From an uncultured Gammaproteobacteria bacterium (GTDB lineage: Bacteria > Patescibacteriota > Microgenomatia > Woykebacterales > RBG-16-39-9b): a DNA stretch of 64,000 nt. Below, piece by piece: positions 1-64,000 of the stretch (position 1 is its first letter; every line of letters starts with the position of its first letter). The stretch is taken from assembly GCA_964349395.1 (NCBI GenBank), contig CAYGGA010000001.1, positions 811 to 64,810 on the forward strand. Reading direction: 5' to 3'. The notes beneath the pieces are model-generated. The model was given only the letters and a program-made list of their open reading frames with translations. It was not told the origin of the DNA and did no database searches. Made by a program: the position numbers and the translations under genes.

Positions 1-372
1 AAGAAATTTCGAGCACATTTAAAAGAGGCCGTGCTTACAAGGGGGCTAGATAGCTGTCTTTTTCTTTATCCGATCTCTGAATGGAAGAAAATTACCGCCA
101 AGATTGGTACGCTCCCCCTCACCCAAAAAGAAGCCCGCAGCTTTAGCCGCTATTTTTTATCCGGGGCAACCGAAACTGCATTTGATAGTTTGGGCCGGGT
201 GCTTTTACCTCAATTTTTGAAAGATTACGCACAGATTAAAAGCGAAGTAACGATCGTCGGTGTTGGGGAACGGGTGGAGATTTGGGACACAGGATTGTGG
301 TTTGCCTACCGCACCGAGACTGAGAAAAACTCCGAGGAGATTGCTGAGAAACTGAGCAGTGCCGGCATATGA
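1..372 (+). CDS. mraZ: Transcriptional regulator MraZ (5'-truncated at window edge)
   Basis: Frame is open from nt 1. MraZ-like segments LTRGLDSCLFLYP and DSLGRVLLP present. Sits directly upstream of rsmH, as in dcw clusters. Confidence 0.6.
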   Translation, partial: KKFRAHLKEAVLTRGLDSCLFLYPISEWKKITAKIGTLPLTQKEARSFSRYFLSGATETAFDSLGRVLLPQFLKDYAQIKSEVTIVGVGERVEIWDTGLWFAYRTETEKNSEEIAEKLSSAGI

Positions 373-1244
373 GTAACGATTTCCATACTAGTGTACTTTT
401 ACAAGAAGTTTTAGCTTTTTTAGATATTAAACCCAGCCAGAAATACCTTGATGCTACTTTAGGAGGTGGAGGACATACTCGCGAAATCTTAAAGTTGGGG
501 GGAAAGGTTTTGGGGATAGATCAAGATCCAGAAGCCTTAGATTTTGTTAGAGAAAGCTTTACTGATTCCAATTTAACCTTGGTTCAGGGGAGTTTTGAAC
601 ATCTTTTTGACATTGCCACGCAGAACGGTTTTGACGGTTGTGATGGGATCTTGTTTGACCTTGGAGTTTCTAGTCATCAGTTGGAGAGTGGTGGGAGGGG
701 ATTTAGTTTTCGCAAAGACTCTCCTCTAGACATGAGAATGAATCCAGACTTAGGGGTAAGAGCCCAGGATCTGATTGCTGCCTTAACGCAGAAAGAGCTG
801 GAAGAACTTTTTACAAAATATGGGGAAGAGAGCTGGGCCAAAAAAATAGCCCGCAACATAGTTGAGCACCGCCTGCACACCCCAATTGAGACCACCACGC
901 AGTTAGCTCAATTGATTGAACAAACGGTTGGTTTCAATCCCAAGAGCCATATACATCCGGCAACGCGGGTCTTTCAGGCTTTGAGAATTGCGGTCAATGA
1001 TGAGATCAACTCTCTAAAAGCGGCCCTGCCTCAAGCCCTAGAGATTCTAAAAAATGAGGGTACGATAGTGGTAATTAGTTTTCATTCCTTGGAAGACCGA
1101 GTCGTGAAAAATTTCTTTAAGGAAGAGGAAAATATTGGTCGGGTGCAAATCCTAACTGAAAAGCCCTTGGAACCTAGTGAGGAAGAAATTCAGAGAAATC
1201 CAAGAAGTAGAAGTGCCAAATTGAGAGCCGCCAGAAAACTATGA
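369..1244 (+). CDS. rsmH: 16S rRNA (cytosine1402-N4)-methyltransferase RsmH/MraW
   Basis: SAM-binding DATLGGGGHT motif, GVSSHQLE and FHSLEDR motifs typical of RsmH. ATGA overlap with mraZ. Confidence 0.9.
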   Translation: MSNDFHTSVLLQEVLAFLDIKPSQKYLDATLGGGGHTREILKLGGKVLGIDQDPEALDFVRESFTDSNLTLVQGSFEHLFDIATQNGFDGCDGILFDLGVSSHQLESGGRGFSFRKDSPLDMRMNPDLGVRAQDLIAALTQKELEELFTKYGEESWAKKIARNIVEHRLHTPIETTTQLAQLIEQTVGFNPKSHIHPATRVFQALRIAVNDEINSLKAALPQALEILKNEGTIVVISFHSLEDRVVKNFFKEEENIGRVQILTEKPLEPSEEEIQRNPRSRSAKLRAARKL

Positions 1245-1576
1245 CAAACTACAATCACAAACCAAGAAGAGAAGTAAACTTACCAAAAATATTGAAGTTT
1301 AACCATCTGACCTTAAAAGGTGTAGTGGTAATTTTAGTGGTTCTATCGTTAATACAACTTTATATTTCCAACAATTTTGTCACTGATGGCGAGAAAATTA
1401 AGAAAGCTATCACTGAGGCGGAGGTTTTAGAAGAAGAAAACTCCAACCTTATCAATCAAATCCAACAACTCAGCTCTTTTTCTTACATTGAGAAACAAGC
1501 ATACAGCGCTGGTTTCTCCAAAATTGAAAAAATAGAATATTTGGACAAAACCACGATTATTGCTAGTAATGACTAA
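1241..1576 (+). CDS. FtsL-like small cell-division protein (one TM segment plus coiled coil)
   Basis: 111 aa; hydrophobic segment VVVILVVLSLIQLYI followed by heptad-like EAEVLEEENSNLINQIQQL. Canonical ftsL position between rsmH and ftsI. Confidence 0.45.
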   Translation: MTNYNHKPRREVNLPKILKFNHLTLKGVVVILVVLSLIQLYISNNFVTDGEKIKKAITEAEVLEEENSNLINQIQQLSSFSYIEKQAYSAGFSKIEKIEYLDKTTIIASND

Positions 1577-3320
1577 GAACAGATTAAAGTTCTTACAGTT
1601 CTTCTTTATTGTTTTTACCACTGCCTTACTGCTGCGACTCTTTTACTGGCAAGTCCTTCAGTCCGACCAGTTCTCCGCTCAAGCTGAATCCCAACACTTC
1701 AATGTTTATGAAATCCCTGGTGCACGTGGTGAAATCAAAACCAGTGATTCCTATGCTCTGGTAGCCAACCAACCTACCTACACGATTTATGCATCTAGCA
1801 AAGAGTTGGAAAAATCACCTGATGAGATAACCGCTTTGCTCACTCCACTTTTTTTTTCATATGACAAAGAAGAAAAAATCACTTCGTTAGATCCTGTGGA
1901 AGAAGACCTTCTTAAAGAAAAAATAAAAGATGATTTGAAGGCAAATTTAAGCAATGAAAAGCTCATTTGGGTCGCCTTGAAAAAAAGAGTAAAAGGTAAA
2001 CTCATGGAAGAGGTAAAAAAACTAGATTTGAAAGGTATTGGTTTTCAGGCGACACAAGATCGTTATTATCCAGAAGGTAGTCTAGCGGCACAGCTCTTGG
2101 GTTTTGTAGGTAGTGATAGCACCGGAGGTGATCAAGGATACTTTGGATTAGAAGGATTCTACAACGCTGAGCTGCGCGCACGTGCGGGAAGGTTTAAAGA
2201 AGAGGTAGACTCCTTTGGTCGCCCCATACTAGTGGGTAGAAAAGTTGGGGTTGAGAGTGAAAATGGACGTAGTTTACTGACTACAATTGACCGCACGGTC
2301 CAATATATTGTTGAAAAAAAACTTGCGGAGGGAATGAAAAAATATGGCACCAAATCAGCCTCGGCTTTGGTGATGGATCCTAAAACCGGGGCGATTTTAG
2401 CCGCCGCACACTTGCCAGCTTACGATCCAGCTAGATTCAGTCAGTATGAAGATAAACTTTATAAAAATCCCATCGTTGGTGATTTGTATGAACCAGGGTC
2501 AACTTTTAAAGTCATTACGATGGCGGCCGCTCTAAATGAGAGCAAAATAACTCCCGAGACTCGGTGCAGCTGTGAAGGGCCGATCAATATCGGTGGTTAC
2601 TCCATCAAAACTTGGAATAACAAGTATTTCCCCAACACGACGATGACAGAGGTTTTGCAGCACTCCGACAATATTGGGGCAGCCTATGCCGCTTCCCAAA
2701 TTGGGAAGGAGAAGTTTGCCGAATATGTTAAAAACTTCGGTTTTGGCGAAGTCACCGGTATTGATCTGGAGGAGGAAGCTTCTGGTCTGGTTAAAAGCTC
2801 GCAAGATTCTCAACCAATTGATCTTGTTACCAATGCCTTCGGGCAGGGAATTGGGGTCACCATGGTTCAGGTCGTCCAAGCAGTCGGGGCGGTTGCCAAC
2901 GAGGGGAAAATGATGAAGCCGTACATTGTGAGCGAAATTCAGGGAGAGAACTCAAAGGTAGAAATCAAACCCCAAGAAGTTAGGCAAGTTATCAAGAAAG
3001 AAACTGCTCTCAAGCTGACGGAGATGTTAATCAAGGCGGTGGAAGAAGGAGAAGCCAGGCGGATCATTCCCCATGGTTACCGAGTGGCGGGGAAGACTGG
3101 AACCGCATCTGTTCCGATTGATGGTCATTACAGCGCCAGTAAGACGGTCCCTTCTTTTGTGGGATTTGGACCATCCGATGAGCCCAAATTTGTCATGTTG
3201 GTGCGCTATACAGAGCCCTCAGCTCCTTTCCAGTATGGTAGTGAAACTGCCGCCCCGACCTTTTTTGAGATTACTAAAGAACTGTTTAATTATTACGGAA
3301 TTGCTCCTGATACCCAATAG
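1560..3320 (+). CDS. ftsI: Penicillin-binding protein 2B/FtsI (peptidoglycan D,D-transpeptidase)
   Basis: N-terminal TM; SXXK (STFK), SXN (SDN) and KTG (KTGT) transpeptidase motifs. dcw position. Confidence 0.85.
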   Translation: MLVMTKNRLKFLQFFFIVFTTALLLRLFYWQVLQSDQFSAQAESQHFNVYEIPGARGEIKTSDSYALVANQPTYTIYASSKELEKSPDEITALLTPLFFSYDKEEKITSLDPVEEDLLKEKIKDDLKANLSNEKLIWVALKKRVKGKLMEEVKKLDLKGIGFQATQDRYYPEGSLAAQLLGFVGSDSTGGDQGYFGLEGFYNAELRARAGRFKEEVDSFGRPILVGRKVGVESENGRSLLTTIDRTVQYIVEKKLAEGMKKYGTKSASALVMDPKTGAILAAAHLPAYDPARFSQYEDKLYKNPIVGDLYEPGSTFKVITMAAALNESKITPETRCSCEGPINIGGYSIKTWNNKYFPNTTMTEVLQHSDNIGAAYAASQIGKEKFAEYVKNFGFGEVTGIDLEEEASGLVKSSQDSQPIDLVTNAFGQGIGVTMVQVVQAVGAVANEGKMMKPYIVSEIQGENSKVEIKPQEVRQVIKKETALKLTEMLIKAVEEGEARRIIPHGYRVAGKTGTASVPIDGHYSASKTVPSFVGFGPSDEPKFVMLVRYTEPSAPFQYGSETAAPTFFEITKELFNYYGIAPDTQ

Positions 3321-3438
3321 AAACTTCGTCCACTTCGGCGCTACGCTAATGAAGAAAAACGTTGCTTACTTCCGCGGAGCTACGCTCTTTATAGGTTTCT
3401 TGCTTGGTTCCAGGTTCAATTTGTGGTAAAATTCACGC

Positions 3439-4707
3439 ATGCTGACTCCTCTAAAAAGGATCATTCCACGCCCGCTGACAAATAATTATCACCATCTTTT
3501 ATCCACCCTTGCTTCCACTTTGTACTCGCATCCGGAAAGACAACTTAAAATTATTGGGGTGACAGGGACAGATGGCAAAACCACCACGGTTAATTTGGTT
3601 TATCACCTTCTAAAAACCGCGGGTTTTAAAGTGGGTTTAATCTCCACGGTCAAAGCCGTAGTGGGGGAAAAAGAATACGATACTGGTTTTCATGTTACCA
3701 CCCCCAGCCCTTGGGAAGTGAAGAAATATTTAAAAAGAATGGTTGAATCAGGGACAGAGTGGGCAGTAGTGGAAGTAACTTCACATGCGCTGGATCAAAA
3801 TCGCGTATCTGGGATTAAATTTGAGTATGGCATTATCACTAACATTGCTCATGAACATCTTGATTATCACAAGTCATTTCAAAAGTACGTAATGGCAAAG
3901 GCCAAACTGATTAAAAGTGCTAAAGTAGCAATCTTAAACAAAGATGATTCTAATTTTGATTTCCTTAGCTACCAAGTTAAAGGAAGAGTTATTAGTTTTG
4001 GAATCAAAAAACAGGCTGATGTAACTGCTAGCAATATCTCTCTTGCTCCATTTGGGACGAGATTTAATCTGAACAAAGAGAAAACCACTGTCAGGACACC
4101 ACTGATTGGTGCCTTTAATGTCTCCAACTGTCTAGCTGCCATTGCGGTAGCCCAAGATATCGGGATTGAAAACTCAATTATCCTTAAAGGATTAAAAACT
4201 TTCCCACCTTTACAGGGCAGAATGCAGAGAATTGAGCAAGGTCAGAATTTTACTGTTATTGTCGATTTTGCTCACACTCCCCAAGCCCTGGAAGAAGCTC
4301 TAAAAACTCTCCGGCTGTTGACTCGTCATCATTTAATTGCCATTTTTGGTGCCGCTTCACAAAGGGACGTAGAAAAAAGACCCATGATGGGAAAAATCGC
4401 TATTCGGGGTGCTGATTTGGTAGTCTTAACTAGTGAAGATCCGCGTTATGAAGACCCAAACAAAATTATGACTGAAATTGCTTCGGGGATAGTGAAAAAT
4501 GGTGGGGTGCTAAACACCAATTTTTGGATGATTGGGGATAGGGGTAAGGCGATCAGTTTTGCCATTCAGAAATTAGCAAGAACCGGCGATGTCGTTGCTA
4601 TCTTTGGTAAAGGGCATGAAAAGAGCATGAATATCAGGGGCACAGAAATTCCTTGGAGTGACCAAGAAGTAGTAGTCAATAGTATCCGAGGTAGGAAAAC
4701 AATATGA
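3439..4707 (+). CDS. murE: UDP-N-acetylmuramoyl-L-alanyl-D-glutamate--diamino acid ligase (MurE)
   Basis: Mur ligase P-loop GVTGTDGKTTT and the DFAHTP motif. Follows ftsI. Confidence 0.75.
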   Translation: MLTPLKRIIPRPLTNNYHHLLSTLASTLYSHPERQLKIIGVTGTDGKTTTVNLVYHLLKTAGFKVGLISTVKAVVGEKEYDTGFHVTTPSPWEVKKYLKRMVESGTEWAVVEVTSHALDQNRVSGIKFEYGIITNIAHEHLDYHKSFQKYVMAKAKLIKSAKVAILNKDDSNFDFLSYQVKGRVISFGIKKQADVTASNISLAPFGTRFNLNKEKTTVRTPLIGAFNVSNCLAAIAVAQDIGIENSIILKGLKTFPPLQGRMQRIEQGQNFTVIVDFAHTPQALEEALKTLRLLTRHHLIAIFGAASQRDVEKRPMMGKIAIRGADLVVLTSEDPRYEDPNKIMTEIASGIVKNGGVLNTNFWMIGDRGKAISFAIQKLARTGDVVAIFGKGHEKSMNIRGTEIPWSDQEVVVNSIRGRKTI

Positions 4708-5978
4708 AAAAGATTCATTTGATGGGAATTGGTGGTAGTGGTGCCTCCGCAGCAGCAGCGATTGCTCAGGCCCATGGGTACGGTGTATCAGGGTGCGATT
4801 TAGACCCCAAAAGTATTTACTTGGACGAGCTAAAAAATATTAAGATTTTTTATGACCACTCCTCTGCTCATTTGCGGGGTGCAGATTTGCTAATCCTTTC
4901 CCCAGCTATAGAGAGTCTAGATAAAGATAACCCTGAAGTAACAACAGCTCGAGAAAGTGGTATCCCAATCATGACTTGGCAAGAGTTTGTCGGAACACAG
5001 TTAATGAAAAACCAAAAGGTAATTGCGGTAACTGGGACTCATGGGAAAACCACCACTACCACAATGATAAGTTTGATTTTGGAAAAAGCCGGTCTGGATC
5101 CTACGGTCATTGTAGGTGCTCCAGTAAGGGAGTGGCAGAAAAACTACCGGGTGGGTAGTGGGAATATATTTGTAATTGAAGCTGATGAATATGGAGATAA
5201 TTTTCTTAACTATCCCGCTGATATTGCGGTCGTTACCAATATGGAGATGGACCATCCTGAGTATTACCGAGATTTTGATCATCTGAAAGCTAGTTTCCAA
5301 AAGTTTGTTTTGAATATGAAGGAAAAATCCACTTTATTTACTACTGACAGTCTAGATCTAACCAACCATCAAGGGGAAACCATTAAAATCACACCGATGA
5401 AGTTTGAGCTCCAAGTTTTAGGTAATTTTAATCAGGTAAATGCTACTTTTGCGTACCTTGTCACGAAATATTTAGGAGTAGATGAGGATAAGATTCTTGA
5501 GACTCTTCGTAATTTTCCGGGAGCAGGTAGAAGGCTTGAACTGATTGGGCAGAAGGGTAGTATCAAAGTCTATGATGATTATGGTCACCATCCCACCGAG
5601 ATTACCACTACTACCCAAGCAGTGAGGGAAAAATATCCAGAAAGTGAAATTTGGCTCATCTATCAGCCCCACATGTACACCCGGACCAAGTATCTATTCA
5701 AAGATTTTGTCAACGCTCTGAGAAATTGCCCGGTAGATCAAGTAATTTTGACAGAGATTTGGCAGTCGCGTGAGAAAAATGACTATAGCGTAACTAGCCA
5801 GCAATTAGTCGATGCAATTGCTAAATCTAGTGTGCGTAAAATGTCGAAATACGTTGATATAGCAATATATATGCACTCTAGAATGAAAGCCGATAGCATC
5901 GCCTTATTTATGGGTGCTGGGGATATTTACCTAGCAAGCAGAGAATTATTAAAAGAGTTGAAAGGTAAAAGTGACTAA
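4704..5978 (+). CDS. murC: UDP-N-acetylmuramate--L-alanine ligase (MurC)
   Basis: N-terminal HLMGIGGSGASAAA Rossmann motif typical of MurC; P-loop VTGTHGKTTTT; DDYGHHP motif. Confidence 0.85.
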   Translation: MKKIHLMGIGGSGASAAAAIAQAHGYGVSGCDLDPKSIYLDELKNIKIFYDHSSAHLRGADLLILSPAIESLDKDNPEVTTARESGIPIMTWQEFVGTQLMKNQKVIAVTGTHGKTTTTTMISLILEKAGLDPTVIVGAPVREWQKNYRVGSGNIFVIEADEYGDNFLNYPADIAVVTNMEMDHPEYYRDFDHLKASFQKFVLNMKEKSTLFTTDSLDLTNHQGETIKITPMKFELQVLGNFNQVNATFAYLVTKYLGVDEDKILETLRNFPGAGRRLELIGQKGSIKVYDDYGHHPTEITTTTQAVREKYPESEIWLIYQPHMYTRTKYLFKDFVNALRNCPVDQVILTEIWQSREKNDYSVTSQQLVDAIAKSSVRKMSKYVDIAIYMHSRMKADSIALFMGAGDIYLASRELLKELKGKSD

Positions 5979-6876
5979 AGAAGAAAAGTTCGTTAATAAA
6001 TTAGGCCCGGGCAAAGTACTTTTGAATGAAAAGTTGGCCAAATATACTTATATGAAGGTTGGGGGCCCGGCCGATTTATTAGTATTAGCCAGTTCTTCAC
6101 ATGAACTTATTGAAGCTGTTAGTGTGGCTCAGAGTCTTGGAATTGGTGTGACGATTCTGGGCAACAGCGCCAACGTCTTGGTCGCAGACAAAGGGATAAG
6201 AGGACTCACTATTTTGAATAATTCCAAAAATTACAAATTTTTACCCCACGATTATCTCGAAGCAGATAGCGGGGTGAGTGTAGTGGAACTTATCAACCAA
6301 GCCAGCAAACGAAAATTGACCGGGTTTGAAAGAATGATGAAAGTACCGGCGACTGTGGGTGGGGCGATTTTTATGAATGCTGGGGACACAAATAAAGGCG
6401 AGTTTTTTGGTGATTTAGTGCGCAGTGTCCGCGTCTTAACCCCTCTGGGGCAAATAAAGAATATCCCACAAGAAGATTGCGGTTTTAGCTATCGCACTAG
6501 CCGTTTTCAAACTAGTGGAGAGGTGATTCTAAGCGCCGTTCTGCAGCTTAGGAGCGTCGCCAAAGAAGACATTGAGGAAAAAGTTCGCGATATACTGGTG
6601 CGCAAGGTCAACCAACCCGCAGGCCCTTCAGTTGGGTCAACCTTTAGAAATCCAGAAGGACACTTTGCGGGAGAACTTTTGGAGAAGGCTGGGGTAAAAG
6701 GAATTGTCTTGGGTGGGGCTAAAGTGAGCGAGAAACACGCAAACTTTATTCTAAATCTTGGGAATGCCAGCGCCAGTAATATACGTGACCTAATTATGTT
6801 AATGAAAAGAAAAGTTAAAGAAACTAGCCGCGTTGAGTTGGAAGAGGAAGTTCGCTATGTGGGAGAGTGGGACTAG
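5971..6876 (+). CDS. murB: UDP-N-acetylenolpyruvoylglucosamine reductase (MurB)
   Basis: FAD-binding type MurB N-terminus (YTYMKVGGPADLL) and a C-terminal MurB domain. Confidence 0.85.
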   Translation: MTKEEKFVNKLGPGKVLLNEKLAKYTYMKVGGPADLLVLASSSHELIEAVSVAQSLGIGVTILGNSANVLVADKGIRGLTILNNSKNYKFLPHDYLEADSGVSVVELINQASKRKLTGFERMMKVPATVGGAIFMNAGDTNKGEFFGDLVRSVRVLTPLGQIKNIPQEDCGFSYRTSRFQTSGEVILSAVLQLRSVAKEDIEEKVRDILVRKVNQPAGPSVGSTFRNPEGHFAGELLEKAGVKGIVLGGAKVSEKHANFILNLGNASASNIRDLIMLMKRKVKETSRVELEEEVRYVGEWD

Positions 6877-8186
6877 TGAGTCGGCTTAAAATTCAAGGAG
6901 GGCACCCACTTAGGGGGGAAATATCTGTTTTAGGAGCCAAAAATGTTGGTTTTAAACTGATGATTGCGGCTCTTTTAGGTAGTGGAACTTCTGTAATCCA
7001 TAATGTTCCTCAAGTAGCTGATGTTTATTTAGTCAGAGATATTATTGAAGCTTTGGGTGGTGAGGTAACTATCGCGGGGCATACTGTCACGATCAATCCA
7101 ACCGGCATAAAGCACAACTCAATTCCAATGAGACTTGGGGAAAAAGCCAGAGCGAGTAGTATGTTGATTCCGATTTTACTACATTATTTTGGTGAGGGCG
7201 TCGTCCCCTATCCTGGAGGAGACAAAATTGGTAGGCGACCTATTGACCGACACTTAAAAGGTCTCGAAAGATTGGGGGCGGTTTTTCAGCTAGAAGACCA
7301 TCAATTGCGTGCCAAAGGCAAACTCCATGGCAGCACTTTTAAATTCAATAAAATCACTCACACTGGGACTGAAACTTTGATTTTGGGAGCAGTAGTAGCA
7401 ACTGGAGAAACTTTTCTGGAAAACTGTGCTTTAGAACCAGAAGTAGATGATTTAATTCATTTCTTGAGCAAGATGGGGGCAAAAATTGAGAGACAGGGAG
7501 GGGTGATTCATGTTTATGGGGCAGTTGAACTCTACGGTGCGGAATACACGGTTATGCCAGATCGAAATGAAGTAGTGACCTTTGCTTGTATGGCCCTGGC
7601 TACTCGTGGGGATGTGACCATCCAACATATAAACAATGATCACATCGAAGCTTTTTTGGACCGCTTGGATAAAATTGGTGCCTCTTACGATCAGTCTGCG
7701 GATAGTTTGCGAGTTTACTGGGAGAGGCCCCTTTCGGCAACGACAGTCATTACCCGCCCTCATCCTGGCTTTATGACTGATTGGCAACCAATCTGGACAG
7801 CGCTGATGACTCAAGCTGAGGGTCAGAGTGTCATTCATGAGACAGTATTTGAGCATCGGTTCCACTATGTTCCTCTGCTAAATAGTCTTGGAGCTAGAAT
7901 TGAAATTTTTAACCACAGCGTCCCAAATCCAGAAGAATTCTATAATTTCAACTTGTCTGATGACAAAGAGGAATATTTTCATGCGGCTCGTGTTTTTGGA
8001 CCTACCAAATTCAAAGGTGGGGAGGTTTCAGTCCCGGATATTCGTGCTGGTGCTACTTTGACCTTAGCCGCATTGGCGGCTGAGGCAGGTACCATTTTGA
8101 CAGATATTGATCATATTGAAAGAGGGTATGAGAAGCTTGAAGATAGACTAAAAGGTTTAGGAGCTAATATTACCAAGGATGAATAA
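6867..8186 (+). CDS. murA: UDP-N-acetylglucosamine 1-carboxyvinyltransferase (MurA)
   Basis: EPSP-synthase-like fold; N-terminus LKIQGGHPLRGEISVLGAKN typical of MurA. GTG start overlapping the murB stop. Confidence 0.85.
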   Translation: MGLVSRLKIQGGHPLRGEISVLGAKNVGFKLMIAALLGSGTSVIHNVPQVADVYLVRDIIEALGGEVTIAGHTVTINPTGIKHNSIPMRLGEKARASSMLIPILLHYFGEGVVPYPGGDKIGRRPIDRHLKGLERLGAVFQLEDHQLRAKGKLHGSTFKFNKITHTGTETLILGAVVATGETFLENCALEPEVDDLIHFLSKMGAKIERQGGVIHVYGAVELYGAEYTVMPDRNEVVTFACMALATRGDVTIQHINNDHIEAFLDRLDKIGASYDQSADSLRVYWERPLSATTVITRPHPGFMTDWQPIWTALMTQAEGQSVIHETVFEHRFHYVPLLNSLGARIEIFNHSVPNPEEFYNFNLSDDKEEYFHAARVFGPTKFKGGEVSVPDIRAGATLTLAALAAEAGTILTDIDHIERGYEKLEDRLKGLGANITKDE

Positions 8187-9453
8187 TCTTAAGAGATCCT
8201 TGTATTTTCCAGTAGCCTTTTATTTCCGGTTCTTTGCGATGATAATGATGTGGCGCTGGAAGCCCAGAATCATTGTAGTCACTGGGTCAAGTGGTAAGAC
8301 AACGCTTCTGAATCTGATTGCCTCTCAACTGGGTAATGATGCTAAGTATTCCCACCACGCCAATAGCAATTTTGGTATCCCATTCAATATTTTGGGGTTA
8401 GACAGAAAAACTATGCTCCTTTCGGAGTGGCCCCGTCTTTTTCTAAGAGCACCGCTGCACGCTTTTAAAAAACCTCCACAGGAAAAATTGTACATTGTAG
8501 AAGCAGATTGTGATCGTCCAGGTGAAGATAAATTTATTAGCAGTTTAAGTAGTTTTTTGAAACCAGAGGTGACTCTGTGGGTGAGCACTGGTCGGACTCA
8601 TACCATGAATTTCGATCACCTAGTCAGAGAGGGAAAATTCCCGACAGTAGAAGAAGCAATTGCCTATGAATTTGGGCATTTTGTCAAACGTACGACTAAA
8701 CTTGTGATTGTAAATGGTGACTCAGAACTTATTAGAACTCAGTTAAGAAATACCAAGGCTTCCGTAATCCCGATTTATGCAAAAGATCTGACAAGTTACC
8801 AAGTAAGTGAAAATGGTACCCAGTTTAAGTTTGGTAATCGGATTGTGAAATTGAAAGCTTTACTACCGCCAAGTGCTTACTACTCCATTAGAATGACTTT
8901 GGAGCTTTTAAACTACTTAGGAATAGAGGCAAGAAGTTTTGAGAATTTTGCGTCACCCCCGGGTCGAAGTTCGGTTTTCGATGGGATTAAAAATACCACT
9001 TTGATTGATAGTAGTTATAATGCCAATCTTGGATCGATGACTACTATTTTGGAAATGTATACCCTATTTCCCAAAAAACCAAAATGGGCAGTGATCGGTG
9101 ATATGCTGGAGTTAGGAGCAGAAGAGGAAATCGAGCATGAAAAGTTGGCCAAATTAATAGCTGCGGTCGATTTAGAACGCTTAGTTTTAATGGGAACAAG
9201 AGTTGGTCAGTACACATATCCGGTGCTAAAAGAGCTAGTGGGGGACAAATTTCCAATTGTAGCTTTTGACAACCCAACCCAGACTTTAGCCTATCTTAAG
9301 CAAGAAATAAAAGGTGGGGAAACCATTTTGTTTAAAGGAGCCAGATTTTTGGAAGGGGTTATTGAAAATTTATTGAAAGATGCGAGTGAGAAAAAAGATT
9401 TAGCGAGGCGTGAGGAAATTTGGGAGAAAAGGCGTAAACAATGGGGACTGTAA
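8179..9453 (+). CDS. murF: UDP-N-acetylmuramoyl-tripeptide--D-alanyl-D-alanine ligase (MurF, lacking an N-terminal domain)
   Basis: P-loop VVTGSSGKTT; MurF-type IDSSYNAN and GDMLELG motifs. Confidence 0.75.
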   Translation: MNNLKRSLYFPVAFYFRFFAMIMMWRWKPRIIVVTGSSGKTTLLNLIASQLGNDAKYSHHANSNFGIPFNILGLDRKTMLLSEWPRLFLRAPLHAFKKPPQEKLYIVEADCDRPGEDKFISSLSSFLKPEVTLWVSTGRTHTMNFDHLVREGKFPTVEEAIAYEFGHFVKRTTKLVIVNGDSELIRTQLRNTKASVIPIYAKDLTSYQVSENGTQFKFGNRIVKLKALLPPSAYYSIRMTLELLNYLGIEARSFENFASPPGRSSVFDGIKNTTLIDSSYNANLGSMTTILEMYTLFPKKPKWAVIGDMLELGAEEEIEHEKLAKLIAAVDLERLVLMGTRVGQYTYPVLKELVGDKFPIVAFDNPTQTLAYLKQEIKGGETILFKGARFLEGVIENLLKDASEKKDLARREEIWEKRRKQWGL

Positions 9454-10136
9454 ATAAGATTTACTTGCTGCATGGTTGGTCAGACTCCACCCAAAAGTGG
9501 GGGACCTTAGTTAATTTACTAGAAAAAAGAGGGTTTAAAGTGCACTTGCCCAGAATTCCAGGATTAACTGAACCGTTAAAAGAAGAGTGGAAGCTAGAGG
9601 ACTATGTCAGTTGGTTAAAAAACCTCTTAGAAAATGAGAATAAAGTAATTTTAGTGGGACACTCCAATGGGGGAAGAATTAGCTTAGCCTTCAGTTTAAA
9701 ATATCCAGAAAAAGTAGAGCATCTAGTTTTGATTGATAGTGCTGGAGTCTATCATAATCATCGGGGTTTGCGTTTCAAGAGATTTTTGTTTAAAACCTTA
9801 GCTTTTGCTGGGAAAAAAATCACTAGATCAGAAAGATTGAGAAATGTACTTTACAAATTAGCTCGGGAAAAAGATTATCAACAAGCTGATCCAATTTTGA
9901 GAAAAACACTTACCAATTTGATTAAAATTGACTTAGTTCCACACCTTACCAACCTGAAGGTGGCAACTTTAATTATTTGGGGAGAAAATGATAAAGCCAC
10001 TCCATTGCAAGATGGACTTTTGATGCACCAAAAAATAACCAATTCAGTCCTTAAAATTATCCCGGAAGCTAGGCACTCACCCCAATTTACTCATCCAGAT
10101 ACAGTGGCAAAGCTAATTGCGGAAGGAGTAAAATAG
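9441..10136 (+). CDS. Alpha/beta-fold hydrolase
   Basis: GHSNGG nucleophile elbow (GxSxG); size and pattern of the alpha/beta hydrolase family. Embedded in the dcw cluster. Confidence 0.65.
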   Translation: MGTVNKIYLLHGWSDSTQKWGTLVNLLEKRGFKVHLPRIPGLTEPLKEEWKLEDYVSWLKNLLENENKVILVGHSNGGRISLAFSLKYPEKVEHLVLIDSAGVYHNHRGLRFKRFLFKTLAFAGKKITRSERLRNVLYKLAREKDYQQADPILRKTLTNLIKIDLVPHLTNLKVATLIIWGENDKATPLQDGLLMHQKITNSVLKIIPEARHSPQFTHPDTVAKLIAEGVK

Positions 10137-11338
10137 TGGCAGTTTTTAATTCACTTGGGTCAAACTACACTTTCATCTTTGCCTTAAAAGCTCTTTTTGG
10201 ATTGGGTAAAAAAGAAGATCTAGAAATTCTAAAAAAACTATTGGGTGAAAAATATGGTGGTGAAGTAGTCTTAACTTATAAGGGTCGAGAGGGTTTAAAT
10301 TTAGCGTTGCAAACATGCAATCTTAAAGAAAGTAGCCAAGTTGGGATAAATGGGTTTACCTGCTACGTAGTAGAAAAGGCTGTTTCTGATTTAAGCTTAC
10401 AACTAGCCTATATTGATATTGACTCCAAGACCTTAAACTTCACGGCCGAAGGGTTGAGAAAGGAAGTAGACAGAAATCCCAATCTAAAGGTAGTGGTGAT
10501 CCAAAACACACTAGGGTACCCAAGTGAAGGGGAGGAGATTGCCAAGATTTGCCGTGAGAAAAACTTGGTTTTGATTGAGGATTTAGCTCATTGTGTTGGG
10601 ACTACCTATAAAAATGGCCACGAAGCTGGAACTTTAGGAGATCTAGTTATCCTTTCTTTTAGTCAGGACAAGATGGTGGACGGAGGTAGTGGTGGGGCAG
10701 TAGTTATCCGTAACCAAAACTTTAGTTTCCCTCAGAATCTCGACTGGAAAGAAGTAGGGTATTACCAGCAATTACTAGACAGACTTTATCCAATTCTTAC
10801 CTTTATTATCAGAAAAACTTATCCCTGGAAAATTGGCGAGGTTTTGCACTGGTTACTTAAAAAATCAGCAATTTTGACTTCCCCCATTAACCCAAAATCA
10901 CCGATCGTATTACACAGTCTCCCTTCTTGGTGCGCTTCTTTAGTGATTGAGGCATCGAAAAATTTGCCCGCAAATGCAAAACATAGGCAAAAAATCGCTC
11001 AAATTTACAGCCAGACTTTGGATAAAGAGTTGGTTTTTGAAGATCTTACCCCACTTGTGGAAAACAGCACTAATCTACGTTTTCCAATCAATGTCAAAAA
11101 CCGTCTTGACCTCATTCTCTTTTTAAAAAATGCAGGAATATATGTGTCTGATATCTGGTATGATAGCCCGATTGGGCCAAAGAAATACCAAGATTTCAGT
11201 ATTTATCCTGTAGGCACTTGTCCCCAAGCGGAGAGTGTTTCACAGACAATCCTAAACTTGCCTACGCATCAAGATATAACCGAAAATGAGGCAAGAAAAA
11301 TTAGTGGGTTAGTAAACCAATGGTTAAAACAGAACTAA
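10136..11338 (+). CDS. DegT/DnrJ/EryC1/StrS-family PLP-dependent aminotransferase
   Basis: Aminotransferase class V-like fold; SFSQDK motif (PLP lysine) after DLAHCVG. GTG start overlapping the upstream stop. Confidence 0.6.
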   Translation: MAVFNSLGSNYTFIFALKALFGLGKKEDLEILKKLLGEKYGGEVVLTYKGREGLNLALQTCNLKESSQVGINGFTCYVVEKAVSDLSLQLAYIDIDSKTLNFTAEGLRKEVDRNPNLKVVVIQNTLGYPSEGEEIAKICREKNLVLIEDLAHCVGTTYKNGHEAGTLGDLVILSFSQDKMVDGGSGGAVVIRNQNFSFPQNLDWKEVGYYQQLLDRLYPILTFIIRKTYPWKIGEVLHWLLKKSAILTSPINPKSPIVLHSLPSWCASLVIEASKNLPANAKHRQKIAQIYSQTLDKELVFEDLTPLVENSTNLRFPINVKNRLDLILFLKNAGIYVSDIWYDSPIGPKKYQDFSIYPVGTCPQAESVSQTILNLPTHQDITENEARKISGLVNQWLKQN

Positions 11339-12345
11339 AACCAGTAACTAGGAAAAAAGAGTGGGAAGATTTTCTCAAGACCCGCAGCGAAGCGAACTTT
11401 TTGCATTCCTGGAATTGGGGAGAATTTCATCTTCTTTTGGGCCACTCTGTTTATCGAGTAGGTTTTTACCAAGACGAAAAATTAGTTGGTGTCTTGCTGG
11501 CTACAATGGAGACTGCACGCCGCGGTCGGTATCTAACTGTGCCAGGTGGGCCGATTATTGATTTTAAAGACAGAGGTCAAGTCAATTTATTTGCGAGCGA
11601 AATTAAAAGGCTGGCTAAAGCGGAAGGGTGTAGTTTTGTCAGGGTCAGATCCCAACTAATACAATCGGAAGACACACAAAAACTTTTTGCAAATTTAGGT
11701 TTCAGAAAAGCACCGATGCATCTACATGCCGAGCTCACCAACCAACTTGATATCACCAAGAGCGAGGAAGAACTTTTAATGGGGATGCGTAAAACTACTC
11801 GTTATGAAATAAAAAAAGCTCTGAATGAGAATATTAAAATCACCACTAGTTCAAGTAGTGATGAGATAAAGAATTTTTACACCTTGCAGCTAGATACAGC
11901 GCGGAGGCAAAAATTTGTACCCTTCTCCTTTAATTATTTGAAGGAACAATTTGAAGTTTTCTCTCAAGATAATCAGGTACTATTATATAAGGCAGAAAAA
12001 GACGGTATTCTTTTGGCCAATGCTTTTATTATCTTTTACGGACAGGAAGCAGTTTATCATTATGGAGCTTCTACCCCTGAAGGAAGGAATTTCCCCGGTG
12101 CTCATCTAATTCAATGGGAGGCTATCAGGGAAGCTAAGAGACGAGGACTGAAAAGATACAATTTCTGGGGAGTAGCTCCAGAAGACGTGCAAAACCATCG
12201 GTTCGCAGGTCTGTCTATTTTCAAAAAGGGGTTTGGAGGAGAGGACTTTCAGTATTTACCAGCCCAGGATTTAGTAATCAACTCGCCTTTGTATTTAGTT
12301 AATTTTGTGATTGAGACACTGAGGCGGCATCTTCGCCACGTCTAG
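11320..12345 (+). CDS. FemAB-family peptidoglycan aminoacyl (peptide-bridge) transferase
   Basis: FLHSWNWGEF motif and GNAT-like duplicated fold typical of the FemX/FemAB (lipid II aminoacyltransferase) family. Confidence 0.75.
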   Translation: MVKTELKPVTRKKEWEDFLKTRSEANFLHSWNWGEFHLLLGHSVYRVGFYQDEKLVGVLLATMETARRGRYLTVPGGPIIDFKDRGQVNLFASEIKRLAKAEGCSFVRVRSQLIQSEDTQKLFANLGFRKAPMHLHAELTNQLDITKSEEELLMGMRKTTRYEIKKALNENIKITTSSSSDEIKNFYTLQLDTARRQKFVPFSFNYLKEQFEVFSQDNQVLLYKAEKDGILLANAFIIFYGQEAVYHYGASTPEGRNFPGAHLIQWEAIREAKRRGLKRYNFWGVAPEDVQNHRFAGLSIFKKGFGGEDFQYLPAQDLVINSPLYLVNFVIETLRRHLRHV

Positions 12346-12405
12346 GGCTAGGCTCTGCGAACCGCTCCTTTGCGACTAGGAGGGTCTAGTTGTATACTTA
12401 TTATT

Positions 12406-13419
12406 ATGAGTAAGCTCCTTGGCATCCTGCTTTTGTCTTTTCTGACGACTAGTATTTTGGCGGTGCCCTTCATTAACCTTCTTTATAAGTTGAAATTCCA
12501 AAGGCAAAAAGAACTGGGCCAAAAAAATATCTTTGGGGAAGTTACTAGTATTGTGAATAAACTGCATTCCTGGAAAGTTGGGACCCCAAATGCCGGTGGT
12601 ATTCTGATAATCTTAGTCTCCATTGCCTTTAGTGCTATTTTTTATGCCCTAACAAAGTTTGAGATAAATTGGACGGCAAAAATTTTGTACTTTACTATGT
12701 TTAGTTTTGGTCTTTTGGGTCTTTATGATGACGCTAGAAAATTCTTTGGACTTAAAGTTACAGGAGTCTGGGGATTGCGGATTCGCTACAAGTTTAGTCT
12801 GCAATGGCTTTTGGCATTAGTGATTGGGCTAGCCCTAAATATCCAAATGGGTTTACATACCGTAGCTCTGCCCCTGGGTGGAGAAATTGATTTAGGCGCT
12901 TTTTATCCTTTGTTTGCTGCCTTGGTGATTGTCGCGACCGTGAATGCGGTAAACCTAACTGACGGACTAGATGGTTTGGCCAATGGTCTACTTTTGATTG
13001 CCTTATCTGCTTTTTGGTGGTTGTCTTCTCTCGCCGATATGGGTGATATTCAAGTTTTTATCGCTGTTATTCTAGGATCGCTTTTAGCTTTTCATTACTT
13101 TAATATCTATCCGGCTCGCGTTTGGATGGGTGATACCGGAGCCTTGGCTTTAGGGGGCATGCTTGCCGTTATCAGCTTGATGTTAAATTTAGTTTATGTC
13201 TTACCTTTTATTGGGGCGGTTTTTATGATCGAAACTATCTCCACGCTGATTCAATGGACCTCAAAAGCAACCAGAGGGGAAAAAGTTTTCCTAGCTACAC
13301 CCATACACCATCATTTTGAGGCTAAGGGATGGGATGAAACCAAAGTAACCATGAGGTTTTGGTTAGCCGGAGCGGTGTCTGCTTTTGTGGGTCTTTTCAT
13401 CGCTTTGCTTGGGAAATAG
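12406..13419 (+). CDS. mraY: Phospho-N-acetylmuramoyl-pentapeptide transferase (MraY)
   Basis: NLTDGLDGLA and D-D motifs; multi-TM. ATG at 12406 gives an N-terminus aligning with Bacillus-type MraY; the ORF track starts earlier at a TTG (12370). Confidence 0.85.
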   Translation: MSKLLGILLLSFLTTSILAVPFINLLYKLKFQRQKELGQKNIFGEVTSIVNKLHSWKVGTPNAGGILIILVSIAFSAIFYALTKFEINWTAKILYFTMFSFGLLGLYDDARKFFGLKVTGVWGLRIRYKFSLQWLLALVIGLALNIQMGLHTVALPLGGEIDLGAFYPLFAALVIVATVNAVNLTDGLDGLANGLLLIALSAFWWLSSLADMGDIQVFIAVILGSLLAFHYFNIYPARVWMGDTGALALGGMLAVISLMLNLVYVLPFIGAVFMIETISTLIQWTSKATRGEKVFLATPIHHHFEAKGWDETKVTMRFWLAGAVSAFVGLFIALLGK

Positions 13420-14788
13420 CTTCAACTCAGGTATAATAGTGGCTATGAAGCAACCAGTCAGATTCTGTTTTGAGGGTTATAAACTTCAAACTTCAACCAA
13501 TCAAATTAGTTTTCACTACTCAGTCTATTTTTCTGATAACACGCAGACTCTTTTTACTGAGAAATTAACTTTCCCAGAAAATGCTAGTTGGGACAAAATT
13601 CCAAATAATATACTAAAGTCCTCCTTAGAAAGCTTGCATTTGATTTTGGGGATTAGTTATTGGAAAGCTTATTGTCCTAAAGAATTAATACTAAAAAATT
13701 TAGTTTTAAATAAAAAACAAGCTGAGTTTTGGAATACTGTATATACCAAAGGGCTAGGGGAATTTTTCTACCGCAACAGTATTGATTTTCGTGGGTTAGT
13801 TCAGTTTCCACATGCACAGGTTGAAAACAAAGCTGGTTCCTTTTCTCGTCAAAACCGTAGTTTATTACCATTTGGAGGTGGTAAAGATTCAATTGTCGCT
13901 TTAGAGCTACTTAAAAAAGCTGGCAAAGACTTTACTCTCTTTACACTTGGGACCTCACCAGTCCAAGAGGAAGTAAGCCAAAAGATTGGTCAAAAACCAC
14001 TGGTAGTGCAACGAGAACTAGACTCACAACTTTTTGACCTAAATTCGAAGGGTGAGGTCTACAATGGCCATGTCCCTATATCAGCTGTGTATCATTTAGT
14101 AGGATCAGTAGTTGCTTTACTTTTTGACTATAAATACATTGTCTTCCCCAATGAGCTTAGCGCTAGTTATGGAAATGTAAACTATTTAGGAGTTGAGATT
14201 AATCACCAATGGAGTAAATCTTTTGAATTTGAAAAGCTGGTTCAAGATTATATTCACCAGTTTATCACACCTGATATCATGCCTTTTTCTCTGCTGCGAC
14301 CACTTCATGAGATAAAAATTGTGGAACTTTTTAGCCATATGAGTGAGTATTTTTCAACCTTTTCAAGTTGTAACCGTAATTTTACTCAGACCAAAGGTAT
14401 AAGTCAGAAAAGATGGTGCGGGGAGTGTCCGAAGTGTGCTTTTGTTTTTCTGCTTTTGGCTGCCTTTCTACCTAAAGAAAAAGTGCTGAGCATTTTCTCC
14501 AAAAATCTTCTCAGTGATCCAAAATTAACACTGGCTTACAAAGAACTTTTAGGACTAAAAGACGTTAAACCCTGGGATTGTGTGGGCACTCCAGAAGAAG
14601 TGCAGTTAGCTTTTTACCTCGCTCATCAAAAGGGAGAGTTTGAGAAAGACACGGTGATGAAGATGTTTGTTGATGAGGTTTTACCTACTCTTGAAAACCC
14701 AGAAAAGCTGAAAGAAAAACTGTTAATTGTCACTCACGAGGGGTCTGTCCCAGAAGAGTTTAAGATTGTTATTGAGGAGCTAAAATGA
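13385..14788 (+). CDS. PP-loop (adenine-nucleotide alpha-hydrolase) superfamily ATPase of unknown function with a C-terminal CxxCxxC
   Basis: PFGGGKDSIVALE matches the SGGxDS PP-loop; C-terminal CGECPKCAF. Alternative ATG start at 13445. Inserted between mraY and murD, with an ATGA overlap to murD. Confidence 0.4.
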   Translation: MWVFSSLCLGNSFNSGIIVAMKQPVRFCFEGYKLQTSTNQISFHYSVYFSDNTQTLFTEKLTFPENASWDKIPNNILKSSLESLHLILGISYWKAYCPKELILKNLVLNKKQAEFWNTVYTKGLGEFFYRNSIDFRGLVQFPHAQVENKAGSFSRQNRSLLPFGGGKDSIVALELLKKAGKDFTLFTLGTSPVQEEVSQKIGQKPLVVQRELDSQLFDLNSKGEVYNGHVPISAVYHLVGSVVALLFDYKYIVFPNELSASYGNVNYLGVEINHQWSKSFEFEKLVQDYIHQFITPDIMPFSLLRPLHEIKIVELFSHMSEYFSTFSSCNRNFTQTKGISQKRWCGECPKCAFVFLLLAAFLPKEKVLSIFSKNLLSDPKLTLAYKELLGLKDVKPWDCVGTPEEVQLAFYLAHQKGEFEKDTVMKMFVDEVLPTLENPEKLKEKLLIVTHEGSVPEEFKIVIEELK

Positions 14789-15993
14789 CTCTTGAAAAAC
14801 TAAAGGGTAAAAAAATCTTGGTAGTCGGTTTGGGAAGTGAGGGCAAGGCAACTTTTGACTATCTAAAAACAAATTTACCCAATACAGTGGTCGAAACTAC
14901 CGATCAAAAAGATGGGCCAAACTATTTGGACAAACAAAAGGAATTTGACTTGGCGGTTCGTTCTCCGGGGGTCAAGAGGGAGCTACTTACGATTCCATCC
15001 ACCACCGCTACTAATATCTTTTTTGCCAATGTAACCTCTCCTATTATTGGAGTTACGGGGTCCAAAGGAAAAAGCACGACCGCCTCTTTAATTGATCATC
15101 TCCTAAAAACGAGCGGTAAAAAATCTATTCTAGCAGGCAATATTGGCCTCCCGATGTTGGAAGTCGTCGAAAGTGAAACGGACTTTTTTGTCGTGGAGTT
15201 ATCTAGTTTTCAGCTGGAAGATATCAATTACTCACCACACCTCAGTGTTTTCACTAGTATTTTTCCTGAGCATATGGATCATCATGGTAGTTTTGAAACT
15301 TACTTTGACGCGAAGAAAAGAATAGTAAAGTTTAGCACCAGTGAAGATTATTTCGTCTTCAACTCCCGTTATAGGGAATTGGTTAGTTTAAGTAGAGAAA
15401 CCAAAGCACAAGCAGTCCCTTTTGAAGAAACCTTGCCTCCTGGGGTTGAGAAAATACCCCTTATTGGTCAGCATAATTTAGAAAATCTGCTCGGTGCCAT
15501 CACTGTCTCCCATTTACTAAAAATCGAAGATAAGTTTATCAAGAGTGGGATTGAGACTTTTAAACCTTTACCCCACCGATTAGAAAAAGTTGGCACTTTT
15601 CGGGGAATCACATTTTACGATGATGCTATTTCCACCACTCCTCAGTCCGCAATTGCTGCCTTGGATTCTTTGGCGGATGTCAGTACGATTTTGCTAGGCG
15701 GGGAGGATCGCGGTTATGATTTTAGGGCGTTGATAAGCAAATTAGTGGAAAAGAAAGTTGCTAATATTGTGCTTTTCCCCAATAGTGGCAGCAAAATCAA
15801 AAGTTTACTACCCAAAAGCCAGTTTAAAATTTTGGAAACAAGCAGTATGGAGGAGGCAGTGAGATTTGGGTATACCAATTCTCATGTAGGGTCAGTTTGT
15901 CTTCTGTCTACAGCTTCTCCAAGCTACAGTCTGTGGAAGAATTTTGAAGAAAAAGGGGACTTATTTCAAGATAGTATAAAAAAGTTTGCCTAA
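14785..15993 (+). CDS. murD: UDP-N-acetylmuramoylalanine--glutamate ligase (MurD-type)
   Basis: N-terminal Rossmann KKILVVGLGSEGKA; P-loop GVTGSKGKSTT. Short (402 aa). MurD versus MurD2 cannot be distinguished by eye. Confidence 0.8.
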   Translation: MTLEKLKGKKILVVGLGSEGKATFDYLKTNLPNTVVETTDQKDGPNYLDKQKEFDLAVRSPGVKRELLTIPSTTATNIFFANVTSPIIGVTGSKGKSTTASLIDHLLKTSGKKSILAGNIGLPMLEVVESETDFFVVELSSFQLEDINYSPHLSVFTSIFPEHMDHHGSFETYFDAKKRIVKFSTSEDYFVFNSRYRELVSLSRETKAQAVPFEETLPPGVEKIPLIGQHNLENLLGAITVSHLLKIEDKFIKSGIETFKPLPHRLEKVGTFRGITFYDDAISTTPQSAIAALDSLADVSTILLGGEDRGYDFRALISKLVEKKVANIVLFPNSGSKIKSLLPKSQFKILETSSMEEAVRFGYTNSHVGSVCLLSTASPSYSLWKNFEEKGDLFQDSIKKFA

Positions 15994-16007
15994 AATCCCT
16001 ACCTGCC

Positions 16008-17129
16008 ATGAAAACAAAACATCGAAAAATTCCTAATTTCTCTTTTACTTCTTTTAGGTCCATGGACTTGGGTTTAGTTTTAGTCACCCTGGGACTAACT
16101 ATCTTTGGATTGGTGATGGTTTACAACGCCAGTGCTTTTTCTGCTTTTAAAGATTTTAACGATAAATATTACTTTTTAAAGCACCAAGGAGTTGGGGCCT
16201 TAGTAGGATTATTTGCTCTGCTAGTTACCTCTCGTGTTAATTATCACTTTTGGGAAAAACTGGCTTTTCCTGCGATGCTGATCTCCCTGGTTCTACTGGT
16301 GAGTGTTTTTAGTCCTTTAGGTGTAAAGGTTTATGGTGCGCAGCGGTGGGTGGACTTTGGTTTTTTCACTTTGCAGCCAGCCGAGATAGCCAAGCTAAGT
16401 TATATTTTGTATCTATCTGCTTGGCTCTCCAAAAAAGTTAAGGCGCTTCCTTTCCTAGCGATCACGGGAGTAATTTTGGGTATTGTCCTGCTGCAGAGAG
16501 ATTTGGGAACGGCGACTATCATCGGTCTGACGGGAATGAGTATTTTTTTCATTGCCGGGGCACCTTGGTGGCAATTTTTAGGACTTGGTTTTTTAGGAGC
16601 TGTGGCGGGGTCAATTTTGATCTTAACTTCCAACTATCGCAAAGCCAGGCTGTTGAGTTTTCTAAATAGTTCTAATGATCAACTGGGGACGAGCTACCAT
16701 ATCAATCAAGTCTTAATTGCTTTGGGGAGTGGTGGGCTTTTTGGGGTGGGGTTGGGGCAATCTCGGCAAAAATATGGTTATATACCTGAGGTTACCACTG
16801 ATTCTATTTTTGCAGTGGTAGCCAATGAGCTGGGTTTTATTGGTGCTAGTGGTTTAATTTTGGCTTTGGCATACCTAATCTGGCGGGGGATACAGACAGC
16901 CAAGGGAGCAGGCGACCAGTTTGGTTTCTTGCTAGCAGTGGGGATTACTAGCTGGCTTGGTTTTCAGGCCATTATCAATATTGGTTCCATGGTGGCTCTT
17001 TTCCCTCTCACTGGAGTGCCTTTGCCCTTGATTTCCTACGGGGGAAGCTCGTTGGTGATGGTGATGACTGGGATTGGGATCTTGCTGAACATCTCTAGCT
17101 GGCAAGTGGTAAACAAAACCGGCCGATAA
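16008..17129 (+). CDS. ftsW: SEDS-family peptidoglycan glycosyltransferase FtsW
   Basis: Roughly 10-TM FtsW/RodA-family pattern with conserved C-terminal PLPLISYGGSS. Position between murD and murG. Confidence 0.75.
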   Translation: MKTKHRKIPNFSFTSFRSMDLGLVLVTLGLTIFGLVMVYNASAFSAFKDFNDKYYFLKHQGVGALVGLFALLVTSRVNYHFWEKLAFPAMLISLVLLVSVFSPLGVKVYGAQRWVDFGFFTLQPAEIAKLSYILYLSAWLSKKVKALPFLAITGVILGIVLLQRDLGTATIIGLTGMSIFFIAGAPWWQFLGLGFLGAVAGSILILTSNYRKARLLSFLNSSNDQLGTSYHINQVLIALGSGGLFGVGLGQSRQKYGYIPEVTTDSIFAVVANELGFIGASGLILALAYLIWRGIQTAKGAGDQFGFLLAVGITSWLGFQAIINIGSMVALFPLTGVPLPLISYGGSSLVMVMTGIGILLNISSWQVVNKTGR

Positions 17130-17148
17130 TCATGATATACTACGGAGT

Positions 17149-18258
17149 ATGCGTGTTGTAATTACGGGTGGGCATTTAACCCCAGCGCTGGCAGTTATTG
17201 ACGAAATAGTCAAAGATCACCAAGTTATTTTTATTGGTCGCAGAACTGCTAGTGAGGGAGACAAATCCAAAAGTGCAGAAGCAATTGTTATTCCCCAGCT
17301 AAAAATTCCCTTTTTCTCCATTGAGGCGGGGAGATTGCAAAGAAAATTAACTCCTTACACTCTCTTTGCGCTACTAAAAATTCCCCTTGGTTTTTTCCAG
17401 GCTTTTTTGATTCTGATTAAAAATGATCCCGATGTCGTAATCTCTTTTGGTGGTTATGTGGCTTTACCAGTAGTGTTAGCTGCTTGGCTGCAGCGTATTC
17501 CTGTTATCACTCATGAGCAGACAACGGAAACTGGACTGGCAAATAAAATCATTGCCCGTTTTGCTCAAAAAGTCGCGGTTGCTTGGGAGACTTCCGCCGC
17601 TAATTTCCCTAAGAAAAAAGTAATCATCACTGGTAATCCTATCCGGGCGCAAGTTTTAAATATTAAGAGAGAAAAAGTAAGTAAGCCAGTTATATATATA
17701 ACTGGCGGCAACCAAGGGGCCCATGTTATCAATAACGCCGCCGAAGAGATAGTGGAAAATCTCGCTTCCCTAGGCGAAGTTTATCATCAAACTGGAGGAT
17801 CAGAAGTCTATCATGATTTTGAAAGACTTAGTGAGAAGCTTGCTACCTTACCAAAAGCAACTGCCGAAAATTATCATTTAGCCAAGTGGTATTCGACCGA
17901 GGAGTTGGCGGAGATTCTAGCGAAAGCAACTTTAGTGATTGGTCGAAGTGGCGCCAATACTATTACTGAACTAGCATATCTAGGGATTCCTGCTCTATTG
18001 ATTCCGATTCCTTGGGTCACCCATGATGAACAAACCAAAAACGCGCAGATTTTGTCTTCTCGGGGAGCGGGGCTTATCTTAGCTCAAAAAGAGTTAACTG
18101 GCAAAAGATTACTAAGTACCGTGGAAATTATGTTAAAAGATATAACTGCGTTTCAAAAAGGAGCCCAAGAAGTTAAAAAACTTATCAAAACTGATAGCGC
18201 TTCTAAACTCGCCCAAGAAGCTCTAAAACTTGCCCACCATGGAGAAAAAACTCTTTAG
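17149..18258 (+). CDS. murG: Undecaprenyldiphospho-muramoylpentapeptide beta-N-acetylglucosaminyltransferase (MurG)
   Basis: GT28 N-terminus ITGGHLTPALAV and C-terminal GRSGANTITE motif. Confidence 0.85.
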   Translation: MRVVITGGHLTPALAVIDEIVKDHQVIFIGRRTASEGDKSKSAEAIVIPQLKIPFFSIEAGRLQRKLTPYTLFALLKIPLGFFQAFLILIKNDPDVVISFGGYVALPVVLAAWLQRIPVITHEQTTETGLANKIIARFAQKVAVAWETSAANFPKKKVIITGNPIRAQVLNIKREKVSKPVIYITGGNQGAHVINNAAEEIVENLASLGEVYHQTGGSEVYHDFERLSEKLATLPKATAENYHLAKWYSTEELAEILAKATLVIGRSGANTITELAYLGIPALLIPIPWVTHDEQTKNAQILSSRGAGLILAQKELTGKRLLSTVEIMLKDITAFQKGAQEVKKLIKTDSASKLAQEALKLAHHGEKTL

Positions 18259-18706
18259 TCTACAACGAAAAAACCGCACCAAGGATCTGCTCTTCAATCT
18301 AGTAGTCGCAGTTCTTCTGCTTTTTGTTTTGATTAGTACGATCTCTCCCTTGCTTGGTAGCATCGGGGTAAAGATTCTACATGGTCTGGAAAATGTCAAA
18401 AATAATCTAAGCCCCCAAAAGATGGTAGCCGTAAATCCTCTGGCTCCTTCTTTTAAAGATCAAGTTAAAGAAAAAGTTGATCCCGCAATTTTTGAAATTA
18501 AAGATTTTAAAGAGATTGATGCATATTCTCTGGAAGCCACTTCATTTCAGGGGGTAGTAGCGGTTTTTGGAACCCATCAGAGTTTAGATGATCAAGTTTC
18601 CTCTTTACAAACTCTCCTTGCAAAAAGTAGAATAGAAGCTAAACAGGTTAAAAAAATAGATTTAAGATTTAACAAAACTATAGTTGAGTACGGAGATCAA
18701 AAGTAG
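18230..18706 (+). CDS. Small membrane protein in the ftsQ position (possible minimal FtsQ/DivIB-like)
   Basis: 158 aa; one TM (LLFNLVVAVLLLFVLISTI) plus a periplasmic segment. Located between murG and ftsA. Confidence 0.3.
   Translation: MPTMEKKLFSLQRKNRTKDLLFNLVVAVLLLFVLISTISPLLGSIGVKILHGLENVKNNLSPQKMVAVNPLAPSFKDQVKEKVDPAIFEIKDFKEIDAYSLEATSFQGVVAVFGTHQSLDDQVSSLQTLLAKSRIEAKQVKKIDLRFNKTIVEYGDQK
18634..18678 (+). repeat. 45-bp direct repeat (first copy, within the 3' end of the ftsQ-like ORF); second copy at 18735-18779
   Basis: agaagctaaacaggttaaaaaaatagatttaagatttaacaaaac occurs twice, 101 bp apart, with weaker similarity extending about 15 bp further. Confidence 0.75.
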
Positions 18707-18869
18707 GAATTTGATTCGCTTCTGCGCTTTGCTAAGAAGCTAAACAGGTTAAAAAAATAGATTTAAGATTTAACAAAACCGTAGTGGAATAGGAAGCTAA
18801 ATAATAAGTAAGATGAGGCCTGCCTAGTTAAGAAAGAACTAATTCTTTCGAAACAGCAGTGAACTTTTT

Positions 18870-20168
18870 TTGGCAAAAGAACGAACTATTAGTGCTATTG
18901 ATGTTGGAAGTTCCAAAGTTGTTACTTTAATTGCTACTGGTAGCCGGGAAAGCCAGCTCACAGTGGTGGGTGTTTCCACAGTGCCTTCTCGTGGGCTACG
19001 CAAGGGGCAGGTTGTAGATATTGATGAAGCAGTCCAGGCGATTGCCCAAGGAATCGAGGCTGCTGAAAGAATGGCTGGGTACTCGATTACTTCCAGCTTT
19101 GTCAGTGTCGGTGGTAGTCATATTTCCTCAATAAATTCTCGTGGGGTAGTCGCAGTAGCTGGTAATGATAATGAAATTACCAGTGAAGATGTCCGTCGTG
19201 TGACAGAAGCTGCCCGAGCTATATCTATACCTTCCTCCAGGGAGATAATCCATGTTATTCCTCGTGATTTTGTAGTTGATTCTCAAGAAGGTATCAAAGA
19301 TCCAGTCGGGATGACTGGAGTAAGGCTTGAGGTAGAGACTCATATTATCACGGGTGCGGCCACTTCGATGCGAAATTTGGCAAAATGTATTCAGCAGGTT
19401 GGTATTGATGTTGAAGCTTTGGTTTTTTCTGGGCTCGCGGCCTCCGAAGGAACTTTGACAGAAACAGAAAAAGAACTTGGAGTTGCTTTGATTGACATCG
19501 GTGGTGGCACGACAGATGTGAGTTTATTTGTTGACGGTTCTATTGCCCATTCAGTCGTAATTCCGATTGGTGGTAAAAATATTACCAATGATCTGGCGAT
19601 CGGGCTGCGTGGGTCTTTGGAAAGTGCCGAAAAAATCAAATTAGAGCTCTCTCGAGCGGACAAAAAAGAGACTCGTATTGAAGAGGAAAGCTTGGAAGAC
19701 CGCAAGGAAAAAAGAGAAAAAGAGCGAAAAGAAGACATCTTGGATGTTTCCAAATTGGAGTTAGCTGAAGATTTGGGTGTCTTATCTAAAAAAACTTTAG
19801 TGGATGGCATCATCAAGCCTCGTTTGACCGAGATTTTTACGCTCGTTGGGATGGAGATAAAAAGAAGTGGTTACTCTGGGTTACTGCCAGCAGGAATTGT
19901 GGTTACCGGAGGTGCTTCAGAGACAGTAGGTCTAAGCCAAGTAGGTAAAGAAGTCCTAAGGATGCCCGTAAGAGTAGCTACCCCCACTGGAGTAAGCGGG
20001 TTGATTGAAGAAGTTACCACTCCAGCTTATTCGGGAGCTATTGGCTTGCTGCTCTACGGTGATCGCTTTGCTCCATCCAGTAATAGTTCTTTGCCTGGTA
20101 TGCCCTCTCTCAAGTTCAAACCCAATTTTGGTCGTGTGGTCAATTGGTTAAAATCATTCCTGCCTTGA
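18870..20168 (+). CDS. ftsA: Cell division protein FtsA
   Basis: Actin-like ATPase motifs ISAIDVGSSKV and DIGGGTTD. TTG start. Carries a K/E-rich insertion. Confidence 0.85.
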   Translation: MAKERTISAIDVGSSKVVTLIATGSRESQLTVVGVSTVPSRGLRKGQVVDIDEAVQAIAQGIEAAERMAGYSITSSFVSVGGSHISSINSRGVVAVAGNDNEITSEDVRRVTEAARAISIPSSREIIHVIPRDFVVDSQEGIKDPVGMTGVRLEVETHIITGAATSMRNLAKCIQQVGIDVEALVFSGLAASEGTLTETEKELGVALIDIGGGTTDVSLFVDGSIAHSVVIPIGGKNITNDLAIGLRGSLESAEKIKLELSRADKKETRIEEESLEDRKEKREKERKEDILDVSKLELAEDLGVLSKKTLVDGIIKPRLTEIFTLVGMEIKRSGYSGLLPAGIVVTGGASETVGLSQVGKEVLRMPVRVATPTGVSGLIEEVTTPAYSGAIGLLLYGDRFAPSSNSSLPGMPSLKFKPNFGRVVNWLKSFLP

Positions 20169-20238
20169 CACTGCCTTCAGTATTAAGTAAACTGCCCGTA
20201 CAATCTAAAACTGCCCTAAAGTGAGTAATTTATAGTTT

Positions 20239-21303
20239 ATGCTTATTAAACCTGAGATCAATCGATTTGCAAAGATAAAAGTAATTGGTATTGGGGGCGC
20301 TGGTTGTAACGCTCTAAATTCCATGATTTCCCAACAACAAATCCAAGGGGTGGACTTTGTGGCGGTCAATTCTGACGCCCAAGCTCTGCTTACCTGTAAA
20401 GCCGCGACCAAAGTCCAGATTGGTGATCAGCTCACCAAAGGGCTTGGTAGTGGTGGGCAGCCGGAGATAGGCCGTCAAGCTGCCGAAGAGAGTATGGATA
20501 GACTCCAGGAGATGGTAGAGGGAGCGGACATGATTTTTATTACTGCTGGTATGGGTGGTGGTACTGGAACTGGTGCATCTCCAATCATCGCGGAGATTGC
20601 CCGTGATTCTGGCGCCCTCACCGTCGCCGTAGTCACTAAGCCATTCAATTTTGAAGGAGCCAAAAGACGAGTAGCCTCAGAAGAAGGTATTGAAAATCTC
20701 AAAGATAAAGTCGATACCATGATTGTGATCCCCAACCAGAGACTCTTAGATGTCGTTGACAAAAAAATGAGCCTGCTGGAAGCTTTCAAAGTGGCGGATA
20801 ATGTTTTGGGCCAAGGTGTTCAAGGAATATCTGATATCATTGTTCTTCCTGGTTTGATAAATGTCGACTTTGCCGATGTCCGAACGATTATGAATAATGC
20901 TGGTAGTGCATTGATGGGTATTGGTTTTGGAACAGGTGAAAATAGGGCTGCAGCGGCGGCACGAAGTGCGATTGCTTCCCCTCTGCTCGAAGTTTCTATC
21001 GATGGTGCCAAAGGAGTTTTGTTCAATGTTACTGGTGGAAATGATCTGAGTATGTTTGAAGTCGATGAAGCAGCCAAAATCATCTCGTCAGCTGCCGATG
21101 CTGATGCCAATATTATCTTTGGTGCCACTATTGATGAGAGCATGGTCGATCAGGTAAAAATCACCGTCATTGCCACTGGTTTTAATGAAGATGCCCTTCG
21201 TAGTGCTGAAGCTCGAGATGTGGTCCAGTCTTTCCCTGAAGTATCTGACAATTCTGAAGAGTCTGATGAGTTTGACATCCCAGCTTTTATGCGTCAACGC
21301 TAA
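20239..21303 (+). CDS. ftsZ: Cell division GTPase FtsZ
   Basis: GIGGAGCNA motif and tubulin signature GGGTGTG. Confidence 0.9.
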
Positions 21304-21340
21304 TGTCATTGCGAGGAATATAATGACGAAGCAATCTAAA
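21304..21340 (-). repeat. Inverted, degenerate copy of the ~35-bp gattgccacgcttcgctcgcaatgacaatggg motif, bounding the GIY-YIG gene on the left
   Basis: tgtcattgcgag...cgaagcaatc, compared by eye with the reverse complement of the 21676-21709 copy. Confidence 0.5.
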
Positions 21341-21629
21341 GAATGCGTTTGGATAAATCCTCAAACTGGGGATTTTTAGTTTTAATTAGGTTTAACTTCT
21401 TAATTCTTGAGCCCGCTTTAATTTGTTTCTCCCTTTTAATTGCTTCGAGCACATCAACAAAGATCTCAAAATAAACTAATTTATGGACTTTATATTTTGA
21501 TGTAAATCCAGGGATCAATTCTTTTCTATGCTCAAGGGTTCTTCTTGGTAGGTTATTAGTTATACCAGTGTAGAGAACTGAGTTAGTTTTATTGGTTAGG
21601 ATGTATACAAAGTAATGTTTTAAGGCCAC
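21336..21629 (-). CDS. GIY-YIG nuclease family protein
   Basis: YFVYILTNKTNSVLYTGITNNLPRRTLEH matches the GIY-(x10)-YIG catalytic module; 97 aa. Confidence 0.7.
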   Translation of the reverse strand: MALKHYFVYILTNKTNSVLYTGITNNLPRRTLEHRKELIPGFTSKYKVHKLVYFEIFVDVLEAIKREKQIKAGSRIKKLNLIKTKNPQFEDLSKRIL

Positions 21630-21675
21630 ACCTCTATATTAGAGACTGCTTTACTGTCTTCACAATGACAAACGG

Positions 21676-21709
21676 GATTGCCACGCTTCGCTCGCAATGA
21701 CAATGGGGG
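21676..21709 (+). repeat. ~35-bp motif gattgccacgcttcgctcgcaatgacaatggg (right boundary of the GIY-YIG cassette)
   Basis: Direct near-identical copy at 30172-30205; inverted partial copy at 21304-21340. Confidence 0.55.
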
Positions 21710-21738
21710 TTGACACTCTCCTGGTTACTTGGTTAAAT
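21710..21738 (+). promoter_or_regulatory. Sigma70-like promoter TTGACA-17-TTAAAT
   Basis: Consensus -35 hexamer with 17-nt spacer, upstream of the small ORF at 21749. Confidence 0.35.
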
Positions 21739-21748
21739 TTAATATACC

Positions 21749-21937
21749 ATGCCTAAGAAAACTGCCAAAAGAAAATCCCCAGTCTCGAGAAAAACTGATT
21801 CCTACTCTAAAAATTGGGTCAAATGGGTATTGATTTATTTCTTATTGGGGAGTTTAGTATACCTTTCTATCTACGCTCTCTTTTTCCAAAAAGGTTACTC
21901 AGATCTTAAACCAACTACTACCCAAACTAATCCTTAA
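21749..21937 (+). CDS. Small membrane protein (basic N-terminus plus one TM)
   Basis: 62 aa; KRK-rich N-terminus followed by a hydrophobic helix. Promoter-like element upstream. Confidence 0.3.
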   Translation: MPKKTAKRKSPVSRKTDSYSKNWVKWVLIYFLLGSLVYLSIYALFFQKGYSDLKPTTTQTNP

Positions 21938-21996
21938 AAAGAAACTCCCGCCGGAACCTAAGTTCCTTTGGGAGCTGAGGATAGTGCTCACCTTCA

Positions 21997-22377
21997 CTAG
22001 ACAGTAGCCAACTCTCTTTCTTTGACAAGCCACTCTTGAAAAATGGCTGTAAGGGCACCTTCGACTTGGTCAATGGTATTGCCGGACTTAACCTTTTTCC
22101 ACCCCCGCCCAGATTTTAAGCTTCGGTATCCAGCTTCATATGGATGGAGATGGTAGATCTGGATTTCCTTTGGAGCGGTCCATGGGAGGGTTCGAGTGGG
22201 TTTCAGTTGAACGACTACTATTGCGTACGGATCACTTTTAGTAAGCTGAATGGTTACCCGAGGTATCTTATGGTTCGGAAGCTTTCCCACCTTCTGCAGG
22301 AATCTATCTACCCCGTCGGTCAATTCTGAACGATATACCCCTTCGACTAAACCTTGGACGACAATCTTGGTCCTCAT
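21997..22377 (-). CDS. Hypothetical protein
   Basis: 126-aa ORF with no recognisable motif. Confidence 0.3.
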   Translation of the reverse strand: MRTKIVVQGLVEGVYRSELTDGVDRFLQKVGKLPNHKIPRVTIQLTKSDPYAIVVVQLKPTRTLPWTAPKEIQIYHLHPYEAGYRSLKSGRGWKKVKSGNTIDQVEGALTAIFQEWLVKERELATV

Positions 22378-22496
22378 CTCTCTCCTCCATTAATTGTGGT
22401 GAAGTATATACCAAAAGGTCTTGACAAGCAATTTGGTAGCCATTGTATACTAATGGTGGGCCCTAAATTTTCTCCCCCAAGAAAGGGCTTTTTTTA

Positions 22497-24131
22497 TTGG
22501 CTAAAAAGCAAAAATACATTTTTGTAAGTGGTGGTGTAATTTCCGGTATTGGGAAAGGTATCACCACCTCTTCTATTGCTGCTATTTTGCATTCAAAAGG
22601 ATATAAAGTCTCACCGATTAAAATTGACATGTACCTAAATGTCGATGCGGGTACGATCCGTCCACAAGAGCATGGGGAAGTGTTTGTGACTGATGATGGG
22701 ATTGAAACTGACCAAGATCTAGGAAATTACGAAAGATTTTTAGATATTGATCTCACTCGAGCCAATTATCTGACCACGGGCCAGGTCTATCAAGAAGTTA
22801 TTCGTAAAGAAAGAGCTTTTGAGTATGACGGAGAAGATGTGGAGGCAATTCCGCATGTTTCCGATGAAATAATCCGCCGAATTGAAGAAGCCGGAGTGGC
22901 TCTGGAAGCTGATATTGTGATCATCGAATTAGGTGGCACCGTTGGCGAGTACCAAAATGGGCTCTTTTTTGAAGCTTCGCGTATTATGAGACTTAGAAAT
23001 CCACATGATGTCGTTCAAGTACATGTCGCTTACCTACCTGTTCCCGGAAAACTAGGCGAGATGAAGTCCAAACCAGTCCAACAGTCAGTTCGAGTTCTAA
23101 ACTCCATGGGGATCCAACCAGATATTGTGATTGGTAGAAGTGAAACTCCCATGGACCAAAAGCGCAAAGAACGGCTTGCTCTTTTTACCAATGTTCAGAT
23201 GGAAGACGTTATCTCCAATCCAGACGTAGAGTCTATCTACGAGATCCCCCTTGTTTTAAGTGAACAAAATGTTGGCGAAAGAATCCTGCAAAAGCTTGAT
23301 TTAAAACCAGGGCAGAAAGATTTGAAAAAGTGGCGTGAGCTAGTAACAAAAATCAAAACAGTAAATAAAGAGGTAAAAATTGGCGTGGTAGGGAAGTACT
23401 TTGCTACGGGTGACTTTCAACTTGAAGACGTCTACATCTCGGTAATTGAGGCTTTAAAACATGCTAGTTGGGCAAATAACTTACGTCCAAGACTGTTTTG
23501 GTTTGACTCAATCATCTTTGAAAACGATGACAAAAGTTTAGCTCACTTAAAGGATATGGATGGTATTGTTATTCCCGGTGGTTTTGGCGAGCGGGGGACA
23601 GAAGGGCTAATCAATGCTGTCCGTTTTGCCCGTGAAAATAAGATTCCTTGTCTAGGGCTTTGCTACGGACTGCATATGCAGGTAATTGAGTTTGCTCGGA
23701 ATGTTTTGAATTTAAAAAATGCCCAAACTACTGAAATAGACAATGATACTCCTCATCCCGTAATCCACATTATGCCTGATCAGGAAAAGAAAATGCTGAT
23801 TCGGGATTATGGAGCTAGTATGAGACTGGGGGCTTGGGAAGCTCAAATAAAAAAAGGAACCAAAACTTTTGAAGCTTATGGAAAAGAGAAGATCTCGGAA
23901 AGACACCGCCATCGGTATGAGGTTAACAATAATTACCGCACACAGCTCGAGGAAAGTGGCTACATCGTTTCGGCAACCTCACCTGAAGGTCATTTGATTG
24001 AGATAATGGAACAGACCGACCACCCCTTTATGGTTGGATCGCAGTTTCACCCTGAACTAAAATCGCGACCTTTTTCTCCACACCCGCTTTTTAATGCTTT
24101 TATAAAAGCGTCCAGCAAAAAAGCGTCCTAA
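22497..24131 (+). CDS. pyrG: CTP synthase
   Basis: N-terminus YIFVSGGVISGIGKGITTSS (synthetase domain); C-terminal class-I glutamine amidotransferase with GLCYGLHM (Cys nucleophile). Confidence 0.9.
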   Translation: MAKKQKYIFVSGGVISGIGKGITTSSIAAILHSKGYKVSPIKIDMYLNVDAGTIRPQEHGEVFVTDDGIETDQDLGNYERFLDIDLTRANYLTTGQVYQEVIRKERAFEYDGEDVEAIPHVSDEIIRRIEEAGVALEADIVIIELGGTVGEYQNGLFFEASRIMRLRNPHDVVQVHVAYLPVPGKLGEMKSKPVQQSVRVLNSMGIQPDIVIGRSETPMDQKRKERLALFTNVQMEDVISNPDVESIYEIPLVLSEQNVGERILQKLDLKPGQKDLKKWRELVTKIKTVNKEVKIGVVGKYFATGDFQLEDVYISVIEALKHASWANNLRPRLFWFDSIIFENDDKSLAHLKDMDGIVIPGGFGERGTEGLINAVRFARENKIPCLGLCYGLHMQVIEFARNVLNLKNAQTTEIDNDTPHPVIHIMPDQEKKMLIRDYGASMRLGAWEAQIKKGTKTFEAYGKEKISERHRHRYEVNNNYRTQLEESGYIVSATSPEGHLIEIMEQTDHPFMVGSQFHPELKSRPFSPHPLFNAFIKASSKKAS

Positions 24132-24362
24132 GACGCTCTTCTGCTTTGAATCTATCAGTGGAGGGCAACACTGACAGTTCGAGGATAATAGAAGCACTTT
24201 CAGTCTTCTGCGCTTCACTATTGTGGCTCTTTTGTTACTCCATCGACTAATAGAAGATTCCGCTTCGCAGACTCTTCTGCGCTAAAGCTAAAAAGAGTAC
24301 ACCAATACTATCAACTTATATTATAGTGGTCAACACACAAGCATGCTAAGAGGAGTGGGTAG

Positions 24363-24671
24363 TTAAACAATTGGTTTGTGAGGGAAGTCCGGGAAGATCA
24401 TGTCTTGGAGTTTCATACCCTTTTTGTCAGCATCAGCAATCATTTTAATGATGGTTTCTACACCCGCCAGATTGATACCTTTGTTTTGAGTTAAGAAGCG
24501 GATAAATTGCAGCTTGCGGATATCTTTTTGGGAATAGCGCCGACGATTGGTTTTTGTTCTTTGGGGGATCACTAACCCCTCATTTTCATAAATCATGAGA
24601 GTTCGTGGATGGACACCCATAATTTCGGCTGCGACTGACAGTGTAAATAGTGGCTTATCGTCAATACCCAT
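24363..24671 (-). CDS. MerR-family HTH transcriptional regulator
   Basis: N-terminal MerR-type HTH (LFTLSVAAEIMGVHPRTLMIYENEGLV), 102 aa. Divergent from the KGG stress gene. Confidence 0.6.
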   Translation of the reverse strand: MGIDDKPLFTLSVAAEIMGVHPRTLMIYENEGLVIPQRTKTNRRRYSQKDIRKLQFIRFLTQNKGINLAGVETIIKMIADADKKGMKLQDMIFPDFPHKPIV

Positions 24672-24895
24672 GCTAATAAAAGGTTAAACCAAAAGTGACG
24701 CGTTTGCAAGAGCTGGTTGTCTCTCCAAGTGTTGGTTGAGTGTTGTTTTAAGAGAAATTATTGCTAATAATGATTTAGTAGGAGTTGTGTATGAGTCCAC
24801 AGACTCCTTAACTTTTGTGGACTCGAGGGCAATGCGCAACTTCAAACGCAAATTCATTTCTCCGAATTTCTACCTTTAACCAAGAAACTAAGGGG

Positions 24896-24924
24896 TTGAC
24901 AAACCCCAACCCAAACGTTATAGT
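24896..24924 (+). promoter_or_regulatory. Sigma70-like promoter TTGACA-17-TATAGT
   Basis: Near-consensus hexamers with 17-nt spacer, about 55 nt upstream of the KGG gene. Confidence 0.5.
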
Positions 24925-24983
24925 AAGACTGTAACATTTACATTAATAATAAGTGTAACCTAAATTGAGAGGGGGTGATGTAC

Positions 24984-25238
24984 ATGCCCATGACAACTGA
25001 AGAAGCCGGCCGCCGAGGTGGTCTCGCAGTTAAGAAGAAATACGGTCCCTCATTTTACTCTGAGATTGGCAAAAAAGGAGGCCAATCTACCAAAAGTCAC
25101 TATGGACCAGACTTTTACTCCATGATTGGAGAAAAAGGTGGAGAAGCAGTTAAGAGAAAGCACGGTCCCGCCTTTTACTCAGAAATTGGCCGCCGAGGCG
25201 GACAGGCCCAAAGTTCCAGAACTAAAAAAAGCGGTTAA
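24984..25238 (+). CDS. KGG-repeat general stress protein (YciG/GsiB-like)
   Basis: Three tandem ~22-aa repeats of G(R/K)(R/K)GG-AVK(K/R)KYGP-FYSEIG-KGG. The GAGAGGGGG SD favours the ATG at 24984. Confidence 0.6.
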   Translation: MPMTTEEAGRRGGLAVKKKYGPSFYSEIGKKGGQSTKSHYGPDFYSMIGEKGGEAVKRKHGPAFYSEIGRRGGQAQSSRTKKSG

Positions 25239-25431
25239 AGTGAAGATTAAATTGCTATTTGGTAACAGGTTGCTACTGCATATGTAGTAGCTTGTTACTT
25301 TGCAGTAAACCTTTCATTAGGAACGAAGTGACGCAGGAGTTTTCTAAAAGAAAATCTCTTAGCTTTAGGGCAGAAGTCCTTCGAAGAAGGATCTTCTATC
25401 CAAGCAGCCTTCAATCTGATAAAATCTCCGT

Positions 25432-28272
25432 ATGTTTAAACCCGTGGACCCAAAACCTGATTTCCCCAATCTTGAAAAAGACTTGTTGGAACACTGGGAG
25501 AAAACCGGGTTGGTAGAAAAATATTTAAAGAAAAATTCCAATTCTGACAAAAATTTCTCTTTTCTAGATGGACCAATCACTGCCAACAACCCGATGGGGG
25601 TGCACCATGCCTGGGGTCGTACTTATAAAGACTTATGGCAAAGATTTCATAATATGCTGGGGTATAAACAAAGATTCCAAAATGGTTTTGATGAACAGGG
25701 GCTGTGGGTTGAGGTGGAGGTAGAAAAAGAGCTCGGATTAAACTCTAAAAAAGAAATTGAGAATCTAGTGCCCGGAGATAGGGAAGCGAGCATTGCTAAA
25801 TTTATCAATCTTTGCAAGGAGAGAGTAAAGAAATACGCTGCTATTCAAACCTCTCAGAGCCAACGACTAGGTTATTTTATGGACTGGGAGAATTCTTATC
25901 ACACTTCCTCTGACACCAATAACTATGCCATTTGGAATTTTCTTAAAAAAGTGCATACTGATGGGAATTTATATAAGGGTGCAGACAGCGTGCCTTGGTG
26001 CCCCAGATGTGGCACGGCTATCTCTCAACATGAGATTTTGACCGAAGAGTACAAAGAAATCAATCATGATACTATTTTTTTCAAACTACCCATAAAAGGT
26101 AAGGACAAAGAATACTTACTAGTCTGGACGACCACCCCTTGGACCATTCCCGCCAATGTTGCCGTGGCAATTAATCCCAAACTCCAATATGTGAAAGTAA
26201 AAATGGGCCAAGAAACTTATTATTTAGCTCAAGATAGGCTCACTGTTTTAGAGGGGGAGGTTTCCAAGCCAACCCCCGTGGCTGTTAATGAATTATTAAC
26301 CTTTACTTATGAAGGCCCTTTTGACCATTTACCACTGGTGAAAGAAACTCTAAAAGGGTACGAACACCGAGTGATTGATGGAGGGGAGTTAGTCACGGGC
26401 GATGAGGGTACTGGTTTGCTACATGTGGCCCCAGGAGCTGGAGAAGAAGATTACGAGCTAGCCAAACAATATAACTTACCGGTTTTAGGGTTGATTGAGG
26501 AAGACGCTAGTTATATCCCAGGACTGATGGAATTTTCTGGCCAGAATGCTAAGGCTCACCCCGGCATAATTATTGACCACCTTAAAAAAAGTGAGGGTGG
26601 TAAATACTTACTTAAAACACAACAAATTGTCCACCGCTACCCTACCTGCTGGCGGTGTAAAAGTGAGCTAGTCTGGCGAGTGGTAGATGAGTGGTACATC
26701 AGCGTTGACCCGAGGGATGGTAAAGGTAGAGATTTGAGAAGTGAAATGATAAGTGTGGCTAAAAAAATCAGCTGGATTCCCCAGTGGGGTAAAGAGCGGG
26801 AGCTTGATTGGCTGAAAAATATGCATGATTGGTTGATTTCCAAAAAAAGATATTGGGGACTGGCCCTACCGATCTATGAATGCACCAAGTGCGGTCATTT
26901 TGAGGTGATTGGGTCAAAGGAAGAGCTAAAGGCGAAGGCAGTGGCAGGTTGGTCTGAGTTTGAGGGCAATAGTCCACACCGTCCATGGGTAGACCATGTC
27001 AAGATAAAATGTAGTAATTGTGGAGAAGTGGTTAGTAGAATTCCAGATGTGGGGAATCCTTGGCTAGATGCGGGGATCGTACCTTATTCGACTCTGCCAG
27101 AAGAGTGGTTCCCTGCTGACTTAGTGGGAGAGAGTTTTCCGGGTCAGTTTAAAAATTGGTTTTATTCCATGATTGCTATGTCCACAGTTTTACAAAATAC
27201 CAACCCATTTAAAACTTTATTTGGTTACGCTTCTATGAAAGATGAAAAAGGTGAGGAGATGCACAAAAGTAAAGGGAATGCGATTTGGTTTGACGAAGGG
27301 GCTGAAAAAATCGGAGTGGATGTCATGCGCTGGCTTTTTGTTACTCATAATCCTGAAAACAATCTTCACTTTGGCTACAATGTCACCGACTTAGTCAGGA
27401 GACAATTTTTCCTTCTGCTCTGGAATGTGTATAAATTCTTTGTGGATTATGCGAGGGTTGATAATTACGAGAATAAAATCCCCACTCTTCCACAAAGTAA
27501 AAATGTCTTAGATCAGTGGATTCTTAGCCGCCTGTCACAGTTGCATGAAACTATGACAAATTCTTTGCCTAAATATGACATGATGACCAGCTACCGCAGT
27601 AGCGAAGATTTTTTGCAAGATTTATCGGTTTGGTATTTACGCCGCAGTCGTGACCGAGTCGGCCCGACCGTCCCAGACTCAGAAGATAAACAAGCTTTTT
27701 ATAATACCATGCATTTTGTTTTAACCACTTATGTCAAATTACTTGCTCCCGCTATCCCTTTTGTGACTGACATGATTTACACCAATCTAACTTCTGAGGA
27801 GTCAGTTCATTTGACTGATTGGCCCGAGAAAATAGGCGAGATAGATAACCAGTTGCAAGATAATATGAGGGTAGCTCGCGAAATAGTGGAAAAAGGGCAT
27901 AGTGCAAGAAAGGAGAGTAGTCTCAAAGTCAGACAACCTTTGAAAAGTGTGAACTATACCGCGCAGAACCGTTTACCAGAGGAAATTGAAAGTGTCATTG
28001 CGGCGGAATTGAATGTAAAACTGGTAATTTACAGTCTGGATTCAGATTTGAGTGTGAAAGTTGATACTCAATTGACAGAAGAATTAAAGGCTGAAGGAGA
28101 GGCTAGAGAGTTAGTGCGGATGATCCAAGAGAAAAGAAAAGATATGAATGTGAAATTTAATGACCAGGTAAAGGTAACTCTACCGTCATGGCCGAAAGAA
28201 TTTGAAGATTATATCCAAAAGGAAACTCTTTCAAAACTTGAGGTAGGGAATGAGTTATCCGTGTCCTCATGA
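25432..28272 (+). CDS. ileS: Isoleucine--tRNA ligase, type 2 (Thermus/eukaryote-like)
   Basis: N-terminus MFKPVDPKPDFPNLE...HWEK and PITANN...YKDL align with type-2 IleRS. Also carries DWLISKKRYWG, WCPRCGTAISQHE, Cys knuckles and a KMSKS-like MHKSKGN. The HIGH position reads GVHH. Confidence 0.8.
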   Translation: MFKPVDPKPDFPNLEKDLLEHWEKTGLVEKYLKKNSNSDKNFSFLDGPITANNPMGVHHAWGRTYKDLWQRFHNMLGYKQRFQNGFDEQGLWVEVEVEKELGLNSKKEIENLVPGDREASIAKFINLCKERVKKYAAIQTSQSQRLGYFMDWENSYHTSSDTNNYAIWNFLKKVHTDGNLYKGADSVPWCPRCGTAISQHEILTEEYKEINHDTIFFKLPIKGKDKEYLLVWTTTPWTIPANVAVAINPKLQYVKVKMGQETYYLAQDRLTVLEGEVSKPTPVAVNELLTFTYEGPFDHLPLVKETLKGYEHRVIDGGELVTGDEGTGLLHVAPGAGEEDYELAKQYNLPVLGLIEEDASYIPGLMEFSGQNAKAHPGIIIDHLKKSEGGKYLLKTQQIVHRYPTCWRCKSELVWRVVDEWYISVDPRDGKGRDLRSEMISVAKKISWIPQWGKERELDWLKNMHDWLISKKRYWGLALPIYECTKCGHFEVIGSKEELKAKAVAGWSEFEGNSPHRPWVDHVKIKCSNCGEVVSRIPDVGNPWLDAGIVPYSTLPEEWFPADLVGESFPGQFKNWFYSMIAMSTVLQNTNPFKTLFGYASMKDEKGEEMHKSKGNAIWFDEGAEKIGVDVMRWLFVTHNPENNLHFGYNVTDLVRRQFFLLLWNVYKFFVDYARVDNYENKIPTLPQSKNVLDQWILSRLSQLHETMTNSLPKYDMMTSYRSSEDFLQDLSVWYLRRSRDRVGPTVPDSEDKQAFYNTMHFVLTTYVKLLAPAIPFVTDMIYTNLTSEESVHLTDWPEKIGEIDNQLQDNMRVAREIVEKGHSARKESSLKVRQPLKSVNYTAQNRLPEEIESVIAAELNVKLVIYSLDSDLSVKVDTQLTEELKAEGEARELVRMIQEKRKDMNVKFNDQVKVTLPSWPKEFEDYIQKETLSKLEVGNELSVSS

Positions 28273-29402
28273 AAGGACTGAGCCTTAAGAAAATTGAAAC
28301 TGGAAGTGTAACCAATTCTAGCCCATTTGACTGGGTTGTTTTTTTATGTGTTGTGATATTGGTTGCCTTTGGAGTTCTAACCATTTATTCCACCTCCTTT
28401 TCAGAACAACAAATTAGCAGTGGTCTAGTCCAAAAACAGATTATTTTTGCACTGTTGGGACTCGGAGCATTTTTGTTCGTTTCTCGAATGGATTATAAGA
28501 TTTTTGCCCAAACAGCAGTGATTTTATACATTGTGACTCTAACTCTTTTGATTTTAACGATTGTCTGGGGAATTACCACTCGAGGGTCAACTAGGTGGAT
28601 TGACTTTGGGTGGATAAGAGTCCAGCCTAGTGAGATTCTTAAACCAGTTTTAATTGCCCTCTTAGCTTTTTACTACTCCACTAGGGAGAGGTTGCAGTTT
28701 CGACATTTTCTCGTTGGACTTATTTTGGCGGCTATCCCAGCGGTTTTAGTCTTTAGACAGCCGGATTTAGGGAGCGCGATCGTGATCATGGGGATATGGT
28801 TTATTATGACTTTAGTCTCTGGTTTTCCTTACCGCTACCTTTTGGGGCTCACAACAATTGGTGTTCTGGGACTTCCTTTTATCTTCAATTTACTAAAAGA
28901 CTACCAAAAAAGTAGATTAACAACTTTTCTAAATCCAAAACAAGATCCTTTAGGATCTGGGTACAATATTATTCAAGCCATTATTGCCGTTGGTAGTGGC
29001 CAGCTTTTAGGGCAAGGGTTTGGGAGAGGCACCCAGAGCCACTTGAATTTTCTACCAGAGCAGCACACTGATTTTATTTTTGCCACGATGGCGGAAGAGT
29101 TGGGGTTTGTGGGAGTTGTTTTAATGATTGGTGTTTTTCTAGTGCTGATTGTAAAAATGCTAGTGATTGCTAAAAACTCCTCTGATTTGTTTGGTATGCT
29201 ACTGGTGGTGGGGATAATTGGTATGATTACCTTACAACTTTTTATCAATGTTGGCATGAATGTGGGTATTTTGCCAGTTACAGGAATTACTTTGCCATTT
29301 ATCTCGTTCGGGGGCAGCTCGCTAGTGGCAATGATCGTCTCAGTAGGTGTGGTAGAAGCAGTGGCGCGGGCACGCAAACACTCAGTCATGGAAATTAAGT
29401 AG
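28269..29402 (+). CDS. rodA: SEDS-family protein (RodA-like second paralogue)
   Basis: FtsW/RodA-family multi-TM protein with C-terminal LPFISFGGSS. Second SEDS gene in the window. Confidence 0.7.
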   Translation: MKGLSLKKIETGSVTNSSPFDWVVFLCVVILVAFGVLTIYSTSFSEQQISSGLVQKQIIFALLGLGAFLFVSRMDYKIFAQTAVILYIVTLTLLILTIVWGITTRGSTRWIDFGWIRVQPSEILKPVLIALLAFYYSTRERLQFRHFLVGLILAAIPAVLVFRQPDLGSAIVIMGIWFIMTLVSGFPYRYLLGLTTIGVLGLPFIFNLLKDYQKSRLTTFLNPKQDPLGSGYNIIQAIIAVGSGQLLGQGFGRGTQSHLNFLPEQHTDFIFATMAEELGFVGVVLMIGVFLVLIVKMLVIAKNSSDLFGMLLVVGIIGMITLQLFINVGMNVGILPVTGITLPFISFGGSSLVAMIVSVGVVEAVARARKHSVMEIK

Positions 29403-29465
29403 CTTTATTATTGCTAGATCAATCAATAAATTAATGGTATACTTAGTAGGTAAAAAGCCCGTGCG

Positions 29466-29494
29466 TTGACAACAGCCACGCTAGGCTCTAATAT
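29466..29494 (+). promoter_or_regulatory. Sigma70-like promoter TTGACA-17-TAATAT upstream of rplU
   Basis: Consensus -35 hexamer, 17-nt spacer, AT-rich -10. Confidence 0.45.
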
Positions 29495-29535
29495 ATGAAG
29501 CTGATAGGTTTATAACGTCCCAGGATAAACGAATA

Positions 29536-29880
29536 ATGTTAGAAAAATACGCAATTATTAAATCCGGCAACAAGCAATTTATGGTCACTGAAGGCCAGAT
29601 TTTGCTTGTCGACAAACTTACTGCGAGCGAAAATGCACCAGTAAACTTTGATAATATTTTACTTATTAAAGACAAAACCAAACTAGTGATCGGCACCCCC
29701 ATAGTTTCTGGGGTAGTTAGAGGGTCTGTTTTGTCACAAATGAAAGGCAAAAAGATCCATGTCTCGAAATTTAAAGCTAAAACTGGTTACAGGAAAAAAA
29801 TTGGATTTAGACCCCTTTTTACCAGGGTAAAGATTGACGAAATCTCTTTAGGGCACGGGAAGAAAGAAAAGGAAGCTTAA
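29536..29880 (+). CDS. rplU: 50S ribosomal protein L21
   Basis: [17 protein letters not shown] matches the L21 N-terminus. Confidence 0.85.
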
Positions 29881-30128
29881 TGGCTCACAAGAAAGCAACA
29901 GGTTCAAAAGCTAATCAAGGTAGTAATGTAAGTGGCAAGAGACTGGGTCTGAAAGTATTTGGTGACCAGAAAGTCAGTTCCGGTGGTATTATTGTGCGTC
30001 AAGTGGGAAATAAATTTTTCCCAGGTCTAAATGTAGGTCAGGGAAAAGACTTTAGCTTGTTTGCCCTAAAAGAAGGGGTAGTGACTTTCACTACTCGTCT
30101 TGGCAAAAAGTATATTTCGGTAAAGTGA
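29880..30128 (+). CDS. rpmA: 50S ribosomal protein L27
   Basis: MAHKKATGS...GKRLGLK...GGIIVRQ matches the L27 signature. ATGG overlap with rplU. Confidence 0.9.
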
Positions 30129-30171
30129 CCCATCAGGGTCATCCCGAGCCTTAGTCAGCGATCTGAAAACA

Positions 30172-30205
30172 GATTGCCACGTTTCGCTCGCAAAGACAAT
30201 AGGAA
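30172..30205 (+). repeat. Solo copy of the ~35-bp motif gattgccacgtttcgctcgcaaagacaatagg
   Basis: About 3 mismatches relative to the 21676-21709 copy, same orientation. Lies between rpmA and parB, preceded by a gtcatcccgag half-site. Confidence 0.5.
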
Positions 30206-30221
30206 AAAACAAGGAGAATTT

Positions 30222-31025
30222 ATGGAAGGCATGGTTACTGAAACTGTAGTTGAAGTAGATATTGATGCTCTTCAACCCAATCCCTTACAACCTCGTGGTT
30301 TAATACTACCCGATTCTTTAGTTGAATTAGCTGACTCCATCCGTGAACACGGTATTTTAGAACCGCTGGTGATTGCCAAAACTCCGGCTGGTTATCAGAT
30401 TATTGCGGGTGAAAGACGGTGGCGAGCGGCCAAGCTGGCTGGCTTGACACGAGTACCAGTTAGCATTAAAGAGACTTCTCCTCAAGGAATGCTGGAAATG
30501 GCAATTGTGGAGAATGTCCAAAGAGTTGACCTAAATCCACTTGAGCGTGCTCAAGCCTACCAAAGACTAATGGCAGAGTTTGGGTTAGCCGCGACTGAAA
30601 TTGGGCAAAGAGTGGGGAAAAGTGGTCCCTACATTTCTAATACTTTAAGACTTCTGGAAATGCCTGACGCTCTAAAAGACGGACTGCTTTCTGGGGCAGT
30701 GACTGAAGGTCATTGCAAAGCTTTGCTTGGACTTGATGACACTAATCTGATTGTGCAGGCTTACAAAGTGGTTTTAAAAGAGAATCTTGGTGTCCGAGCC
30801 ACGGAAGAGCTGGCACGCAAAATGAAAAGTGAAGTTGGCATCAAACCCAGGACCGCGGTTGAGTACGAGAGAACTGAGGAATTAGATAGGATCGAAAAAG
30901 ATATTAATGCTTACCTAAATATGAAAGCTAAAGTTCTCAAATCGGCGCGGGGTGGGAGAATTACCATCTTCTTTAAAACTGGTGATGATCTCAACTTAAT
31001 ATATACCAAATTAACTAACACCTAA
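30222..31025 (+). CDS. parB: ParB/Spo0J-family partition protein
   Basis: ParB N-terminal domain (LEPLVIAKTPAGYQIIAGERRWRAAKLAGL) plus HTH. AGGAG RBS 6 nt upstream of the ATG at 30222. Confidence 0.8.
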   Translation: MEGMVTETVVEVDIDALQPNPLQPRGLILPDSLVELADSIREHGILEPLVIAKTPAGYQIIAGERRWRAAKLAGLTRVPVSIKETSPQGMLEMAIVENVQRVDLNPLERAQAYQRLMAEFGLAATEIGQRVGKSGPYISNTLRLLEMPDALKDGLLSGAVTEGHCKALLGLDDTNLIVQAYKVVLKENLGVRATEELARKMKSEVGIKPRTAVEYERTEELDRIEKDINAYLNMKAKVLKSARGGRITIFFKTGDDLNLIYTKLTNT

Positions 31026-31028
31026 TTT

Positions 31029-31060
31029 CCGTACTTTAGTCCTGGTACGAATTTAATTTT
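31029..31060. repeat. Duplicated copy of the lepB 3'-terminal coding sequence (~33 bp, ~80% identical to 31094-31126)
   Basis: The reverse complement encodes K-I-K-F-V-P-G-L-K-Y-G, matching the LepB C-terminus. Sits in the parB-lepB convergent spacer. Confidence 0.5.
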
Positions 31061-31087
31061 TAGGAGTGAAACGACGCAAGATTAAGT

Positions 31088-31657
31088 TTATATCCCGTAT
31101 TTTAGCCCAGGTACAAACTTAATCTTATTTAAAGGCCAATACCTGATCCAAGCGCGGCCGACAACCTCATCTCTTTGAATTGGTCCCCAGTCTCGGGAAT
31201 CAGAGCTATGAGGGCGATTATCCCCCATCACAAAGTATTCTGTTTCTCCTAAAGCTACTGGACTACCTTCTTTGGCAAATTCTCGACCCGTGGTAGCAGT
31301 GTCTCCGACATAGGGTTCAGAGAGTTTGATGCCATTGGGATTTTTGGAATTATAGATATAGACATTTCCATTTTGGATTTTTACTTTTTCTCCGGGGAGA
31401 CCAATGATTCTCTTAATATAATCTTGCTCTCTATTTTTAGGAGCCTGGAAGACAATGATATCTCCCCGTTCTGGGGCGCTAAAACGGTAGCTAATTTTAT
31501 CAGTCAAAATATATTCTCGATCATGAAAAGTATTATCCATACTAACCCCTCTTATTTGGTGAGGTTGAATCAGAAATAAATAGACCACCACAAATATGGC
31601 CGCAGCAATAACAATAGTTTCGATGGTATCAGCAAGAAAGGACCAAAGAGATTTCAT
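31088..31657 (-). CDS. lepB: Signal peptidase I (S26 family)
   Basis: N-terminal TM; GVSMDNT (Ser), KRIIGLPGE (Lys box) and GDNRPHSSDSR motifs. Confidence 0.8.
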   Translation of the reverse strand: MKSLWSFLADTIETIVIAAAIFVVVYLFLIQPHQIRGVSMDNTFHDREYILTDKISYRFSAPERGDIIVFQAPKNREQDYIKRIIGLPGEKVKIQNGNVYIYNSKNPNGIKLSEPYVGDTATTGREFAKEGSPVALGETEYFVMGDNRPHSSDSRDWGPIQRDEVVGRAWIRYWPLNKIKFVPGLKYGI

Positions 31658-31742
31658 AGTCTTGATTAGTATACCTAAAAAGCGGGGGTTAGTATAGAGT
31701 TGGGAACTAGTCTTTAGATATGTTAAAATCGCTTTGTCACTA

Positions 31743-31818
31743 GGACCTGTGGCTCAGTGGTTAGAGCGCTCGGTTCACATCCGAGAGGTCAGTGGTTCGA
31801 GTCCACTCAGGTCCACCA
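31743..31818 (+). tRNA. tRNA-Val (anticodon CAC), CCA encoded
   Basis: Cloverleaf folded by hand: acceptor GGACCTG/CAGGTCC, D-arm GCTC-AGTGGTTA-GAGC, anticodon loop TTCACAT, T-arm AGTGG-TTCGAGT-CCACT. Confidence 0.85.
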
Positions 31819-31972
31819 AGAGTTCACCGTTCAACCTAACTATTTTCCTTCACTTTTAATCAATTTACTGTTCTGTTAAGCTTAAAACACTACCTTAGGA
31901 GATGAGAATCGTGAGTGTGCTTTTTATTGGTGGGGGAGCTCGAGAAGATATCGCCGTTCAGAACTAACCCCC

Positions 31973-32003
31973 AGGCGCTTGTAAACTTTCCTTACAAGCG
32001 CCT
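31973..32003 (+). terminator. Perfect 12-bp stem hairpin (aggcgcttgtaa/ttacaagcgcct) followed by a T-rich tract
   Basis: Read directly. Lies between tRNA-Val and the flippase gene, downstream of a 21-codon mini-ORF. Confidence 0.4.
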
Positions 32004-32045
32004 CTTTAATTGCTCCAGTAAGTATTTTCAGGTACAATACCAGGT

Positions 32046-33401
32046 GTGAGGACAATTTCCACACTATTTATAAACACTCTGGCTCAACTAATTGCTAAAG
32101 TAGCGACTACTGGTACTACCTTAGTAGTTACCTACTTAATTAGTAGTAAATTGGGAACAGTGGGTTTGGGTGAATTTATTGCGACCACCTCCTATGTGGC
32201 GCTTTTCTATCTTTTAGCTGATTTTGGCATCAATGCCGTTTTCACCAAAAAAATCCACAAAGAGGAGTCTTTATCAGGTCTTCGACTCCAAGGTCGCTCA
32301 GACCCTGAGCTGCTGTCGAAGGGATCTGAATTTCAAAACTCTTCTTCGGAAAACAAGTTGCTTTTTTACTTTAAAAATTTGCTAAGTATTAGACTAGTAC
32401 TGGGAATAGTAGTTTCTTTCCTCGCAATTGCTATCTTGTCCTTTTTAGATTATCCGGCCAACATAAAAGTTGCCATCATCTTAGGGTCTGTTTTGATTTT
32501 TACCCAAGCCTTGTTTGTCACAGCAAACGGCATTTTTCAAATCAAACTTAGGTACGAACTCTCTGCTCTGTCAGATATTATTGGGAGTTTGCTAACTTTA
32601 TTTTTAGTTTATCTTTTCTTGAGCAGTGGTCTTGGGGTTTGGTTTGTCATTCTCGCTTACGTGGCCGGCAGTATTTTGAAAGTCCTAATCAGTTTGACCC
32701 TAGCTCGTAGAGTAGTAGGAGGGATTGGACTGGGTCAAGATACCTCTTTGTGGGGAAGTTTTTTTCTAGCCTCTCTCCCTTTAGGGTTGATAGCTATTTT
32801 TTCCCAAATCATGGCCAATATTGATAAAGTAATTTTGTCCCTAGCTCCTCTGTCATCAGATCTTGGGTACTCTAATCTTGAAGCAGTCGGTATTTATGGT
32901 CTTGCCTACAAGTTTTTTGATGTCGCCCTAGTGTTGCCAACTTATTTGATGAATGCTGCTTTTCCTATTTTTGTAAGAACTGCTAGGGAAGATACAACCA
33001 AACTCAAACATCTGGCCACCAAGATTGGGGCTGCTTTGTTTGGGGCAGCTTTACTTTTATCCGTCCTTGGTTTCTTTCTTGCACCTGTAGTGTTGAGATT
33101 TTTTAATAGTGGCGAGGATTTATCAGGGTCAGTAGCAGGTTTGAGGGTTTTGCTCTTTGGTTTGCCGTTTTTTTACTTGTCCGCGCTGATGGTTTGGCTT
33201 TCAGTCGCCCTGGATAAGCAAAAACAATTGATTTTGATTTATCTTCTTTCCGCGCTAGCAAATTTGGTTTTAAATCTCTACTTGGTGCCGAAGTTTGGTT
33301 TCATGGCCTCAGCTTATCTAACCATTTTGTCTGAGATCATCATTATTTTGGGAGTGGGTTTCATGCTTTGGAGTTTCTGGAGGACAGATGACCAAGCTTA
33401 A
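32046..33401 (+). CDS. MOP-superfamily lipid-linked oligosaccharide flippase (Wzx/MurJ-like)
   Basis: 451-aa polytopic membrane protein with the polysaccharide-biosynthesis (Wzx) family pattern. Heads a glycosyltransferase operon. Confidence 0.5.
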   Translation: MRTISTLFINTLAQLIAKVATTGTTLVVTYLISSKLGTVGLGEFIATTSYVALFYLLADFGINAVFTKKIHKEESLSGLRLQGRSDPELLSKGSEFQNSSSENKLLFYFKNLLSIRLVLGIVVSFLAIAILSFLDYPANIKVAIILGSVLIFTQALFVTANGIFQIKLRYELSALSDIIGSLLTLFLVYLFLSSGLGVWFVILAYVAGSILKVLISLTLARRVVGGIGLGQDTSLWGSFFLASLPLGLIAIFSQIMANIDKVILSLAPLSSDLGYSNLEAVGIYGLAYKFFDVALVLPTYLMNAAFPIFVRTAREDTTKLKHLATKIGAALFGAALLLSVLGFFLAPVVLRFFNSGEDLSGSVAGLRVLLFGLPFFYLSALMVWLSVALDKQKQLILIYLLSALANLVLNLYLVPKFGFMASAYLTILSEIIIILGVGFMLWSFWRTDDQA

Positions 33402-34272
33402 GGTCGGTATTGTAGTTCTGAACTTCAATGGTCGGGCAGATACAATTGATTGCCTGGCTTCTTTGGAAAAACTTACAGGTAAAGAAGCCGAGGCGCTAAT
33501 CTATGTGGTCGATAATAACTCTCACGATAAATCCGTTGAAGATATAAGGGAAAAATTTCCCAAAATCGAGGTCATTGCCAATAACGAAAATCTTGGTTTT
33601 TCTGGTGGGAATAATGTCGGTATTAAAAAGGCATTGCAGACTGAGGTAGACTGGGTACTGCTTCTCAATAATGATACGATTGTGGAGCCAAACTTTTTAG
33701 ATGAATTAATTAAATTTGGACGCACCCATCCTAAAGCTGGAATTTTGGGACCAACGCTAAAATTCAAAAAAGGATTTGAGGTTTTTTACGACTTGGGTGG
33801 CAGCATCAATCCTTGGTTTGGTAGAACCACTCACAAAACGGTGAGTTTATTAGCAGACCAGCTCCCACAAAAAGTTGATTATCTGTCTGGTGCTTGTATG
33901 CTGATACGCAAAGAAGTGGTTACTAAAATTGGCATGTTGGAGGAAGAATACTTTTTTGGTTTTGAAGATGTGGAGTTTTGTCTAGAAGCTAAAAAAGCCG
34001 GTTTTGAGATTTATAATGTCCCCACTGCTTTAGTTGAACATAAAATCTCTTCCTCGGTGGGGCAAACATCTCCACTGAAAATTTACTATCTACTAAGAAA
34101 TAACCTGCGCTTTTTTTACCGTAATCTCCTCTTGCCTAAAAATTTGTTTGGTTATGTCTACCTTGCGGTCTTATCAGTAAAAATGGTCATCAACTCACCA
34201 CATTACATTGTGCCCGTTTCACAAGCTTGGGCTGATTTTGTCCGCGGGAGGTTTGGCAAAAAAAGAGAATGA
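33388..34272 (+). CDS. Family 2 glycosyltransferase
   Basis: GT-A N-terminus VVLNFNGRADT...VVDNNSHD with DxD-like and GGNNVGI motifs. Confidence 0.7.
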   Translation: MTKLKVGIVVLNFNGRADTIDCLASLEKLTGKEAEALIYVVDNNSHDKSVEDIREKFPKIEVIANNENLGFSGGNNVGIKKALQTEVDWVLLLNNDTIVEPNFLDELIKFGRTHPKAGILGPTLKFKKGFEVFYDLGGSINPWFGRTTHKTVSLLADQLPQKVDYLSGACMLIRKEVVTKIGMLEEEYFFGFEDVEFCLEAKKAGFEIYNVPTALVEHKISSSVGQTSPLKIYYLLRNNLRFFYRNLLLPKNLFGYVYLAVLSVKMVINSPHYIVPVSQAWADFVRGRFGKKRE

Positions 34273-35024
34273 AACTGAGTGCTGTAGTTTTAACTTTAAA
34301 TGAGGAGAAAGACATTGGGGAGTGTTTAAGAAGTTTAAAGTTTTGTGATGAGGTGCTGGTGATTGACAGTGGATCTATAGATCAGACAGTAAAAATTGCA
34401 ACGAGTTTGGGGGCAGATGTTTATAACCATGTTTTCCAAGATTTTTCTGAAACCCGCAATTTTGGTTTGAAAAAAAGTAAAGGGGACTGGGTCCTTTTTG
34501 TGGACAGCGACGAGAGAGTCCCTGATCCTTTAAAAAAAGAGATTATTCAGACCTTGGCGAGGCAAAATAATTATAGTGGTTATTATTTCAAAAGAGATGA
34601 CTTTATGTTTGGTAAATGGTTGAAACATGGAGAGACGGCTTATGTGCGTCTTCTTAGGTTGGCAAAGAAAGATAGCGGACTATGGGAAAGAAGTGTCCAC
34701 GAGACCTGGCAGGTAGAGGGAAAGACGGGGGAGTTTAAAAATGCACTCCAGCATTACTCTCACCCTACAATCGAAGAGTTTGTCAAAAAAATCAACTATT
34801 ACTCTAGTTTTGATGCCAAGGAGCATTTTAAGGGTGGCAAGAAATCTAAATGGTGGCATCTCGCCACTTACCCAATAGCTAAATTCGTTCAAAATTACAT
34901 TTTTAGGTTAGGTTTTCTAGATGGGAAAGTAGGTCTAGTTTTTGCTACCCTGATGAGTTTTAATTCTTTTCTAATCAGGGCCAAACTCTGGCAATTGGGG
35001 AGGACCCATGCAGATTGGCATTGA
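34269..35024 (+). CDS. Family 2 glycosyltransferase
   Basis: LSAVVLTLNEE...VIDSGSID...FVDSDE (DxD) GT2 pattern. ATGA overlap with the upstream GT2. Confidence 0.7.
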   Translation: MKLSAVVLTLNEEKDIGECLRSLKFCDEVLVIDSGSIDQTVKIATSLGADVYNHVFQDFSETRNFGLKKSKGDWVLFVDSDERVPDPLKKEIIQTLARQNNYSGYYFKRDDFMFGKWLKHGETAYVRLLRLAKKDSGLWERSVHETWQVEGKTGEFKNALQHYSHPTIEEFVKKINYYSSFDAKEHFKGGKKSKWWHLATYPIAKFVQNYIFRLGFLDGKVGLVFATLMSFNSFLIRAKLWQLGRTHADWH

Positions 35025-36087
35025 CAGCCGGCCACTAGAAGGTGAACGGGCTGGAATTGGGAATTATGTATCAGGGTTACTTGCTGGTTTGTCTCAGATT
35101 GATAAAGAAAACCACTATTTACTTTTTACAAGAAAACCAATTAACTTAGATTTAGCTCCAAATTTTCAGATAAAAGTAATTCCTTCGACCCCGCTTTGGC
35201 ATTTGCAGGTCAGTGACTATGTACGAACCCACCAATTAATTTTCCACGCCACCCACTCTTTAATAGATGCAAATTTAGTAGGAATTAGGGGAGTTCTAAC
35301 TGTTCATGATCTTACTAGCCTGACTGAGCAAGACAAACATACTTTGAAAGTAAAAGCTATTAGCCACCTTCTTTTTAAAAGAGCACTAAGAAAAATCCAG
35401 CAGCTTATTACTCCCACGCAGGTTGTCCGGAATGATTTATTGGCCTATTTACCAGAGGTAAAAGATAAAGTGACGGTGATTCATGAAGCGGTAGAAGAGA
35501 ATTTTGGTGAAGTTGTCAGCAAAGATGTTTTAAAGCTTTATGATTTAGAATCAGGGTATATCTTCTTTAATGCGACTTTAGAGCCTAGAAAAAATGTTCC
35601 TAGGCTGCTGCTCGCCTACTCTCAACTGGAGAAGAAACCACCCTTAGTTTTGGCTGGAAAAAAAGGGTGGGGCTTTGGTGAGGTGGAAAAAGAAATTAGC
35701 CGACTCAATTTAAAGAAAGATGTCCGCGTCTTGGGTTGGGTGAAAGATGAGGACTTGGCCAGTCTTTACCAATTTGCCTCTGTTTTAGTTTACCCTTCGC
35801 TAAATGAAGGTTTTGGTCTTTCTCCTTTGAAAGCTTTTAAAGTCGGGGTGCCAGCAGTGGTCTCTGACCTACCAGTTTTTAGCGAGGTGGTGGGTGAAGC
35901 TGCTCTCAAAGTCGATCCTTACAATGTCTCTGCACTAAAACAGGCGCTCGAGAAAGTGCTAAATGACCAGGTTCTGCGGAAAATGCTAATTCAAAAAGGA
36001 TTTGACCAGGTAGCAAAATATACTTGGAAAGAGACAGCTAGAAAAACCTTGGAAATTTATCAGAAAGTTCAAGATGCGATTAGTTAA
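35008..36087 (+). CDS. Family 1 (GT4-type) glycosyltransferase
   Basis: GT-B C-terminal motif EPRKN...YPSLNEGFGLSPLKAF (the E-x7-E region). Confidence 0.7.
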   Translation: MQIGIDSRPLEGERAGIGNYVSGLLAGLSQIDKENHYLLFTRKPINLDLAPNFQIKVIPSTPLWHLQVSDYVRTHQLIFHATHSLIDANLVGIRGVLTVHDLTSLTEQDKHTLKVKAISHLLFKRALRKIQQLITPTQVVRNDLLAYLPEVKDKVTVIHEAVEENFGEVVSKDVLKLYDLESGYIFFNATLEPRKNVPRLLLAYSQLEKKPPLVLAGKKGWGFGEVEKEISRLNLKKDVRVLGWVKDEDLASLYQFASVLVYPSLNEGFGLSPLKAFKVGVPAVVSDLPVFSEVVGEAALKVDPYNVSALKQALEKVLNDQVLRKMLIQKGFDQVAKYTWKETARKTLEIYQKVQDAIS

Positions 36088-37276
36088 AAGCCTTTTTTTA
36101 CTTGTTTTGCTTACTTTACCTCTAGGTCAACTGAGCCGCTTGGAGGTGGCCCCAAATGTGGTGGTTTATCTAAATGATATCCTGATTCCTATTTTAATTC
36201 TGGTTTGGTTAACTCACAGCTTACTAATTTTAAAAAAGGTGTATTTACCTCCTTTTAGTCTGAGAATCTTAATCTTCCTGTTGATTGCCATCTTGTCTTT
36301 GCTAGTAGGGAGTTTAAAACTCACCGGACAAGAAACTCTAGTTAGCAGTCTCTTTCTAATCCGTTTAGTAGAGTACGTATCTCTTTATCTGATTGGTTAT
36401 AATTTGTTCTCAGTCCCCTCTTTCGCTAATTTGGTGGGGAAAATCATTATTTTTACTGGTTTTATAGTCGCCTTATTGGGTTTTGGGCAAGTACTCCTCA
36501 TTCCTGATTTTTCCCATTTAGCTGCCTCTGGTGGTTGGGACCCTCACCAATACCGGCTGCTTTCCACATTTTTTGATCCAAATTTTGTCGGTGGCTTTTT
36601 AGTAATGGTAACTTCAGTTGCAGTGGCTTTTCTTTTTTTCCATCCAGGGTTGAGAGAAAAAGCGGGTCTGATTTTATTTGGGAGCAGCTTAGTTTTGGCG
36701 ATTATTTTAACTTTATCACGGAGTACTTACTTAGCTTTTTTTACGATGCTGGGAGTTTTAGCCACCATCAGATCCAGAAAAATTTTCTTAGCTTTACTTC
36801 TCGCATTATTGGTCTTTAGTACCATTCCTGCTGTCCAGGATCGGATTTTGCAAGCCTTAAATCTAGATGACAGTGCCTCTGCCCGGGTAGTCTCCTGGCA
36901 AAATGCCCTGATCATCTCTAAAGACCACCCCTTGCTTGGGGTGGGTTTCAATAGCTACCGTTTTGCTCAAGAAGATTATGGCTTTTTTGCAGACCTAGAT
37001 GATGGTGGTCACTCAGGCAGTGGAGTAGACAGCTCTCTATTACTGGTGCTCGCAACTACTGGGGTGGCGGGTTTAGTGAGTTTTCTTTCTATCTTGGCTG
37101 GTTTTTTAGTGCGTGCTTTTAGACAAAGAAGAAAAAAGTTTAGCCTGGCCTTTCTTGGTGGTTTGGTCGCCCTGATGGTGCATAGTCAATTTGTAAATTC
37201 TTTATTTTATCCCCAAATTATGGCTTTACTTTGGATTGGAGCAGCACTCATGGCACAGGAGGAAAGGGAGCTGTAA
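36074..37276 (+). CDS. O-antigen ligase/polymerase-like membrane protein (Wzy_C domain)
   Basis: About 10 TM; LSRSTYLAF segment and a large periplasmic loop resembling O-antigen ligase-family proteins. Confidence 0.45.
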   Translation: MRLVKSLFLLVLLTLPLGQLSRLEVAPNVVVYLNDILIPILILVWLTHSLLILKKVYLPPFSLRILIFLLIAILSLLVGSLKLTGQETLVSSLFLIRLVEYVSLYLIGYNLFSVPSFANLVGKIIIFTGFIVALLGFGQVLLIPDFSHLAASGGWDPHQYRLLSTFFDPNFVGGFLVMVTSVAVAFLFFHPGLREKAGLILFGSSLVLAIILTLSRSTYLAFFTMLGVLATIRSRKIFLALLLALLVFSTIPAVQDRILQALNLDDSASARVVSWQNALIISKDHPLLGVGFNSYRFAQEDYGFFADLDDGGHSGSGVDSSLLLVLATTGVAGLVSFLSILAGFLVRAFRQRRKKFSLAFLGGLVALMVHSQFVNSLFYPQIMALLWIGAALMAQEEREL

Positions 37277-37299
37277 ACAGCTCGTTTTAAAGTAGTAAA

Positions 37300-38535
37300 A
37301 TGACTGAAAAAATTGTTTTTCTGACTATTTGCCTTCTGCCCCTGTATGTTTTAAGAGGAAAAATTGGGGTAATTCCCACTACCTTGCTGGAGGTTTTGGT
37401 TGCTCTCTCAACCTTTTTCTGGGTGTATGACTACTTTAGACAAAAAGTTGGCCTTGGAGCCCTTTTAAAAGCCTTTAAAACACCTTTATTTTTGTCGTCA
37501 GTAATATTTTTAGTAGTAAGTCTCACTAGTCTCCTTTTTAGCCCGGATCTTTTTGCAGGCTTTGGCCTTTATCGAGCTTACATTCTGGAGCCGTGGCTGC
37601 TTTTTGTTATCAGTGTCGATGTTTTTAAGGGTAAGCCCGAACGCCTCGTTCAAGCCTTGATTTTTTCAGCTCTCTTGCTTAGTAGTGTTGCCCTGCTGCA
37701 AGCTTTCACTCGCCAGCCATTTTTTGAGGCGAGTAGGCACGAATTATTACAAGGTAGAGTATCTGGTTTTTACAACACAGCTAATGCTTTGGCTTTATAC
37801 ATCGGCCCCTTGCTTTCTCTACTGCTCTTAAGTCTATTTAAAACTACTTTTTGGATAAAGAAATCTTGGGCTATACTTATAATCTTTGTTTTTCTGGTAG
37901 TTTTGTCATTAACAAATTCATTGGGGGCAATTTTAGGATTGGCATTGGTCTCAGTTTTATATTCAATATTTTTTTTAATCAGGAAAAACTCTACCAGTCA
38001 GAAACTCTTTTTTAAGGGTGTTTTAGCGTTAGTAGTTTTGATTTGTGTCCTATATTTTACTTTCCTTGCCAGTATTTCACATTTTGCTCCCAAGGGTGGT
38101 TTGACTTACCCCAGACCTTATGGGAGTACTGAAATAGTCAGAGTATGTTTGTGGGAAGGAGCTAGGGACTTTTTACTCTCTCACCCCCAAGGTGGAGGTC
38201 TAAGCGGATTCCCCAATGGATATGAAAAGTACCGTACTTGTGATACAGAGCTTTTTCAGTACCCACATAATTTATTCTTAAATTTTTGGACAGAGGTAGG
38301 TTTATTGGGTTTGTTGGCCTTTCTCTACCTAATTTTTAGTTTCATTAGAATGGTTATGAAATCAGCTGCCGACAATTTAGTAAAGCTCGGTCTTTTAAGT
38401 TACTTAATTTACTTGTTTGTCCATGGGATGGTAGATGTACCTTATTTTAAGAATGACTTAAGCGCTCAATTTTGGGTGTATTTAGCCTTTGGAATATTGT
38501 TGGTGAAGAATAAAGAAGTACTTACTGAGAAGTGA
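37300..38535 (+). CDS. O-antigen ligase-like membrane protein (second paralogue)
   Basis: Polytopic membrane protein with the same family pattern as the upstream gene. Confidence 0.45.
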   Translation: MTEKIVFLTICLLPLYVLRGKIGVIPTTLLEVLVALSTFFWVYDYFRQKVGLGALLKAFKTPLFLSSVIFLVVSLTSLLFSPDLFAGFGLYRAYILEPWLLFVISVDVFKGKPERLVQALIFSALLLSSVALLQAFTRQPFFEASRHELLQGRVSGFYNTANALALYIGPLLSLLLLSLFKTTFWIKKSWAILIIFVFLVVLSLTNSLGAILGLALVSVLYSIFFLIRKNSTSQKLFFKGVLALVVLICVLYFTFLASISHFAPKGGLTYPRPYGSTEIVRVCLWEGARDFLLSHPQGGGLSGFPNGYEKYRTCDTELFQYPHNLFLNFWTEVGLLGLLAFLYLIFSFIRMVMKSAADNLVKLGLLSYLIYLFVHGMVDVPYFKNDLSAQFWVYLAFGILLVKNKEVLTEK

Positions 38536-39253
38536 CATTTCTCTCAACTGTAGTTTGGTTGCCAGCACTGTCGATCGCCTGAATTTTGATTTTATTTTCT
38601 CCTGGTGCTATCACTGCTGTGGTATCAAAGGAGTAATTACTGTCCATAATCACTTGGGTTCCATTTACCAGTACGAGCGTATCGCGCTCTGTCTTGCCTT
38701 TCACCCGCACGGTCGTGATTGAGCTGCCCACGATAAGATTTTGAACTGGTTCAGTTACTTCAAGTTTGGGTGGAGTTTTGTCATAAATTATGGTTGCAGT
38801 AGCAGCTTGGGAACTTTGTCCTTCCTTGCCAATAATAACGGCCTTGATTTGGTTTGAAGTTTCTCTCAAGCGGACAGACTCAAAATTAAAGGTCCCATCA
38901 TCTTTAGTAGGAAGTTTACCCACCAAAACATCATTGACTGTTAGCTCAATTTCCTGTTTAGGTTGGGAATACCCTTTGATATCCAAAAGGGCGGAATTGG
39001 TTGCAATCGGTATGATTTCTAAATGAGGCCCAGCCACAAAATCGTCGCTGTCGCGAGCGGTGTCAGAAACTGGATCGCGGTTGCTCAAAAAGGTCCCCAC
39101 GGAGTTTATAAAGCTTGGCCCCCAGAAAAAGAGGAGGAGGATAATCAAGAAGGTAGTGACTACCACCACACCAATGCGGCGGTAAATCAGTTGCTCTTCT
39201 TTTTTAGCACTTGACCTGTAATTGTATTCAGGTAGCCTGCCCCTGGTTGCCAT
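38522..39253 (-). CDS. Membrane-anchored protein with an Ig-like (Big) extracellular domain
   Basis: N-terminal TM (IGVVVVTTFLIILLLFFW) followed by a beta-rich, T/V/N-rich region typical of bacterial Ig-like domains. Confidence 0.4.
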   Translation of the reverse strand: MATRGRLPEYNYRSSAKKEEQLIYRRIGVVVVTTFLIILLLFFWGPSFINSVGTFLSNRDPVSDTARDSDDFVAGPHLEIIPIATNSALLDIKGYSQPKQEIELTVNDVLVGKLPTKDDGTFNFESVRLRETSNQIKAVIIGKEGQSSQAATATIIYDKTPPKLEVTEPVQNLIVGSSITTVRVKGKTERDTLVLVNGTQVIMDSNYSFDTTAVIAPGENKIKIQAIDSAGNQTTVERNVTSQ

Positions 39254-39286
39254 AATTAGTGAAAGTATACCATAGAAAGGCCAATT

Positions 39287-39361
39287 TGGAGCCGCCTCTC
39301 GGAATCGGACCGAGGACCTACTGTTTACGAAACAGTCGCTCTACCACTGAGCCAAGGCGGC
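39287..39361 (-). tRNA. tRNA-Thr (anticodon CGT), CCA encoded
   Basis: The reverse complement folds as GCCGCCT-TG-GCTC-AGTGGTA-GAGC-G-ACTGT-TTCGTAA-ACAGT-AGGTC-CTCGG-TCCGATT-CCGAG-AGGCGGC-T-CCA. T-loop is TCCGATT (C at position 55). Confidence 0.8.
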
Positions 39362-39628
39362 GTAAGAAAAACAGCGAATTTATTTGCTAGCACAACAACT
39401 ACTCTACCACTGAGTTATCTCGGCAATTCAAAACGGCGAGCTTTGCTTGCCAGCACAACAGTCTCTCTTCCGGGGAATTTTTTAACGCTACGGATGGAGC
39501 CTCGCTAAAATTCCCATCCAGGCAAAGCAGTTTGCCTGTCACCACTGAGCCAAGGCGGTTTGGAGCGGGTGAAGGGAACTGCCTTCGCGAGTTTTTGCTT
39601 GCGCAAAAAGCGAACCCTCGACTCTACC
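39362..39628 (-). other. tRNA-like fragments (tRNA pseudogenes or unconventional tRNA genes)
   Basis: Minus strand contains 5'-half-like GCCGAGATAACTCAGTGGTAGAGT and CCGCCTTGGCTCAGTGGT, and two ...GCTCCA 3'-end-like pieces. None gives a complete cloverleaf by hand. Confidence 0.3.
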
Positions 39629-39702
39629 TGGAGCGGGATACCAGAATCGGACTGGCGCCTCCGCCTTGGGAAGGCGGCATACTACCACTGTACTAATCCC
39701 GC
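39629..39702 (-). tRNA. tRNA-Gly (anticodon CCC), CCA encoded
   Basis: The reverse complement folds as GCGGGAT-TA-GTAC-AGTGGTA-GTAT-G-CCGCC-TTCCCAA-GGCGG-AGGC-GCCAG-TCCGATT-CTGGT-ATCCCGC-T-CCA. Confidence 0.8.
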
Positions 39703-39756
39703 ACGAGAATAACTCCGTACTACCGGATTTTATATCATCTTAAATGGGGTAGCAAC

Positions 39757-40440
39757 TTAAGGTATGATTAGGTGTTGTCCAGGACTGATTCCGGGGCGCC
39801 CGTTGGGGAGCGTGCGAATTTTATCTAGGTTAGCATCTCTGATTTTGTACCAATCAAAGCCTGAACCATAAAAATCGACCGCTATCTGCCAAAGAGTATC
39901 ACCGCTCGTGACAACATACTCCACATTTCCACTACTGGCCCTTGGTGCTGGACTGACAGTCGTGCTTGAAGACACTCCTGTTTCTGATTTTGGAATAATC
40001 AGTTTGTTTCCAGCATGGATAATACTGGGGTTAGTTAGCTTACTAGCCTCGGCAACCAGAGTCCATTTTTTAGGGTCATTGTAGAATTTCTGCGCGATTT
40101 TGCCCAAAGTGTCACCTTTCACTACAGTGTATTCTTGATTTTGAGTTACACTAGCTGCCCCACCCGGACTTACTTGAGCCGTAGTTTTTTCTGGAGTTGG
40201 GGTAGGTGTAGAAGTAACAGTAACTAGCGGAGTCTCTGTTGGGCTCAGTTCTGCAGATTCAGTGGCTTCCTCAAAAGTGGTTTCTTGGGGCACAGTATCT
40301 TTATTTACATTCAAAAAGAAGTTAAAGATTAAAAATCCAACCACAATAATCAATAGGGCGGCTAACCCACTGGCGAGTGCTGTTTGTCTTTCTTGGACGA
40401 ACCTAACAATTTGTTGCCAACCTTGTTCAAAACTTGGCAT
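39757..40440 (-). CDS. LysM-domain peptidoglycan-binding protein (two LysM repeats, N-terminal TM)
   Basis: YTVVKGDTLGKIAQKFY and YVVTSGDTLWQIAVDFY LysM signatures. Thr/Pro-rich linker. Confidence 0.7.
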   Translation of the reverse strand: MPSFEQGWQQIVRFVQERQTALASGLAALLIIVVGFLIFNFFLNVNKDTVPQETTFEEATESAELSPTETPLVTVTSTPTPTPEKTTAQVSPGGAASVTQNQEYTVVKGDTLGKIAQKFYNDPKKWTLVAEASKLTNPSIIHAGNKLIIPKSETGVSSSTTVSPAPRASSGNVEYVVTSGDTLWQIAVDFYGSGFDWYKIRDANLDKIRTLPNGRPGISPGQHLIIP

Positions 40441-40769
40441 AAATATTTTAGCTTCCTTTTCTTAGCCTGTCTTGCCTAGGCGCAGGAGTTTTCTGCAAGA
40501 AAAGCTTCTATTTTTAGTAGCAGGTGTTGAGGTAATCTCTCAATATTTTGTGGGGAGGTTGCTTCTCTCTTTAGCTTTTAATATTGGCAGGCTTCCTAGC
40601 AGATGTGAAAGCTGAGGCTTTGGCTCACTTTCATTCTGCTTAGAAGGCAAGGAATATATTTTTGACAAAAGCCAAAAACATATTCCTGGCGCCCTCGAGC
40701 GGATGCCGGAGCTGCGCTCCTGGCTTGCTTCGCAAGCGCGAACCGAATCAGTTCGACCGTTAAGGGTGC

Positions 40770-40804
40770 AAAACTAAAGTAGGTCTACGAACCACTTTAG
40801 TTTT
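40770..40804 (-). terminator. Hairpin immediately 3' of tRNA-Asp, with an 11-bp stem
   Basis: On the minus strand: AAAACTAAAGT-GGTTCGTAGACCT-ACTTTAGTTTT followed by G. Confidence 0.45.
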
Positions 40805-40880
40805 GGCGCCCTCGACCAGATTCGAACTGGCGATCTTCTGCTTGACAAGCAGACATGTTGGGCCACTACACCACGAGGGC
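40804..40880 (-). tRNA. tRNA-Asp (anticodon GTC), CCA encoded
   Basis: The reverse complement folds as GCCCTCG-TG-GTGT-AGTGGCCCA-ACAT-G-TCTGC-TTGTCAA-GCAGA-AGATC-GCCAG-TTCGAAT-CTGGT-CGAGGGC-G-CCA. Confidence 0.85.
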
Positions 40881-41001
40881 ACGCTTAAGGTGGACAGAGT
40901 TTAGCAAATTGGAGTAGGGGAGTCAACCTGGTTTGTTTGACTCAATGTTTAGTGAAGAATATAATTCCCCCAGCACTTTACAAATAAGAGGAGAAACGGC
41001 C

Positions 41002-41727
41002 ATGCAGGCAAAGGACCGGTTGATCGTCGCCTTGGATGTAAACGAGGTGGGACAAGGGTATGACATCATCGAGGACTTGGAGGGTCTAACCGGACCGTTC
41101 AAAATCGGATTGGAGGCGATCAGCGCCAACATCGGGCACACCCTCGCCGATAGTATCATTGGCGGTGGTGAGGAGGTATTCTGGGATGGTAAGTGGTTGG
41201 ACATACCCAATACCGTGGCGGGAGCTGCCAAAGGGTTGCTGACCGATCAACCTGACGGAATCTGGGGCTTCAATGTCCATGCTTCGGGAGGATTAAAGAT
41301 GATGGAAGCAGCGGTCGCCAATCGAGGTGAATCCTTGGTCCTGGCAGTGACCGTCCTGACCTCCTTGAATGAAGATGATGCCCTTCGACTTTATCACCGG
41401 ACAGTTTGGGAAGTGGTAAAAGAATGGGCAACCGAGGCAGAACATTCTGGAGTCCAAGGATTAATCTGTTCACCACAGGAAGCTCGTAGGCTCAAAATCC
41501 TCTTTCCAAAGATGTTCCTGGTAATTCCAGGCATCCGACCCGACTGGGCGGTTCCTCAGGATCAGGCCCGACCAACCACACCCAAGCAAGCGATCCTGAA
41601 TGGATCAGACTTTATCGTCGTGGGTCGACCCATTACCAACCCTCCTGAGGGGTGGACGCGCCGGTCTGCAGCCGAGGCTATCCTTGAGGAGATCGAAGAT
41701 GGTGTACAAGAGAGGGAAAGAGCGTGA
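41002..41727 (+). CDS. pyrF: Orotidine 5'-phosphate decarboxylase
   Basis: KDRLIVALDV, FKIGLE (catalytic Lys) and KWLDIPNTV motifs. AGGAGA RBS before the ATG at 41002. Visibly G+C-richer than its surroundings. Confidence 0.8.
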   Translation: MQAKDRLIVALDVNEVGQGYDIIEDLEGLTGPFKIGLEAISANIGHTLADSIIGGGEEVFWDGKWLDIPNTVAGAAKGLLTDQPDGIWGFNVHASGGLKMMEAAVANRGESLVLAVTVLTSLNEDDALRLYHRTVWEVVKEWATEAEHSGVQGLICSPQEARRLKILFPKMFLVIPGIRPDWAVPQDQARPTTPKQAILNGSDFIVVGRPITNPPEGWTRRSAAEAILEEIEDGVQERERA

Positions 41728-42368
41728 AAACACAGGATGAGATCATCGCAGAGCTGGAAAAAATTGGAGTTGTCCGGTCCGGGCACTTCGTTTTAGCCTC
41801 AGGTTTACATAGTGACACCTTTGTTAGCAAGGACATCATCACCAGCCATCCTGATCTTCTCGATGACCTGGTTTTAGCTCTCATAGAACGCTTGAACTTG
41901 GATACCACTATCTCACCCCAAATCGTTGTTGCACCGGCAGTCGGCGCGATCCTGTGGGGTGGGTTGCTGGCTATGGAACTTGGAGCTCGTTTTGCCTATG
42001 CTGAGAAGGTCGAGGGAAGACTCACTATGCAGCGGGGGTTTGATCAACTTATTGCTCCTGGAACATCGGTTTTGGTAGCAGAGGATATCATCACTACGGG
42101 TGAGTCCGTGAGTCAGGTCATTGGTGCGGTTGAAGCCTTGGGAGGTGAAATCGTAGGAGTGGGATTGATTTGGCTTCGAGGGCAGATTGATCTTCGCTAT
42201 CCAGTCACAGCTTTGGTGGAACAGAATCTTGTAACTTGGAGCCCCTCAGAGTGTGTGGACTGTCAGCGAGGCGTGCCAATTACTGTTGAGTACAACAAGC
42301 ATGGCCGAGAGTTTCTGGAAGAGTACGGTACTGACCCTGCACATTGGCCTGCCAACCAAACTAGCTAG
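41724..42368 (+). CDS. pyrE: Orotate phosphoribosyltransferase (type I PRTase) with a C-terminal CxxC
   Basis: PRPP-binding motif VLVAEDIITTGESV. Translationally coupled to pyrF (GTGA overlap). C-terminal SECVDCQ. Confidence 0.7.
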   Translation: MKTQDEIIAELEKIGVVRSGHFVLASGLHSDTFVSKDIITSHPDLLDDLVLALIERLNLDTTISPQIVVAPAVGAILWGGLLAMELGARFAYAEKVEGRLTMQRGFDQLIAPGTSVLVAEDIITTGESVSQVIGAVEALGGEIVGVGLIWLRGQIDLRYPVTALVEQNLVTWSPSECVDCQRGVPITVEYNKHGREFLEEYGTDPAHWPANQTS

Positions 42369-42435
42369 GATCAGCCCCGCATTATGCATTGCAGAAGCGG
42401 GGTTTAATTTTGCCTGGAAATGGTATTATTTATTC

Positions 42436-44142
42436 ATGGCACATACTTTTACCAACCAAGAAATCGCTGATCTACTCTCCTCCGTCGCTGCCGCATATAC
42501 CCTCAAAGGTTTTAATAGATTTCAAGTCATTGCTTATGAAAACGCTGCTTCAGGAGTGGAACATGCTACTTCTGACCTGAAAGATTTGTGGCAAGATGGC
42601 AAAATTGGCGAAATCCCAGGAGTTGGGGAGCATTTGGAGAAATACTTAAACGAGCTTTTTACTGAAGGTGAAGTTAAACACTTCGCTGAGGTCATGAAAG
42701 GTATTCCAAAGGCTGTTTTTCCACTTCTGAAAGTACCTGGAGTGGGGCCTAAAACAGCTCTAAAGATGGCTGAAGCTGGAGTAGGTAGTGTTGAAGATTT
42801 GAAAGCTAAGATTGAGTCCGGGGAACTATCTAAAAAAGGGTTCAGTGAGAAAAATCTTATTAATATTTTACGTGGAGTGGAGGAGTATTCCAGGAGAAGT
42901 AAAAGATTACTTTTGCCGATTGCGGCCGAAATAGCCGCCACTGTCCAGGAGTATTTAGAGAAAAGTCCTGACCTGCTCCGAATTGAGCCTTTAGGGAGTA
43001 TGAGGCGAAAACTAGCAACGATTGGTGATATTGACTTTGCGGTGGCTACCAAAAAACCAAAAGAAGTTATCGAGTACTTCACCCACTTCCCCGGAGCGCG
43101 AAGTGTGGTGGAAGCTGGAGAATTTTCCTCAACTATTCATCTAAAAAATGGCATCAATGTCGATATTTTGGTTCAGCCACCCGAGCATTACGGCTCACTT
43201 TTGCAGCATTTTACTGGTTCCAAGCATCACAATATCCACCTGCGGAATTACGCTTTAAAAAATGGCTACTCTGTCTCTGAACAAGGAGTAAAAGAGGTTA
43301 AAAGTGGTAAATTGATTGAGATGAAAAACGAGTCTGATGTTTACAAACTGTTGAATATGCAGACTCCCATTCCTGAAATCAGAGAGGACACAGGTGAGAT
43401 TGAGGCTGCTCTCAAGCACACTTTGCCCACTTTTATTGACGAAGGTGACTTGAGAGGAGATCTTCACACTCATACCAGCTGGAGTGATGGTCAAAACACA
43501 ATCAAGGAAATGGCTGATACCGCTTTAAAACTTGGTCGAGAATACATTGCCATTACTGATCACAGCTACCCCAGTCTACGTTTCAAGGACCGAATCAAGG
43601 CTATTGAACAATATAATGACTCACAGAGCGACCTCCGAGTAATATTTGGACTCGAAGTAAACATCAATGCTGATGCAACCTTGCAGGTACCAGATGAAGT
43701 ACTTAAAATGCACCAGTGGAATACGGCTTCCATCCACACTGCTTTTAGGCAGCCAAGAGAAGAAATGACAAGCAGGATTATAAAAGCTCTAGAACACCCT
43801 TATATTGATGCTCTTTCGCACCCGACTGGTCGGCTACTACTTGATAGAGAGGGGATTGATGCGGATTGGGAGAAAATCTTTACAGCGGCAGTAAAGCTAG
43901 GTAAAGTCATTGAAATCAATTCCTTCCCTAACCGTCTTGATTTACCGGACTCTTTAGTCAGAGAAGCAGTGAAATCCAAAGTCAAATTTGTCATTAATTC
44001 TGACTCTCACCAACCTTTTCACTTAGAATTGCTCCCGTTTGGAGTGTCAGTGGCCAGGCGAGGATGGGTAGAAAAAGACATGGTGCTAAACACCTTGCCT
44101 TGGAGTAAATTCAAGAGTATAATAAGGAAAGTTGAAAGTTGA
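42436..44142 (+). CDS. polX: DNA polymerase X-family protein with C-terminal PHP (polymerase/histidinol phosphatase) domain
   Basis: N-terminal PolX lyase/HhH (QEIADLLSSVAAAYTLKG...); Pol beta-like nucleotidyltransferase GDIDFAV; PHP HTHTSWSDG. Start taken as the ATG at 42436, after the pyrE stop. Confidence 0.8.
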   Translation: MAHTFTNQEIADLLSSVAAAYTLKGFNRFQVIAYENAASGVEHATSDLKDLWQDGKIGEIPGVGEHLEKYLNELFTEGEVKHFAEVMKGIPKAVFPLLKVPGVGPKTALKMAEAGVGSVEDLKAKIESGELSKKGFSEKNLINILRGVEEYSRRSKRLLLPIAAEIAATVQEYLEKSPDLLRIEPLGSMRRKLATIGDIDFAVATKKPKEVIEYFTHFPGARSVVEAGEFSSTIHLKNGINVDILVQPPEHYGSLLQHFTGSKHHNIHLRNYALKNGYSVSEQGVKEVKSGKLIEMKNESDVYKLLNMQTPIPEIREDTGEIEAALKHTLPTFIDEGDLRGDLHTHTSWSDGQNTIKEMADTALKLGREYIAITDHSYPSLRFKDRIKAIEQYNDSQSDLRVIFGLEVNINADATLQVPDEVLKMHQWNTASIHTAFRQPREEMTSRIIKALEHPYIDALSHPTGRLLLDREGIDADWEKIFTAAVKLGKVIEINSFPNRLDLPDSLVREAVKSKVKFVINSDSHQPFHLELLPFGVSVARRGWVEKDMVLNTLPWSKFKSIIRKVES

Positions 44143-44168
44143 AAGTTGAAAGTTGAAAGTTGAAAGTT
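44127..44168 (+). repeat. Heptanucleotide tandem array (GAAAGTT)x6 overlapping the polX stop codon
   Basis: Six perfect units counted by hand. The unit contains TGA, so stops occur in all three frames. Confidence 0.8.
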
Positions 44169-44216
44169 GGTACTTAGTGATTTTCAATTTTGAATTTTCA
44201 AGGGGGTGATAGTTTT

Positions 44217-44765
44217 ATGGAAATATGGGTTATTCTAATAGTTTTAGTAGTTCTAGCTCTCTTTGTCTTTGGGCTGTATAACACTTTAGTTACTGCACGC
44301 ATGCGCGTGAAAGAGGCCTGGAGTGGTATCGACGTCCAGCTCAAAAGACGGTCTTCCTTGATCCCAAATTTGGTGGAAGCTGTCAAAGGATATGCTAAAC
44401 ACGAGAAAGAAGTCTTCGAAAATGTTACTAAAGCTCGCAGTGCCATGATGGGTGCAAAAGGACCTGAAGATGCCGCGCAAGCCAACAATATGCTGACTGG
44501 GGCCTTAAAGACTCTGTTTGCAGTCGCTGAGGCCTATCCTGACCTCAAAGCCAGTGAAAACTTCAAAGATCTCCAAGGAGAACTTTCCGACACTGAAAGC
44601 AAAATTGCCTATTCTAGGCAGTTCTACAATTCCAATGTTCTAGATTACAACACCAAAATTCAAGTCTTCCCAAATGTTTTGTTAGCGGGAATGTTTGGTT
44701 TTAAACCAGAGGAATTCTTTGCCGCCACGGAAGAAGAGAAAAAGGATGTTGAAGTTAAGTTCTAA
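44217..44765 (+). CDS. LemA-family membrane protein
   Basis: N-terminal TM plus LemA-family conserved segments ([24 protein letters not shown]...[10 protein letters not shown]). AGGGGGTGA RBS before the ATG at 44217. Confidence 0.75.
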
Positions 44766-44836
44766 TCTGCCCACTTCCAAGGTAGGATCGCCATTGTTAC
44801 AAGGATAAGGAGCCTGCGTCACTTCGTTACTAAAGG

Positions 44837-44866
44837 AAAACCGTTGCCACTGTGTGCAACGGTTTA
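44837..44866. terminator. Bidirectional terminator-like hairpin (ccgttgc/gcaacgg, 7-bp stem) flanked by A- and T-runs
   Basis: Lies between convergent lemA (+) and the PRTase gene (-). Confidence 0.45.
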
Positions 44867-44881
44867 CCCTCTCCATGAAAA

Positions 44882-45517
44882 TTAATTCCCCCCACCAATG
44901 TGCGGTACAAATGGTGGGTCAGGGCAAAGTGGGCACTTACTTGGATCCCAGATTTGCCAACTCACTTTCACTAGGCTTAGAACCTCAAGTCCCCCAAGAT
45001 CAGCATTGGCAACACTGCGGTCACAGACTGACAAAATCACGACAGGGAATCCCCCTGCTTCTTGAACCGCTCGAAGAATTGGACCCACACTGGCACCAGT
45101 ACTGATAACGTCATTCATGATCACGACTTGGTTACCCTTTACGTAATCGCCGTCTTGGTGCGCAGTCTCTAGATCAACCGCGAATACTTGATCTCCCCTA
45201 GATGGGCGAGTCAGGACTGACCGAAACTCCCTTCTAGGATCAACTCGAATGAGGTATGAGCGAACCGGACTACCCCAGAGACCACCTTCGTTCAATGGTC
45301 CGACAATCGCTTTGGTTTTGATCCCCACCCTATTTTCAAACTCAAGTAGACGCACTACCAAGGAGGAGGCGATTACTTCTTGATACATCCTGGATGTGAT
45401 CAAATTCCGCTGATCAAAGTAGCCGTTGGTGTGGGCTCCGGATGGTAGACTCACATGTGTGTTTTCTACTAGAGCACCACATTTGCGCATTAGATTTGCA
45501 AGCTCGGGCTGGTCCAT
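44882..45517 (-). CDS. PyrE-like type I phosphoribosyltransferase paralogue with a C-terminal CxxC
   Basis: PRPP motif VVIMNDVISTGASV. Same architecture as the pyrE at 41724, including C-terminal SKCPLCPD. G+C-richer by eye. Confidence 0.6.
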   Translation of the reverse strand: MDQPELANLMRKCGALVENTHVSLPSGAHTNGYFDQRNLITSRMYQEVIASSLVVRLLEFENRVGIKTKAIVGPLNEGGLWGSPVRSYLIRVDPRREFRSVLTRPSRGDQVFAVDLETAHQDGDYVKGNQVVIMNDVISTGASVGPILRAVQEAGGFPVVILSVCDRSVANADLGGLEVLSLVKVSWQIWDPSKCPLCPDPPFVPHIGGGN

Positions 45518-45628
45518 CTCTTTTCCTCCAGTTTATTCATGAATATATTGCTCCTTCAGTTTTAAGTCAATGTGGCAGTTGTAATTCCGAATTGAAAAAA
45601 GAGGCTCAGAAAGGTACAATGACAAGAT

Positions 45629-46537
45629 ATGGCCGTACCCACAATATACAATCAAATAGCTGGTAACAAAACCAAGACATGGATCATCATGATTCTTTTT
45701 ACTATATTTATCACAGGAGTGGTTTATATCTTTGCTTTAGCATCTGGTTTCGAAGGTGTAGGGGCACTAAGTTATGTGGGAATCGCTCTGATTATCACTG
45801 GTGTAATCAACTTATTTTCTTATTACAACTCCGACAAAATGGTGATGGCTATCTCTGGTGCCAAGCAAATCACTCGTGAAAACAGTGAGTATTTGTTTGA
45901 AATTGTGGAAAATCTGGCCATTGGTAGTGGCCAACCAATGCCTAAAATCTACATCATTGAGGATACGGCTACTAATGCTTTTGCTACGGGCAGGGATCCA
46001 CAACATGCTTCCATCGCCTTCACCACTGGAATCATTGAGAAGTTAAATAAACTTGAGCTCGAAGGGGTAGCCGCCCACGAACTTTCTCATGTTAAAAATT
46101 ACGACACTAGACTGATGACAATTGTTTCAATTTTGGTGGGGACCATAGCTTTACTGGCTGATTTTTTCCTCAGGATGACATTCCATGGTCGGAGTCGGGA
46201 CAATAATAAAGGGGGTGCTATCTTTATGGTGCTTGCTTTGATCGCGGCTATCTTGGCGCCATTGGTAGCTCAGTTGATTCAACTCTCAATCTCCCGAAGA
46301 AGGGAGTATCTAGCCGATGCCTCCTCAGCCTTGTTGACTCGCTATCCGGATGCACTCGCTGACGCCCTGCTTAAAATATCTAGGGACCCTGAACCCCTAG
46401 AAGCCGCCAATAGAGGTACTGCTCATTTGTATATTGTGAACCCTTTGAAAGGCCAAGGAGCAGGCAAATGGCTAGCTTCTTTTTTTAATACTCACCCACC
46501 TATTGAAGATAGAGTCAAAGCCTTGAGGGACATGTAG
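45629..46537 (+). CDS. htpX: Zinc metalloprotease HtpX (M48 family)
   Basis: HELSH (HExxH) motif and TM segments; alternative ATG at 45689. Confidence 0.8.
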   Translation: MAVPTIYNQIAGNKTKTWIIMILFTIFITGVVYIFALASGFEGVGALSYVGIALIITGVINLFSYYNSDKMVMAISGAKQITRENSEYLFEIVENLAIGSGQPMPKIYIIEDTATNAFATGRDPQHASIAFTTGIIEKLNKLELEGVAAHELSHVKNYDTRLMTIVSILVGTIALLADFFLRMTFHGRSRDNNKGGAIFMVLALIAAILAPLVAQLIQLSISRRREYLADASSALLTRYPDALADALLKISRDPEPLEAANRGTAHLYIVNPLKGQGAGKWLASFFNTHPPIEDRVKALRDM

Positions 46538-46540
46538 AAT

Positions 46541-46577
46541 AAGTTAAAAGTTAAAAGTTAAAAGTTAAAAGTGTAAA
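46541..46577 (+). repeat. Heptanucleotide tandem array (GTTAAAA)x4 plus one degenerate unit, 5 nt after the htpX stop
   Basis: Units counted by hand. The unit contains TAA, so stops occur in all three frames. Confidence 0.75.
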
Positions 46578-46580
46578 GCT

Positions 46581-46883
46581 ATGAACATCAAAAAATTATC
46601 AGTTGAAGAAGTAAGGCATGTGGCAAAACTGGCCAACTTGGATTTGACAGATTCTGAAATTGAGAAATTCACTAAAGAGCTTGGTGAGGTAATTGATTAC
46701 AATGTAAGCCTGTTAAATTTGGTGGACACCTCAAAGGTGGAGCCTTTATATCAAGTAAATCCAGAAACCAATCGTGAAAGAGACGATGAAACCTCCCTTT
46801 CATTGACTCAGGATCAAGCCCTAAAAAATGCAGGGTCTGTGCACAATTTTTTTTTCAAAGTAAAGGCAGTTATTGATGAATGA
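46581..46883 (+). CDS. gatC: Asp/Glu-tRNA(Asn/Gln) amidotransferase subunit C
   Basis: 100 aa; GatC-like LSVEEVRHVAKLANLDLTDSE. Confidence 0.8.
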   Translation: MNIKKLSVEEVRHVAKLANLDLTDSEIEKFTKELGEVIDYNVSLLNLVDTSKVEPLYQVNPETNRERDDETSLSLTQDQALKNAGSVHNFFFKVKAVIDE

Positions 46884-48285
46884 GCTAACTGACCTATCCT
46901 TGAAGGAAACCTATGAAAAACTAAAGGGTAGGGAAGTCACCTCCGTGGAGGTGACCACCAGTTATCTGCAAAACATTGAAAAGCTGGATAAAAAGATTGA
47001 TTCTACTTTGCTCGTTACTTCTGACAGTGCAGTAGAAACTGCTAAAAAAGCAGACCTTTTAATTGCAGATAGTAGTCCTGTTTGTTGGCTCACCGGTACC
47101 CCCTTTCTAGCCAAAGATAATCTCTCTACTGAAGGTATTGTGACCACCGCAGCCTCAAAAATATTAGAAAATTATACCCCAGTTTATGACAGTACCGTAA
47201 TCGCCAACTTGAAGAAAGTAGTAGCCCCGATGCTAGGTAAAACCAATATGGACGAATTTGCCATGGGCGGGTCCACGGAGAAATCAGCTTTTAAAATAAC
47301 TAAAAATCCTTACGATTTAGACCGAGTTCCCGGCGGCTCATCCGGTGGCTCAGCTGCGGCGATCGCTTCTGACTTAGCTACTTTTGCTTTGGGAAGCGAT
47401 ACCGGGGGAAGTATCCGTCAACCAGCTTCTTTCTGCAGCGTGGTTGGCTTGAAACCAACCTATGGTCGTACTTCCCGCTTTGGGTTGATTGCCATGGGCA
47501 GTTCACTTGACCAGGTAGGGCCCATTACCAAGACTGTGGAAGATAGTGCTTTGGTTTTAAATATTATTGGTGGTTATGACGAAAAAGATGGGACTACTGT
47601 CAAAAAGGAGTTGCCTGATTATTCTAAAAATATTCACCATGGAGTGAAGGGTAAAAAAATCGGTGTTCCCAAAGAGTATTTTGGTGAGGGAATAGCTAGC
47701 GAAGTAAAAGAAGTCACCAAGAAGGCTCTGGAGCGATTGGAAGACTCAGGAGCAGAGCTGGTGGAAATTAGTTTGCCCAATACCAAAGAAAGCATTCCTG
47801 TTTACTATGTCATTATGGCAGCTGAAGTCTCCTCCAATTTAGCTAGATTTGACGGAGTGAGATTTGGAAAAGACCGTAGTCATTTTGGCGATGAGACAAA
47901 GAGAAGAATTATGCTTGGGACCTACGCCCTATCAAGCGGTTATTATGATGCTTATTATCTGAAGGCGGCAAAAGTCCGGCGACTGGTAAGAGAAGATTTT
48001 GATAAAGCGTTTGAAAACGTGGATCTCATTGCCGGACCAGTGGCCCCGACCACTGCCTTTAAAATTGGGGAAAAGACTTCGAGCCCCTTGCAAATGTATT
48101 TGGAAGACCTACTAACTGTCCCTATCTCCCTTGCCGGCTTGCCTGCTATCTCCGTCCCTGCTGGTTACGCTGACGATTTACCAGTAGGACTGCAGATAAT
48201 TGGGAAAATGTGGGGCGAAGAAGAGATTCTGCAAGCAGCTTACGTGGTGGAGAAGACCACCCACCGGATCAGGCCAAAATTATGA
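46873..48285 (+). CDS. gatA: Asp/Glu-tRNA(Asn/Gln) amidotransferase subunit A (amidase signature)
   Basis: Amidase signature GGSSGGSAAAIAS with the Ser-cisSer-Lys triad context. Confidence 0.85.
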   Translation: MMNELTDLSLKETYEKLKGREVTSVEVTTSYLQNIEKLDKKIDSTLLVTSDSAVETAKKADLLIADSSPVCWLTGTPFLAKDNLSTEGIVTTAASKILENYTPVYDSTVIANLKKVVAPMLGKTNMDEFAMGGSTEKSAFKITKNPYDLDRVPGGSSGGSAAAIASDLATFALGSDTGGSIRQPASFCSVVGLKPTYGRTSRFGLIAMGSSLDQVGPITKTVEDSALVLNIIGGYDEKDGTTVKKELPDYSKNIHHGVKGKKIGVPKEYFGEGIASEVKEVTKKALERLEDSGAELVEISLPNTKESIPVYYVIMAAEVSSNLARFDGVRFGKDRSHFGDETKRRIMLGTYALSSGYYDAYYLKAAKVRRLVREDFDKAFENVDLIAGPVAPTTAFKIGEKTSSPLQMYLEDLLTVPISLAGLPAISVPAGYADDLPVGLQIIGKMWGEEEILQAAYVVEKTTHRIRPKL

Positions 48286-48680
48286 ACTTACTCGAAATTC
48301 TATTGGGTAGAAAACTAATAAAGCGCGGTCGTTTAAATTACGAAACCTTAAAACTAGTGGAAGATAAATGGCCCCAGATTGACCAAGCTTTGCTATCTAA
48401 AAATCCAAGTAGTTTAAAACAAGCTGTGATTGAGGCTGACAAAATCGTTGATTTTGTTTTGAAACAGTTGTATCCAGATACGGAAACCATGGGTGAAAGA
48501 TTAAAATTGGCCAAAGAAAAATTTTTAAATAATAAAATTAGCTATGATGATTTGTGGTATGCCCATAAAATCAGGAATGAGTTGGTGCATAATACCAACT
48601 TCAACTTGCCATCGTTTGAAGTAGAGTCAATCATTGCCAAATTTGCCAAGGGGCTAGAGTTACTAGGAGCAAAACGATGA
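48282..48680 (+). CDS. Hypothetical alpha-helical protein with an Rx4H (HEPN-like) motif, inserted between gatA and gatB
   Basis: ATGA start/stop overlap with gatA and TGA/ATG overlap with gatB. YAHKIRNELVHN matches the Rx4-6H HEPN signature. Confidence 0.3.
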   Translation: MNLLEILLGRKLIKRGRLNYETLKLVEDKWPQIDQALLSKNPSSLKQAVIEADKIVDFVLKQLYPDTETMGERLKLAKEKFLNNKISYDDLWYAHKIRNELVHNTNFNLPSFEVESIIAKFAKGLELLGAKR

Positions 48681-50146
48681 TTGAGTTTGATTTAATCATA
48701 GGGTTAGAAGTTCATGTCCAACTGAACACTAAGTCAAAAATGTTTTGCTCGTGCTCAGCGTCCTACTTTGGTAAAGAGCCAAATACGCACACTTGTCCAG
48801 TTTGTCTCGGGCTGCCGGGAGCCTTACCGGTCGCCAATCGGGAGGCTATCAAGAAAGCCTTGACGACTGGTATAGCGTTGAGCTGCAGTCAGCCTGAGAT
48901 CTCGAAGTTTGATCGAAAAAATTACTTTTACCCAGATTTAGCCAAAGGATTTCAGATCTCCCAATTTGACCAACCCTTCTCCGTCAATGGGCATCTTCTG
49001 GTCGGGGATAGGAAAATTAGGATTAATCGTGCCCATTTGGAAGAAGATACTGGAAAGCTCATTCACGCAGACGTGGATGGCAGTAGAGTCTCGCTAGTAG
49101 ACTTTAATCGAAGTGGAGTACCGCTTCTAGAGATAGTCTCCGAGCCAGATATTACCAGTCCCGAAGAAGCGAGGGAATACGCGCAAAAACTAAATCTCAT
49201 CTTGAGAACCATCGGGGTAGCAGAAGGAGATATGGAAAAAGCTGGTATGAGGTTTGATGCCAATCTATCTTTAAAGCCCAAGGGTCAAAAAGAGTTGGGG
49301 ACTAAAGTGGAGATAAAAAATATTAACTCTTTCAGGTTTTTGGAAAAGGCAATTTATTATGAATTCTCCCGCCAGTCAGAATTACTGCAAAAGGGTGAAA
49401 AAATTGTTCAAGAAACCAGAGGATGGGTAGAGAGTAAAGGAGTTACTCAAACTCAGCGCTCCAAAGAGCAAGCCCATGATTATAGATATTTCCCGGAACC
49501 TGATATACCAACCTTTATTATGGACAATGAACACAAAAAAGATTATGGAATTGTTTTGCTCAAGTTACCTGACGCCCGTGTGGCCGATATTGTGAGACTT
49601 GGACTAGAAGAGAGGTTTGCCAAAACATTGGTTGATAAAGATTCTGATTCTTGGTTCATGACGCTGCTTCATGCGTATGAACAAACTGAGAGTAAGGCAC
49701 TTGGGTCTTCCCATTTCGACAACTCCAAAGCCCAAATCTTGGCACGCTGGATGATGGAGGTCTTTAGGATTTTAAAGGAAAAGAATCTCTTGCTAGCGGA
49801 GCTTAAAGGTGAAGCCTCTGGTGTTGCCAATATTCAATACCGAATTGATAAAGGTGAGCTAACTGCTGCCAATGCCAAGCAAGTTTTAGAGGAATATTTA
49901 TTAACTGGAGATTCAATCGATAGTTTAATTAAGAAATATGGTATAGGGGCCCCGAAAGATTTAAATTTGGATGAGATTGTTAGTCAAGTAATCCAAGTAA
50001 ATCAGAAAGCAGTAAATGATTATCAAAGTGGTAAAGACCAAGCTTTATTTTTTCTCGTCGGCCAAGTCGTCAAGGAGAGTCGAGGGGCAGCGAACGCGGA
50101 AGATGCTAAAAGAACTTTACTGGAGAAATTAAAAGATGCCCACTGA
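48677..50146 (+). CDS. gatB: Asp/Glu-tRNA(Asn/Gln) amidotransferase subunit B
   Basis: GatB N-terminus GLEVHVQLNTKSKMFC and CPVCLGLPGALP; C-terminal YqeY-like domain. Confidence 0.85.
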   Translation: MIEFDLIIGLEVHVQLNTKSKMFCSCSASYFGKEPNTHTCPVCLGLPGALPVANREAIKKALTTGIALSCSQPEISKFDRKNYFYPDLAKGFQISQFDQPFSVNGHLLVGDRKIRINRAHLEEDTGKLIHADVDGSRVSLVDFNRSGVPLLEIVSEPDITSPEEAREYAQKLNLILRTIGVAEGDMEKAGMRFDANLSLKPKGQKELGTKVEIKNINSFRFLEKAIYYEFSRQSELLQKGEKIVQETRGWVESKGVTQTQRSKEQAHDYRYFPEPDIPTFIMDNEHKKDYGIVLLKLPDARVADIVRLGLEERFAKTLVDKDSDSWFMTLLHAYEQTESKALGSSHFDNSKAQILARWMMEVFRILKEKNLLLAELKGEASGVANIQYRIDKGELTAANAKQVLEEYLLTGDSIDSLIKKYGIGAPKDLNLDEIVSQVIQVNQKAVNDYQSGKDQALFFLVGQVVKESRGAANAEDAKRTLLEKLKDAH

Positions 50147-51935
50147 GACTGAAACTAAAATCCAGTACCTTTTAATAGAAGACACCGAGTCTTTAAAAAA
50201 AATTATTCCGGAGATAGAAATCGCTAAAACTATTGGAATTGATACTGAAGGAACTTCCCTTGATCCTTACCAAGGGAAACTCCTCCTTTTGCAAATTGCT
50301 ACAGAAGATAAATCTTGGGTGATTGATTGTCTAAAGGTGGATCTAGAGGTTCTTAAACCAGTTCTAGAAGCTGATCGACCTCTCAAAATTGTCCAGAATG
50401 CTAAACATGACTACAAGCTTTTAAAGGTCCAAGCTGGTATCACGTTGGGAAGTATTTTTGATACTATGTTGGCCGAACGTTTGATCACCTGTGGGATTTC
50501 TCGCGAAATCTCCTTAAAAACCTTAGCAGAGAAATATTTGGGGCTAAACCTAGACAAAGAAGTGCGTAAAAGTTTTATTGAGTTTTATACTCCAGGAAGG
50601 AAATTGGTTTATTCAGAGGAACAATTGCGTTACGCGGCGCAGGATGCGGAAATTTTACTTCCAATTTTCAAAAAACAATTTGCTCAATTGCGGATTGACG
50701 ACTTGGTAGAGACGGCCAAATTAGAGTTCAATCTTGTGCCAGTTGTCAGTGAGATGGAAATAAGAGGGTCACTGCTTGATCAAAAAAGATGGCGAGCTCA
50801 TACGCAGGAGCTTAAAAAAATTCGCGACACGATCAACACCGATATGCAAAATGACTTACGACACCTAACCACTTATGCCAAAGTAGATCTATTTGGTAAT
50901 GTTGTTGACTCTATCAATCTAGATAGCCCGCTGCAGTTGTTGGAGGCTTTTAAAAAACTGGGGGTCGAAATACCCAATACCTCTGAAGCCACGCTGCAAA
51001 AAGTAGATCATCCCCTAGCTAAAAAACTACTCGAATACCGTGGTTATGAAAAAATGATTACTGCTTTTGGTGAGTCGATTTTAGACAAAGTAAACCCAGT
51101 TACCGGTCGGCTGCATCCGGATTTTATGCAGTTAGGGGCTGATACAGGAAGGTTTGCCTGTAATAATCCCAATCTGCAGCAAATACCCGCGGAGTCAGAA
51201 TTTAGAAGCTGCTTTATTGCTTCTCCTGGTTATAAAATGATTACTGCGGACTATTCTCAGATAGAGCTGCGCATTATGGCAGAGGTGAGCGAAGATCCCG
51301 CTTTCTTGGAAGCTTTTAATTCTGATGTGGATTTGCATACACTCACTGCTTCTCAGATGTTTAGGATTCCAGTCGAAGAGGTCAGCAAGGAACGCCGTTT
51401 TCAAGCTAAGTCGATTAATTTCGGCTTGATGTACGGCCGTGGACCCGCTTCCTTGGGGATGCAGATTGGTTTGAGTGTGGATGAATCACGCAAACTACTA
51501 GACGTGTATTTTAAGACCTATCGGCGGGTCAAGAAGTGGTTAGACGATATTGGACGGCTAGCGGTCAAACAAGGGTATATCCGTACTCTTGGAGGCCGTA
51601 AACGAATCTTTCAGTTGCCAGATCGGGACCACCCCGATTATGATAAACTTATAGCATCAATTGATCGGCAGGGCAAAAACACTCCTATTCAGGGTACGAG
51701 TGCGGATATTACCAAATATGCCTTGATCTACATTGCCAGGGAATTAAAGAAGCGCAACTTGGATGCCTTTTTGATTCATACTGTGCATGATGAGATTGTC
51801 TCGGAAGCACGGGAAGATATTGCCGATAGCGTTGCCAAAGTGGTCGAAGAACAAATGATTGAAGCTGGGAAAAAGCTTTTGAAACTAGTACCAGTGAAAG
51901 TGGATGTCCACGTCGCTGATATTTGGACTAAGTGA
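50136..51935 (+). CDS. polA: DNA polymerase I, Klenow-like (3'-5' exonuclease plus polymerase domains, no 5'-nuclease domain)
   Basis: Exo I DTEG and Exo II YAAQDAEIL; Pol A motif A (DYSQIELR), motif B (RRFQAKSINFGLMYG) and motif C (HTVHDE). Confidence 0.8.
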   Translation: MPTETETKIQYLLIEDTESLKKIIPEIEIAKTIGIDTEGTSLDPYQGKLLLLQIATEDKSWVIDCLKVDLEVLKPVLEADRPLKIVQNAKHDYKLLKVQAGITLGSIFDTMLAERLITCGISREISLKTLAEKYLGLNLDKEVRKSFIEFYTPGRKLVYSEEQLRYAAQDAEILLPIFKKQFAQLRIDDLVETAKLEFNLVPVVSEMEIRGSLLDQKRWRAHTQELKKIRDTINTDMQNDLRHLTTYAKVDLFGNVVDSINLDSPLQLLEAFKKLGVEIPNTSEATLQKVDHPLAKKLLEYRGYEKMITAFGESILDKVNPVTGRLHPDFMQLGADTGRFACNNPNLQQIPAESEFRSCFIASPGYKMITADYSQIELRIMAEVSEDPAFLEAFNSDVDLHTLTASQMFRIPVEEVSKERRFQAKSINFGLMYGRGPASLGMQIGLSVDESRKLLDVYFKTYRRVKKWLDDIGRLAVKQGYIRTLGGRKRIFQLPDRDHPDYDKLIASIDRQGKNTPIQGTSADITKYALIYIARELKKRNLDAFLIHTVHDEIVSEAREDIADSVAKVVEEQMIEAGKKLLKLVPVKVDVHVADIWTK

Positions 51936-51941
51936 TCTGAC

Positions 51942-52910
51942 ATGTTAACTGCCTTAACTGACAAAATTGGTGATGTTTTAAGCCTCTGGCTGATTCCACA
52001 CCATCGCAACAATCACCACCCTCATGCCACCCGGTATACTGGTCTCAGTATTTTTTTGGTCGGGATTTTGCTTTCTCAAATAGTGACCAATGTAGCCACT
52101 GGTAAAGATCCGATGACTTTAGGGTTTGCTACCAATGTGGTGAAAGACCAACTTATTACCCTCACCAACCAACAGCGTAGTAGTCATGGTGCCCAAGCGG
52201 TAGTGGAGAGCCCTGCTCTATCCCAGGCTGCTCTTCTGAAAGCTCAAGACATGTTTGCCAAAAACTATTGGGCTCATGTTGGGCCTGATGGCACTAGTCC
52301 CTGGCATTTTTTTGAAATTGTTGGCTATAAGTACATTTATGCCGGAGAAAATCTCGCGCGCGGCTTTGATACCTCTTCTGGGGTGGTAGACGGGTGGATG
52401 AACTCTCCGTCGCATCGTGATAATTTGCTCAACCCCAATTACCAACATATTGGTATGGCGGTCTTAAATGGCCAGATGGGTGGAGAATCTACGACTTTAG
52501 TCGTACAGTTGTTTGGTACTAGTTCAGTTTCCCCAGCTGCGCTAGCCCCCTCGAGTCCAAAACCAGCTACTAGTATTGCTTCGACTCCGACTCCCAAACC
52601 GACAATTGTCGCCATTGGAACTAGCGCTGCTTCCGAAGTTTTGCCCATTACCCCAACTGGGATCTTTAAGTCCCCAACTAACAATGTGGTTCAGGTCTTA
52701 ACCTCTTTCCGACCGCTTGGGGCTTTGAATGCCAATCAGCAAGTCTTGCTTTTAAGTCTGGGGATTTTAGCAGCGATCTTCCTAGTTGATGCATTAATTT
52801 TAATAAGAAAGAGATTGTTCCATACTCGTCCACATGTTATATTACATGGCTTAGTAGTTTTGACTCTCATCAGTTTTATACTCCTAAGTGGCAAGGGATT
52901 GATATTGTGA
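51942..52910 (+). CDS. CAP/SCP (PR-1-like, YkwD-type) domain protein with TM anchors
   Basis: CAP-domain motifs HRDNLLNPNYQHIGMAV and YWAHVGPDG. Ser/Pro/Thr-rich linker and a C-terminal TM. Confidence 0.65.
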   Translation: MLTALTDKIGDVLSLWLIPHHRNNHHPHATRYTGLSIFLVGILLSQIVTNVATGKDPMTLGFATNVVKDQLITLTNQQRSSHGAQAVVESPALSQAALLKAQDMFAKNYWAHVGPDGTSPWHFFEIVGYKYIYAGENLARGFDTSSGVVDGWMNSPSHRDNLLNPNYQHIGMAVLNGQMGGESTTLVVQLFGTSSVSPAALAPSSPKPATSIASTPTPKPTIVAIGTSAASEVLPITPTGIFKSPTNNVVQVLTSFRPLGALNANQQVLLLSLGILAAIFLVDALILIRKRLFHTRPHVILHGLVVLTLISFILLSGKGLIL

Positions 52911-52912
52911 TT

Positions 52913-53167
52913 ATGTCAAAGAAAATCTTAATCGAACATTTATTGGAATACTTACTATTACTTGTGGTTTTAACCTTGGGTTATCTGATCATAAGATTTG
53001 CTCCGGGCGCAGCTTGGAAAGTGATTCTTACCTTTACGGTGGCCTCTTTTTATCTCGGATACGGCTCTTACCATCATTTTAATGAAGAGAATTTTAAAAT
53101 AACTACGGTTTTGGAGTACAGCTTGGTGGCCACTATTATCGCGGTAACTCTACTGCTAGTTTTTTAG
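52913..53167 (+). CDS. Small two-TM membrane protein
   Basis: About 84 aa with two hydrophobic helices; overlaps the stop of the upstream gene. Confidence 0.3.
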   Translation: MSKKILIEHLLEYLLLLVVLTLGYLIIRFAPGAAWKVILTFTVASFYLGYGSYHHFNEENFKITTVLEYSLVATIIAVTLLLVF

Positions 53168-53212
53168 TTAATTTCTTGTCAACAGTTATTTTTTCTGGTA
53201 CAATGCGCACTC

Positions 53213-53515
53213 ATGGAAAAAGACACTCTTACTATAAAACCTGGCGCCACACTGAGGGTGACCACTAAAGTTAAAGAAGGTACTAAAGAAAGACTGCAAA
53301 ATTTTGACGGCATCGTGATTTCGGTGCGCGGTCGAGGTGACAGTCAGACTTTTACGGTACGCAAAATTGGGGCCACTGGTGTTGGCGTGGAGCGAATCTG
53401 GCCGACAAATTCTCCCAATATTGCTAAAATTGAAGTCAAAAGTGAACCTCGGGTTAGACGAGCCAAACTCTACTATCTCCGTGATCGTTTGGGTAAAGCC
53501 GCCACTAAAATCTAG
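53213..53515 (+). CDS. rplS: 50S ribosomal protein L19
   Basis: FDGIVISVRGRGDSQTFTVRKI...GVGVERIWP matches the L19 signature region. Confidence 0.85.
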   Translation: MEKDTLTIKPGATLRVTTKVKEGTKERLQNFDGIVISVRGRGDSQTFTVRKIGATGVGVERIWPTNSPNIAKIEVKSEPRVRRAKLYYLRDRLGKAATKI

Positions 53516-53575
53516 TTGTTAGTTGTTAGTTGTTAGTTGTTAGTTGTTAGTTGTTAGTTGTTAGTTGTTAGTTTG
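53513..53575 (+). repeat. Heptanucleotide tandem array (TAGTTGT)x8 plus one degenerate unit, starting at the rplS stop codon
   Basis: Units counted by hand. The unit contains TAG, so stops occur in all three frames. Confidence 0.8.
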
Positions 53576-53618
53576 TGGTAATTTGTGTCTACCAACTACG
53601 AACTATATACTACTAACT

Positions 53619-54236
53619 ATGAAGGCTGCTAATTGGCTTTTTGAACAAAGCTTATGGAACCAAGGTTACCGATATGTCTGTGGGGTCGATGAAGTTGGCC
53701 GTGGTGCTTGGGCAGGACCGGTCGTATCTGCAGCCGTAGTTTTCCCACCAAAAATAAAATTCCCACAGTCACTTTTTGACTCAAAATTACTTCTGCCTCA
53801 AAAAAGAGAAGAACTGTCCTCCATTATTCAGCACTTAGCTGCTTACATTGGCATCGGAGTTATAGGCGTTTCCGATATTAATCGGCGGGGAATTGGAGTC
53901 GCCTCACAAATGTCGTACCTACAAGCGATTAAAAAACTTCCCCAAGTTCCGGATTATTTTTTAGTGGATGCTTTTTATGTAAAGTATCTGCCCAAATTAA
54001 AGCAGTTACCGATCGTCAAGGGGGATCAGATTTCAGCCAGTATCGCCGCGGCCTCCATCGTCGCCAAGGTCTTCCGTGACCAAATAATGCGAGAACTGCA
54101 CGTGTCTTTACCAAGGTATCGATTTGACTTACATAAAGGGTATGGGACCAAACAACATCAAAAGCTAATTACCAAACATGGCTTTTCAGAGATCCATAGA
54201 AGAAGTTTTAATCTGGATTATTTGGTAAACAGTTAA
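53619..54236 (+). CDS. rnhB: Ribonuclease HII
   Basis: CGVDEVGRGAWAGPVVSAAVVF (the DEVGRG active site). ATG at 53619 chosen downstream of the heptamer array. Confidence 0.8.
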   Translation: MKAANWLFEQSLWNQGYRYVCGVDEVGRGAWAGPVVSAAVVFPPKIKFPQSLFDSKLLLPQKREELSSIIQHLAAYIGIGVIGVSDINRRGIGVASQMSYLQAIKKLPQVPDYFLVDAFYVKYLPKLKQLPIVKGDQISASIAAASIVAKVFRDQIMRELHVSLPRYRFDLHKGYGTKQHQKLITKHGFSEIHRRSFNLDYLVNS

Positions 54237-54251
54237 TATCAGCGACCCATT

Positions 54252-54617
54252 ATGACATTCCAACGAAAGAAGTTAGGACAATTAGGAGAAGATTTGGCAG
54301 CCAAATTTCTTCAGGCCAATGGCTACAAGATAATAGAGAGAAATTTTAGGAGCAAAGTAGGCGAGATAGATATTGTGGCCGAAGAAGATGGGTGGTTGGT
54401 ACTGGTTGAGGTAAAATGCCGTTTCCCCGGGCAGTTCTCACTACCTGAAGAAGCTATTACTCAGAATAAAATTAGACATATTGCTCGAGCAGGTGAGTAC
54501 TACCAGATGGTCAAAAACTCCCCACTTGCTGGGCCGAGAATTGATGTAGTTGCCATTGAATTTGGAGAAGATGGCAAACTAACACGAGAAGAGATTATTA
54601 AAAACGTCACGTCATGA
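54252..54617 (+). CDS. yraN: YraN-family (UPF0102) endonuclease
   Basis: LGQLGEDLAAKFLQANGYKIIERNFR...GEIDIV...LVLVEVKCR pattern of YraN; frequent rnhB neighbour. Confidence 0.7.
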   Translation: MTFQRKKLGQLGEDLAAKFLQANGYKIIERNFRSKVGEIDIVAEEDGWLVLVEVKCRFPGQFSLPEEAITQNKIRHIARAGEYYQMVKNSPLAGPRIDVVAIEFGEDGKLTREEIIKNVTS

Positions 54618-54851
54618 ATGTTTTTTCTCACTAAAGATCAAGTATGTGATAGTTGCAGTCAATGTTGTTCCCAACGAAACTGAAAGTACTGCATAAAGTA
54701 TTTTAGTGAAAGGCTCTGCTGTTAGAGAATTTAAATTAAGTGGGTCTAACCACTCAAGTAGTAAATAAGAAAAGATATTCAGAATTATCCAACTAAGAGT
54801 TATAAAAATCGCTTTTGTTAAAAGAAATAATATATCATATCTGCGTTTCAT
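54612..54851 (-). CDS. Small membrane protein
   Basis: 79 aa with two hydrophobic helices, immediately upstream of (co-oriented with) the glycoside hydrolase gene. Confidence 0.3.
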   Translation of the reverse strand: MKRRYDILFLLTKAIFITLSWIILNIFSYLLLEWLDPLNLNSLTAEPFTKILYAVLSVSLGTTLTATITYLIFSEKKHS

Positions 54852-56084
54852 TTAGTTTGGTGACCCTTTTACTTTAGGAATGTTTTTGACCACATCGTAC
54901 TGGGGGTAGAAAGTACCATCTGGTTTTACCCATTCAAAATTACTAGCAATTTCCATTTTCCAGATAAAAGGGGCAATGGCCACAATTTGGGGGTGGGGTA
55001 GCCAGTGATTGCGGTAAGCGTCATCAAAATATTTGGCAGTGGTAGCGGCGGGTTTGTACTCCTTTTTAGGTTGATTCCCTTCTTTATGAGCCCAACCGGT
55101 TTCCGTGATGAAAATTGGCAAACCAGAAACACCATAGTTCCTTAGCAGGGACATTTCCCACTCATAATTTCTGATTTGATCTCGAGTTTGATAATGTGAG
55201 GGTGGATTGTAGTAATCACCACTAAACTCTGGTTGAGGATAAGGGTGAGTAGCCCAACCATCCAATCTCTTGAAAATTCCGGGAGCAGCATTATTCATCC
55301 TTTGCATGTAGACGTCTTGGGATAGGTATTGACTACCACTGCGGGCTGAACTATTAAAAGCTCCATTCATGATAAAAAATTGGGGGGAAGCAGCTTTAAA
55401 AGCGGTGATCGCATCACTTAGCGCCACTCCATATTCTTCGGGAGCAATCTTGTGTCCCCAGTATTTTTCGTCATTAGTTTCATTAAAAATGGTGATGTAT
55501 CTAGAATTGGCAGGCCACTCCAGAGTGCCTAGGAAATTGGCAATCCCTGGCCAATCAAAAGATCCGGGTGCAAAATTGTGGGCACTGAGTTGGATAATTG
55601 GGATTAAATGATGTTCTTTCAAAGTGGTAAAGAAAGGCTGGAGCTGCTCGGGGCTGCGATCAGTTATAAAAACTGGAATCAAGACATAACCCCAGTCACC
55701 GCCATTGGAATTTATTAGTTTAGCTACTTCTGGTACCTGGCCCACATTGGGTAGCATATACATTCCAAATTTGTTATTAGCTCGACCAGTTCCTGGGAAA
55801 GTACCAGTATTGGTGACTTTGGCAGCGGGGGGCGGGGCTACTTTTTTGGGGCCTGCGGGCGCAGCTGGTCCCACCACTTTACTAGTTGGGGTAGCTTCTT
55901 CACCTACCAATGCTGCTGATGCACTAGCTCCTTCAGACTCCGATGCTAGTAGAAATCCAAAACTTTGATGCGGAAGGGGAGAGACAAAACTCGGCCCACC
56001 AAACACTTGGAAATAAGTCATCAGGAAGAGAAAAGTAAAAGTCAAAAAAGGTACCAACAAAGTTGGCCTGGGCAGTTTTTTCAT
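54852..56084 (-). CDS. Secreted/anchored glycoside hydrolase (TIM-barrel, clan GH-A-like)
   Basis: N-terminal TM/signal; Pro/Ala-rich linker (PAAPAGPKKVAPPPAAKV). NETN (acid/base-like) and ITETGW (nucleophile-like) motifs typical of GH5/GH26/GH39-type enzymes. Confidence 0.45.
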   Translation of the reverse strand: MKKLPRPTLLVPFLTFTFLFLMTYFQVFGGPSFVSPLPHQSFGFLLASESEGASASAALVGEEATPTSKVVGPAAPAGPKKVAPPPAAKVTNTGTFPGTGRANNKFGMYMLPNVGQVPEVAKLINSNGGDWGYVLIPVFITDRSPEQLQPFFTTLKEHHLIPIIQLSAHNFAPGSFDWPGIANFLGTLEWPANSRYITIFNETNDEKYWGHKIAPEEYGVALSDAITAFKAASPQFFIMNGAFNSSARSGSQYLSQDVYMQRMNNAAPGIFKRLDGWATHPYPQPEFSGDYYNPPSHYQTRDQIRNYEWEMSLLRNYGVSGLPIFITETGWAHKEGNQPKKEYKPAATTAKYFDDAYRNHWLPHPQIVAIAPFIWKMEIASNFEWVKPDGTFYPQYDVVKNIPKVKGSPN

Positions 56085-56174
56085 CTAAGTTTAGTATAGT
56101 TTATGGCTAAAAATTAGGCAAGAAAAAGGACGGCCAAAGATATTGGTCGTCCGGTTGATCTCTCGGATCGTGTC

Positions 56175-56363
56175 TCAGTCAGCTGATGGCAGCACTTGTG
56201 GGGTGATGATTTGCATGGTTTCTCCGTTATAGACAGGGATGCAGTTCCCAGGCTTGATCACCAGTACCTCGACTCGTGGTGTCATGATTGGTTCCCCGGC
56301 TGCATTTTTGGTACCTGTGTCCATGTAATCAGCTCCGTATCTCTTACCCAATTGCACAGCCAT
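56175..56363 (-). CDS. Hypothetical small protein
   Basis: 62-aa ORF with no recognisable motif. Confidence 0.25.
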   Translation of the reverse strand: MAVQLGKRYGADYMDTGTKNAAGEPIMTPRVEVLVIKPGNCIPVYNGETMQIITPQVLPSAD

Positions 56364-56473
56364 GACCTTACTCCTACTTCGAATTATCCCAAGAATAGTC
56401 TAAATTTTATAAAAACACAAGTGTAGTTGGGTAAAATGACCGTTAAAGTTGTCTTGAAGGCCGCCCATCTTCC

Positions 56474-56502
56474 TTGACAAGTAGTCCTATAATTGTTACA
56501 AT
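56474..56502 (+). promoter_or_regulatory. Sigma70-like promoter TTGACA-17-TACAAT
   Basis: Consensus -35 hexamer, 17-nt spacer, good -10; about 30 nt upstream of the ORF at 56532. Confidence 0.5.
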
Positions 56503-56531
56503 TCGCTTAGAAATTCTGGGAAGGAAGAGAC

Positions 56532-57101
56532 ATGGGAAAATTCATTTGCGAAGAAGGCGAATTCAAGTGCTCTATTTGTGGCACTATCTATCCTTTTTCG
56601 GACTTGAGAGATGTCTGCGAAGGACGTGCTTGGTACCTTGATGGCCCTTCAAAAAGCTTGGTTTTGGATAACCTGAAGGCCGAGGTTGGTGAAAGGGTCA
56701 TCCGGACTCAGTATCACGGTGATGACTACGCTCAAGCACCCCAAAAAGCCGGTATTTTCCTTACCTGGGAATGGGTGGTGGTACGGAAAAAGCGTGTGGT
56801 TCCTGCTTTGTTTGGTGCCGGCGAGTTTTTGCAAAAAGGGCACCATTACCATCATGAAGCCCAATATTGGATTGGTGAACCTGATGCTGTTGCTCATATC
56901 GTTGGAGATACGTGGGAAGAGCCCGCCTCAGGAGCCATCATCGGAGGAGCAATCGGACCTTATCACTTTTGGTCACAAAGATTTGTAGAGGACAATCTTC
57001 AGGAGCAGTGGCCAGACTATGTCTTTGGGATGTGTGTAGGGGAGAGGACAGAGGAACTGCTTCAGGCCAAGAAGGCAGAAGGTTACGCAGTCTTTGTTTG
57101 A
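56532..57101 (+). CDS. Hypothetical protein with an N-terminal Cys cluster (CxxC...CxxC-like) and a His-rich segment
   Basis: 189 aa; CEEGEFKCSICG and GHHYHHE segments. Visibly G+C-richer than flanks, with long overlapping ORFs in other frames consistent with that composition. Confidence 0.35.
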   Translation: MGKFICEEGEFKCSICGTIYPFSDLRDVCEGRAWYLDGPSKSLVLDNLKAEVGERVIRTQYHGDDYAQAPQKAGIFLTWEWVVVRKKRVVPALFGAGEFLQKGHHYHHEAQYWIGEPDAVAHIVGDTWEEPASGAIIGGAIGPYHFWSQRFVEDNLQEQWPDYVFGMCVGERTEELLQAKKAEGYAVFV

Positions 57102-57202
57102 GAAGATTCAAGGTAAAGCCCCAGCTTTGCAGAAATGCACTGTCTGGGGCTATATTTTTTGGTTAGGTTGTCTTGGAGGCGATTTTTTGATAAAATGCTT
57201 GC

Positions 57203-57277
57203 GGGCGCGTAGCTCAACGGCAGAGTAGGGGCCTTTTAAGCCTTTGGTTGTGGGTTCGAATCCCACCGCGCTCACCA
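57203..57277 (+). tRNA. tRNA-Lys (anticodon TTT), CCA encoded
   Basis: Cloverleaf by hand: GGGCGCG-TA-GCTC-AACGGCA-GAGT-A-GGGGC-CTTTTAA-GCCTT-TGGTT-GTGGG-TTCGAAT-CCCAC-CGCGCTC-A-CCA. Confidence 0.8.
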
Positions 57278-57314
57278 GAAATACACCTTTTTAAAACAAT
57301 CAGCCCCTTGCTGG

Positions 57315-57758
57315 TTGACTGATCAATCAATTAAACTATACAATGGTACTATCATGATGATTGAAATTGAGAGAAGCGGCTGGGAGAATTTGTTAAACAT
57401 CGTCAATTACCTTTGCGCCGGGAAGCAAGTGAGATTGAGTTTGGTAGATCATGGCCAAGAAACCACTTTAGCTCAAGCAGACTATTTTCATGGAATTGAA
57501 CCCTATTTACAAAGTACTTTTAACCCACTTTTAGCAGTAGTACTAGCAAAAGAAAATCAAGTTAGTCTAGGGTATTTTCTCAAACAGCCAAGCAAGATTA
57601 CTATTGAGGAAGAGGACTCTCGAGAGATAAAAAAAATCTTTATTGATGCCGGGGAAAATAAACGAGCTGTGATTGATTTTCTCCAAGTGGGCCAGACAAG
57701 TAAACCTAAAGAAGTGGTCTACCACCACACTATAAGTAGAAAAAAATCCACTCCTTAA
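57315..57758 (+). CDS. Hypothetical protein
   Basis: 147-aa ORF directly downstream of tRNA-Lys; no recognisable motif. Confidence 0.3.
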   Translation: MTDQSIKLYNGTIMMIEIERSGWENLLNIVNYLCAGKQVRLSLVDHGQETTLAQADYFHGIEPYLQSTFNPLLAVVLAKENQVSLGYFLKQPSKITIEEEDSREIKKIFIDAGENKRAVIDFLQVGQTSKPKEVVYHHTISRKKSTP

Positions 57759-57837
57759 CTCCTCCTTGACACCAGGAGTCAGTCCTGGTAGATTAAGTAT
57801 GTTCTCTGTCTAATCCTAGCGCAAGGAGGTGATAATC

Positions 57838-58038
57838 ATGGCATTCACTTACGATAGTAAGAAATCTGGACGAACATACATTCTTCACTCACAAGACGTA
57901 ACTTTGAAAAACGGTCGTAAACAGACCATCTACTTCTTTGCTCCTGATCAAAGATCTGGTGCATTGGACGCAGTTCCAAGTGGTTTTATCGTTAACGAAA
58001 ACCCAAGAACTGGTCTCCCTTTCTTGAAAAGGGGTTAA
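57838..58038 (+). CDS. Hypothetical small protein
   Basis: AGGAGGT RBS 7 nt upstream of the ATG at 57838; 66 aa. Confidence 0.3.
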   Translation: MAFTYDSKKSGRTYILHSQDVTLKNGRKQTIYFFAPDQRSGALDAVPSGFIVNENPRTGLPFLKRG

Positions 58039-58071
58039 CTTTGTTCCAACCTGCCCACTACTTTCTAAAAC

Positions 58072-60363
58072 TTACCTCTTTTTAACCAGTGCAGCCTCTG
58101 CTTTGGCAATCATCTCCCTTGTAGAATCGATGACGTCCGGAGAGACTGAAATTGATGTGACTCCCCATTCTACTAACAGGTGAGTAAGCTGCGGATAAAG
58201 TGAAGGGGCCTGGCCACAAATCGAGGCCATGAGACCTCTTTTTCGAGTCGCGGTTATCAAAATCTCCAAAGCTTTCAATACCGCCGGATTGAGCTCGGAA
58301 AACTCACTGGCCACAGTTTGGTTGTCCCTGTCTACTCCCAAAGTCAACATGGTTAAATCATTGGATCCGATCGAGATGCCATCAATGCCTACATCCAGAA
58401 ACTCGTCAATAAGAAAGACATTGGCGGGAATCTCCGCCATCATAAAAAGTTTAAACGTATTGCTACGATGTAACCCTGCAGTCGTGACCAATTTTTTCAC
58501 TTGCTTGAGTTCGTCCACATTGCGGACAAAAGGGATCATCAACCAGAGATTAGTGTGACCATATTTATTTCTGACTCTTTTGATGGCCTCAAGTTCCATT
58601 TCAAACACCTGGGGGTCGGAGACGTAGCGGTACGCTCCTCTGAAGCCAAGCATTGGGTTACTTTCTTCCGGCTCAAATCTGGCTCCGCCAATCAAATTGC
58701 GGTACTCATTGGTTTTAAAATCAGTTGCCCGATAAATAACTGGTCTGTCTCCAAAGGCTTCACCAAAAGTTTTCAGTCCAGTGGCCAATTTATCAATAAA
58801 GAATGCTTGTTTTTTCTCCTGGATGAGTTTTCGGGGATGAATACCAATCTCCGCGATCATAAATTCTGCCCTCAAAAGACCAACCCCATCTACGTGTCTG
58901 GCAGCGACCTGCATCGCTAATTCTGGTTCGCCCAGATTGACATAGACTTTGGTTGCGGTTTTGATCTCTACCCCTGTTTGAGGCTGCTCCTCTTTGTTCA
59001 GAAGCTGCAAATTCAAACTAGTGGACAAGCCACCTTGGTAGATTTTACCATTGGCACCGTCCACAGTAATTACTTGGCCAGTTTTTAAGTGTTTGGTGGC
59101 ACTGAGTGTCCCCACGACAGCTGGAATCCCTAGTTCACGTGAGACAATAGCGGCATGGGAGGTCTTGCCTCCTTTATCAGTCACGATCGCGGAGGCTTTT
59201 TTCATCGCGGGGACAAAGTCCGGATTGGTCATTTCCGTGACCAAAATCTCTCCTGGCACTAATTTATCAATCTCAGTTGCATTTTTTAAGATCCGAACAC
59301 TCCCAGTCCCAATACCTGGAGAAGCCGATGCTCCGGAGAGAATCAACTTAAGATTTTTCAAAGAGGAAGAGCCATCTTTTATTTGGTTACCAGATTTGGG
59401 GATTGTAGTAACTGGCCTTGTTTGGACGATATAGAGCTTGCCTGAATTCTCCGCCCACTCTAAATCTTGGGGAAAAAGATAATGGTTTTCAATTCTTTTG
59501 CCAATGCCAGCTAGTTCTTCAATCAACTTATCACTTAATTTTTGCTTGGATTGATAGGCGGGGGCGACTCTAACTTCGTGAGTATCGTCTTTAGTTTTGA
59601 TCAGCTGTAGCATCTGTTTACCAATCTCTTTTTTCTCAATTTTCAAATCTTTCTTGGAAACTTCATAATGATCAGGGGTTACTTTTCCTTGGACGATCAT
59701 TTCGCCCAGTCCCCAGACTGATTCTATAATCACCTTACTTTTATCATTGGTGATGGGGTCAATCGTAAACATCACACCGGAAACTTCGGACTCAACCATC
59801 TCCTGGACTACGACGGCGATACCGACGCGGAAATGATCAAATTTTTTCTCAGCCCGGTAAAAAATTGCCCGAGCCTCAAAAAGTGATGCCCAACATTCCT
59901 GAACTGATCTAATTAACTCTTTATCTCCAGCAATATTTAAAAAAGTTGCCTGCTGGCCAGCAAAAGAAGCTCCAGGTAAATCTTCAGCCGTGGCCGAGGA
60001 ACGCACCGCGACTAGGAGTTTATTGGTAGGGGAGAGTTTGAGGTAAGAAGTTCTGATCTCTTCTTCAAGACTTTTACTCATTTTCTCTTTCAAAATTACA
60101 TGCTTGATCATCTTGCTAGTTTGCTCTAGCTGGGCATGGTTGCCAGTATCAACATGGCGCAAGAAATTATTTATCTTTGTTCGCAAATTTGCTTCCTCAA
60201 TAAATTGGAAATACGCTTGAGAGGTAACTACAAACCCATCTGGTACTGGAGCCTTAATCTTAAAAAGTTCCCCTAAGTTGGCACCTTTGCCCCCGACAAT
60301 ATCAATGTCGTTTTTATCAATACTGCTAAACGGGAGAATTCTTTTTGCCATTTTTACCTCCAA
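58072..60363 (-). CDS. ppsA: Phosphoenolpyruvate synthase (pyruvate, water dikinase)
   Basis: N-terminal ATP-grasp (VGGKGANLGEL); phosphohistidine mobile domain GGKTSHAAIVSRELGIPAVVG; C-terminal PEP-utilising TIM barrel. Confidence 0.8.
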   Translation of the reverse strand: MEVKMAKRILPFSSIDKNDIDIVGGKGANLGELFKIKAPVPDGFVVTSQAYFQFIEEANLRTKINNFLRHVDTGNHAQLEQTSKMIKHVILKEKMSKSLEEEIRTSYLKLSPTNKLLVAVRSSATAEDLPGASFAGQQATFLNIAGDKELIRSVQECWASLFEARAIFYRAEKKFDHFRVGIAVVVQEMVESEVSGVMFTIDPITNDKSKVIIESVWGLGEMIVQGKVTPDHYEVSKKDLKIEKKEIGKQMLQLIKTKDDTHEVRVAPAYQSKQKLSDKLIEELAGIGKRIENHYLFPQDLEWAENSGKLYIVQTRPVTTIPKSGNQIKDGSSSLKNLKLILSGASASPGIGTGSVRILKNATEIDKLVPGEILVTEMTNPDFVPAMKKASAIVTDKGGKTSHAAIVSRELGIPAVVGTLSATKHLKTGQVITVDGANGKIYQGGLSTSLNLQLLNKEEQPQTGVEIKTATKVYVNLGEPELAMQVAARHVDGVGLLRAEFMIAEIGIHPRKLIQEKKQAFFIDKLATGLKTFGEAFGDRPVIYRATDFKTNEYRNLIGGARFEPEESNPMLGFRGAYRYVSDPQVFEMELEAIKRVRNKYGHTNLWLMIPFVRNVDELKQVKKLVTTAGLHRSNTFKLFMMAEIPANVFLIDEFLDVGIDGISIGSNDLTMLTLGVDRDNQTVASEFSELNPAVLKALEILITATRKRGLMASICGQAPSLYPQLTHLLVEWGVTSISVSPDVIDSTREMIAKAEAALVKKR

Positions 60364-60715
60364 TTACCATTGCCCAAAAAACTAAACCCCAGCCGGTAAT
60401 ATATAGTCCGATTGGGATCAATACGGACAGAAAGATATCTAAGTATTTTTGGGTTCGGACGTGCACGTTTGGATCTGGGGCTACTGCTTGCAAAGTCTGC
60501 TCACGCAGAGGGGCAATAATATGTTTTTCGTACTCATAGGTAAAAGCAAGAATAGCGAAACCAAATAAAAGTAAGACGTGAAAACGGGAAGGCCTTTTAA
60601 AAACTAAAAAGGCCGCCAAAATCGCTGCAAGGGCATAGGCAATGACGATTTTGTTATGGTCAAAAGTGGAGTAAATAGTGGCTAGTAGACTACCAGTAAG
60701 TTCGGGTGAAGGCAT
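60326..60715 (-). CDS. Small membrane protein (about 4 TM)
   Basis: 129 aa, mostly hydrophobic helices. Confidence 0.3.
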   Translation of the reverse strand: MPSPELTGSLLATIYSTFDHNKIVIAYALAAILAAFLVFKRPSRFHVLLLFGFAILAFTYEYEKHIIAPLREQTLQAVAPDPNVHVRTQKYLDIFLSVLIPIGLYITGWGLVFWAMVIGGKNGKKNSPV

Positions 60716-60793
60716 TAGTTCAATCTTACTAAGAATTTAACCAGAAGAAAAGCCCCGAGTGCTTTGGGGCTTTTCTTGTTTCTTAGTTGTTGC

Positions 60794-61477
60794 TTATCTT
60801 TTGCGTGAAACCTCTTCCTGAACTTTTTTGATTGCCGTAGCGGCGCTGTCACGTCCACCAAGTCCGAAGGCTAAACCTCCAGCCAAGGCAACCATGGCGA
60901 CAACACCGGTAAAGAGAATCTGAATAAGGCCTGGAGCAATACCAAGTTGGGTGAGAGCCGCTAGAAGGGCGAAGATAAGAATTGCCCATCTTGCAATTTG
61001 TGCGACGACACTAGCTGCGGAAGTACCTAAGCTAATTGACGCGGCGAGAACAAAATCGTGCGCAAAATTAGCAAACAGCACTCCAATCGTAACGACAATT
61101 ACGGCTACAACCACATTTGGCAAGTACATCAGCAGAGAAGAGATCAGACCACTCACTTGGCGTAACCCTAGCGTATCGACGGCGGGAACTAGGAAAACTA
61201 AAATTACAAACCACTTGAGAAGTTCACCAAGTACTTGGGAGAAGGTCAAAGTCGGGTCGGCGCGCTTCAGTGCGGTAGAGACGGCAGTTCCCTGAATAGC
61301 ACGTTCTACGCCAAGAGCTTGAAGAGCACGAACAAGAGCATTCTTCAAAATCACAGCGATGACTACACCAATGACAAAAACCACAATCGCTGCGATCAAG
61401 TTAGGTAAAAACAAAGCGGTTTCTCTTAGAGCTTCAGAGACTGCGCTGACAACTGCGTTTGAGACATCCTGTACCAT
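60794..61477 (-). CDS. Membrane protein with conserved TM-helix repeats (MscS-associated type)
   Basis: Repeated Ala/Val/Leu/Gly-rich helices; visibly G+C-richer than neighbours. Confidence 0.35.
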   Translation of the reverse strand: MVQDVSNAVVSAVSEALRETALFLPNLIAAIVVFVIGVVIAVILKNALVRALQALGVERAIQGTAVSTALKRADPTLTFSQVLGELLKWFVILVFLVPAVDTLGLRQVSGLISSLLMYLPNVVVAVIVVTIGVLFANFAHDFVLAASISLGTSAASVVAQIARWAILIFALLAALTQLGIAPGLIQILFTGVVAMVALAGGLAFGLGGRDSAATAIKKVQEEVSRKR

Positions 61478-61573
61478 ATATTAGTTCACCCCCCTTCAAT
61501 GATGTAACCTAACTGTAGTATGGGTCCACCCCGTTGTCAAGGAAGATAGGAGAAAATTGATTGTTAGATCAAT

Positions 61574-62749
61574 CTACAGCGTCTCAACACCAGAAGTGAG
61601 GGGTGAAACCACCGCTTTCTTAGTTGCTGCAGGGCTAGTTTGCTCCCATGGAAAATCGCCTCTTCCAAAATGTCCGTAGCGGGCGGTTTCTTGATAGATT
61701 GGCCGACGCAGATTTAGACCATCAATGATGCCCTTGACTGACAGATCCAGCAAAGAGAAAGTAAAGTCGTTTAGCTCTTTCTCCGTGGCAACTGATGTTC
61801 CAAAGGTGTCGATAGAGACAGCGATGGGTTCTTTTACTCCGATGACGTAAGCTACCTGCACTTCGGCTCGTTTCGCTAAACCAGAAGCGACGATATTTTT
61901 AGCCAAATACCTTGTCGCGTAAGCACCTGACCTGTCCACTTTAGTTGGATCCTTGCCTGAAAAAGCTCCGCCTCCGACTCGTCCCATACCACCATAACCA
62001 TCAACGATAATTTTTCTACCCGTGACCCCTGTGTCCGCGGCTGGTCCACCAATGTGCCACACTCCTGTGCCGTTTACAATGAGCGCCTCTTTTGGGTAAG
62101 AAAATTGTGCTTCTTCCAAAATTGGGGAAACAACGTACTCGTAAATATCATTTTTTACTTCTCTTTCAGAAATATTCTCGTGGTGAGGTACGGCGATGAT
62201 GACGCGCTCCACCTCTTTAGGAACGCCATTCTCATATCTGATCGTCACTTCAGTCTTACCGTCTGGGCGCAAATAAGGGACGATTTTTTGTTCGCGGACT
62301 TGGTCGATCTTTTCCGCCAGGCGGTGGGAGAGAATCATGGGTAAAGGCATAAATTCTGGTGTCTCATCCGTCGCATAGCCAAACATCATTCCTTGATCAC
62401 CAGCTCCACCCGTGTCTACTCCTTGAGCGATTTCGGGGGATTGCTCATGAATCAAAAGGGTTACCTTACTACCACTGTGAAATCCCCACGCTGGTTCGGT
62501 GTAACCCAACTCGGCAATTTTTTCGCGCGCAATTTTTTCAAAATCTAATTTAGCTTTGGTGGTAAGTTCCCCAGCCAAGATAATATTGTTTGTCGTTACC
62601 AGTGTTTCCACTGCCACGCGGCTATATGGATCTTGCGCTAAGGCGTGGTCGACGACGCTGTCTGAGACTTGATCACAGACTTTGTCCGGATGGCCAGCAC
62701 ATACTGATTCTGAGGTAAACAGATTGTAGTTCATATTGCTCCTTTTCAA
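61574..62749 (-). CDS. metK: S-adenosylmethionine synthetase
   Basis: GHPDKVCDQVSD, GAGDQG and GGGAFSGKD motifs. Confidence 0.9.
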   Translation of the reverse strand: MKRSNMNYNLFTSESVCAGHPDKVCDQVSDSVVDHALAQDPYSRVAVETLVTTNNIILAGELTTKAKLDFEKIAREKIAELGYTEPAWGFHSGSKVTLLIHEQSPEIAQGVDTGGAGDQGMMFGYATDETPEFMPLPMILSHRLAEKIDQVREQKIVPYLRPDGKTEVTIRYENGVPKEVERVIIAVPHHENISEREVKNDIYEYVVSPILEEAQFSYPKEALIVNGTGVWHIGGPAADTGVTGRKIIVDGYGGMGRVGGGAFSGKDPTKVDRSGAYATRYLAKNIVASGLAKRAEVQVAYVIGVKEPIAVSIDTFGTSVATEKELNDFTFSLLDLSVKGIIDGLNLRRPIYQETARYGHFGRGDFPWEQTSPAATKKAVVSPLTSGVETL

Positions 62750-62755
62750 ATAGTT

Positions 62756-62786
62756 ATTAAAAAACCCTCCAGTTAGAGGGTTTGAG
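62756..62786 (-). promoter_or_regulatory. Stable hairpin (aaccctc/gagggtt) plus T-run on the minus strand just upstream of the metK start
   Basis: Terminator-like structure within the 5' leader of metK; possible attenuator or riboswitch expression platform. Confidence 0.35.
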
Positions 62787-63040
62787 ACTTTGCCACTATG
62801 GCCTAATCAGCACCCTAAAAGAGTGTCTAGTTTTCCACCCGACGGTCTCGGGTTGGCATGGATCAACAGGTCTAGGGCCTTCACCAACTCAGGATTGGAT
62901 ATTTAATTAATTAATATCAAACCAAACTATTGGGGAGTTGTCAACTAACCTTACAAACAAGCAAAATTGGCTGTTAGGATAAGAAATATGACCAAAGTAG
63001 CCTCTTGCCTAACTCGGAAAGATTAGTTAAAATCATCAGT

Positions 63041-64000
63041 ATGAATCTTAATGAAGGGACAATTTTAAATCTTGTTCTGGGTGTCAGCGCCGTCTCTATT
63101 GCCTATGGTTTATTTTTAGCGAGATGGGTCATGAACCTTCCTGCCGGGTCTGGAAAAATGCAAGAAGTAGCCAGTGCCATCCAAGAAGGCGCCCAAGCTT
63201 ATTTAAAGAAACAGTACACTGTCATCGGCGTTGTAGCTGTAGTACTCGCATTGATTTTAGGTTATTTTATTAACTTACCCACTGCCTTGGGATTCATTAT
63301 TGGAGCCTTGGCTTCAGCAGTAGCAGGGGCCTTGGGGATGTTGATCTCCACTCGGGCCAATGTCCGCGTCGCCGAAAGTGCTAAAAAAGGATTAAAAGCC
63401 GCTTTTGATACTTCTTTCAAAGGTGGGGCTGTCACCGGCCTATTAGTAGTCGGTTTGGGCCTCTTCTCGGTAGCTGGCTACTATGCTTTTTTACGTAACT
63501 TTCTCCAAGCAGATACCCAAGAAGCTTTGACTGCCCTCATCGGTCTTGGTTTTGGTGGTAGTTTGATCTCTGTTTTTGCCCGTTTGGGCGGTGGAATTTT
63601 TACTAAAGCGGCGGACGTAGGAACAGATATGGTTGGTAAGATCGAGGCTGGGATTCCGGAAGATGATCCTCGTAACCCCGGAGTAATTGCGGACAATGTG
63701 GGAGATAATGTGGGAGATTGTGCCGGGATGGCGGCGGATTTGTTTGAGACTTATGCGGTCACGACTTTAGCGGCCATGATTTTAGGATCACTGACTTTTC
63801 CCAATTTCCCCAATGCCGTGGTCTTTCCTTTAGTCATTGGCGCCGTGGCCATCATTGCCTCCATTTTGGGTACTTTCTTTGTTAGGTTAAGTGGCAAAAG
63901 CATTATGGGAGCACTATACAAAGGTTTGGGAGCTGCTTCGCTTCTCAGTATAATTGGATTTTGGTTTGTTATTCCGGCTCTTATGAGTGGCAACGGGCAA
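63041..64000 (+). CDS. hppA: Membrane-bound proton-translocating pyrophosphatase (V-PPase), 3'-truncated at window edge
   Basis: GGGIFTKAADVGTDMVGKIE and DNVGDNVGD V-PPase signatures. ORF runs off the window end. Confidence 0.85.
   Translation, partial: MNLNEGTILNLVLGVSAVSIAYGLFLARWVMNLPAGSGKMQEVASAIQEGAQAYLKKQYTVIGVVAVVLALILGYFINLPTALGFIIGALASAVAGALGMLISTRANVRVAESAKKGLKAAFDTSFKGGAVTGLLVVGLGLFSVAGYYAFLRNFLQADTQEALTALIGLGFGGSLISVFARLGGGIFTKAADVGTDMVGKIEAGIPEDDPRNPGVIADNVGDNVGDCAGMAADLFETYAVTTLAAMILGSLTFPNFPNAVVFPLVIGAVAIIASILGTFFVRLSGKSIMGALYKGLGAASLLSIIGFWFVIPALMSGNGQ

Follow-up and report, generated by a model that had tools for sequence, protein, structure and literature searches.

Heptanucleotide tandem arrays at gene boundaries of a patescibacterial contig: stop codons that follow from composition, and inverted partners at two of three arrays

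Tandemly repeated heptanucleotides in non-coding DNA, the STRR sequences of cyanobacteria, were reportedly described by Mazel and colleagues in 1990 (cited in PMC4692102) and resemble the arrays analyzed here, although they are said to comprise a few fixed units dispersed over many loci of heterocystous cyanobacteria, which the present arrays do not. Heptanucleotides are reported to be the most abundant class of long simple-sequence repeats (SSRs) in many prokaryotes, and polymerase slippage has been proposed as their source (Mrazek et al. 2007, as summarized in PMC4679880 and PMC4692102). As far as the summaries of Mrazek, Guo and Shah (2007) go, these long SSRs match the arrays described below: short units are joined head to tail to a length far above chance, period 7 is favored over neighboring periods, location is mostly intergenic, units are locus specific, and length and sequence vary between close relatives. 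The emphasis of the surveys, as summarized there, is a different one, on Burkholderia, cyanobacteria, actinobacteria, and Xanthomonas, and our literature search found no paper on heptamer repeats in the candidate phyla radiation. Arrays that pair with a degenerate inverted counterpart receive only a passing mention, for Xanthomonas, in the portions of the long-SSR literature considered here.

In Haemophilus influenzae, the heptamer SSR (ATCTTTC)n lies just upstream of hmw1A and hmw2A, changes in copy number by whole units, and provides the left arm of a long, imperfect hairpin in the RNA, opposite a complementary stretch that is degenerate or not a repeat; all of this has a likeness here. The gene product under hmw control is a surface adhesin, the array comprises at least 11 repeats, and RNase III cleavage and phase variation have been demonstrated experimentally (PMC12721329), whereas the present arrays are sequence features beside housekeeping genes, with 5-12 units. 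The TAACTGA direct repeats of marine Beggiatoaceae, some cyanobacteria, and Bacteroidetes likewise carry stop codons in each forward frame, can overlap the upstream gene's stop codon by as many as about two units, occur in ribosomal-protein operons, and lie a few nucleotides before starts that mostly lack a Shine-Dalgarno sequence; they differ in that one unit occupies 169 loci in one genome, where each locus here has its own unit, and no hairpin partner has been described for them (PMC4679880). The GGGAATC / GGGGAYT repeats of Xanthomonas and Nostoc are also intergenic heptamer SSRs that vary in length and sequence between close relatives at the same position and form inverted pairs in some cases, but they are G-rich and quadruplex-capable, with one unit family dominating the genome, while the units studied here have no G runs (PMC4692102).

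The stretch analyzed (the window) spans 64 kb from a Curtissbacteria-like bacterium of the candidate phyla radiation, and all three heptamer arrays listed by the earlier note were confirmed at their positions, in short spacers between housekeeping genes (Table 1). The flanking genes were identified by Pfam as PolX, LemA, M48/HtpX, GatC, L19, and RNase HII, and each array touches a stop codon on the + strand. These are the only perfect tandem repeats with a period of 5-15 and at least three copies in the window, against an expectation of 0.0 from codon-block shuffles. All three were recovered in independent assemblies; an assembly artifact is ruled out, and the earlier note was correct that the arrays are not CRISPR. 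Its further statement on related units is borne out for arrays 1 and 2, which match at 6/7 positions in phase (P ~0.016 under random composition and 0.14 when their own letters are kept); in metagenomes, G and A variants of this type of unit occur mixed within single arrays. The statement does not extend to the array 3 unit, whose 5/7 and 4/7 matches to the other two are not beyond chance.

Table 1. Arrays, partners, and neighboring signals, by position in the window
Feature	Position	Strand	Remarks
Promoter-like TTGCCT-17-TATAAT	44095-44123	+	10/12 consensus matches; consensus match only
Array 1, (GAAAGTT)6.1	44127-44169	+	100% matches; 5' arm of hairpin 1
polX TGA stop	44140-44142	+	Within second unit of array 1
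Array 1 partner, ATTTTCA ATTTTGA ATTTTCA A	44180-44201	+	Degenerate inverted heptamer array (TRF); 3' arm of hairpin 1
lemA Shine-Dalgarno-like GGGGGTGA	44202-44209	+	Directly after 3' arm of hairpin 1
lemA ATG	44217-44219	+	Start codon
htpX TAG stop	46535-46537	+	Array 2 begins 4 nt after
Array 2, (AAGTTAA = GTTAAAA)~5 (5.1)	46541-46577	+	Perfect over 46541-46572
gatC ATG	46581-46583	+	Array 2 ends 3 nt before
Array 3, (TAGTTGT)8.7	53513-53573	+	100% matches; 5' arm of hairpin 3
Array 3 partner, CTACCAA CTACGAA CTATATA CTACTAA CTA	53589-53619	+	Degenerate inverted heptamer array; 3' arm of hairpin 3
rnhB (RNase HII) ATG	53619-53621	+	Its A is the last base of the array 3 partner

The earlier note had missed the inverted degenerate partners that lie downstream of arrays 1 and 3. 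Each of these arrays is the 5' arm of an imperfect hairpin whose 3' arm is a shorter, degenerate inverted heptamer array. Array 1 codes for the final PolX residues, and the first three bases of array 3 are the rplS TAG stop. The arms of hairpin 1 are 20 nt long and 85% complementary in 3 registers (partner test, P = 0.003), those of hairpin 3 are 31 nt long and 74% complementary in 5 registers (P = 0.017), and both partners were confirmed by a second, independent analysis. Partners were detected for 8/15 intergenic arrays at P <= 0.04 and for 0/12 coding arrays at P < 0.1. The layout of array plus inverted partner recurs in relatives and metagenomes, and many intergenic heptamer arrays have it.

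The 3' arm of hairpin 1 ends precisely where the lemA Shine-Dalgarno-like sequence begins, and that of hairpin 3 ends at the rnhB ATG, which has no Shine-Dalgarno-like sequence upstream. As RNA, hairpin 1 folded at -22.5 kcal/mol on the + strand (z -4.2) and at -7.7 kcal/mol on the opposite strand; it is much stronger on the + strand because array and partner pair through G.U pairs, in several 7-nt registers. The promoter-like -10 element ends 3 nt upstream of array 1, which would fall in the lemA 5'-UTR if this site were active; the regional total of promoter-like sites was not above shuffles. These features are consistent with a cis-regulatory role in which arrays 1 and 3 would fold with their partners into RNA stem-loops, intercistronic or within a 5'-UTR, that are cut by a double-strand RNase or occlude the downstream start region, with copy number setting stem length and register and so tuning LemA or RNase HII output, as in the 5'-UTR of H. 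influenzae hmw. The recurrence of the layout points the same way, as does the experimental precedent of a heptamer SSR serving as the left arm of an RNase III-processed 5'-UTR hairpin (PMC12721329). We nevertheless hold this role to be possible but doubtful. The advantage of the sense over the antisense fold was inconsistent across 10 hairpins, and the stability of hairpin 3 did not significantly exceed that of shuffled sequence (z -1.2 to -1.8). Moreover, the hairpins are not conserved at the polX-lemA and rplS-rnhB loci of relatives, the neighbors are housekeeping genes without an obvious need of stochastic tuning, and the available hairpin copies are all identical and hence offer no covariation.

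The location of the arrays at gene 3' ends was borne out by a positional set of 88 (GTTRAAA)n arrays from metagenomes. These started a median of 5 nt past the same-strand stop, compared with medians of 43-73 nt in the other three gene-array configurations, and the median distance to the downstream start was 73 nt; 14 of 34 same-strand arrays supplied the upstream stop themselves. All 15 coding (GTTRAAA)n arrays lay on the antisense strand. Where an inverted partner accompanied (GTTRAAA)n, it was T-rich and located 3' in 20/20 cases, and some hairpin loops (for example, those of L161 and L119) contained a GC-rich stem with a T run after it. Together with the A-first layout of array 1, such features would suit hairpins that terminate transcription or stabilize transcripts at gene 3' ends, with an A-rich arm followed by a U-rich arm, like a bidirectional intrinsic terminator or an E. 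coli REP element, and with arms lengthened by slippage. We consider this unlikely, since a terminator scan found nothing at arrays 1, 2, and 3, in agreement with the earlier note, which saw no obvious terminator in them. Stems 1 and 3 are AU/GU-rich and lack a U tract after them, the polarity of array 3 is reversed (its U/G-rich arm comes first), and polarity is mixed among other units. Convergent pairs were not enriched among the genes flanking the 20 partner cases (about 4 convergent, 7 co-directional, and 3-4 divergent, tallied by eye), and array 2 has no hairpin.

Each of arrays 1-3 places stop codons in all three + frames within 21 nt, and many (GTTRAAA)n arrays provide the stop of the upstream gene. 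On this basis the arrays could be regarded as all-frame translational stop walls, an idea raised by the earlier note; selection would have favored them for stopping ribosomes that, where the upstream gene ends, read through its stop or shift frame. However, when the letters of the units were permuted, stops in all three frames arose at P = 0.93, 1.0, and 0.51 for arrays 1, 2, and 3, respectively: the stop content follows from base composition, not design. Sense-strand stop walls among the intergenic arrays of relatives showed no significant excess (11/25 versus 9.2 expected), and stop-free units were found in arrays of both spacers and genes. The stop-containing property was also not conserved in the orthologues of array 2 (in L003, L006, L005, and L002), which are free of stops and are translated as the GatC N terminus. 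Finally, GTTAAAA arrays have stops on both strands and yet keep their partner on the 3' side; stops therefore do not explain the polarity. We regard selection for stop walls as extremely improbable.

Array 2 fills the 43-nt htpX-gatC spacer and has no inverted partner (no inverted repeats; partner test, P = 0.45). Its RNA is unstructured, falling below all 200 shuffles in structure (z +2.4), and no Shine-Dalgarno-like sequence precedes the gatC ATG. Array 2 is itself untranslated and probably descends from an A-rich heptamer array that encodes the beginning of GatC in relatives. The low structure of its RNA would suit an array of periodic sites for an RNA- or DNA-binding protein, such as ribosomal protein S1, a cold-shock or CsrA-type protein (as proposed for the TAACTGA repeats), or a HutP-like protein that would recognize UAG at 7-nt intervals; the unit of array 3, UAG plus 4 nt, resembles the spacing of HutP sites. 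Arrays 2 and 3, moreover, lie just upstream of starts without a Shine-Dalgarno-like sequence, like the TAACTGA repeats of Beggiatoaceae (PMC4679880). However, each locus has a unit of its own and orthologous arrays differ in theirs, which speaks against a single sequence-specific binder, and heptamer arrays are present in coding regions too, making such a function very unlikely.

Patescibacteria-like DNA totaling 732 kb contained 12 period-7 arrays, 3 of them in the window and 9 in 668 kb of further loci, whereas 446 kb from other phyla contained none. The excess was confined to period 7, with periods 5, 6, and 8-12 at or near shuffle expectation, and the repeat unit changed from locus to locus and also between orthologous arrays. 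The polX-lemA and rplS-rnhB spacers of relatives at or below 85% RplS identity are short and contain neither array 1 nor array 3, while an 89% relative (L094) carries a degenerate TAGTTGG TAGTTAA TAGCAGG TAGTTGG that begins at its own TAG stop. Array 3 is polymorphic in copy number, with 8.7 copies in the window versus 11.7 in L081 and L082, between identical flanks and with a difference of exactly three units (21 bp); the two values could stem from different assemblies rather than alleles. Two short-read contigs (L090 and L091) break within array 3. The 21-bp difference, the absence of arrays 1 and 3 from relatives, and the excess at period 7 only support the suggestion of the earlier note that the arrays are slipped-strand hotspots. 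The comparison of copy number between contigs bore this out for array 3 and not for arrays 1 and 2, which were identical in all 3-7 contigs of the same population (L083-L085 for array 1, L083-L089 for array 2), and instability is therefore demonstrated for only one of the three arrays.

On balance, we think it somewhat more probable than not that arrays 1-3 are heptanucleotide SSRs of the class already known from bacteria, made by slippage and kept where they do no harm. Strand slippage would create and resize the arrays, and a tolerance filter would let them last only where a 7-nt repeat is harmless, which in this compact genome would mean short intergenic spacers and the last few codons of genes. 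Because successive 7-nt units fall into different reading frames, all three in turn, an array with TAA, TAG, or TGA in its unit would not survive within a gene and would be left overlapping a stop codon or immediately 3' of one. The presence of stops is itself a plain outcome of A/T/G-rich units. In relatives, the heptamer arrays within genes have only units without a sense-strand stop and occupy variable loops in GatB, pyruvate kinase, MurE, and FemAB.

Slippage and tolerance leave the favored period of 7 unexplained, and the tolerance filter alone fails to explain either the closeness to the upstream stop (5 versus 73 nt) or the 3'-side partners in 20/20 cases. The hairpin layout probably assists slipping, and the length of a stem-loop in the transcript would shift with copy number, which may in turn affect expression. 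The closeness to the upstream stop and the 3'-side partner rule hint at selection on RNA or DNA structure.

Three heptanucleotide arrays, designated arrays 1 to 3, separate polX from lemA, htpX from gatC, and rplS from rnhB, respectively (see the table). They are the sole perfect tandem repeats of period 5 to 15 with at least three copies in the 64 kb; codon-block shuffles gave an expectation of 0.0 perfect arrays, against the 3 observed. Pfam searches of the flanking genes identified a PolX-type polymerase, LemA, an M48/HtpX peptidase, GatC, ribosomal protein L19, and RNase HII. Apart from the final 5 codons of polX, the arrays lie outside reading frames: array 2 runs from 4 nt past the htpX TAG stop to 3 nt short of the gatC ATG, and the rplS TAG stop forms the first bases of array 3. 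All three were recovered in independent assemblies and are therefore not artefacts. A convincing relationship exists only between the units of arrays 1 and 2, and a motif common to all three units was rejected. The closest HtpX relatives (66-70% identity) belong to Candidatus Curtissbacteria and other Patescibacteria MAGs, and the gene order polX-lemA...htpX-gatCAB...rplS-rnhB is kept in relatives. Judging from sequence, the host of the arrays is a Curtissbacteria-like member of the candidate phyla radiation.

Heptanucleotide arrays and associated features in the window and in relatives (L-numbers denote contigs of relatives)
Feature	Position	Strand	Description
Array 1, (GAAAGTT)6.1	44127-44169	+	TRF, 100% matches
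polX TGA stop	44140-44142	+	inside second unit of array 1
Array 1 partner, ATTTTCA ATTTTGA ATTTTCA A	44180-44201	+	inverted unit, 10 nt past array 1
Array 2, (GTTAAAA; TRF: AAGTTAA)5.1	46541-46577, perfect over 46541-46572	+	TRF, 96% matches
Array 3, (TAGTTGT)8.7	53513-53573	+	TRF, 100% matches
Array 3 partner, CTACCAA CTACGAA CTATATA CTACTAA CTA	53589-53619	+	downstream of array 3
htpX-gatC junction array	L003:1679-1713		GCAAAAA/GCAGAAA units
htpX-gatC junction array	L006:7946-7981		ACAAGAA/ACAAGAG units
htpX-gatC junction array	L005 and L002		just past htpX stop, degenerate YAAAAGN units
In-gene arrays, perfect or near-perfect	L008:5090-5119, L011:15328-15352, L013:15960-15991, L030:12490-12521, L029:3780-3811, L030:7188-7219, L029:2285-2319		conserved genes of Patescibacteria relatives

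Elsewhere in the window, two-copy heptamers occur at shuffle level (6 observed versus 5.7); AAACTTC is repeated 2.3 times at 13481-13496, its reverse complement GAAGTTT resembling the array 1 unit. A 72-nt segment occurs twice in direct orientation (18634-18705 and 18735-18806, 101 nt apart); the two copies are 86% identical overall and identical over the first ~45 nt, and each contains AGATTTA twice. Five tRNA genes are present, with Thr-CGT, Gly-CCC, and Asp-GTC clustered at 39287-40880 on the reverse strand and Val-CAC and Lys-TTT on the forward strand (31743-31818 and 57203-57277). GC skew is positive over nearly all of the window.

The earlier note had suggested, among other roles, that the arrays could act as walls of stop codons in all three forward frames. 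The seven columns of each array were permuted, a procedure that keeps letters and periodicity; the three-frame stops of arrays 1, 2, and 3 recurred with P = 0.93, 1.0, and 0.51, respectively. Likewise, 11 of 25 intergenic period-7/14/21 arrays in relatives formed all-frame walls on the sense strand, compared with 9.2 expected and 6 on the antisense strand. The stop content of the arrays is compositional. Nor was the stop-containing property conserved in other copies, an outcome that the earlier note itself had named as refuting, the relatives of array 2 at the htpX-gatC junction being stop-free and translated. Selection for stop walls is rejected by the permutation test together with these translated orthologues, and the arrays are almost certainly not stop walls.

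Decisive in this respect are heptamer arrays related to array 2 at the htpX-gatC junction of relatives. In L003, L006, L005, and L002, they contain no stops and are translated, giving GatC a Lys-rich N-terminal tail. In the window lineage, the unit TAAAAGT presents TAA in every frame; array 2 is therefore kept out of the reading frame, with the gatC start lying just past it. The junction sequences indicate that one ancestral A-rich heptamer array is translated in several relatives and, its unit having gained TAA, is not translated in the window.

According to Mrazek et al. 2007, as cited in PMC4679880 and PMC4692102, heptanucleotides outnumber every other class of long simple-sequence repeats (SSRs) in many prokaryotes, and polymerase slippage was put forward as the cause. 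The arrays agree with this picture: they consist of uninterrupted head-to-tail copies of a unit within the 1-11 nt of long SSRs and are longer than composition predicts, and period 7 exceeds its neighbouring periods in frequency, chiefly in intergenic DNA. Perfect arrays with three or more copies and periods 5, 6, 7, and 8 numbered 0, 0, 3, and 0 in the window and 3, 1, 9, and 1 in 668 kb of Patescibacteria-like loci, where 0.0 heptamer arrays were expected; 446 kb from other phyla contained zero perfect heptamer arrays of this length. At a TRF score of at least 40, 37 period-7/14/21 arrays were intergenic versus 25 coding, non-coding DNA amounting to ~8%. The repeat class is specific to period 7 and to the lineage, and its units vary from locus to locus. 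After masking of the three arrays, no general lag-7 signal was left in intergenic DNA. The arrays are therefore discrete features, and the possibility that spacers are built of decayed arrays with a general 7-nt periodicity was rejected. At the level of sequence, the arrays fit the definition of the heptanucleotide long-SSR class, with copy-number variation seen in one of the three only, and a Curtissbacteria-like member of the candidate phyla radiation is added to the bacteria known to have an excess of heptanucleotide repeats. A literature search found no paper on such repeats in candidate-phyla-radiation genomes and none with these unit sequences.

Several described repeat types were compared with the arrays. 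The TAACTGA repeats of Beggiatoaceae (MacGregor 2015, PMC4679880) show the pattern described in the earlier note: they contain all-frame stops, overlap upstream stops, and precede start codons without a Shine-Dalgarno sequence. That family, however, has the single unit TAACTGA at many loci, whereas GAAAGTT, GTTAAAA, and TAGTTGT occur at one locus each within the window, which excludes membership. Cyanobacterial STRR sequences consist of a few fixed heptamers at many loci of a cyanobacterial host; here, the unit differs per locus, is not dispersed, and the host is Curtissbacteria-like, so that this class is excluded as well. CRISPR arrays, with repeats of ~25-40 nt and unique spacers of similar length, are excluded by the 7-nt units lying head to tail with no spacers. 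A contingency (phase-variation) locus would have its SSR within the frame of a surface or restriction-modification gene or between the -35 and -10 elements of such a gene; it is excluded by the position of the arrays between polX/lemA, htpX/gatC, and rplS/rnhB, outside frames save for the polX end.

Copy number differed at array 3, with 11.7 copies in two contigs (L081 and L082) versus 8.7 in the window and identical flanks; both contigs are from the same population, and their encoded proteins are identical. Two further contigs, L090 and L091, start within array 3. Arrays 1 and 2 were unchanged in every copy at hand (3-7 same-population contigs). In a search for further alleles in other assemblies, identical proteins were found only on same-population contigs, and a flank-anchored search of JGI metagenomes yielded none. 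In relatives with RplS identity of 85% or less, the rplS-rnhB spacer measures 3-118 nt and holds no array, and the polX-lemA spacer of relatives is mostly without one; the possibility that syntenic relatives conserve arrays 1 and 3 was thus rejected. In L094, an 89% relative, TAGTTGG TAGTTAA TAGCAGG TAGTTGG runs from its own TAG stop to the end of the contig. Together, the array-free spacers and this degenerate array indicate that array 3 is young and underwent recent homogenisation in the window. A short repeat at the rnhB end of another relative (L093:9180-9194, AGTTGAA x2.1) was rejected as a second copy of array 1, being a coding C-terminus, LVES*. This end, ...GTT GAA AGT TGA, has the same unit as array 1, stop included, and a C-terminal VES* as in the window PolX; it resembles a seed of two copies where the gene ends, yet is ordinary coding sequence.

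Heptamer arrays also occur inside genes of relatives. Those with stop-free units add 7-residue-periodic inserts to variable loops of GatB, pyruvate kinase, MurE, and a FemAB-family protein. At one GatB loop, the unit is CGGCAAC in one genome and ACAACTG in another at the same position; the window GatB has short loops at this insert site. Because stop-free arrays occur inside genes, with differing units at one GatB loop, a tolerance filter is supported, by which arrays may arise anywhere and those with stops on the sense strand would survive nowhere but in spacers and the final few codons of genes. We lean towards regarding the arrays as slippage-generated SSRs kept where they are tolerated, with compositional stop content and a position set by this filter. 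Slippage would generate the heptanucleotide SSRs, which would persist where tolerated, and their location at stops would follow from the filter and the very short spacers of the genome. The apparent tie to stop codons would be explained in that a 7-nt unit with a stop survives only at or past a gene end.

Metagenome contigs were scanned for GTTGAAA/GTTAAAA arrays, (GTTRAAA)n, of 3.4 copies or more. At least 120 contigs were found, and 88 arrays were analysed using crude gene calls (longest ORFs of at least 60 codons). Among the matches listed, 73 arrays were intergenic and 15 coding, and all 15 coding arrays were on the stop-free antisense strand. Also among the matches listed, arrays with a same-strand upstream gene started a median of 5 nt past its stop, and 14 of 34 supplied that stop themselves; the medians for the other three gene-array configurations were 43-73 nt. 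For these listed matches, the enrichment at gene 3' ends anticipated by the earlier note is borne out.

Furthermore, arrays 1 and 3 are the 5' arms of hairpins that the earlier note had missed, the 3' arm in each case being a downstream degenerate inverted heptamer array, or partner. The array 1 partner carries one C-to-T change per unit relative to the inverted unit, so that pairing involves G.U pairs. The 20-nt arms of hairpin 1 are 85% complementary and can pair in three registers; its RNA fold reaches -22.5 kcal/mol (z -4.2) on the forward strand versus -7.7 kcal/mol on the reverse strand. Hairpin 3 has 31-nt arms that are 74% complementary in five registers, and its fold is barely better than shuffles (z -1.2 to -1.8). 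The 3' arm of hairpin 1 stops exactly at the Shine-Dalgarno-like GGGGGTGA of lemA, and that of hairpin 3 exactly at the A of the rnhB ATG. No inverted partner was found for array 2, the RNA of which has less structure than all 200 shuffles. At L092:1-37, the contig start of a relative with 81% RNase HII identity, a period-8 sequence lies just before the rnhB ATG (TACAACCC TACAACCT TAGAACCC TATTACCT); the array 3 partner arm seems to have been kept there with another period. In the window and relatives combined, 8 of 15 intergenic arrays had an inverted periodic partner within 80 nt (P <= 0.04), and 0 of 12 coding arrays had one at P < 0.1. The array-plus-partner layout is general among intergenic arrays. 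If slippage is the source of the arrays, the partner would mainly favour slipped intermediates, and any effect on expression would be secondary.

The main rival reading, possible but doubtful, takes hairpins 1 and 3 for cis-regulatory RNA stem-loops with a length set by copy number. The closest precedent is the hmw 5'-UTR of H. influenzae, in which RNase III cuts a long hairpin with ten (AUCUUUC) units as its left arm, and copy-number change needs both the hairpin and transcription (PMC12721329). Arrays 1 and 3, but not array 2, share with hmw an array as one arm and a complementary downstream arm. The hmw system also has a transcribed 5'-UTR, RNase III cleavage, and copy-number-dependent expression, for which the sole lead here is a promoter-like TTGCCT-17-TATAAT at 44095-44123. 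This site, a consensus match only, lies inside the polX 3' end and ends 3 nt before array 1, which would place array 1 in a lemA 5'-UTR; comparable 10-of-12 matches occur just upstream of htpX (45592-45620) and rplS (53176-53204). Across 10 hairpins, no consistent folding advantage was seen for the sense over the antisense strand; RNA-level selection is therefore not established, and the case for it from folding was rejected. A covariance-model search of 43500-54500 against Rfam 15 gave a sole match, mir-279, at chance level (E = 0.34) and away from the arrays, so a known RNA family was rejected too. That the arrays serve as periodic protein-binding sites is very unlikely.

Among the matches listed, 20 of the 73 intergenic (GTTRAAA)n arrays of the metagenome contigs (L099-L178) had a significant inverted partner, and in all 20 it lay on the 3' side, so that the purine-rich arm precedes the TTTYAAC arm. 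Polarity is mixed among heptamer hairpins built from other units. In some of the (GTTRAAA)n loops, such as those of L161 and L119, a T run follows a GC-rich stem, in line with a role of the arrays as terminators or stabilisers. However, a by-eye tally of genes flanking the (GTTRAAA)n hairpins (~4 convergent, 7 co-directional, and 3-4 divergent among the matches listed) does not favour terminators, and a terminator scan of the window found no terminator-like site overlapping any of the three arrays. The scan and the AU/GU-rich composition of stems 1 and 3, which have no U run behind them, exclude an intrinsic (Rho-independent) terminator with its short GC-rich stem-loop and U tract, and the terminator or stabiliser reading as a whole is quite improbable.

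At present, the finding amounts to a neat example and not to a discovery, and three by-products may prove more valuable than the initial observation. The htpX-gatC junction would be an example of slippage repeats shifting a coding-region boundary. Core enzymes such as GatB gain loop insertions with a 7-residue period from heptamer arrays within their genes. The third is the inverted partners, common among intergenic arrays, with their polarity, which in the GTTGAAA family is strict; only the hairpin architecture and this polarity rule might become something new. It is conceivable, though unlikely, that intergenic heptamer arrays, each paired with a decayed inverted array, constitute a widespread, undescribed type of "register-shifting" hairpin at the ends of genes, present in candidate-phyla-radiation bacteria and many other uncultured lineages. 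Their signature would be the 20/20 purine-rich-first GTTGAAA/TTTCAAC polarity and the tight abutment to same-strand stops seen among the matches listed. Multi-register stems with a slippage-set length would then adjust termination, transcript stability, or translation downstream in a heritable yet reversible way, housekeeping genes included. If the hairpin architecture is functional, the hmw mechanism of Haemophilus would be generalised well beyond pathogen surface genes.
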